Source of the DNA: an uncultured Clostridia bacterium
Lineage (GTDB): Bacteria > Bacillota > Clostridia > TANB77 > CAG-508
Direction of reading: 5' to 3'
DNA: 33,777 bases
NCBI GenBank assembly: GCA_947629805.1
Contig: CANRFE010000001.1
Coordinates: forward strand, 1 to 33,777
How positions within the stretch are numbered: the first letter of the stretch is position 1; each line of letters opens with the position of its first letter. Under the pieces are notes generated by a model. That model was not told the DNA's origin, did no database searches, and worked only from the letters and a program-made list of their open reading frames with translations. Shown here one piece after another: positions 1-33,777 of the stretch. Both the position numbers and the translations under genes were made by a program.

Positions 1-78
1 TAAAGTTATATTCCCGGGGCAGGGGCATTTCAGGCAGGCGGTTGAAAAGTTAAAAGAGGCGGATATGTTCTCTTTTAT

Positions 79-1695
79 TCAAGATTTGACCCTAAATAAA
101 GAATTTTTAGGAATATCTTCAATAGGAAGTGATTCAAAATATTTCAAAAATTCACATAAACGTTTTGCTTCTGCATACTCCTTTTTATCCTTTCCTATCT
201 TGCTAAATAAAGGAAGTGCATAATCTTTTAGGGCATTAATTTCATATACTAAGGAACTATTAAACATGACATCCGCTTCTTCTTGAAAAGGAAAAATATT
301 TTTTTCTTCCCCAGCTGCCACAGAATACCAAGAAGATAAAGTAGTTTGGGCATCATAACCTCGAAATTGACTGTCTCTTACTGTCCTTCTAATAATTCTT
401 GTATCGGTAGTAGAAATACGATTATAATAATCAATATTTAATACAGTTAAAGCACTAATATAAATTTTAAATTTCTGTTGCTTTGGAATGGCAGGTGTTA
501 ACTTATCATTTAAGCAATGAATTCCTTCCATTACTAGCACTTCATCTTCTTCTAATTTCATAGTTTTGCCTGTGTAGTATTTTTTGCCTTCCTTAAAATC
601 AAAAGTAGGCATTTGAATTTCTTCGCCGTTTAATAATTTTACCAAATGCTCATTTAATAATTTTAAGTCTACCGCCTCTAAATCTTCAAAATTATAATTG
701 CCAAATTCATCTTTTGGCGTTTGTTCTCTTTCTACAAAATAATTATCTACCGAAATAGTTTTTGGTCTTACCCCATTTAGGCGAAGTTGCAATCCTAATC
801 TTTTAGCAAAAGTGGTTTTTCCTGAAGAAGAAGGGCCTGCAATTAAAACTACTCTTTTTCTTCTGTCTTCCGTAATTTTATCTGCTATTTGGGAAATCTT
901 TTTTTCATGTAAAGCTTCGGAAAGTAAAATAATTTCTTTTCCTTCTCCCTTTCTTATTTTCTCATTTAATTGCTCCAAAGTTGCGATTCCTAAAATTTCA
1001 ATAATATCATCATATTCTTGTAAAGTTGCTAATAATTTTTTTCCCTCTTGATAAGGTTTTATCTCATTTGGATTTGTTTTACTTGGATAACGAATGAGAA
1101 ATCCATTTTGATATTTCATCATATCAAATAATCGAATATATCCTGTTGAAATAGGCATAATCCCATAAAAATAATTATAATAATTTTCACAAAAATAAAA
1201 AGAAACTTCTTGTTTTTCTCTATTTTCTAATTGCAATTTTCCTATTTCGGTATTTTCTCTTTTTATAAACTCTATTGCTTCTTCTTTCTTCATTTCTACT
1301 TTTTTTATAGGTAAATCTTGTGCAATAATATTTTGCATTTCTTGTCGAATGGCTTCTAGCATTTCTTCTGTAACAATACCATTCTCTATTTCACAAAACA
1401 TACTACTAGACAATTGATAATTTACCGTTAATAAAATTTCTGGATACAATTTATGAAATGCCATGGACATAATAAATAATAAGCCCCTTGTATAAGTACG
1501 AGCTCCATCTCTTGAAGTAGTATCTAATAGCTCTACTTCATCGTTTTCCTGTAGTACATAATTTAATGGTTTTACTTCATTATTTACTATACATGCAATG
1601 GTATTTTTATTTTCTTCTATTGGCTCTTTTAACAATTCTAAAACTGTTGTATTTTCTTCTGTCTCCACTTCTATCTTTTTATAAATAATTTTCAT
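79..1695 (-). CDS. TGS-domain / uridine-kinase-like (PRK family) P-loop nucleoside kinase fusion protein
   Basis: 538-aa ORF. N-terminal TGS-like segment (MKIIYKKIEVETEENTTVLELL). Central Walker A VVLIAGPSSSGKTTFAKRL, followed by a uridine-kinase-like core (ISVDNYF, VLVMEGIH). TGA stop at 79-81. Confidence 0.75.
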   Translation of the reverse strand: MKIIYKKIEVETEENTTVLELLKEPIEENKNTIACIVNNEVKPLNYVLQENDEVELLDTTSRDGARTYTRGLLFIMSMAFHKLYPEILLTVNYQLSSSMFCEIENGIVTEEMLEAIRQEMQNIIAQDLPIKKVEMKKEEAIEFIKRENTEIGKLQLENREKQEVSFYFCENYYNYFYGIMPISTGYIRLFDMMKYQNGFLIRYPSKTNPNEIKPYQEGKKLLATLQEYDDIIEILGIATLEQLNEKIRKGEGKEIILLSEALHEKKISQIADKITEDRRKRVVLIAGPSSSGKTTFAKRLGLQLRLNGVRPKTISVDNYFVEREQTPKDEFGNYNFEDLEAVDLKLLNEHLVKLLNGEEIQMPTFDFKEGKKYYTGKTMKLEEDEVLVMEGIHCLNDKLTPAIPKQQKFKIYISALTVLNIDYYNRISTTDTRIIRRTVRDSQFRGYDAQTTLSSWYSVAAGEEKNIFPFQEEADVMFNSSLVYEINALKDYALPLFSKIGKDKKEYAEAKRLCEFLKYFESLPIEDIPKNSLFRVKS

Positions 1696-1803
1696 TTGTT
1701 TTCTTCCTTCCTATTTATTCTTTTTTATTATATGCTATTTTTTATTCTATGTCAAAATTTATTTGTATAACATCAAAAGAAAACAAAAATTGCCAAAACC
1801 GTT

Positions 1804-1832
1804 GCATAAATTTTCCCTTTTTGGAAATTCTA
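1804..1832 (+). promoter_or_regulatory. Candidate forespore (sigma-G/F-like) promoter for the ger operon
   Basis: GCATA (1804-1808), 17-nt spacer, AATTCTA (1826-1832), about 20 nt upstream of the gerA-family start. One mismatch to the GHATR-N17/18-CAHWHTA type consensus. By-eye match only. Confidence 0.25.
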
Positions 1833-1853
1833 TAGAAAAAGGATGGATGATAA

Positions 1854-3545
1854 ATGAACGTAAAAAAATTCTTCACTCCTTTTGTTTGGCAACCAAAAAA
1901 AATTTATGATTTTTCCATTGCACAAACAGAGGAAACTACAACAGAACAACAAGAAGAAAATACAAATTCTTTAGCAAACAAAAGAATGGTACTTCCTAAG
2001 CTTTCTAGTAATTTAGAATATATCAAAGCAAGATTTAACACTCTTATTAATAGTGATATTATTCTTCGTGAATTTTCCATTCTTGCTCACAACAAACGTT
2101 ATTCTGCATTTCTTTTGTTTATTGACGGCATGGTAGATTCCAATTTAATTAACGATTTTATCTTAAAACCTTTAATGCTTAGAAACCCTGCCAATACGTT
2201 TGAAGAGGAAAAAAATAGAATTCTTTCAAAATCGGTAAAAAACCATGTTACCATAAGAAAAGTAAAAAAATTTGATTTAATAGAATATATTTCTAGCAAG
2301 CTACTTCCTCAAAATACTATTTCGGAGGAAAAAGAAATGGATGCTCTTATTTCTGGAGTAAATTCCGGCAATTGTGCTTTATTTATTGATACTTTGGAAG
2401 TTGCTTTTGACATTGAAGTAAAAGGTTTTAAGCAAAGAAGTATAGATACCCCTAATAACGAAATTATTATTAAAGGACCACAAGAAGCCTTTGTAGAAAA
2501 TATTCGAACCAATACTTCCTTGCTTCGTAGAATTATAAACAATGAACAATTAATTATGGAAAATATCGAAATTGGTAAAGTAACCAAAACCAAATGTGCT
2601 CTATGTTACATGGAAAATATTACAAATAGTGATTTAGTAGCAGAAGTGAAATATCGTTTAAATAATCTTGCTATTGATTCTTTATTCTCTTCTGGGCAAC
2701 TAGAACAGCTCATTATAGATGACAATCAAATTGGTGTACCAGAAATTTTATCCACAGAAAGGCCTGACAAAACGGCCAAACACTTATTACAAGGACGTGT
2801 TGTTGTATTAGTAAATGGTTCTCCTTATTCTTTAATTATGCCTGCTACTTTCATTGACTTCATGTCTTCTCCAGAAGATACCAATTTGAAAACTTATTTT
2901 GCTAATTTTCTAAGAACGCTTCGTTTTTTAGCTTCTCTTATTACTTTACTACTTCCTGGGTTTTACGTTGCAGTTACTAGTTTTCATCAAGAAATTTTAC
3001 CAACCGAATTGCTTTATTCCATTTTAAGTGCAAGAGAAACGGTTCCTTTTCCTGTTATTTTTGAAATTTTCATTATGGAGGTTTCTTTTGAACTTATTCG
3101 AGAAGCAGGTCTTAGAGTCCCTTCTCCCATTGGACCCACTATTGGTATTGTAGGTGCTTTAGTATTAGGACAAGCTGCCGTTAGTGCGAATATTGTAAGT
3201 CCTATTCTCATTATCATTATTGCCTTAACTGGTATTGCCTCCTTTGCTATTCCAGACTTTTCGTTTGGTTTTCATTTACGATTTTTCCGTTTTGGCTTTG
3301 TACTACTTGGTTATATTGCTGGCTTTTTAGGAATTTCCATTGGACTTTTTGTATATTTGTCCATTCTTTGTAATATCAAATCTTTTGGTGTTCCTTTTAT
3401 GGCTCCTTTTGCCCCTGCTACCAATAGTAAGGGAAATGGATATTTTCTTCCTCCTATTTGGAAGCAAGAATATAGAGCTACTTATGTAGCTCCTAAAAAG
3501 GAAAAGGCACAAGAGCCTATTAGTATGAAATGGAAATTCAAATAA
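1854..3545 (+). CDS. Spore germination protein, GerA-family A subunit
   Basis: 563-aa ORF with the typical GerAA/GerKA layout: soluble N-terminal part (LRRIINNEQL, GRVVVLVNGSPYSLIMPATF) and a C-terminal polytopic membrane region. RBS-like GGATGGATG upstream. Confidence 0.9.
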   Translation: MNVKKFFTPFVWQPKKIYDFSIAQTEETTTEQQEENTNSLANKRMVLPKLSSNLEYIKARFNTLINSDIILREFSILAHNKRYSAFLLFIDGMVDSNLINDFILKPLMLRNPANTFEEEKNRILSKSVKNHVTIRKVKKFDLIEYISSKLLPQNTISEEKEMDALISGVNSGNCALFIDTLEVAFDIEVKGFKQRSIDTPNNEIIIKGPQEAFVENIRTNTSLLRRIINNEQLIMENIEIGKVTKTKCALCYMENITNSDLVAEVKYRLNNLAIDSLFSSGQLEQLIIDDNQIGVPEILSTERPDKTAKHLLQGRVVVLVNGSPYSLIMPATFIDFMSSPEDTNLKTYFANFLRTLRFLASLITLLLPGFYVAVTSFHQEILPTELLYSILSARETVPFPVIFEIFIMEVSFELIREAGLRVPSPIGPTIGIVGALVLGQAAVSANIVSPILIIIIALTGIASFAIPDFSFGFHLRFFRFGFVLLGYIAGFLGISIGLFVYLSILCNIKSFGVPFMAPFAPATNSKGNGYFLPPIWKQEYRATYVAPKKEKAQEPISMKWKFK

Positions 3546-3609
3546 GAAGATATGGGTTTATGGGTATCCCTTATAAAAACCTAAATTTAGAAAGTTAAGG
3601 TTTGTTATT

Positions 3610-4708
3610 ATGAATCATTCAAGAATTGGTACATTAGAAGCAATTTGTCTTATTTTATCTGTTATTATCATTCGTACCGTATTATCCTTACCAAAAAGCA
3701 TTTTAGCACTTACAAACTCTGCTAGTATTTTAAACCTTCTTTATGTTGGTTTTATTGTACTTGTTTTAGTTTATTGGATCTATCGTCTTTTTCAAAAATT
3801 TCCTGGGATGGATATTATTGATGTAGCAGAAGTAGTAGGACGGAAATCTTTTTAAGAAAATAATAGGCTTAATCTTTATTTTTTATTTTATTGTAAGTTC
3901 TAGTATTTTTCTTAGAAACTTTTGCGAATGTCTAAGAATTGTATATTACCCCTCCACTAGCATTTTATTTTTTATTTTATTTTTTATTATCGCCCTTTGT
4001 GCTACGAATTACTTATCTTTTAATGCTAGTTTAAAAGCAAACTTAATAATTACTCCTATTGCCCTTGGTAGTATTGTCTTTTTATTTGTTGCCAATATCA
4101 GCCATTTTTCTCCTCAAAGAATTTTTCCCCTTCTTGGAAATGGCATAATGCAAACTTTTGTAATGGGACTTGGGAACATTTCTTCTTTTAGTGGAATTGT
4201 CTTTTTATATTTTCTTCCCCCTTTATTAAAAGAGCCACAAAAATTCAAAAAAATTGCTATTACTTCTGTTATTTTATCGGTCCTTTACTTAATCATAACC
4301 GTTTCTATTATTTTATTTATTTTCTCCTATTTTGTACAAACCGATGAAGTAATGCCTTTATACTCTGCTGCCACTTATATTGAATTCGGAAGCTTTTTCC
4401 AAAGGCTAGAATCCGTCTTTTTATTAATATGGATGTTAGTTCTTGCTTGTTACTTAAGTATTATTAGCAAATTTTCCATTCATATTTTTCGTAAAATAAC
4501 GAATATTAAAGACTTTAAGCCTACCATTTATCCTATTGGCCTTTGCATTTTAGCAGTCTCCCTTTTGCCAAAAAATTATGCAACGGCAAAATTTTATGAA
4601 ACTTCTATTTATCCTTACTTAATGATTGGAATTGTTTGCATTATGAGTTTTCTTATTTTGCTTTTTGCCTCTTTGAAAAGGAAAAGAAAAGTAGGTGATG
4701 TAAATTGA
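3610..4708 (+). pseudogene. GerAB-family (APC-type permease-like) germinant receptor B subunit, split by a 1-nt frameshift
   Basis: The 81-aa ORF (3610-3855) and the 186-aa ORF (4148-4708) are both polytopic membrane sequence. I translated the frame of the second ORF by hand and it is open back to about 3845 (NLFKKIIGLIFIFYF...GNGIMQTF). A 1-nt change in the T5 run at 3849-3853 joins them into a roughly 365-aa protein, the normal B-subunit size. Confidence 0.8.
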
Positions 4709-5928
4709 ATAAATTGCTACGCAACATCTTTGTTTTCCTTGTAATTCTTGTTTTTATTGTGGCCTTTAGTCCTTCTTATACTTCTCTCAACATTGACAAC
4801 TTAGCCTATGTTGTAGCACTTGGCATTGATGTTGGAGAAAATGAAGATTTTAACATTAGCTTTCAATTTACAACAGGAAGTTCTAGTAGTGATTCTGGTT
4901 CTAGTGAAAAAAGTCCTCTTATTATCAATTCAGTAGAAGCCTCTTCCATTGATAGTGCGATTAATTTAATGAATAGCTATTTGGCCAAAAAAATAAATTT
5001 GTCTCATTGTCGCTTGCTTATTTTTTCCGAAGAAGTAGCAAGTAAGGGCATTGCAGATGCAGTTTATACCTTAGCAAATGATTCCCAAATAAGACATTCT
5101 GCAAATATCATTGTTAGTAAAAATACAGCAAAAGACTATATGGAAAATTCTACTCCTATTTTAGAAAATCTCATTACGAAATATTATGAAATTTTTCCCA
5201 ATACTAGTAAATACACAGGTTACATTTATAACGTTACTTTTGCCGACTTTCTAAACCAATATTTATGCAACACTTGCGAGCCTTTTGCCATTCTTGGTGG
5301 TGTAAACAAAAACACAACCACTTTGGACAATGCATCACAAAGTACGAACGTTGCTACCATGAAATCAACTAATACCCCTTTTTCTGGTGATAGAGGTGCA
5401 GAAAATTTAGGAATTGCTGTTTTCAAAGACGATAAATTGGTAGGAGAATTAACTGCTATTGAAACCTTATGCCTCTCTATTTTACGTGGAGACACAGATT
5501 CTTTTTTAATTAATGTACCAGATCCCACCGACCCAGAAAGACAATTAGATATAAAAATATTTAACGAAGGGCATAAGAAAATCAAAGTGGACATTCTGAA
5601 CGGTTTTCCCTATATTCGCTTTGAAGCCAAATTTACTGGTAGAGTTTACTCCATGAAAGAACATGCGCATTATTTAGACCAAAATATTCTAGATGCTATT
5701 TCGCAAGAAGCCAATCGTTATTTAGAAAATATTTTAACACAATATTTATATCGTACTTCCACAGAATTTCAATCTGACATTAGTGGTTTTGGCAAATACG
5801 CTTTGTCTCATTTCTTAACCGCCCAAGACTTTGAAGCATACGATTGGCAAAACAATTATGTAAATTCTACTTTTAAAGTAACAATTGACACGCAAATACA
5901 ATCTGGTTTCTTAATTAATGAAACATAA
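4705..5928 (+). CDS. Ger(x)C-family germinant receptor C subunit
   Basis: 407-aa ORF. TTG start overlaps the B-subunit TGA (TTGA coupling). N-terminal hydrophobic anchor, then LAYVVALGID, typical of GerAC/GerKC. Third gene of an A-B-C operon. Confidence 0.85.
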   Translation: MNKLLRNIFVFLVILVFIVAFSPSYTSLNIDNLAYVVALGIDVGENEDFNISFQFTTGSSSSDSGSSEKSPLIINSVEASSIDSAINLMNSYLAKKINLSHCRLLIFSEEVASKGIADAVYTLANDSQIRHSANIIVSKNTAKDYMENSTPILENLITKYYEIFPNTSKYTGYIYNVTFADFLNQYLCNTCEPFAILGGVNKNTTTLDNASQSTNVATMKSTNTPFSGDRGAENLGIAVFKDDKLVGELTAIETLCLSILRGDTDSFLINVPDPTDPERQLDIKIFNEGHKKIKVDILNGFPYIRFEAKFTGRVYSMKEHAHYLDQNILDAISQEANRYLENILTQYLYRTSTEFQSDISGFGKYALSHFLTAQDFEAYDWQNNYVNSTFKVTIDTQIQSGFLINET

Positions 5929-5963
5929 AATGTCCCTTTAGGGACGTTTTCCAAAGGGACATT
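5929..5963 (+). repeat. 35-nt stop-codon-adjacent palindromic repeat, copy A
   Basis: aatgtccctttagggacgttttccaaagggacatt starts directly after the gerXC TAA. 32/35 identical to the reverse complement of 32210-32244. One GTCCC arm and two GGGAC arms. Confidence 0.8.
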
Positions 5964-5992
5964 TGCTATTATAATAAATGGAGGTTTTATTT

Positions 5993-6172
5993 ATGCTTGC
6001 TTCGTTTTATCATATTTTATTTCTTTTTTTTACAATTTATGTATTAGTGTATTCTATTTCTTATGGTTTATATGAAATAAAACAAGAAAAAAACTCTTTT
6101 GGTGGAAGTCTTGTAATTGCCTTTACTATTTTTAGCGTCATTTTTAGTAATATTATGGTTTGGCAGAATTAA
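5993..6172 (+). CDS. Small two-TM membrane protein (possible germinant-receptor D-type subunit)
   Basis: ORF-track ORF is 5978-6172. The ATG at 5993 is preferred because GGAGG lies 8 nt upstream. 59 aa with two hydrophobic helices. Last gene before the terminator of the ger operon. Confidence 0.5.
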   Translation: MLASFYHILFLFFTIYVLVYSISYGLYEIKQEKNSFGGSLVIAFTIFSVIFSNIMVWQN

Positions 6173-6205
6173 TACACATTCTCATACAAGCTATTGCCAT
6201 TTTTT

Positions 6206-6240
6206 AAGTGGTTCCTAATTGGAACCACTTTTCTTTTTTT
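6206..6240 (+). terminator. Rho-independent terminator of the ger operon
   Basis: Perfect 10-bp stem aagtggttcc / ggaaccactt with loop taatt, followed by ttcttttttt. Confidence 0.65.
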
Positions 6241-7372
6241 ATACCTGTTTTTTTCCTCCGTCCCCAAAAACAGTTATTTTTTCCCATGGCATTTCTTCTT
6301 TTCCAAAATGTCCATAGTTTGTTGTTTTTGTATAAATCGGCTTTTTTAAGTTTAAGTGTTGTATGATGGCATTTGGTGTGAAATCAAATTTTTCTTTTAC
6401 TATTTCTAAAATTTTTTCTTCTGCTATTGTATTGGTTCCAAAAGTATTAATCCAAATAGAAATTGGTTCTTTTTTTCCGATTGCATACGATAGTTGTATT
6501 TCAAATTTTTTAGCTAGCCCATTTGCTACTATGTTTTTGGCAACATAACGAAGCATATAGCTAGCAGAGCGATCTACTTTGCTAGCATCTTTTCCAGAAA
6601 AAGCTCCTCCTCCATGCCTTGCATACCCTCCATAAGTATCTACTATAATTTTTCTTCCTGTTAGTCCAGTATCACCTAAAGGTCCTCCTATTACAAATTT
6701 TCCTGTAGGATTGACATAAATTTTTGTATTTTTATCTATTTTTTCAAGTGGAACCACACGATAAATTACTTTTTCTATTATATCTTTTCGTAATTGTTCT
6801 ATTGCAATTTCTTCCCTATGTTGTGTAGATACCAAAATGGTGTCTACTCTTTTTGGTATATCTTCTTCATATTCTATGGTTACTTGTACTTTTCCATCTG
6901 GTCTTAGGTATGGAATTTCTTTTTCTTTTCTTACCGTTGTTAATTGCTTTGCTAATTTATGTGCTAAAGCAATTGCATACGGCATATAGTTTGGTGTTTC
7001 ATCACTAGCATAGCCAAACATAATCCCCTGGTCACCTGCCCCGCCTATATCTACTCCTCTAGCAATATCTGGACTTTGCTCCGTAATATTGACAAGAACA
7101 GAACAGGTTCTATAATCTATATCTGTATTTTCATTATCGAAACCAATTTCTTTTATTACGTTTCTTACTAGACTTTCGATAGCAACTTTTCCTTTAGAAG
7201 TTATTTGCCCTGCCACCATAATTGTATTTTTACAAGCAAACGTCTCTACTGCTACTCTAGAATTTTCATCTTGTTTTAAGTAGGCATCCAAAATACTATC
7301 AGAAATCAAATCACACAATTTATCTGGATGTCCCTCTGTTACACTCTCTGAGGTAAAATAATAATGTTTCAT
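6239..7372 (-). CDS. metK: S-adenosylmethionine synthetase
   Basis: 377 aa. [33 protein letters not shown] and GGGAFSGKD signatures. Confidence 0.95.
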
Positions 7373-7438
7373 ATTTTCTTTTTCCTTTCTTATTTTCTCC
7401 TAGGCGTGCTCTAGAAAAGAAAAGATTTTATATTTTTT

Positions 7439-8083
7439 TTACACAACAAATAGTAGAAAACTCAAACTTAGTAATGGTACTGTAAGGTTATCGGTTCCTT
7501 TTATAGAAAATGCTTCTACTGCTGTTAGTAAGATGCTACCTAGCAATGCCTTTATATACCAAAAAGGACTATTACTCCAAATAAGATAAATAGCAATGGT
7601 TACCAAAGAAACAAGAAACATTGTAGTAGAACCAGCTAAAGATTTCTGCGTATCTGCTATTTTATATTTTGGACTATGAATTGCTTTTCCAAATACAGCA
7701 GCTAGTCCATCTCCATAAGCCATAAGCAAAATAGGAACTAAGCCTAAAATTGGTTGTTGTAAAATACCAAATGTTACAATCGTAATAAGGAGTAAAGAAA
7801 GTGCATAATAGACTGTTCCCAAGCCTTCGTTTTCCTTTCTCTCCATTACTTTAATTAAATCTTTTTTATAAGACACATAATTAATCACAACAAAAGTGGC
7901 TGGTACAAACATAGCAAACCATACATTGTCAAAAAAATACATCGCAAGGAACCACCAATTTCCTAAAGCAATATGAATAAATTTTCTGCTTGCTTCTTTG
8001 CCTTTTTTTTCAAACAATTTTGCTATTACAATAACCACTACAATTGCTAAATAAGATATTCCAATTCCCAACCAATTCTTCAT
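7439..8083 (-). CDS. Polytopic membrane protein, dolichol/phytol/polyprenol-kinase-like (CTP_transf_1 superfamily)
   Basis: 214 aa, multiple TM helices. SRKFIHI and AYGDGLAAVFGK motifs resemble the CTP-dependent polyprenol kinase branch. Assigned from motif memory only. Confidence 0.55.
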   Translation of the reverse strand: MKNWLGIGISYLAIVVVIVIAKLFEKKGKEASRKFIHIALGNWWFLAMYFFDNVWFAMFVPATFVVINYVSYKKDLIKVMERKENEGLGTVYYALSLLLITIVTFGILQQPILGLVPILLMAYGDGLAAVFGKAIHSPKYKIADTQKSLAGSTTMFLVSLVTIAIYLIWSNSPFWYIKALLGSILLTAVEAFSIKGTDNLTVPLLSLSFLLFVV

Positions 8084-8131
8084 TTTTTATTTCCTTTCTT
8101 TCTACTTCTTTTTTTACAATTTTTTTGCTAA

Positions 8132-8794
8132 CTAAATATATAATAAATAGTGAAAAATAAACCAAAATTGGCAAAAGCTACCCAACATAACAAAAATATG
8201 AAAAATTTCATGAAACCCAAAATGTTTTGTTGTAAAAGGAGCTTTTTTCAAGCCATAAATAATTCCTCCTATGGTATAGAAAATACCTCCTGCTAAAAGC
8301 CATAAAAGAGAGGAAAGTGCATTTAACTTTTGAAAAGTAGTAAAAAGTGGGTATAACATTACAATTACTAACCATCCCATTGCAATATAAAGAGAAGTAG
8401 TAAGCCATCTTGGTGCTTTAATCCAAACTGCTGTTAATACAGTTCCTAAAACTGCCAACCCCCATACTACACCAAAAATACTCCACCCCCATGCTCCTCT
8501 TAAAGGTCCCAAGCAAATTGGCGTATACGTTGCAGCAATAACCAAATAAATCATAATATGATCAAATTTTTTCAATACCCTTGTTCCATTTTTTCCTAAG
8601 TTTAATAAATGGTATAAGGAACTAAAGAAATATAATAACACTAAGGCTGCTCCAAAAATCGTAAAAGTAACAATATCCCATGCTCCTTCTCCATACCTTG
8701 CTGCTTGCACAATTAATAGCACAAGCCCTGCTATAGCAAGTACCATACCCAACAAATGTGATAAGCCACTAACTGGATCTTTCATTTTTTTCAT
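8132..8794 (-). CDS. Hemolysin III / PAQR family membrane protein
   Basis: 220 aa, 7 predicted TM helices. LSHLLG, DHIMIYLVIAATYTP and HEIFHIFVMLGS motifs. Confidence 0.85.
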   Translation of the reverse strand: MKKMKDPVSGLSHLLGMVLAIAGLVLLIVQAARYGEGAWDIVTFTIFGAALVLLYFFSSLYHLLNLGKNGTRVLKKFDHIMIYLVIAATYTPICLGPLRGAWGWSIFGVVWGLAVLGTVLTAVWIKAPRWLTTSLYIAMGWLVIVMLYPLFTTFQKLNALSSLLWLLAGGIFYTIGGIIYGLKKAPFTTKHFGFHEIFHIFVMLGSFCQFWFIFHYLLYI

Positions 8795-8841
8795 ATTTTT
8801 TCTTCCCTTCTTTGTATTGTCTTATTTTACCATAGTCTTCC

Positions 8842-10573
8842 CTATTTTTTCAAGATTATTTCTTTATCCTTTTTTATTTTTTCTATTTCTTCAAACCTTT
8901 TTATTTTTGCTGTTGTAGTTTTAATCATGGGTTCTTCTGTTATAATGATATTTTTTATATGTTGATAGTTTGGTAAATTTTGATTGATATTTTTAATGTC
9001 TTTCCATATTTTTTCCTTTCTTTCTTGCTCTGCTACCTGATTTTCTTGCATCCATTCTGGATTATACACAATCTTGGCAGATATTATAAAATCATCTTCT
9101 TTTGGCATACCAAATACCATACTCTCTTCTACATATGGCAAATGATTAAGAATCTCTTCTAATTCTTCTGGGTAAATATTCTTTCCATTTTTCAAGACAA
9201 TGACATTTTTCTTTCTTCCTGTAATAAAAATATACCCATCTTTATCTTGGTAACCCAAATCGCCTGTATAAAACCAACCATCTTTTAATACTTCTTTGGT
9301 TGCCCTATCTTCTTCGTAATAACCAAGCATTACATTAGGGCCTTTTGCAATAATTTCTCCAATTCCTTCTTCATTAGGAGAATCGATTTTTACTTCCACA
9401 TTTGCTAAAGGATACCCAATTGAACCATAACGAATATACTTTTCATTTTCCGCTGTAAGAACAGGTGAAGTTTCTGTTAGTCCATAACCTTGCACGGTTA
9501 AAATTCCAAAATCATTAAGTCCTTTTGCTACGTTTTTATCAAGAGCAGAAGCACCACTTACAACAAAACGAAGATTTCCTCCTAATGGTTCTATAATCTT
9601 GTGAAATACTTTTCTTCGTATATCGATTCCTAATTTCAATAAAAAGTTGGTAATGGGAATAATTCTGTCAATTAATTTTGCTTTTCCTTGTTTTTCTATT
9701 TCTTTTCTAATTTTTTTATACATCGTTTCTAATAATAAAGGAACACATACAAAAATAGATACTTTATACTCTTTTAAATTGCTCTGAATATGACGAATTC
9801 CATCACAAAATACATTGGTTGCACCGTTTACTTAAGAAAAAGAAAAGACCTGTACTTCCAAAGGTATGGTGAAATGGTAAAAAAGCTAAATTAACATCTG
9901 TATCATAAACTTTCTCTGCCATACTTAAAGCATAAATATTAGAAGCAATGTTCTTATGCGAAAGCATAACTGCTTTTGAAGTAGAGGTAGTACCAGAAGT
10001 AAAGAGTATTACTTGCATTTCTTCTTCGTGAATGTCTGCTTTTATAAAGTCTTCATAACCTTGCTGCAATAATTCTTTGCCTTCTTTTATTAAGGTTGGT
10101 AAACTTTGAAATTCTTTTTGTTCCTCCATGCAAATAAAATGCTTTATTTTTGTTTCCTTTTTTTCCTGTATTTGTTTCATAATACTAGCATATTTTTCAT
10201 CAAAAATAATAGCATCTGCATTGCTTCTTTGTAACAAAGATAAAATTTCATTTTCTGGGAGCCCTTTGTCTAATGGAATGACAATACCCGTTCCATTTAT
10301 AATGGCAAAATAGCTTAGCACCCACTCATAACGGTTTGGGCTAATAATTGCAATACGTTTATTCTTCAGTCCTCGTTTCATCAAACTAGAACCTAATGCA
10401 TTTATTTCTATTCCAAATTGTTCATACGTTACAACCTTATATTTTTCTTTCTCTTCCTGTTTATTTTTTATAATAAAAGCTTTATGGTCTGCATATTTTT
10501 TTATTGCATTTTGCATAATCTCCCTTAAATCCTTAAATTCTTCTGCTTGGTAAAGCATATTTTTCGATTTCAT
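8842..10573 (-). pseudogene. Long-chain acyl-CoA synthetase (AMP-binding family), split by a 1-nt frameshift
   Basis: N-terminal ORF (9803-10573) carries the AMP motif ILFTSGTTSTSKAVMLSH. C-terminal ORF (8842-9723) carries GYGLTETSP and YTGDLGY...ITGRKKNVIVLKNGKNIYPEELE. The C-terminal frame is open up to 9832 and reads NGATNVFCDGIRHIQSNLKEYKVSIFVCVPLLLETMYKK. Removing one A from the minus-strand agtAAAcgg (plus-strand 9827-9829) fuses the two parts. Confidence 0.85.
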
Positions 10574-10723
10574 AAAAATTTCTCCTTACTTTTTTATTCT
10601 TTATTTCTATTTTTTAATAAAAAAAAGACCATACTGTTTAGGTATCGCCTTTTGCATTTTTATTGTAACATAGTTCTGGTTTTCTTTCTATAAAACTGAC
10701 TACTTATTCCAAAGAATAAATTT

Positions 10724-11254
10724 TTATACATCATAAAAATAGGTTGCTTCTAAATCTGCTTCATGCATGTATAAAGCAAGGGGATATTTTTTATAAGCTT
10801 GTCCAATTGTACCATAAAATTCTTTTGGCTCTGTAAAGCCCATGTGCCAACGGATAGCATAACGTTCTTCTGGTGTCAATTTAATAAATTCTGATAACAT
10901 CATAACAGATTTTTCCCCATGTCCATAAGGAATGGAATCTTCTACTGTATAATACGGTACTTTTTCCCATACGCCTTGTTCATTTTTTGCATTACGATAA
11001 TCTACCTTATAATAATTTACTTTACAAATATCATGTAATAAGGCAATAATTTTAACAGAATCCGAATCTTCGGTTTTCGTTTTCAAAATTTCATATACCT
11101 TCGTACTATGTTCTAATAAACCACCTTTATAGCATCCATGAAAACGTGTACTAGCAGGCGCTTCAAAAAAATCAGAGTGATTTAAGAATTCAATTAACTG
11201 ATCCATCCCTTCTCTTTTAACTTGCTTTAAGATATTGATAAATTCTTCCTTCAT
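10724..11254 (-). CDS. HD-domain phosphohydrolase
   Basis: 176 aa. FHGCYKGGLLEHS ... ALLHDICK (H...HD signature). Confidence 0.8.
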   Translation of the reverse strand: MKEEFINILKQVKREGMDQLIEFLNHSDFFEAPASTRFHGCYKGGLLEHSTKVYEILKTKTEDSDSVKIIALLHDICKVNYYKVDYRNAKNEQGVWEKVPYYTVEDSIPYGHGEKSVMMLSEFIKLTPEERYAIRWHMGFTEPKEFYGTIGQAYKKYPLALYMHEADLEATYFYDV

Positions 11255-12092
11255 TTCTTTCTCCTTTCAAAATAGATTCTAATTCATTTTTTAAGTTTTT
11301 ATCAAATTTGTAATAATATGGCTCAATATCTGGGAAAAAGCTATCAAAATAAATAATATTTCCGTTTTTATCAATAGCCTTCAAATTGGGAAATGTGCGA
11401 ATAATTTTTCGATTAGAAAAAAAGGTATTAATGATATTGGCTAATTTTTCATTACTATAGTATTTTTCATATAAGTTTTCCATTTTTTCTTTAGCATTTA
11501 CTTGTATGTCATGTTCATGAATCATGCGAAGATAAAACATATTAATTGCAAAGCCTGTTAAAATAAAATCTACAAATAAAAATAAGATTACCATTGTAGT
11601 CATAATTTTAAGTGTTTTAAGAGAAAACTTTTTTTGTATCCATGCTATTAGCTTATCTATTCTAGGATTTGCATACGAAATCAAATAAATTGCTAAAAAC
11701 CCCCAAAACAAAGAAAAAAATACGCAAATTCTGCCATGAATATTAAGAGGCATATTAGAATAATCCCACCAAATAACATGAAAAATTTTTTCTCCCAAAA
11801 AACTAATGATATATTCTGTAACAGAGCCAATCAGAAAACCACCCCAAAATAGAGTGTTATTGTTTTTCTTAAAATACTGTAAAAAAACAATCATAATAAC
11901 AGCACCTAAGCCATAAATAGAACAAAATGGACCATATAAAAAGCTTTGTCTACTTTCCCACGTTCCTTTTGTCATCATACTATATAAGGTTTCAATTACA
12001 TAACCTAACACACTATAAATAATAAAATATGCCAAAATTCTCCATATACTAAAACCTAAAATGGTCCATTTCTTTTTCGTATTTTCTTCCAT
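11217..12092 (-). CDS. Polytopic membrane protein, PF06541-like (putative ABC-transporter type IV / CmpB-like)
   Basis: 291 aa. LGYVIETLY and YGPFCSIYGLGAV motifs. Its 3' end overlaps the HD gene start by 38 nt. Confidence 0.65.
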   Translation of the reverse strand: MEENTKKKWTILGFSIWRILAYFIIYSVLGYVIETLYSMMTKGTWESRQSFLYGPFCSIYGLGAVIMIVFLQYFKKNNNTLFWGGFLIGSVTEYIISFLGEKIFHVIWWDYSNMPLNIHGRICVFFSLFWGFLAIYLISYANPRIDKLIAWIQKKFSLKTLKIMTTMVILFLFVDFILTGFAINMFYLRMIHEHDIQVNAKEKMENLYEKYYSNEKLANIINTFFSNRKIIRTFPNLKAIDKNGNIIYFDSFFPDIEPYYYKFDKNLKNELESILKGERNEGRIYQYLKAS

Positions 12093-12134
12093 TTCTTTTT
12101 TCCTTTCTATGCTTACATAAAATCTTCTTAGAAG

Positions 12135-12440
12135 TTAAAAGAAAAAGCCATAGTAAATTCCTACTAGTATTTCAAAAATAAGAATAGCAGGAAAACCTAT
12201 TACAAACCTCGGCTTCTGCGTTTTGTGTCGAAAAATATACATGCCAGCTATTCCGCCAATTCCACCACCTAATAAAACCAGAAAAAACAAAGTAGATTCC
12301 TTTATTCTCCATTTTGCATATTTTGCTTTTCTTTTATCTAACCACATTGCAAAAAAAGTTAGTAGGTTTATCATAATAAAATAAATAAGGATATTGGGAA
12401 CTGTAAAAATTTTGCTAAAGTCTATTCTTGTTTCAAACAT
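12135..12440 (-). CDS. DUF1294-family small membrane protein
   Basis: 101 aa. WLDKRKAKYAKWRIKESTL ... GGGIGGIAGMYIFRHKTQKPRF. Confidence 0.8.
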   Translation of the reverse strand: MFETRIDFSKIFTVPNILIYFIMINLLTFFAMWLDKRKAKYAKWRIKESTLFFLVLLGGGIGGIAGMYIFRHKTQKPRFVIGFPAILIFEILVGIYYGFFF

Positions 12441-12539
12441 CTTTTCTTTTCCCCTTTTCTAAAAGATAGTTTCATTATATCATATTTTTTTATTTTGTAT
12501 AGTTCTTTTCTATTTTAATTTTTTTGGTTTTATGTTAAT

Positions 12540-12568
12540 TTGCATTTTTTCTTATCTTGTGCTATAAT
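12540..12568 (+). promoter_or_regulatory. Sigma-A type promoter of the 235-aa orphan gene
   Basis: TTGCAT (12540-12545), 17 nt, TATAAT (12563-12568), with an extended -10 TG (tgcTATAAT). Confidence 0.5.
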
Positions 12569-12616
12569 AGAAATGTGTTAAAAAATACGTAAAGAGAAAA
12601 AGAAGGTGAAATTTTT

Positions 12617-13324
12617 ATGTACGAAAGCTATAAATTTTTTCCTATGGAAGAACGACAATGGAATCAATCTTTTTTAGATGCCACAAAACAAGGAGATAAG
12701 AAAAAAGTATTCGAATTATTAAGGCAAGCTGGTGAAGTTTACCTAGACGAATACTATATTGACCATTCTATTTTTAAGTTAAACCAAACGAATATTTCTT
12801 CAGAAAAGAAAGAAAAACTATTAGCCGACCTAAAAAAATGTAAAATTGTAAAAGAAGTAGCAGAACAAAAAGACACGCTAGCAATTAAAACTTCTTCTAC
12901 TCCTATTATGGTATCAAAGTTGTCCAATCTTATTCCTGGCATTGAAAATATTACACCTTCAAAACAAAAAGACAATATTGTAAATAAAAGCGTTTATCGT
13001 TCTGAATATATTTCTCAAATGTTAAGCTTTCCCAATAGTGTTGTTACAGGCTATACGTATGGCATTGCAGATAAAGCCAAAAGTATAAATACTTGGGTAG
13101 AATTCAAAAATCATAAAAATCAAGAATTTGTTGTATTTCCTGATACAAATACGGTATATAATAAAGAAGGATTTTACTTCTTAAAACATGCAGAACCCAT
13201 AAAAAAAGTAGCTAGTGATGATTTAAGAGGAAAATCTTCTGTTGGCAAAGGTTCTTCTTATAGTGAACTTGGTATGCCAGCTGTAGATGTCGACATAGAA
13301 ATTGATATGAATGATGAAAGATAA
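12617..13324 (+). CDS. Hypothetical soluble protein, no recognisable domain
   Basis: 235-aa ORF with RBS GAAGGTGA 8 nt upstream, its own promoter and terminator. No signal peptide or TM helix. Acidic C-terminus. Confidence 0.6.
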   Translation: MYESYKFFPMEERQWNQSFLDATKQGDKKKVFELLRQAGEVYLDEYYIDHSIFKLNQTNISSEKKEKLLADLKKCKIVKEVAEQKDTLAIKTSSTPIMVSKLSNLIPGIENITPSKQKDNIVNKSVYRSEYISQMLSFPNSVVTGYTYGIADKAKSINTWVEFKNHKNQEFVVFPDTNTVYNKEGFYFLKHAEPIKKVASDDLRGKSSVGKGSSYSELGMPAVDVDIEIDMNDER

Positions 13325-13357
13325 AAAGTACCTTTTAGGTACTTTTTTCTTTTTTTC
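13325..13357 (+). terminator. Rho-independent terminator of the 235-aa gene
   Basis: Stem aaagtacc / ggtacttt with loop tttta, followed by tttctttttttc. Confidence 0.6.
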
Positions 13358-13359
13358 TT

Positions 13360-13412
13360 AATGTCCCAAAAGGGACAGATACTCCTTTAGAAAACGTCCC
13401 TAATGCGACATT
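13360..13412 (-). repeat. Composite, degenerate copy B of the 35-nt palindromic repeat
   Basis: The minus strand reads aatgtcGcattagggacgttttctaaagga, beginning inside the polC TAA. It is followed by gtatc and an extra perfect hairpin, tgtccc tttt gggaca tt. Confidence 0.7.
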
Positions 13413-16400
13413 AACTAAAAAGGCTCATTTGGTTACTTTGGCTCATGCCTTGTAAGCAACCGAATTTTTGTAAAAGCTCTACTACAGATTTTCCTATTTT
13501 GGAACGTACTTGCATATCATCAATTGACATGAATTTTCCTTCTTTTTTTGCATCTTCAATTCCTTCTGCTGCCACGGTTCCAAGTCCTGGTATACTATTT
13601 AGAGGTGGTCTTATTTTTCCGTCTTCTACTTGGAATTTTGTACTATGGGATTTATATAAGTCCATTGGTAAGAAGCTTATACCTCTCTCATACATTTCTA
13701 GAACTAATTCTAAAATAGCATACATGTTTTTATCTTTAGCAGTCGCACTATTGCCTGCTAGTTCTATTTCTTTCATTTTATTTTTCACTTTTTCTTTTCC
13801 ATAACACATCACTTCACTATCAAATTCATCTGCACGAATGGTAAAATATGCTGCATAGTAAGCTACTGGTTCATGTACCTTAAACCACGCAATACGAAAA
13901 GCATTGGTTACATAGGCTGCTGCATGAGCTTTTGGGAACATGTATTTAATTTTTTCACAAGATTTTATATACCAGTCTGGTACGTCATGTTCTTTCATTA
14001 AAGCTACATATTCTGCCCATTTTTCTTTATCTTTTAAGGCTTTCCCCTTACGCACTACTTCCATAATTTTGAAAGCTGGGTTTGGTGGAACACCTTTTTT
14101 AATTAAGTAAATCATAATATCGTCACGGCAACAAATTGCCTCGTTTAAGGTTACTGTTCCATCTTCAATTAGACTTTGTGCATTGCCAAGCCATACGTCT
14201 GTACCATGTGATAACCCAGAAATACGAATTAGTTCGTCAAAAGTAGTTGGTTTGGTATCCACTAACATTCCTCTTACAAATTTCGTTCCAAACTCTGGAA
14301 TTCCATAACTTCCTACCTCACTTCTAATTTGCTCTGGTGTTACCCCTAGAGCATTTGTGGAACTAAAAATAGACATGGTTTCTTTATCGTCTAATGGTAC
14401 CTTCGTTGGGTCTATTCCAGTTAAGTCATATAGCATACGAATCATAGTTGGATCATCGTGTCCTAGAATATCTAATTTTAATAAATTTTGGTCAATAGAG
14501 TGATAATCAAAGTGCGTCGTTATAATATCAGAATCTGGGTCATCTGCTGGATGTTGTACGGGTGTGAATTCATAAATTTCTCTTCCTTTTGGTACAACAA
14601 TAATTCCTCCTGGATGTTGCCCTGTAGTTCTTTTTACTCCTGTACAACCTTGCGAAACTCTAACAATTTCTGCATTGCTAACAGGAATGTTTCTTTCTTC
14701 ATAATATTTTTTAACATATCCATAAGCTGTTTTATCTGCTACCGTTCCTACCGTTCCCGCTTTGAAAGTAGTACCTTTTCCAAAAATTACTTCCGTATAT
14801 TTATGGGCTTTTGCTTGATATTCTCCTGAAAAGTTTAAGTCAATATCTGGCTCTTTATCCCCATTAAAGCCAAGAAAGGTCTCAAATGGTATGTCAATTC
14901 CATCTTTTAACATTTTTGTGCCACAATGTGGGCAAGTTTTATCTGGTAAATCAAAACCACATTGATAACCATAATCTGTAAAATCTGAATATTTACAATT
15001 TGGGCATCGATAGTGTGGTGGTAGTGAATTTACTTCTGTAATTCCCGTCATATTGGCTACAAAAGAAGAACCTACAGAACCACGCGATCCTACAATATAG
15101 CCATCTTCATTTGATTTCCATACTAATTTTTGCGCAATAATATACATTACAGAGAATCCATTTTTTATAATGGAATTTAATTCTTTATCTAGTCTTTCTT
15201 GTACAATTGGTGGAAGTGGATCCCCATATAATTCATGTGCTTTGGTAAATGCAATGTCTTTAATGGTTTGCTCACATCCCTCAATATAAGGAGGACATTT
15301 TTCTGGGGAAATGGGGCTAATTCTTTCACACATATCAGCCACTTTATTCGTATTGGTTACTACTACTTCATAGGCCTTTTCTTTTCCTAAATAGGCAAAT
15401 TCTTCTAGCATTTCCTCTGTAGTTCTTAAATAAAGTGGTGCTTGAACATCGGCATCTTCATAGCCTTGCCCTGCCATTAAAATTCTTCTATATATTTCAT
15501 CTTGTGGATCCATAAAATGAACATCACAAGTAGCAACTACTAATTTTCCTAACTTTTCGCCCAAGGCTACAATTTTGCGATTGATGTCTTCTACTGCTTT
15601 TGCATCTGGTAAAGTACCATTTCGAACCATATACATATTATTTCCTGTTGGCTGAATTTCTAAGTAGTCATAGTCTTTTGCTATTTCTTCTATTGCCTCC
15701 TCCTCTTTTCCTTCTACAATGGCACGATATAACTCTCCTGCTTCACATGCACTTCCTAAAATAAGCCCTTCCGAATACTTTTTATAAATTGATTTTAAAA
15801 TACGTGGTTTTTTATAAAAATAATGTAAATGAGAAAGGGACACTAATTTATACAAATTTTTTAGTCCTACATAGTCTTTGGCTAAAATAATAGCATGGTA
15901 GCTTGGAAGTTTTTTATAATTGGTATTTTTCTCTTCTTGTTTATCAATTTCCTCTAGCGTTTTTACCCCTTTTTCTTCCAACATTTTTAACATGACTTTT
16001 AATACTTTTACTGTCGTATCTACATCATCTAGCGCTCTATGAGCAACCTCTACCGTAATTCCTAATTTTTCTGCAATGATACCTAGTTTATATTTTTTGA
16101 AATCTGGAAACAAGTCTTTAGCTAAACGTAAAGTATCCATATAAGTATTTTCTAAGGAATATCCTAATTGCTTTGCATTATATTTTAGAAAACCAATATC
16201 AAAATCTGCATTATGTGCTACAAGTACACTATCTCCAATGAATTCTAACATTTTCGGAAATACTTTGTCGATAGTTTCTGCATCTTTTACCATATCATCT
16301 GTAATATTGGTTACTTCTACCACCTTTTGTGGAATTGGTTTTTCTGGATTAACAAAACAAGAAAATTCCTCTACTACTTCTCCATTTTTCACTTTCATAA

Positions 16401-18207
16401 TTCCAATTTCTGTAATCTTTTCTGTACGAAAAGAAAGTCCTGTGGTTTCTAAATCAAGAACACAGAAGGTAGTATCTTCTAAAGTTTGTCCTTTTGCATT
16501 TGTTACAATTTGGCTTTTATCTGGTACAAGATACGCTTCCACCCCGTAAATTACTTTCATATCGGGATTGTCATATCCTAATAATTTATGTGCATCTGGA
16601 AAAGATTGTACCACTCCATGATCGGTAATGGCAATAGATTTCATTCCCCATTTCATAGCACGTTTTATTAAATCTGTAACCGGAGTAACTCCATCCATTT
16701 GGCTCATTTGCGTATGCATATGTAATTCTACTCTTTTTACTTCTGCATTGTCCATTCTTACTTCTCTTTGAATGCCATTAGAAGTAAGTATAGTATTTGC
16801 CATAATGGTAAGTTCCTTCGAAAAAGCATCCATTCCTGCTTTTCCTGAAAGTTTAATTCCCTTTGCCCCTTTTATTTTTCCTATCACTTTTTTACTATTT
16901 TCTTTCGTCAAAAAAGCTTTACAAGTAATGGTACTTGTTCCATCATAAACATCTATACTGAATAAAATTTTTCCACCTTTTAATTCTTTCTCTTCCATAT
17001 TGATGACTTCTCCATCAATACAAACATTGCCAGAATCTACACTTAAGTCCTGAATCTTCATAAGTGGTTCTTTTATTTGTATATTCATTCCTAAAATAAG
17101 GGGAGAATCTTCCTCTTCGGTTGGAAGTTTAGCAAAATTTTCTCCATTTACTTCTAAAATTGTATTAGCCATAATGGTAACATCCCCTGCAAAAGCATCT
17201 AAGCCTGCTTTTCCAATGGTTTTTATACCACTTGCTTTTTTTATTTTATCTGCTACTTGACTGCCTTCTTCCGCATTTTTAGTAAAAGATTTACAAGTAA
17301 TGCTACCCGTTCCATCGTAAATATCGTAAATAATCATGCCTTTTCCTGTTTTGGTTTCTCTTGCCTCACAGGTTATAACTCTTCCTTCAATGGTAATTCT
17401 TTTATTATCTGCCGTAATATCTTTAATTTTTATTTTATTTTCTTTTGCTTTGGAAATAGTTCCTAAAATAAGATTTTCTTCTTCGTCCCATTTTTCTAAT
17501 TCTTGTAGGTATTCTTCTTCTACTGGTATATCCTTATCTTCTAAAGGAGGTGGTTCTACAAAAGAATGTCCCTCTTCTTTTTTACTTTCTTCCTGTTCTA
17601 ATATAGCTTGTTCTTGTGCCTTTCGAATTTCTTGTTGTTGTCTCTGCCTTGCTAATTCTTCTCTTTTTTGCATTTCTTCTTGGGAGATTGCTTCTATATA
17701 AGTTACTTTATACTTTTTTCCGTAAATATTATACAAGATGGTAGATAAAATTTCATCTAATCTTTTGGCTATTAAAAAATCTTTTCCTTTCCCAAACAAC
17801 AATACATTGACCGCATTCTTTTCCACAGAAATTTTACTATTTTTTAGAATAGCTTTTGTCATAGGATGTTTACGAGCTAAATATTCTATCATATCTAGCC
17901 ATTCATTTTCTATGGTTTTCTCTATGGCATCTTGATCTACTGTTTCACATACTTTTTCTTCTTGTTCTTTTTGTGGTAACTCTACTTTCATTTCTACGGT
18001 TTGAATCCCAAAACGCCCTTCTATATATTGTTCAAAGGCTTCAATTTGTCTAATTGAAATTCTTTTTTTAGAAAATAAAACAATCTCAATAGAATTCGTT
18101 TTCTTATATAAATTTATAGATTTGATTTTGGCCTCTAGTATTTCCTGTGTTACCGAACGATAATCTTGAAATATTTCTTTTACCGTTTTATATGTTTCTT
18201 CGTTCAT
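13411..18207 (-). CDS. polC: DNA polymerase III alpha subunit, Gram-positive PolC type
   Basis: PHP motif VELHMHTQMSQMDG. Exonuclease motifs FCVLDLETTGLS, VAHNADFDIGFL and HRALDDV. Zn-finger CPNCKY...CPHCG. C-terminal clamp-binding-like QMSLF. The ORF track starts at a TTG (18216), but the ATG at 18207 is about 11 nt after AGGGGGA and is preferred. Confidence 0.97.
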   Translation of the reverse strand: MNEETYKTVKEIFQDYRSVTQEILEAKIKSINLYKKTNSIEIVLFSKKRISIRQIEAFEQYIEGRFGIQTVEMKVELPQKEQEEKVCETVDQDAIEKTIENEWLDMIEYLARKHPMTKAILKNSKISVEKNAVNVLLFGKGKDFLIAKRLDEILSTILYNIYGKKYKVTYIEAISQEEMQKREELARQRQQQEIRKAQEQAILEQEESKKEEGHSFVEPPPLEDKDIPVEEEYLQELEKWDEEENLILGTISKAKENKIKIKDITADNKRITIEGRVITCEARETKTGKGMIIYDIYDGTGSITCKSFTKNAEEGSQVADKIKKASGIKTIGKAGLDAFAGDVTIMANTILEVNGENFAKLPTEEEDSPLILGMNIQIKEPLMKIQDLSVDSGNVCIDGEVINMEEKELKGGKILFSIDVYDGTSTITCKAFLTKENSKKVIGKIKGAKGIKLSGKAGMDAFSKELTIMANTILTSNGIQREVRMDNAEVKRVELHMHTQMSQMDGVTPVTDLIKRAMKWGMKSIAITDHGVVQSFPDAHKLLGYDNPDMKVIYGVEAYLVPDKSQIVTNAKGQTLEDTTFCVLDLETTGLSFRTEKITEIGIMKVKNGEVVEEFSCFVNPEKPIPQKVVEVTNITDDMVKDAETIDKVFPKMLEFIGDSVLVAHNADFDIGFLKYNAKQLGYSLENTYMDTLRLAKDLFPDFKKYKLGIIAEKLGITVEVAHRALDDVDTTVKVLKVMLKMLEEKGVKTLEEIDKQEEKNTNYKKLPSYHAIILAKDYVGLKNLYKLVSLSHLHYFYKKPRILKSIYKKYSEGLILGSACEAGELYRAIVEGKEEEAIEEIAKDYDYLEIQPTGNNMYMVRNGTLPDAKAVEDINRKIVALGEKLGKLVVATCDVHFMDPQDEIYRRILMAGQGYEDADVQAPLYLRTTEEMLEEFAYLGKEKAYEVVVTNTNKVADMCERISPISPEKCPPYIEGCEQTIKDIAFTKAHELYGDPLPPIVQERLDKELNSIIKNGFSVMYIIAQKLVWKSNEDGYIVGSRGSVGSSFVANMTGITEVNSLPPHYRCPNCKYSDFTDYGYQCGFDLPDKTCPHCGTKMLKDGIDIPFETFLGFNGDKEPDIDLNFSGEYQAKAHKYTEVIFGKGTTFKAGTVGTVADKTAYGYVKKYYEERNIPVSNAEIVRVSQGCTGVKRTTGQHPGGIIVVPKGREIYEFTPVQHPADDPDSDIITTHFDYHSIDQNLLKLDILGHDDPTMIRMLYDLTGIDPTKVPLDDKETMSIFSSTNALGVTPEQIRSEVGSYGIPEFGTKFVRGMLVDTKPTTFDELIRISGLSHGTDVWLGNAQSLIEDGTVTLNEAICCRDDIMIYLIKKGVPPNPAFKIMEVVRKGKALKDKEKWAEYVALMKEHDVPDWYIKSCEKIKYMFPKAHAAAYVTNAFRIAWFKVHEPVAYYAAYFTIRADEFDSEVMCYGKEKVKNKMKEIELAGNSATAKDKNMYAILELVLEMYERGISFLPMDLYKSHSTKFQVEDGKIRPPLNSIPGLGTVAAEGIEDAKKEGKFMSIDDMQVRSKIGKSVVELLQKFGCLQGMSQSNQMSLFS
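16774..17472 (-). repeat. Intragenic tandem duplication of the PolC OB-fold region (two units of about 110 aa)
   Basis: ORF-track residues 249-358 (LILGTISKAKEN...IMANTILEVNG) and 373-481 (LILGMNIQIKEP...IMANTILTSNG) align end to end. About half the residues are identical in my by-eye alignment. DNA similarity is only partial. Confidence 0.8.
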
Positions 18208-18270
18208 ACAATTCAACTTCCCCCTGAAGTTTCCTTCTTAAAACTTTTTTCTTTTGTTTCATCTGTTTAT

Positions 18271-20370
18271 TTAATCTGTGTTTTCTTCGCTATCAAAAAA
18301 GCCCAAGATTTGTGTAGTTCCTTGTTTTCTTCTTCTCGGCATTATAGTTTCTTGCTCTTCTTGTGGTTTTGCACGCATAGTTGCTGAAGTTAATAATTGT
18401 TTTCTTTGAACTAGTGGTTCTTCTATTTTTTCTCTTTTTACCACTGTTTCTGTTGGCACTCTTCTCTCTATTGTCACACTTCTATCGGTTGTTACTCTTC
18501 TAGGAGTGGTTGATACATTGTTTAGTAAATGTAGTTTTTTCTCCAATAGCTTGTCCATTTGCGCTTCTAATGTGCTTGCATTTATTTTAGAAGCTTCTTC
18601 TAATTTTTGTATTTTTGCTACTAATTTTTTGTTCTCTAATTGCATTTTTTGTATAGTATCTTCATATTGTTTTTTACTTTCTTCTAATTGTTGATATTTC
18701 AATAGCATACTACCTTGTGCTTTTGCATTTGCTTGTTCTAATTGTTTCCATTTTTTGCTTATTTGCTCTTGTAAAGACTGCATTGCGGTATGCATTTCTT
18801 GTGCATTTTGTTGTATTTGTTTTTGGATTGCATCTTCTTTCTTTTCCCATTCTATTTGTATTTGTCCTGTTGCTTGCTCAGAAATTTCTTTTAACGCATC
18901 TATTTCCTTTTGTATTTGTTCTTCCTTTTCTGCCATGCTTTGCTTAAGTTTGTTAAGCCCATCTTCCATTTCTTCTTCTCTATTTATTTGTTCTTCTCGT
19001 TGCTCTTCTATAGCCTCATCAATATCTTTTATTTCTTTTTCATTTTGTTCTTGTAAGGACTCTATCTCTTTTCCTAATTTTTGTTGTTCTCTCTCGAAAG
19101 CTTCTTGTATTTGCTTTATTTTTTCTTCTTGGCTTTTTTCAAAATCCTGTCTTATTTTCTTTTCTTCGTCTACCTTTTGTTGGACCTCTTCTTGCATTTC
19201 TTGTTTCTTTGCTTCTAGTTCTTCTTGCACTTGTTGTGACATTTTGCTTAATTCTTCTTGTAATTGTTGTGTTTTTTCTTTTTCTCTTTTAATAATAGTA
19301 GTTTCTATTTGCTTTTGTCTATCCTGTATTGCTTCTATGCCTTGTTGTAATTTTTTATTCTGTTTTTCTTCAAACTCTTGTCTTTTTATTTCAATTTCTT
19401 CCTGCTTTTCTTGAATCTCTTCTTGTAATTGTACCATTCCATCATTAAATTGCTTAATCAATCGGTCAGTTTCTTGTTGATTTTCCGTTGTAAAATTACT
19501 TACTATACTTTCTTGTTGATTTTTGCTTTGCTCTATATCATTTTTCATTTCTAAAAGAGTTTGATTAAACTCTTCTATTAAATTTGCTATTTGCTTTGTA
19601 GCTTTTTTATCTATTTTTTCAATTTGTGTTGCATTTTCTTTTTGATTGCTTTCTATTTCTTTTTTAAACAAAACAGATTGTTCTTGTATATCTGATACCG
19701 TTTTTTCCAAATCTTTACATTGTTGTAAGATGTCTTCTTGTTTTTCTTTTGCTTGCGTATCTAATCTTTGCACAATTTCTTGCATACTATTTACTTTCTT
19801 TTGTGTTTCTGCATTATCTTGATCTTGTGCATCTTGCATTTCAATAATTTTATCTTCAAAGTCACGATTTCTAATTTGTGCTTCTTCTCTAAATTCATTA
19901 AAACCATCTTCTAATTGTTTTTGTACTTTCACAGATTGATTTTCAATTTGTGTTTCTAATTCTTTTTTACTTTCTAAAATTTTTACAAGAAGTCTTTTTA
20001 ATTTTTGCACAGGAGTTAATTTCTTTACTTTTACAGTTAATTGTTCAAATTGTTTTTGAAATTCTTTAAATTGTTTTTCGTTTTCTAAACGTATTTTTTC
20101 TGCTACTTCATCTACTCTATTTTCTGTTTGTTCTTTTCCTTCTTTTTCTAATTTTTTCTGCTTTTCTACTATCTTTTCAATTTCTTTCTTACTTGCTTGG
20201 TATAGATCCATAATTTTTTTACATAGTAGTCGTAAAGTTTCCATTTCTTTTTCATATTTATCGTCTTGAATATAAGAATCTAATTTTTGCATTAAATCTC
20301 CCTGTGATTTTTCAAATGCATTATGAAGTTCTTTTATTTTTTCATTTAATATTTCATTATTTTCATCCAT
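18271..20370 (-). CDS. 699-aa E/K/Q-rich coiled-coil protein of unknown function
   Basis: ORF with RBS AAGGAGA, 23 nt downstream of the rseP stop and 63 nt upstream of the polC start. About 600 aa of heptad-like E/K/Q/L/I sequence. A non-coiled basic C-terminal tail of about 90 aa ends in TQILGFFDSEENTD. No TM helix or signal peptide. Confidence 0.8.
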   Translation of the reverse strand: MDENNEILNEKIKELHNAFEKSQGDLMQKLDSYIQDDKYEKEMETLRLLCKKIMDLYQASKKEIEKIVEKQKKLEKEGKEQTENRVDEVAEKIRLENEKQFKEFQKQFEQLTVKVKKLTPVQKLKRLLVKILESKKELETQIENQSVKVQKQLEDGFNEFREEAQIRNRDFEDKIIEMQDAQDQDNAETQKKVNSMQEIVQRLDTQAKEKQEDILQQCKDLEKTVSDIQEQSVLFKKEIESNQKENATQIEKIDKKATKQIANLIEEFNQTLLEMKNDIEQSKNQQESIVSNFTTENQQETDRLIKQFNDGMVQLQEEIQEKQEEIEIKRQEFEEKQNKKLQQGIEAIQDRQKQIETTIIKREKEKTQQLQEELSKMSQQVQEELEAKKQEMQEEVQQKVDEEKKIRQDFEKSQEEKIKQIQEAFEREQQKLGKEIESLQEQNEKEIKDIDEAIEEQREEQINREEEMEDGLNKLKQSMAEKEEQIQKEIDALKEISEQATGQIQIEWEKKEDAIQKQIQQNAQEMHTAMQSLQEQISKKWKQLEQANAKAQGSMLLKYQQLEESKKQYEDTIQKMQLENKKLVAKIQKLEEASKINASTLEAQMDKLLEKKLHLLNNVSTTPRRVTTDRSVTIERRVPTETVVKREKIEEPLVQRKQLLTSATMRAKPQEEQETIMPRRRKQGTTQILGFFDSEENTD

Positions 20371-20393
20371 CTTTTTTCTCCTTGGTCTCTTTT

Positions 20394-21659
20394 TTATAAA
20401 ATTCTTAAAATATCATGATAGGCAATATAAATTGATAAAGTGATTAAAAAAGCAAAGCCAATTAATTGAATATTGATTTCTACCTTTTCACTCAGTTTTT
20501 TACCCCCTCGAATTGCTTCTATACATAGCAATGCAAATTTTCCTCCATCCAAGGCAGGAATTGGCAATAAATTTGTTACTCCTAAGGATAAAGAAATTAA
20601 AGCTAAAATATTGACAAAATCTCTTAGCCCATTCGTATTTGCTACTACTTCTGAAATTCCTACTGGTCCCATAAATTGATCTACTCGTACCTGACCAGTT
20701 ACTAACATTTTTAAGTTATCAAAAATGGAGAAAGTAAAATCTTTTGTTTCAAAAAAAGCATAATAGAAAGCATTCGGAAGTGTATTTTCTGCTGTTTTAA
20801 AATAAACGCCCAAATAATATTGATAAGCAAGTTCTGGTTCCAAAAGTATTTCTAGTTGTTCGTTTCCTCTTTGAATGGTTAAAAGAAAGGATGTAGCTTC
20901 CTCTTGGCTCATACTTTCTAAAATTTCTGTTTGATTTTTTACTTCTTTTCCATTAATTTTTAGAATTTCGTCATTTGCTCTTATGCCTTGTTTTTCTGCA
21001 TTACTTCCCGGCATTACTGTAATAATTTTTGTCGATTCTCCTGAAGAAAGTCCCCTTAAATAAATACCTGTATTACGATATTCTTGTTTGGTTGGTCTTA
21101 ATGTTATTTCTTTTTGTTCTTGGTTTCTTTCTATAGTGAGTACTATTTCTTCTTCTCCTACTTGTTGCATCACTTTATCGATATCGTTCTTGGTATACAC
21201 ATTTTTTTGGTTAATTTTTTTTATTTCATCTCCTGTTTCTATACCTGCTCCTTGTGCTGCATAATCTGGTATAAGGGAATCTACAACAAGAGAAGTATGA
21301 TTTCCTACACTTGCCATTAAGATATAATAAGTTACTAAAGCAAAAACAATATTTACGAACCCTCCTGCTAATACAATGGCCATTCTTTTAGGAATACTTG
21401 CTTTACTAAAAGAACCTTCCTGTTCCGAACGTTCTTCCTCTCCTTCTAAATTTACAAATCCACCTAAAGGAATAAGCCTTATGGTATATTTTGTTTGTTT
21501 TCCTTGTTTTTGCCAAATAATGGGACCAAAACCAATAGAAAATTCATTTACCATTACCTTACATAATTTTGCTACAAAAAAGTGTCCTCCTTCGTGAATT
21601 AAAATAAGGAACCCTAATACAAATATAATTTTTATGCAACTAATAAAAAAGCTAATCAA
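20394..21659 (-). CDS. rseP: Site-2 (M50) regulated-intramembrane-proteolysis zinc metalloprotease
   Basis: 421 aa. HEGGHF (HExxH) in the first TM helix, a central PDZ-like region, NLLPIPALDGG near the C-terminus. Confidence 0.9.
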   Translation of the reverse strand: MISFFISCIKIIFVLGFLILIHEGGHFFVAKLCKVMVNEFSIGFGPIIWQKQGKQTKYTIRLIPLGGFVNLEGEEERSEQEGSFSKASIPKRMAIVLAGGFVNIVFALVTYYILMASVGNHTSLVVDSLIPDYAAQGAGIETGDEIKKINQKNVYTKNDIDKVMQQVGEEEIVLTIERNQEQKEITLRPTKQEYRNTGIYLRGLSSGESTKIITVMPGSNAEKQGIRANDEILKINGKEVKNQTEILESMSQEEATSFLLTIQRGNEQLEILLEPELAYQYYLGVYFKTAENTLPNAFYYAFFETKDFTFSIFDNLKMLVTGQVRVDQFMGPVGISEVVANTNGLRDFVNILALISLSLGVTNLLPIPALDGGKFALLCIEAIRGGKKLSEKVEINIQLIGFAFLITLSIYIAYHDILRIL

Positions 21660-21681
21660 AACAAAATCTTCCTTTCTATTT

Positions 21682-22491
21682 TTACAACAGCATCAATAAA
21701 AAATACGCAAAAGGAGCAATAAAAATAACACTATCAATACGATCTAGCATACCACCATGTCCTGGAATTAAATTACTAAAATCTTTAATTCCCGTATATC
21801 TTTTAATGCTCGATGCCGCAAAATCACCCATTTGTCCTACCAAGCTTAAAATAATAGCTATTATTATTATATAAAAATAATGAAAATTCATTCCGAAATA
21901 TGTATTACATACCCATGTATAGAGTAGATTTAACAAAACAGAGCCTATCGTTCCTGCTACACAACCTTCTATACTTTTATTGGGACTAACTTTACTAAAT
22001 TTGTGTTTTCCAAATTTTCTTCCTATACAATAAGCAAAGATATCGGTTCCCCATGCAGAGAAAAATACGTACCAAATCGTAATTCTACCATTTGTTGTTT
22101 CTCTAATAATTGGTATATACATTAAAAACACAACAATATAACAAATTCCAAATAAGGTAATCGAAATATCTTTAATATTATACTTCATATTACTAGCAAT
22201 AACTTGCGCAAATAAAACCAAAATTGCTACAGGAATAATAGCAGCAATGGTTTTTAATATGGAAGCAGGTGGAATCGTATGCATTAAAGCAATCGATAAT
22301 GCTACAATATAAGCAATCCATCTTAAATCTCTATTTTGATTTTGTTCCTTAAAACTATGAAAATACTCATGTAAACTCATAATCGCAATAATACTAATGG
22401 TAACATCTACTACATATTTATTTCCATATATTAGAATAAGAGCAACTAATGGAAAACCAATTAGTGCAGAGGATATTCTTTTTATGTCCAT
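21682..22491 (-). CDS. cdsA: Phosphatidate cytidylyltransferase
   Basis: 269 aa, polytopic. SPNKSIEG ... GHGGMLDRIDS signature. Confidence 0.9.
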   Translation of the reverse strand: MDIKRISSALIGFPLVALILIYGNKYVVDVTISIIAIMSLHEYFHSFKEQNQNRDLRWIAYIVALSIALMHTIPPASILKTIAAIIPVAILVLFAQVIASNMKYNIKDISITLFGICYIVVFLMYIPIIRETTNGRITIWYVFFSAWGTDIFAYCIGRKFGKHKFSKVSPNKSIEGCVAGTIGSVLLNLLYTWVCNTYFGMNFHYFYIIIIAIILSLVGQMGDFAASSIKRYTGIKDFSNLIPGHGGMLDRIDSVIFIAPFAYFLLMLL

Positions 22492-22503
22492 CTTTTTTCC
22501 TTT

Positions 22504-23211
22504 CTATTTTCCACCAAATTTGCGATTTCTCTTTTGATAAATTTCAATTGCTTCATCTAAATCTTTTTCTTCAAAATCTGGCCAATTTTTTTCTATAAAT
22601 ACAAATTCTGAATAGACAATTTGCCATGGTAAAAAGTTACTTGTTCTTAATTCTCCACTTGTTCTAATTAATAAGTCTGGATCTGGTTGCCCTGCTGTAT
22701 ATAAAGAATTTGATATGGTTTCTTCTGTAATTTCTTCCACTGCTAATTTTTCTTCTTTTACTTCTTGTGCAATTTTTCTAACGGCCTTTACAATTTCATC
22801 TCGTCCTCCATAATTGATAGCAATATTAAAGGTTACTCCCGTATTATTTTTTGTTCTTTCCATACATCTTTTCATGCTTTTTTGCATTTTATCTGATAAA
22901 GCACTTCTATCGCCTATTACATTAACTTTTATGTTTTCTGTATCTGCTCTTTTACTATAATCTTCTAAATAATTTTGCAATAGGAGCATAATTGCGCCTA
23001 CTTCTTCTGTCGTTCGTTTCCAGTTTTCCGTAGAAAAAGCATATACCGTAATATAGCCCAGCCCTATTTTATTGGCATAGCGCACTATTTTTTCTAAGGT
23101 TTTTGCTCCTTCTTTATGTCCTAAGCGAACGTCTAAGCCTTTTTGCCTTGCCCATCTACGGTTACCATCCATAATAATTGCAATATGTTTTGGCATTGTA
23201 CTTTGTTCCAT
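22504..23211 (-). CDS. uppS: Undecaprenyl diphosphate synthase (isoprenyl transferase)
   Basis: 235 aa. HIAIIMDGNRRWA and RTSGELRTSNFLPWQ motifs. Confidence 0.95.
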   Translation of the reverse strand: MEQSTMPKHIAIIMDGNRRWARQKGLDVRLGHKEGAKTLEKIVRYANKIGLGYITVYAFSTENWKRTTEEVGAIMLLLQNYLEDYSKRADTENIKVNVIGDRSALSDKMQKSMKRCMERTKNNTGVTFNIAINYGGRDEIVKAVRKIAQEVKEEKLAVEEITEETISNSLYTAGQPDPDLLIRTSGELRTSNFLPWQIVYSEFVFIEKNWPDFEEKDLDEAIEIYQKRNRKFGGK

Positions 23212-23231
23212 TTATCCTTTTCATTCCTTTC

Positions 23232-23780
23232 TTACAATGTCATGATTTCTTTTTCTTTTTTCTCTAGTATGTTATCTATTTCTTCTACATATTTATCCGT
23301 TAGTTTTTGAATAGCCTCCTCTGCTTGTTTTAAATCATCTTCTGTAATGCTAGATTCTTTTTCCATTTTTTTGAATTCATCTAGCCCGTCACGTCTTATT
23401 TGTCTTAGTGCTACTTTAGCTTCTTCTGCCATTTTACGAATGTCCTTTACAATTTCTTTTCTTCTTTCTTCATTTAATTCTGGAAAGTTTAATCTTATTA
23501 CTTTTCCATCATTATTTGGGGTAATTCCTATGTCAGAAGCTAAAATGGCTCTTTCTATTTCTTTTAGAACACTACCATCCCAAGGTTGAATAACAATAAG
23601 TCTTGCTTCTGGTACAGAAATTCCTGCTACTTGTTGAATTGGCGTTGCTGTTCCATAATAATCTACTGTAATTTTATTTAAAATAGCGGGATTGGCTCTT
23701 CCTGCTCTAATTTCTGATAAGTTTTCTTCGTAAACTTGAACGGTTTTTTTCATTCTTTCTTCAATATTGGTATAATCCAT
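23232..23780 (-). CDS. frr: Ribosome recycling factor
   Basis: 182 aa. Typical RRF sequence ([19 protein letters not shown] ... IRRDG). Confidence 0.95.
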
Positions 23781-23796
23781 AAAAAATCTCTCCTTT

Positions 23797-24504
23797 TTAT
23801 TTTACTATTGTTCCTATTTTTTCCCCTTTAACAATTTTAATCATATTTTCTGGTTTATCAATTCCAAATACAATAAGAGGTATTTTGTTATCCTTGCATA
23901 AAGAAGTGGCTGTTGCATCCATTACTTTTAAGTCTTGGTTTAAAATATCTAAATAGGTAATTTCATCATATTTTACCGCATTTTTCTCTTCTTTTGGATC
24001 AGCGGAATATATTCCGTCAATAGTTTTAGCCAGTAAAATTACTTCTGCTTCAATTTCTGCTGACCTTAAAGCTGCTGCCGTATCGGTTGTAAAAAATGGA
24101 TTTCCTGTTCCACAAGCAAAAATAACAACTCTTCCTTTTTCTAAATGCTTACTTGCCTTTCTTTTTATATAGGGCTCTGCAATTTGTCGCATTTCAATAG
24201 CTGTTTGTAGCCTTGTTGCTAACCCTCTTGCTTCTAAAGAATCTTGCAAAGCAAGACCATTCATAACAGTTGCCAACATTCCCATATAGTCGGAAGTAGT
24301 TCTTTCCATTTGGTGTCCATAACGACCTCTCCAAAAATTTCCACCTCCTACTACAATGGCTACTTCAACGCCTAATTCTACCATATTTTTTATTTCATCA
24401 CAAATACGACCTAAAGTTTTTGCATCAACACCCCTTTTTTCTTCTCCTCCAATGGCTTCTCCACTTAGTTTTAGTAGTACGCGCTTATATTTTATTTCAG
24501 GCAT
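23797..24504 (-). CDS. pyrH: UMP kinase
   Basis: [12 protein letters not shown] and [10 protein letters not shown] motifs. The ATG at 24504 is preferred over 24510 because AGGAGGAG lies about 9 nt upstream of it. Confidence 0.95.
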
Positions 24505-24668
24505 ACACATACTCCTCCTATAATTTTTATCTTATTTCTCTCATTCTATCATATAGGATAAAAAAAAGAAACATTTTCTTAAATTTTTTTCATTTTATTT
24601 TTCAACATATTTTTTCTTTTTTCGTTCATACTATATAAAAGAAAAAAATCATAAAAAGAGGAAAAATT

Positions 24669-25316
24669 ATGAATCAAATATTAGGAAATCAAATAGCAAA
24701 TTCTACTTCTAATTTATTACCAACTTCTAAAAAATTTAAGTTGATTTTTTGGATTGCTTTTTTCGTTGCTCTCTTTTGTTTTATTTTTTACTTTTTTATG
24801 CAATACCATGCATGGCAAAAAGAGAAAATTTCTCAAAACCTAGCGAATTCTTTTCAAATTCGTAATTTATATGCTACCCAAAATACCTATACTTCGCAAA
24901 GAACCTCTTTGTATTCTGAAAATACGGAGCCTTTTGTGATTGGTTTATTAAAAATTGATAAAATTGATTTACTATATCCTATTTTATCAACCACGTCCGA
25001 AGAACTCTTAAAAATTTCTCCTTGTCGTTTTTATGGGCCTATGCCAAACGAAGTTGGGAATTTATGTATTGCAGGACATAATTATGCAAATCAAACACAT
25101 TTTGGAAAATTAAGTGTTTTAAGAGCAGGGGACTCTTTTCAAATTTACGACTTAGCTAGCATTCCTGTTGAATATGTAATTTACCAAACTTCTGAAGTTT
25201 CTGCTAGTGACACTTCTTGTTTGAACCAAAATACCAATGGAAAAAGAGAAGCTACTTTAATTACCTGTAATACTATAAAAGGCACTAGAGTTGTAATAAA
25301 GGCAAAGGAAAAATAA
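24669..25316 (+). CDS. Sortase-family transpeptidase (small, class-D-like)
   Basis: 215 aa. N-terminal TM anchor, catalytic His in CIAGHNY, TLITCNT (TLxTC Cys) and downstream TRVVIKA Arg. Confidence 0.85.
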   Translation: MNQILGNQIANSTSNLLPTSKKFKLIFWIAFFVALFCFIFYFFMQYHAWQKEKISQNLANSFQIRNLYATQNTYTSQRTSLYSENTEPFVIGLLKIDKIDLLYPILSTTSEELLKISPCRFYGPMPNEVGNLCIAGHNYANQTHFGKLSVLRAGDSFQIYDLASIPVEYVIYQTSEVSASDTSCLNQNTNGKREATLITCNTIKGTRVVIKAKEK

Positions 25317-25367
25317 GCTTTCTAAAGTTTTTATATAGAAGTATTTTTTCTTTCCTTATGCCAAAAC

Positions 25368-25394
25368 AAAAAGAAGACTTGTTGTCTTCTTTTT
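25368..25394. terminator. Bidirectional terminator between the convergent sortase and pilin-like genes
   Basis: aaaaagaagac ttgtt gtcttcttttt: a 7-bp G/C-containing core extended by A/T pairs, with an A-tract on one side and a T-tract on the other. Confidence 0.6.
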
Positions 25395-25419
25395 ATACCT
25401 ATATAAATTTTGCTTGTTA

Positions 25420-26697
25420 TCAAGATGCAGAACTACATATATAAAGTGCGGGCCTGAACGTGGTTTTATAGTAGCTACCGGTCGCACTGCTGTTGCCGCC
25501 GGCGCTAGTGCAGTAATCGGTATTGAAGGCACTACCTCCCCTAGAAACACAAGGGAAGACGAAAGAATCATCCGCAAACATACAAGTTTCAGTCGTCCAT
25601 TCCTCACAATTACTTGACATATCATAGATATTACATACTTTATCTGTTGTATCCGAATCGCCATCATTTTTTCTTTCTCCTGTATTTCCTAAACTGCTAT
25701 TTCTTGATTTTTGATTTGCATAATTACTATTTCCATTTGAATATGTCTCTATAAACACTATTGCTGTATCCCATGCATAACTATTCACTAAATCACTAGT
25801 AAAATTATCATTTTCTCCATACATTGCTTTAGCTGCAGTAGCTGCATTTTGTTGGGTTATATTATTCCATAACTGTCCTAGCGTAGTTGGTGGAGTATAT
25901 GAATCTTCAAAGCTTGTTGATGGTTTACTATATGGCTTTATTCCATCTTTGTAACTTGCCTCATATCTTGCTAGATAATATCCATGATTCGTTGTTGCAC
26001 TTGTCTTAAATGCATTGATGTCTGTCGCTATTGTATTCCCTTTGCCACTTACTTCATGTTCTTCTTTTGTTTCTTCGATACAGTCAATATCAATACCATA
26101 GCTTATTACTGTTCCTTCTGTTGTTACATTTTCTGGTACTCCTGTAGAAGCATTAAATGTACACCTTTGTAATTGAATAGGAGTTGATCCACCTTCTCTA
26201 TTTTTTATATCTCCTACTGGTATCCATACAAATTGGTTTCCTTCTTCATCTGCTATTACGATTCCATCTTGTACTGTTGGTGTTCCTGTGTTAGTTGAAT
26301 ATTTATATTCTACATCATCTGTTCCATTTGGTACTATATGAAATCCTGCTGGTATTACTACGGGATTACCATATTCATCATGTACCGGTATATTTTTATT
26401 AAATGTATGTTGTGGTTGCTTTACAGCTTCTGCTGTTGTGGTAGGCTCTTTTACTGGCTCTTCTGGTGTAGTTCCTGAGCTTCCTCCTTGCCCTATCTTA
26501 TCGATTTCGGCTAATAAAGCATTAAATGCTGTCTGTTCATCTTGTTCTGCTTTTGCATAATCCTCTCTTGCCTGCAATGCTCTTCCAAAGAGTCCATTTT
26601 CTCCTAATACCAAATTAATACTAATTCCTGCCAAAATAATTAAAATAATAATGGTAATGATTAGCGCTACTAATGTTATACCTTTGTTGTTTCTCAT
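25420..26697 (-). CDS. Type-IV-pilin-like N-terminal anchor protein with C-terminal FGE-sulfatase (SUMF1) / C-type-lectin-like domain
   Basis: 425 aa. N-terminus MRNNKG|ITLVALIITIIILIILAG resembles a class III (prepilin) signal but has Ala at +5. The C-terminal part has FGE-fold landmarks: YYLARYEAS, NSYAWDTA, NIYDMSSNCEEWTTE, VSRGGS and FRPA. RBS AAGGAGG upstream. Confidence 0.75.
   Translation of the reverse strand: MRNNKGITLVALIITIIILIILAGISINLVLGENGLFGRALQAREDYAKAEQDEQTAFNALLAEIDKIGQGGSSGTTPEEPVKEPTTTAEAVKQPQHTFNKNIPVHDEYGNPVVIPAGFHIVPNGTDDVEYKYSTNTGTPTVQDGIVIADEEGNQFVWIPVGDIKNREGGSTPIQLQRCTFNASTGVPENVTTEGTVISYGIDIDCIEETKEEHEVSGKGNTIATDINAFKTSATTNHGYYLARYEASYKDGIKPYSKPSTSFEDSYTPPTTLGQLWNNITQQNAATAAKAMYGENDNFTSDLVNSYAWDTAIVFIETYSNGNSNYANQKSRNSSLGNTGERKNDGDSDTTDKVCNIYDMSSNCEEWTTETCMFADDSFVFPCVSRGGSAFNTDYCTSAGGNSSATGSYYKTTFRPALYICSSAS
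25456..25530 (-). other. Candidate DGR variable-region-like segment (NNC-codon cluster)
   Basis: 25 consecutive codons, of which 16 are NNC: gcc ttc aat acc gat tac tgc act agc gcc ggc ggc aac agc agt gcg acc ggt agc tac tat aaa acc acg ttc. The rest of the gene uses mainly A/T-ending codons. The run lies between RGGS and FRP at the end of the FGE/CLec-like fold. Confidence 0.35.
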
Positions 26698-26860
26698 GTT
26701 TCTTTTCCTCCTTATTTTTCCTTAGTTTCTCCTCGTTTTGTTCTTTTATTCTTAATGTATTATGTTTATAAGTTATTATTATTTTATATTAAAACATATA
26801 CCTTATTTTTTGTAAACTAGTTAGTTCAAAATGTAATACAATTGTAATATTTGGGGATTG

Positions 26861-26903
26861 CAAAAAACCTTCTTATAACATTTTATAATGCTATAAGAAG
26901 GTT
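26861..26903 (-). terminator. Terminator after the LPQTG-protein gene
   Basis: 12-bp stem aaccttcttata / tataagaaggtt (26866-26877 / 26892-26903). On the minus-strand transcript it is followed by UUUU. Confidence 0.5.
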
Positions 26904-26949
26904 TCTCTTTTTTATAAATTTACTTTCTATATATTTTTCTTATATAGAT

Positions 26950-27303
26950 TTATTTAATATTATACTCTCTTACTTTTTTATAAGCATAACCTGCTACTAT
27001 AATTGCTACAATAATTAATAAGAATATAGCATAATCACTAGCATCTCCTGTTTGAGGTAAATCTGTATTTTGATAAGTACTTACTTGTGTATTCGTTGTT
27101 GGTGCTGCCTGATTAATTGTTGGTTGCGTAGTTTGTTGTTCATTGTTTACAGGTGTTTCTGTATTTGTTGTTGGAAGTGTAACATTAATTCCAATTGGTC
27201 CATCAGATCCTCCTGTAGCTAATACTTTAGAAGATAGTACTAACAACATAACAAACATCATCATAATAACTAAAACTTCTTTTTTCATACTCATTTTTTT
27301 CAT
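26950..27303 (-). CDS. Small LPXTG (LPQTG) cell-wall-anchored protein
   Basis: 117 aa. Signal peptide (...SSKVLA|TGG), T/N/Q/P-rich segment of about 55 aa, LPQTG, hydrophobic stretch AIFLLIIVAIIVAGYAY and basic tail KKVREYNIK. RBS AAGGAGA upstream. Confidence 0.8.
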   Translation of the reverse strand: MKKMSMKKEVLVIMMMFVMLLVLSSKVLATGGSDGPIGINVTLPTTNTETPVNNEQQTTQPTINQAAPTTNTQVSTYQNTDLPQTGDASDYAIFLLIIVAIIVAGYAYKKVREYNIK

Positions 27304-27404
27304 TTTCTTCTTTCTCCTTTTTTCTTCTGAAATTATGATTAGTATTTATATTTCTTGCTTAAAATATACGCATTCCATATAAATTTCTCCTCTAAACTGT
27401 TTTT

Positions 27405-27433
27405 ATTGTAACCTTTTTTTTTACATTCGTCAA
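27405..27433 (-). promoter_or_regulatory. Candidate sigma-A promoter for the LPQTG-protein gene
   Basis: The minus strand reads TTGACG (27433-27428), 17 nt, TACAAT (27410-27405). Confidence 0.4.
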
Positions 27434-27509
27434 CATTTTTTTCGCATTTTTTTATTACATTTCTATTACAAAGAATTTACATTTTTATTCTATACGAAAA
27501 CAAGTATAT

Positions 27510-28079
27510 TTATTCCTCTTTTTTTACTGGTTCTTCTGCTACTTCTTCTACTTTTTCTTCTTTTACTGTATCTACGGTTTCTTCCACTACTGGTTCTTGT
27601 GTTTCTACTGCTGGTGCTTCTTCTGGAGCTTTTTCAACTTCTGCTTCTGCTACGACTTCCTCTACTTTAGCTTCTTCTGCAGTAGTTTCTTCTACCATAT
27701 CTTCTTTTAAGGCAATTTCTTTATTTTCAATTCTTGCACCTAAATTTTCTTTTGTCTTAGCAGATTTTCCAACTCTATCTCTTAAGTAGTACAATTTTGC
27801 TCTTCTTGCTTTTCCTACTCTTACTACCTCTACTTTTTCTACCATTGGAGAATGAATTAAAAATGTTTTTTCTACCCCTACACCATAAGCTACTCTTCTT
27901 ACAGTAAAAGTGGCATTTACTCCTCCGCCTTGTTGTTTCATAATAATTCCTTCAAATACTTGAATTCTTTCCCTATTTCCTTCTTTAATTCTTTGATGAA
28001 CTCTTACTGTATCACCAACATGAAGGTCAGGAATTTTATTTTTTAATTGTTCATGTTCAATTGATTTAATCATATCCAT
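27510..28079 (-). CDS. rplS: 50S ribosomal protein L19 with an acidic C-terminal extension of about 74 aa
   Basis: Residues 1 to about 115 are canonical L19 ([25 protein letters not shown]...[13 protein letters not shown]). Residues from about 116 to 189 are E/V/A/K-rich low complexity. Confidence 0.93.
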
Positions 28080-28101
28080 AACGATATAACTCCTTTCTTT
28101 T

Positions 28102-28770
28102 TTACTTTTTTAATAAATCTGGTCTTTTTTGTTTGGTTAAATTTCTTGCTTGCTCTTCTCTCCACTCGTGAATCTTTTCATGATGTCCAGATAGTAAAAC
28201 TTCTGGAACTTTTTTTCCTAAAAAAGTTTCTGGCCTTGTATATTGAGGATATTCTAATAATTGATTCGAAAACGTTTCTTCTTCTATAGATTCTTTGGTT
28301 AATACTCCTTCCACGTAACGACTAACGCTATCCATTAATACCATACTTGGAAGTTCTCCTCCTGTTAAAACATAATCTCCTATGGAAATTTCCTCTTCTA
28401 CAATTTCGTCTAAAACTCTTTGGTCAATTCCTTCATAATGTCCACAAAGCAGAATAAGATGTTCTTCTTTTGCTAAACTTTTCACTTTTTCCTGATTTAA
28501 GGTAGTTCCTTTTGGCGAAAGATAAATTACTTTTGCCTTTTGCCTTCCTTCAATAGAAGAGTAGGCATCATAGATAACATCTGGTCTAATTACCATACCA
28601 GCACCCCCTCCATAAGGAGTGTCATCTACTTTTTTATGCTTATCTTTTGAAAAATTTCTTATATCAATAATAGATATTTGAATTTTTCCTTTTTCTTGTG
28701 CTCTTCCTAAAATACTTGTTTGAATTGGTGCAAACATTTCAGGAAAGAGAGTTAACACATCAAATCGCAT
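28102..28770 (-). CDS. trmD: tRNA (guanine37-N1)-methyltransferase
   Basis: 222 aa. [22 protein letters not shown] and [10 protein letters not shown] motifs. Confidence 0.95.
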
Positions 28771-28784
28771 TCCATTTCCTTTCT

Positions 28785-29291
28785 TTATCTTAAACCTTCT
28801 ATTAAGTGAACGATTATTTTTTCTTTTTCTAAATCAATTTCTTTTATCACTTCTTTGGTCGATGGCAACAAAATTTGCTTTCCTAAGGAATCTTTTACTA
28901 CATACACATCATTTGCTCCTGTCTTAAAAATGTCCTCTATTCTTCCTAAGAGCTCTTCCTCATCTGTGTAAACTTCTAAGCCCAGTAAGTCAGCAATGAA
29001 ATAAGTATCTTTTGGAAGCTTTTTAGCATCTTTTCTATCTATTTTTAAGAACAAACCTTTTAACAATTCTGCTTGTGTTTTATTTTCAACACCTTTTATT
29101 TTTAGCAAAACCATTTCTTTTTGATACTTTACTTCTTCTATTTCTACTTGTTCCATTCTTTCTTTTTTGCAAATATAAATTTTTTTTAATTCTTCAAATC
29201 GTGTTATTTCGTCTGTAAAAGGCTTTACTTTTACAAGTCCTTTTATTCCGAAAGTATTCACAATTTGCCCAATTTCTAAATACTTTTGCAT
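28785..29291 (-). CDS. rimM: 16S rRNA processing protein RimM
   Basis: 168 aa. GQIVNTFGIKGLVKV ... PRC-barrel-like C-terminus. Canonical position between the KH-domain gene and trmD. Confidence 0.9.
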   Translation of the reverse strand: MQKYLEIGQIVNTFGIKGLVKVKPFTDEITRFEELKKIYICKKERMEQVEIEEVKYQKEMVLLKIKGVENKTQAELLKGLFLKIDRKDAKKLPKDTYFIADLLGLEVYTDEEELLGRIEDIFKTGANDVYVVKDSLGKQILLPSTKEVIKEIDLEKEKIIVHLIEGLR

Positions 29292-29300
29292 ATTTTCCTC

Positions 29301-29531
29301 TTAATCTATAAATTCAATCGTAATTTTTTTATGCTCTTTTCCTGCTACCGATTTCATAAGGGTTCTAATTGATTTAGCAACTCTACCTTGCTTTCCTATT
29401 ACTTTTCCCATATCTGCATTATTTACTTTTACTTCATAAAGAAGAGTGTTTCCATCTTCTTTTTCCATACCCGTAACGTCATCTGTATGTTCTACAAGGC
29501 TTTTAATTAAGGTTTCAAGAATTTCTTTCAT
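29301..29531 (-). CDS. KH-domain RNA-binding protein (YlqC/UPF0109 family)
   Basis: 76 aa. VIGKQGRVAKSIRTL (GxxG KH motif). Conserved position after rpsP. Confidence 0.85.
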   Translation of the reverse strand: MKEILETLIKSLVEHTDDVTGMEKEDGNTLLYEVKVNNADMGKVIGKQGRVAKSIRTLMKSVAGKEHKKITIEFID

Positions 29532-29546
29532 ATCTTAAAATTCCTC

Positions 29547-29780
29547 CTAATTTGCTTTTTCGAATAAAGCTTTTACAGATTCTGTTGGTTTTGCACCATT
29601 TTTTGTCCAAGCCTTTAATTTTTCTTCGTTTACTGTAATAGTAGCTGGATTTGTCATTGGATCATAAGTTCCAATTTGTTCAATAATCTTTCCGTCTCTT
29701 GATTTTCTAGAATCTGCTACCACAATGTGATAAAATGGAGCTTTTTTAGCACCTACTCTTTGTAATCTAATTTTTACCAT
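29547..29780 (-). CDS. rpsP: 30S ribosomal protein S16
   Basis: [25 protein letters not shown]. The ATG at 29780 is preferred (AGAGGTGA 7 nt upstream); the ORF-track start at 29786 is a TTG. Confidence 0.95.
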
Positions 29781-29840
29781 ATACAATTCACCTCTTTCTT
29801 CTTTTCAAAATTTATCTATTTAGGAAAATAAATAACTTTA

Positions 29841-31188
29841 TTACATGAATTTTTTCAAATCTTTTGGGTTTAAATTCTTCATCATGTTTTTCATTCCTTT
29901 TGTATCTTGCATTTTCTTCATCATTTTTTGTGTCATTTCAAAAGATTTCATAAACTGATTAATCTGTTGGACGCTTGTTCCACTTCCTTTTGCAATACGC
30001 ATTCTTCTACTTGCATTAAGCAGACGTGGATTTCTCCTTTCTTGTATGGTCATAGAACAAATCATTGCTTCTATTTTTACGAATTCTTTATCCTCTACTT
30101 TTAAGTCTTTTAGGTTTGCCATACCAGGAAGCATTTTTAAGAGAGAAGAAAAAGATCCCATTTTTTTTACTTGCCTTAATTGTGTTAAATAATCTTCTAA
30201 GTCAAATTCTTTTTTCTTTAATTGTTTTTCTAGTTTTTCTGCCTCTTCTATATCAAACGATTCTTCTGCTTTTTCGATAATGGATAAAACGTCTCCCATT
30301 CCTAAAATACGAGAAGCCATTCGATCTGGATGAAATTCTTCTATATCACTTAACTTTTCCCCAGTTGCTGCAAATTTAATTGGTCTATTCGTTATTTTTT
30401 TAACGGATAAGGCAGCACCACCACGAGTATCACCATCTAATTTGGTTAATACAACTCCATCAATGCCCAAATTTTGATTAAAGCTTTCTGCTACATTTAC
30501 TGCATCTTGTCCTGTCATGGAGTCTACTACTAATAAAATTTCATGTGGTTTCACATTTGCCTTTACATTTTTTAATTCTTGCATTAGTTCTTCGTCAATA
30601 TGAAGTCTTCCTGCTGTATCTAAAATAACTACATCATTTAATTTGCTTATGGCAACGTTCATAGCTTGCTTTGCAATATGCACTACATCTTTGGATTGTT
30701 CATTACTATAAACGGGAATGTTTAACTGTGAACCAACCACTTGTAATTGTTTAATTGCTGCTGGCCTATAAATATCACATGCCACAAGTAATGGTTTTTT
30801 GCCTTGCTTACGAAGTAAGTTTGCAAGTTTTCCTGCTGTAGTTGTTTTTCCGTGAACCTTGTAGTCCTACTAACATAATAACAGTGGGAGGATTGGAAGT
30901 AAAATTAATTTTGCTGTTTTCCCCGCCTAGAAGTTCAATTAATTCATCTTTTACAATTTTAATAACTTGTTGTCCTGGTGTTAAAGATTTTAATACATCT
31001 TGGCCTAGAGCTTTTTCTTGCACACTTGCTATAAAATCTTTCACAATTTTATAGTTCACATCCGCTTCTAACATAGCAAGTTTTACTTCTCTTAACATCT
31101 CTTTTAAGTCTGTTTCCGTAATTCTTGCTTTTCCTCTTAGCTTTCTTGTAATTTCTTGAAGCTTTGAAGATAAACCCTCAAATGCCAT
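29841..31188 (-). pseudogene. ffh: Signal recognition particle protein Ffh, interrupted by a 1-nt insertion in the P-loop codons (possible sequencing error)
   Basis: The N-terminal ORF ends ...VIMLVGLQGS then out-of-frame RKNNYSRKTCKLTS*. The next frame reads GKTTTAGKLANLLRKQGKKPLLVACDIYRPAAIKQL ... DTAGRL ... TKLDGD ... and a Met-rich M domain. Deleting one base of the minus-strand tcaCgga (plus-strand about 30852) restores GLQGSGKTTT. The ATG at 31188 (MAFEGLS) is preferred. Confidence 0.9.
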
Positions 31189-31203
31189 TTGCATTTCCTC
31201 CTT

Positions 31204-31551
31204 CTACACTAAGCAACTTAGTTCTTTTCTTACATGATTTAGTATCTTTTCTATTTTTTTGTCTGATGAAGTATTTTCAATTTTGCTCAATTCATTTAAT
31301 ACTTCTTGTAATAATTTTTCTTGTTTCATTGTCTTTTCCATAAATGAAAGCTTTTCTTCTAGCTCGAAAAGTTTATTCTCCCCTTTCTTAATAATGTCTC
31401 TAACCGCCTGTCTTGTAATTTGGTTATTTTCTGCAATTTCGGAAAGAGATAGGTCATGGTTATAATAGTCTGTTAAAATTTCATATTGTTTTTTGGTTAG
31501 CAATTTGCCATAAATTTGGCATAAGATACTAACTTGCACATTTTTTTCCAT
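31204..31551 (-). CDS. ylxM: YlxM/p13-like putative DNA-binding protein (UPF0122)
   Basis: 115 aa. HTH-like LSLSEIAENNQITRQAVRDIIKKG. Canonical position immediately upstream of ffh. Confidence 0.85.
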   Translation of the reverse strand: MEKNVQVSILCQIYGKLLTKKQYEILTDYYNHDLSLSEIAENNQITRQAVRDIIKKGENKLFELEEKLSFMEKTMKQEKLLQEVLNELSKIENTSSDKKIEKILNHVRKELSCLV

Positions 31552-31582
31552 AATACCACTCCTTCTTTCGTAATGCTATTCT

Positions 31583-31611
31583 ACTTTACACCATTTTTTA
31601 GAATTTGTCAA
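31583..31611 (-). promoter_or_regulatory. Candidate sigma-A promoter of the ylxM-ffh-rpsP...rplS operon
   Basis: The minus strand reads TTGACA (31611-31606), 17 nt, TAAAGT (31588-31583). Confidence 0.45.
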
Positions 31612-31648
31612 GTACTTTTACATTACTTTTTATTTTTCTTAAGGAAAC

Positions 31649-31676
31649 GAAAAAAAACAGGCCTATACCTGTTTTA
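31649..31676 (-). terminator. Rho-independent terminator after folA
   Basis: The minus strand reads TAA aacagg tatagg cctgtt ttttttt. The hairpin starts at the folA stop codon. Confidence 0.6.
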
Positions 31677-32162
31677 TTTTCTTATATAAGTAATATATTC
31701 ATAATCCAATGGATTTTCTTTGTTTTTCAGTCCTTTTTCACAGGTTACAACTTTCCATTCCTCTTCCTTTACTTCCGGGAAAAAAACATCTCCTTCAAAG
31801 GTTTGCTGTATTTTAGTTAAATATAATTTACTTGCATAAGGCATTAATAACTTATAAATAGTTGCTCCCCCAATGACAAAGTTTTCTTCTTCTGAACTTA
31901 TATATGGTTTTAGCATGGAAATATCTTCTAATACTTCTACATTCTCATTTTCAATATTCATTTCCATATCATTACAAAGAATAACATGTTTTCTATTGGG
32001 TAAAATCCTTCCTAAAGATTCAAAAGTTTTTCTTCCCATTATAATAGTATGCCCTGTCGTCAATTTTTTAAATCTTTTTAAGTCTTCTGGTAAATGCCAA
32101 ATTAGTTGATTATCCCTCCCAATTACATTATTTTGTGCAACAGCTGCAATGATACTTAACAT
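31674..32162 (-). CDS. folA: Dihydrofolate reductase
   Basis: 162 aa. IIAAVAQNNVIGRDNQLIWHLPEDLKRFKKLTTGHTIIMGRKTFESLG. Confidence 0.92.
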   Translation of the reverse strand: MLSIIAAVAQNNVIGRDNQLIWHLPEDLKRFKKLTTGHTIIMGRKTFESLGRILPNRKHVILCNDMEMNIENENVEVLEDISMLKPYISSEEENFVIGGATIYKLLMPYASKLYLTKIQQTFEGDVFFPEVKEEEWKVVTCEKGLKNKENPLDYEYITYIRK

Positions 32163-32209
32163 TCTTCCTTTTCCTCCTTATTTCTCTTGTTTACTCTTAT
32201 TTTATCCTA

Positions 32210-32244
32210 AATGTCCCTTTAGAAAACGTCCCTAATGGGACATT
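32210..32244 (-). repeat. 35-nt stop-codon-adjacent palindromic repeat, copy C
   Basis: The minus strand reads aatgtcccattagggacgttttctaaagggacatt, starting 1 nt after the thyA TAA and lying inside the thyA-folA intergenic spacer. Confidence 0.8.
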
Positions 32245-32245
32245 G

Positions 32246-33103
32246 TTAAATCGCAACTGGTATTTTTCCAAGTTTAATTTCTTTATTGTAATCATAGTCT
32301 ACAATTTCGAAGTCTTCTACTTGGAATTCATAGAAATTTTTAGTTGGATTGTGTATAACGAGTTTTGGACATACTTCCATTGGTTCTGCTGCTATTAGTT
32401 TTTCCACTAGTGGAATATGTCTATCGTAAATATGGCAATCTCCTATGTTATGGGTTAAGGTTCCTACTTCTAAACCTGCTACTTGTGCAAACATGCATAA
32501 AAGTGCTGCATATTGCATTGTGTTCCATCCATTTGCTGCTAGCATATCTTGAGAACGTTGGTTTAAGATTAAATGCAATTTGCCTCCTTTTACAAGCCAT
32601 TGGGTGGAATACGCACAAGGTTCTAAATTCATATCTTTTAAATCTTCATGAACAAAAATATTGGTTAAAATACGACGACTTGCTGGATCTTTTTGAAGTA
32701 AATATAAAACAAAGTCCACTTGGTCCATTTCTTGGATTCCTTCTTTGGTTTTAAATTGGTATTTTTTTGCCATTTGGTAACCGTAAGCTTTTCCGATTGT
32801 ACCATCTTCTCCTGCCCATTGGTCCCATATATGAGAATTTAAATCCTGAACCTTATTAGATTTTTTTTGCCAAATCCATAAAATTTCATCAATAGCCCTT
32901 TTTACCGTTTGGCTATTGTTTCTAAGAGTAATCATGGGAAATTCTTTTCCTACATCATAAACATTGGTAACACCAATTAAAGAAATATAATTTGCCTCTT
33001 TTCCATCTTCCCATCTAGTTCTAACCCCAGTTCCTTCAGAGGAATAACCCTCTTTTATAATACGTTTACACGTTTCTATAAAATGTTTATCTGCTTGTGT
33101 CAT
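32246..33103 (-). CDS. thyA: Thymidylate synthase (ThyA, B. subtilis ThyA/phage-like subgroup)
   Basis: 285 aa. EILWIWQKKSN, ASRRIL, catalytic-Cys region LEPCAYSTQW, NQRSQDM and NIGDCHIY. Confidence 0.9.
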   Translation of the reverse strand: MTQADKHFIETCKRIIKEGYSSEGTGVRTRWEDGKEANYISLIGVTNVYDVGKEFPMITLRNNSQTVKRAIDEILWIWQKKSNKVQDLNSHIWDQWAGEDGTIGKAYGYQMAKKYQFKTKEGIQEMDQVDFVLYLLQKDPASRRILTNIFVHEDLKDMNLEPCAYSTQWLVKGGKLHLILNQRSQDMLAANGWNTMQYAALLCMFAQVAGLEVGTLTHNIGDCHIYDRHIPLVEKLIAAEPMEVCPKLVIHNPTKNFYEFQVEDFEIVDYDYNKEIKLGKIPVAI

Positions 33104-33205
33104 CTTCCAACCTCTCTCCTTTTTTTCTAAATTTTATCATATGCCATTTTTTTTGTAAAGTTATTTTTTTTTAGCAAACTTGTATAAGAAATCACCATAA
33201 TTTTA

Positions 33206-33234
33206 TTGACTTATGTTAATTCTTATGTTATATT
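33206..33234 (+). promoter_or_regulatory. Candidate sigma-A promoter of the second ThyA-family gene
   Basis: TTGACT (33206-33211), 17 nt, TATATT (33229-33234), with an extended -10 TG (tgtTATATT). Confidence 0.45.
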
Positions 33235-33291
33235 TTGACTCATAATAGTTTCACTTAATTCTTTTTATTCATTAATAGAAAGGAGAAAATT

Positions 33292-33777
33292 ATGGCAAAA
33301 TTCGACCAAATGTACTTAGACACCTGTGAAAAGATTTTAGATTGTGGCGTTAAAACAGAAGCAAGAAACGGTATTACCTATCGGATTGCTGGTAACCACT
33401 GGATTTTTAATTTAGCAGAAGAGTTTCCTATTCTTACTACCAAACAGGTAGCTTGGAAAACAGCCATTTTGGAAATGCTGTGGATTTACCAACAGAAATG
33501 TATTGCTGTGGACTGGTTGCGCAAAAGAGGAATTAAAATTTGGGACAAATTCGAAATTAGCGAGGATGGCATTTATCGCAACCCAGACAATGGCCAAGAA
33601 ACCTTCTTTGGCAAGGAATGGGCTGGCACTATTGGAACTAGCTATGGCTACATTATAGCACATGGCGGTGAAAAAGGTGCAGAAGACCAGATGGACGCTG
33701 CTATTGAGAAAATATTGCACAATCCTGCTGACAGGCGCAATATCATCTCCATGTGGCAACCTCCTTTTTTTGATAAA
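33292..33777 (+). CDS. Second ThyA-family (thymidylate synthase-like) protein, 5' partial, runs off the window
   Basis: Not in the ORF track because it is open-ended. I translated it by hand: ATG at 33292 with AAAGGAGA 7 nt upstream, and 162 codons open to the window edge: MAKFDQMYLDTCEKILDCG...EFPILTTKQVAWKTAILEMLWIYQQK...IWDKF...GTIGTSYGY...NPADRRNIISMWQPPFFDK. These are ThyA landmarks. Many G/C-ending codons, unlike the neighbouring genes. Confidence 0.8.
   Translation, partial: MAKFDQMYLDTCEKILDCGVKTEARNGITYRIAGNHWIFNLAEEFPILTTKQVAWKTAILEMLWIYQQKCIAVDWLRKRGIKIWDKFEISEDGIYRNPDNGQETFFGKEWAGTIGTSYGYIIAHGGEKGAEDQMDAAIEKILHNPADRRNIISMWQPPFFDK

Follow-up and report, generated by a model that had tools for sequence, protein, structure and literature searches.

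A probable DGR variable region in an orphan surface protein gene of an uncultured Clostridia bacterium

Codon composition and genomic setting of the patch

A gene for a 425-aa surface protein (25420..26697, minus strand; ORF list, AF2 model and homologous clusters) has at its 3' end a C-rich codon patch that is considered here as a variable region (VR) written by a diversity-generating retroelement (DGR). The gene lies in a contig of an uncultured Clostridia bacterium, within a 33.8 kb stretch of DNA analysed as a whole (hereafter the window). From the N- to the C-terminus the protein consists of a prepilin-like hydrophobic helix, a Thr/Pro-rich linker, a beta-rich region and an FGE/C-type-lectin-like domain, with the putative variable region last.

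A cluster of NNC codons occupies codons 390-414 (25456..25530, minus strand), where 16 of 25 codons are NNC compared to 29 of 400 in the remainder of the gene (binomial tail, 6e-13; 2.5e-10 when corrected for the 401 possible 25-codon windows). The count reproduces that of a first-pass annotation of the same DNA, which had read the run from 25530 down to 25456, and the run is bounded as described there by the motifs RGGS (residues 386-389) and FRP (residues 414-416). The bias holds inside synonymous sets and thus is not explained by amino acid composition: amongst Gly, Ala, Thr, Val and Pro codons, A-ending codons account for 1 of 14 in the patch and 100 of 141 elsewhere (p = 4e-6) and C-ending codons for 8 of 14 and 8 of 141, respectively (p = 4e-6), while amongst Asn, Asp, Tyr, Phe, His and Cys codons the C-ending forms account for 6 of 9 in the patch and 9 of 98 elsewhere (p = 2e-4). 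The patch conforms to an NNY design, being A-poor with the third positions spared; 55% of its third positions are C and 6% are A, in a genome in which 7% of codons are C-ending. The GC content rises locally to 0.45 as opposed to about 0.30-0.35, and this rise is accompanied, as reported previously, by overlapping ORFs at 25356..25667 (minus strand) and 25414..25617 (plus strand), both of which appear in the ORF list.

The first-pass annotation had seen no reverse transcriptase (RT), Avd or template repeat (TR) in the window, and this was borne out by every search of the 33.8 kb. An ORF and Pfam survey recovered neither an RT, including RTs of the [ILV]GxxxSQ...YxDD type, nor an Avd; an ungapped scan allowing mismatches at A in the copy identified no TR-like copy; and the spacer motif that follows the TR on its 3' side in this family (see below) is absent from the window. 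The gene is chromosomal and is situated among housekeeping genes. A 1.64 kb segment (25311..26950), composed of the target gene and its own flanking spacers, is lacking in the closest syntenic relative, L283, for which the blastn synteny blocks with the window stop at window positions 26951 and 25310. In L283 a DGR cassette is located 5 kb away, where the window has folA/thyA. A functional tie between the target gene and the adjacent sortase and LPXTG genes was considered and rejected because the ORF map of L283 has this pair abutting without an intervening family gene.

Downstream of the gene, a stem-loop readable in the sequence (AAAAGAAGAC-AACAA-GTCTTCTTTT, followed by a T run; 25366..25393, minus strand) is likely the intrinsic terminator of the target gene, unlike the GC-rich hairpin of the DGR type. 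The terminator scan missed it, its rule requiring more G-C pairs than the stem contains. No GC-rich DGR-type hairpin was found 3' of the VR in the window (folding of the next 60 nt, z = +0.9), and amongst the family loci a clear GC-rich hairpin after the VR was seen in L290 only.

Prepilin-like N-terminus and predicted lectin-type fold

The N-terminal segment, MRNNKG followed by ITLVALIITIIILIILAGISI (26611..26697, minus strand), resembles a class III (prepilin) signal with Gly at -1, in that a short basic leader ending in Gly precedes a hydrophobic stretch of approximately 20 aa, an arrangement conserved in the family. The AF2 model has a long N-terminal helix, and a profile of the family alignment (A1) weakly matches pilin N-termini in the PDB (E = 0.012). 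The earlier description of the protein as pilin-like is weakly supported at the N-terminus, where two other features of type IV pilins, Glu at +5 and a significant match to an N-methylation model, are lacking: position +5 is Ala here and in almost all family members of A1, the Pfam N_methyl match (E = 0.0044) scores 17 bits, below the gathering score of 21.2, and the 425-aa protein has no match in NCBIfam. GspK and some other tip-located minor pseudopilins likewise lack Glu5, so that Ala at +5 is still compatible with a pilin-like role. No prepilin peptidase or pilus assembly genes are present among the genes of the 33.8 kb window.

The C-terminal domain (residues ~230-420, approximately 25438..26010, minus strand) was delimited from the AF2 model and Foldseek, and is the high-confidence portion of a model with an overall pLDDT of 83 and a pTM of 0.77 (VR residues, pLDDT 86-95). 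The FGE-sulfatase/C-type-lectin-like fold proposed previously is recovered in this model, for which the best Foldseek matches in the PDB all have an FGE/C-type-lectin fold and consist of Mtd (1yu1 and 1yu2; top), FGE, CarF, PvdO, TvpA (2y3c) and TaqVP, three of which (Mtd, TvpA and TaqVP) are DGR variable proteins. The Foldseek E-values are borderline (1e-3 to 1e-2), with probabilities of 0.60-1.00 for the five best-ranked matches and 0.44 for TaqVP. The likeness exists at the level of the fold, as the Pfam FGE-sulfatase family (PF03781) gives no domain match to the protein even at E = 1 and the A1 profile matches 5aoh and 1y4j weakly (E = 0.2-1, profile positions 339-394); as sequence-only matches to solved relatives are this weak, the fold is assigned from the AF2 model. 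In that model, the VR is placed at the C-terminal end of an FGE/C-type-lectin-type fold.

A family with DGR cassettes and homology to their template repeats

The protein belongs to a family of >7,500 homologous clusters (90% identity) from gut Clostridia, in which the protein from the window forms a singleton cluster from one contig. In alignment A1 the body is conserved, the patch that follows RGG is hypervariable and the SFRP-LY end is again conserved. Of 42 family genes, 35 have the A-poor, C/T-rich third-position signature in the corresponding patch, with the mean fraction of A at third positions falling from 0.55 in the body to 0.15 in the patch. In metagenome contigs, some family members adjoin complete DGR cassettes composed of a MutS-like gene, bAvd, RT, TR and a small OB-fold ORF. 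Matches to the Pfam models bAvd, RVT_1 and MutS_I were obtained in these cassettes, where the MutS_I-like and bAvd genes precede the RT. The differences between TR and VR in these cassettes are concentrated at TR adenines in L283 (86% of 29 mismatches), L290 (79% of 19), L292 (100% of 15), L335 (88% of 24) and L338 (92% of 25), and in L336 a single intact cassette with a 336-aa RT is accompanied by two family targets (28 and 22 mismatches, 96% and 95% at adenines, respectively).

Variation among strains differs between members. The VR of the L291-type target differs in nearly every member of a 195-member cluster, and of the 8 nucleotide differences between two alleles of an orphan member, 7 fall in a 66-nt stretch of the VR, each at the first or second codon position and each amino acid-changing. 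For orphan members more generally, the VR is constant among strains in five of the seven informative multi-member clusters. Among 36 family loci for which the downstream flank extends over 3 kb or more, a cassette is present at 3, and the RT gene is frameshifted or deleted in L283, L290, L291, L292 and L315, which indicates that decay of this cassette is common. The last 153 aa of the protein had no tblastn match among GenBank phages, and a TR predicted from an orphan homologue by setting its variable positions to A had no match in viral and metagenome contigs.

The patch itself is homologous at the DNA level to the TRs of these cassettes. It aligns by blastn over 114 nt without gaps (25442..25555, minus strand) to the TRs of L283 and L336, with 66.7% identity and 38 mismatches to the former (23 at TR adenines) and 41 mismatches to the latter (23 at A). 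Mismatches to the heterologous L283 TR are enriched at adenines without being exclusive to them (23 of 47 A positions and 15 of 67 non-A positions; Fisher p = 0.0045), as expected if the true TR is a ~78%-identical orthologue, since only TRs of other organisms were available for comparison; the 22% mismatch rate at non-A positions equals the backbone divergence between the window and L283 genomes (21-25%). The window VR and both TRs can be aligned codon for codon, with 25 of 37 third codon positions common to the VR and the L283 TR, and fixed codons that are unusual for the window genome (GCG, ACG, AGC twice and AGG CCC) are held in common.

The 3' end of the VR provides a further point of comparison. 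Direct comparison of sequences identified a VR-type 3' junction in the window, TTCAGGCCCGCACTTTA (25442..25458, minus strand), with its counterpart, TTTAGGCCCACACTTTA, ending the VRs of L283 and L336, while the TRs end in ...CACACTCTAATAT, a difference that on these sequences corresponds to the IMH-like versus IMH*-like distinction; the end of the window VR, ...CACTTTA, is common to the VR ends of L283 and L336. The first-pass annotation, which had assigned the VR to 25440-25545, was right about its location and too narrow in its extent, which is secure at about 25442..25555 and, as family TR/VR pairs with a complete target span 116-157 nt, probably reaches upstream to about 25593, just past EWTTE.

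A cognate TR of the window VR would be expected to follow the pattern AGGGGAGGWARTRMCWWCAATAMCRATWAMTRCACWAGCRMMRGMRRCAACARCARTGCGACMRRTAGCWACWAWAAAAMMACGTTMAGGCCC, ending ...CACTCTAATAT, with GTATTAGATATTAAAGRRRTTTATYCC as the conserved spacer motif 3' of the TR. Neither a TR predicted from the window VR nor the spacer motif had a match in viral contigs, and the lineage appears to be cellular. A looser IUPAC pattern (VR base or A), which contains no fixed non-A bases, returned 240 matches across the genome and viral contigs, all of them poly-A or poly-T. Amongst the TRs that accompany RT candidates from NCBI and other assemblies, that of L336 is of the same class and was rejected as the template of the window VR, with 18 of the 41 mismatches at non-A positions, and L334 and L335 were rejected as sources of the window TR on the grounds that their TRs are of a different class.

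Origin of the patch and its place among DGR targets

Based on the codon signature, the fold, a family that includes verified DGR targets and the DNA homology to TRs, the patch is very probably a DGR-written VR in a non-adjacent (orphan) target gene. The same reading had been offered on first inspection, and it is upheld by the hypervariability of the family at the patch, the DGR cassettes that adjoin relatives and the homology of the patch to their TRs. Under this reading, we infer that the window copy was templated by a TR of the same class from its own genome, and the cognate cassette is either elsewhere in the genome or lost. Given a DGR origin, we lean slightly towards a VR that was frozen after cassette loss or decay, with an active remote target being somewhat the less probable of the two states.

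Three other explanations of the patch were weighed. That the VR was written in a remote ancestor, with no templating in this lineage and an inherited loop under ordinary mutation and selection, seems unlikely. It would agree with a window without a cassette, with the frequent decay of cassettes in the clade, with the many orphan copies that are constant among strains and with family patches that grade from C-rich to T/A-rich third positions like a decay series. The third positions of the patch are nevertheless as 'fresh' as those of the cassette-adjacent VRs of L283, L290 and L291, whereas old neutral NNC codons would be expected to drift to NNT or NNA in a genome with 7% C-ending codons; the divergence from the L283 TR at non-A positions does not exceed that of the backbone, and ongoing homogenization by an orthologous TR fits this no less well than passive descent does. 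Recombination of the patch from a GC-richer donor, or a mosaic gene end in which reverse transcription had no part, is very unlikely. Such an event could account for a local GC of 0.45-0.57, where the gene body has about 0.32, and for the presence of the whole gene inside the 1.64 kb insert relative to L283, but not for an excess that is specific to third positions and limited to the hypervariable patch, with positions 1 and 2 randomized, in an inserted segment that is otherwise normal in composition. Dozens of family members whose genomes are just as AT-rich also show this pattern, and the homologous TRs from the same clade are A-rich rather than GC-rich.

Chance, or a local quirk of codon usage imposed by translation or mRNA structure in a hotspot of diversifying selection, is effectively refuted. 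Diversifying selection is common in surface lectin-like loops, and richness in Tyr, Ser, Asn, Asp, Gly and Thr would by itself lift the number of NNY codons; the synonymous-codon tests (p = 4e-6, 4e-6 and 2e-4) exclude such an amino acid effect, the run has a probability of about 1e-10 after correction, and the homology to real TRs would be left unexplained.

With a DGR-written VR as the preferred reading, an AAY-codon-rich TR RNA would be reverse-transcribed by the DGR RT with bAvd and, in this lineage, a MutS-like protein. TR adenines would be copied as any base and the cDNA would replace the 3' end of the gene (mutagenic retrohoming), so that AAC and AAT codons would become NNC and NNT while non-adenine scaffold codons would remain untouched. 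The product would be an N-terminally anchored, pilin-like surface protein, the C-terminal FGE/C-type-lectin fold of which may expose the diversified residues on a surface that binds ligands.

That cellular DGRs can have remote targets is well established (Wu et al. 2018, PMC5758913). The Treponema denticola DGR is similarly cellular, with an FGE/C-type-lectin-fold protein (TvpA), a C-terminal VR and related targets far from the RT (PMC5758913), though TvpA is a spirochaete lipoprotein while the targets here have a prepilin-like N-terminal helix and occur in AT-rich gut Clostridia, and the cognate TR and RT of the window copy are not in the 33.8 kb window. Features that the family's targets and cassettes share with the prototype DGR, the Mtd/Brt/Avd system of Bordetella phage BPP-1, include adenine-specific mutagenesis of AAY codons, a C-terminal VR in a C-type-lectin fold, the combination of Avd, RT and TR, and IMH/IMH*-type junctions. 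Mtd, in contrast, is a phage tail-fibre protein with an adjoining cassette, whereas the gene studied here is chromosomal and the whole 33.8 kb window lacks a cassette, and the cassettes of this lineage differ from that of BPP-1 in the addition of a MutS-like gene and a small OB-fold ORF and in having the TR after the RT. The MutS_I-like and bAvd genes of the family cassettes are shared with the MSL+avd class of DGRs (e.g., Legionella; Wu et al. 2018, PMC5758913), from which the present systems differ in host clade, in target architecture and in a conserved SSB/OB-like ORF after the TR that is missing from the accessory list of PMC5758913. As outlined in a preprint (bioRxiv 10.1101/2024.11.15.621889), Bacteroides DGRs are also cellular, belong to gut commensals and vary an adhesive pilus-associated surface protein; the targets described there are tip adhesins of type V pili in the Bacteroidota, while the present targets, in Clostridia, have a type IV prepilin-like N-terminus without Glu5 and a putative role in pili.

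A more far-reaching scheme can be drawn, although as a whole it is doubtful. One chromosomal MSL-bAvd-RT-TR-OB cassette per genome would serve dispersed prepilin-like lectin genes in trans in gut Clostridia, and in these Gram-positive commensals the lectins would form the variable tips of type IV-like filaments. The VRs of the thousands of cassette-less copies could then be ranked from recently written to fossil by the decay of their third positions from C to T/A, which would date the last retrohoming, and the window copy would be a remote target written recently.

The mechanism is already well known, and the result extends existing knowledge by adding a member to a family of DGR targets. For annotation, it would move a family labelled 'hypothetical' or 'type II secretion system protein' to DGR target proteins and the patch to a VR. 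Most family copies are far from any cassette, and targets in that position are, by the authors' own statement, invisible to large DGR surveys (Roux et al. 2021, PMC8144416). The opposition between genomic codon bias and TR-imposed NNC/NNT codons might serve as a simple clock for ongoing rewriting of orphan VRs. For the AT-rich gut Clostridia, the finding suggests that surface lectin-like proteins with a predicted binding site that is, or was, programmably diversified form a very large family.

Codon signature, homology to template repeats and predicted fold

The 425-aa target gene (25420..26697, minus strand) carries a cluster of NNC codons at codons 390-414 (25530 down to 25456, minus strand), where 16 of 25 codons end in C compared with 29/400 in the remaining gene (binomial tail, 6e-13; ~2.5e-10 when corrected for all possible 25-codon windows of the gene). 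This bears out the first-pass annotation, which had also placed RGGS and FRP motifs on either side of the run and noted a local GC rise with two overlapping frame-shifted ORFs, all of which are present. The patch has a gapless 114-nt alignment (25555-25442) to the template repeats (TRs) of L283 and L336, two metagenome loci with family genes beside cassettes of diversity-generating retroelements (DGRs). Codon by codon, the window keeps the scaffold common to these TRs (AGG GGx GGx ... TAC/TGC ACx AGC ... GCG ACx ... AGC ... ACG TTY AGG CCC), including GCG and ACG, which are rare codons in the window genome, and has NNY where the TRs have AAY, usually with the same third base (third positions identical, 25/37). 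Compared with the TR of L283, which belongs to another organism, mismatches fall at 23 of 47 TR adenines and 15 of 67 other positions (Fisher p = 0.0045). At non-adenine positions the 22% mismatch rate is the same as that separating the window from the L283 organism in the surrounding housekeeping DNA (21-25%), and is what a TR of the window genome orthologous to the L283 TR would be expected to give. The patch ends in ...AGGCCCGCACTTTA, the variable region (VR) form ...CACACTTTA and not the TR form ...CACACTCTAATAT.

Several explanations of the patch were weighed. Chance or an amino-acid-driven codon bias is excluded because of synonymous-codon tests: among Gly, Ala, Thr, Val and Pro codons, those ending in A account for 1/14 in the patch and 100/141 elsewhere (p = 4e-6) and those ending in C for 8/14 and 8/141 (p = 4e-6), and the two-fold NNY amino acids end in C in 6/9 and 9/98 codons, respectively (p = 2e-4), so that amino-acid content is not the cause of the C-bias. 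A GC-rich block brought in by recombination is contradicted by the codon-phase structure of the patch, by the recurrence of the same pattern across AT-rich genomes and by the homology to A-rich TRs. An ancient fossil VR is possible, although undecayed NNC codons fit poorly with great age. The gapless homology, the scaffold codons and the VR-type 3' end support the DGR variable region proposed earlier, and the patch is very probably a real DGR-written VR in a non-adjacent target gene.

Pfam searches of the target protein returned a sub-threshold N-terminal match to N_methyl (prepilin) and nothing beyond the N-terminus, and NCBIfam returned no match. An AlphaFold2 model built from 27 homologues (pLDDT 83, pTM 0.77; patch residues 86-95) has a long helix at the N-terminus, joined by a disordered Thr/Pro linker to a globular body, and the model's top PDB matches, at borderline E-values (1e-3 to 1e-2), are Bordetella phage Mtd, formylglycine-generating enzymes (FGE), CarF, PvdO, Treponema TvpA and Thermus TaqVP. 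The body is therefore predicted to adopt the FGE/C-type-lectin fold of three solved DGR variable proteins; in a viral structure library, gut-phage 'tail collar fiber' proteins match the model best, and a sequence profile searched against the PDB agrees weakly (pilin N-termini, E = 0.012; CarF and SUMF2, E = 0.2-1). The fold assigned in the first-pass annotation stands at the level of structure and fails as a Pfam FGE-sulfatase sequence match, the predicted likeness being structural. Its pilin-like description keeps the prepilin match and the long helix, while the protein lacks Glu5 and falls below the model threshold for a type IV pilin. At the 3' end of the gene (25420-25446, minus strand), the window encodes LYICSSAS*, where most family members stop directly after LY(M/I/L/V); it reads TATATATG where L283 has CTT TAT ATG TAG, a 2-nt TA gain that shifts the reading frame, so that the usual stop is missed and the protein is six residues longer.

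A family of DGR targets and its cassettes

Homologues of the target protein form >7,500 clusters at 90% identity. Most come from MAGs of Clostridia or from gut metagenomes, and some are called 'type II secretion system protein' at source. The body is conserved up to ...NIYDMASNCxEWTTE...PCVxRGG, followed by ~25 residues that differ in nearly every sequence and a conserved SFRPxLY end. In four hand-examined genes third-position A falls from ~0.5 to 0.06-0.13 in the patch, and in 42 metagenome genes the means shift from 0.55 to 0.15 for A and from 0.05 to 0.32 for C, with at least a 2-fold drop of A in 35 of the 42.

Eighty family loci from metagenome contigs were self-compared for repeats with mismatches on one base. 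TR/VR pairs adjoin the family gene in L283 (157 nt; 29 mismatches, 86% at TR adenines), L290 (85 nt; 19, 79%) and L292 (116 nt; 15, 100%), and genes neighbouring family targets match Pfam MutS_I-like, bAvd and RVT_1, the reverse transcriptase (RT) having the motif IGNYTSQ...YMDD. A search with the RT gave 3,693 clusters, mostly full length, and four contigs from its matches hold intact cassettes in the order MutS-like (MSL), bAvd, RT, TR and a small OB/SSB-like ORF. Pairs in L335 and L338 have 24 and 25 mismatches (88% and 92% at A), and L336, where the 336-aa RT is intact and two family genes lie in tandem, has VRs that differ from its single TR at 28 and 22 positions (96% and 95% at adenines). 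Members of the family are real DGR targets. The two L336 target genes (4536-8958) have identical bodies and an IS200/IS605-type Y1 transposase gene between them; downstream of the cassette, L338 (12167-14158) and L339 encode a sortase and a SpaA-type pilin, the second instance in which sortase-dependent pilus genes lie close to a family gene.

The OB-fold/SSB-like ORF (83-94 aa; weak Pfam SSB and tRNA_anti-codon matches) is conserved, lying directly downstream of the TR in L283 (3198-3482), L290 (12342-12593), L334 (2568-2825) and L338 (11561-11836) and in the bAvd-RT gap in L292 (2557-2838); the accessory genes given by Wu et al. 2018 (PMC5758913), namely Avd, HRDC, MSL and CH1, do not include it. 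On the 3' side of the TR, the element GTATTAGATATTAAAGRRRTTTATYCC, with a short hairpin before it, is conserved in L283 (~3090-3125), L290 (~12215-12250), L292 (~4035-4070), L334 and L335, and probably represents the spacer portion of the DGR RNA that serves in priming; the element was not found in the window or in IMG/VR viral contigs.

In the first metagenome set, every RT gene adjoining a family target is disrupted: by an extra C (CATCGGAGG) and an early stop in L283 (1887-2742), by a frameshift in an A-run in L291 (2500-3376), by a frameshift common to L292 (2816-3857) and L315 (4152-4556; AGACGGAATG), and in L290 (11676-12188) by an internal deletion that leaves the TR fused directly to the N-terminus of the RT. 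The L292-type ORF2 fragment (P0203) represents 375 member sequences, so the frameshift seems fixed in a common species.

Across loci L254-L333, the third positions of VR patches run from C-rich (0.4-0.6, like those beside cassettes) to T-rich and enriched in A (C 0.08-0.15 and A as high as 0.44; e.g., L279, L301 and L272), which may be a decay series once templating is lost. Two strains, L245 and L249 (10001-11170 and flanks), are 2.0% apart over 12 kb of flanking DNA and differ at 1 nt in 1,104 nt of family gene outside the VR, a gene that, VR aside, is much more conserved than its surroundings. A ~30% identical member in an IMG/VR prophage (L253, 10019-11194) lies between endolysin and integrase, placed like a lysogenic-conversion gene; its C-terminus (GGNYKWGSWRSASCRWDTYLGYDVYGFRVALYL) looks like a VR, and a TR or RT was not found within 10 kb.

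Genomic setting of the window gene

Repeat-copy and ORF searches found no TR-like copy of the patch in the window and no RT or Avd among its ORFs, confirming the absences reported in the earlier reading; the window has no cassette. The window and L283 share the gene order ylxM-ffh-rpsP-KH-rimM-trmD-rplS-LPXTG / sortase-pyrH-frr, and L283 derives from a related organism. In that organism the family gene with its cassette sits immediately upstream of ylxM, the place taken by folA and thyA in the window, and the LPXTG and sortase genes abut, while the window family gene is a 1.64 kb insert (25311..26950) with the LPXTG gene on one side and the sortase gene on the other; that it lies next to sortase is therefore incidental. 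Near both insert ends is an imperfect 19-nt direct repeat (84% identical; 25328-25346 and 26937-26955), which could be an insertion trace or have arisen by chance in such AT-rich DNA. At only ~38% identity, the family proteins of the window and L283 are paralogues, yet their VR/TR regions match each other as closely as the genomic backbone does.

Elsewhere in the window, ffh (signal recognition particle GTPase; 29841-31194, minus strand) is split by a frameshift inside the P-loop into 30808..31194 and 29841..30785, the first ending ...LVGLQGSRKNNYSRKTCKLTS* where the L283 orthologue reads LVGLQGSGKTTTAGKL; since ffh is essential, an assembly indel error is suggested. An AMP-binding enzyme (8842-10573, minus strand; ORFs 9803..10573 and 8842..9723) also looks split, and a spore-germination permease fragment (4148-4708, plus strand) covers profile positions 188-315 only. 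Several indel errors in the contig, or decay of the genome, may account for this. Three sizeable ORFs had no Pfam match (18271-20370, minus, 699 aa; 7439-8083, minus, 214 aa; 12617-13324, plus, 235 aa).

Possible activity of the variable region and relation to known systems

Given a DGR origin, we lean slightly towards a frozen VR, in which rewriting has ended; an active remote target is the somewhat less probable reading. Counted towards activity or recency are the third positions of the window patch (C 0.55, A 0.06), at the 'fresh' end of the family range and like VRs beside cassettes, in a genome with 7% C at neutral third positions. An orphan homologue, cassette-free within 10 kb, has two alleles that differ at 8 nt and by 2% in their flanks, and 7 of the 8 differences fall within 66 nt of the VR, all at codon positions 1-2; cellular DGRs act on targets >100 kb away (Wu et al. 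2018, PMC5758913). Counted towards the frozen state are the broken RTs, the presence of a cassette at only 3/36 family loci with enough flank, and, among other family members, five of seven informative multi-member 90% clusters in which all members share one VR but vary over the remainder of the protein. Diversification can be picked up by this clustering: of the 195 members clustered with the L291-type target, nearly every one has a different VR, and the L290 type, whose RT is deleted, shows just two VR haplotypes. The window protein is a singleton cluster.

In mechanism the window system is a standard, textbook DGR, and the earlier interpretation of a DGR VR in a non-adjacent target is supported. 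Both remote targets and the combination of MSL with avd have been described (Wu et al. 2018, PMC5758913), the family's cassettes matching the latter class, and the Treponema TvpA system, whose targets are scattered, is the closest analogue. These cassettes may already be listed in large DGR catalogues. For the target architecture, a prepilin-like N-terminus without Glu5, then a linker and a CLec domain, and for the scale of the cassette-less family, no description was found in the incompletely covered literature. The orphan-rich family and a possible freshness clock deserve follow-up.
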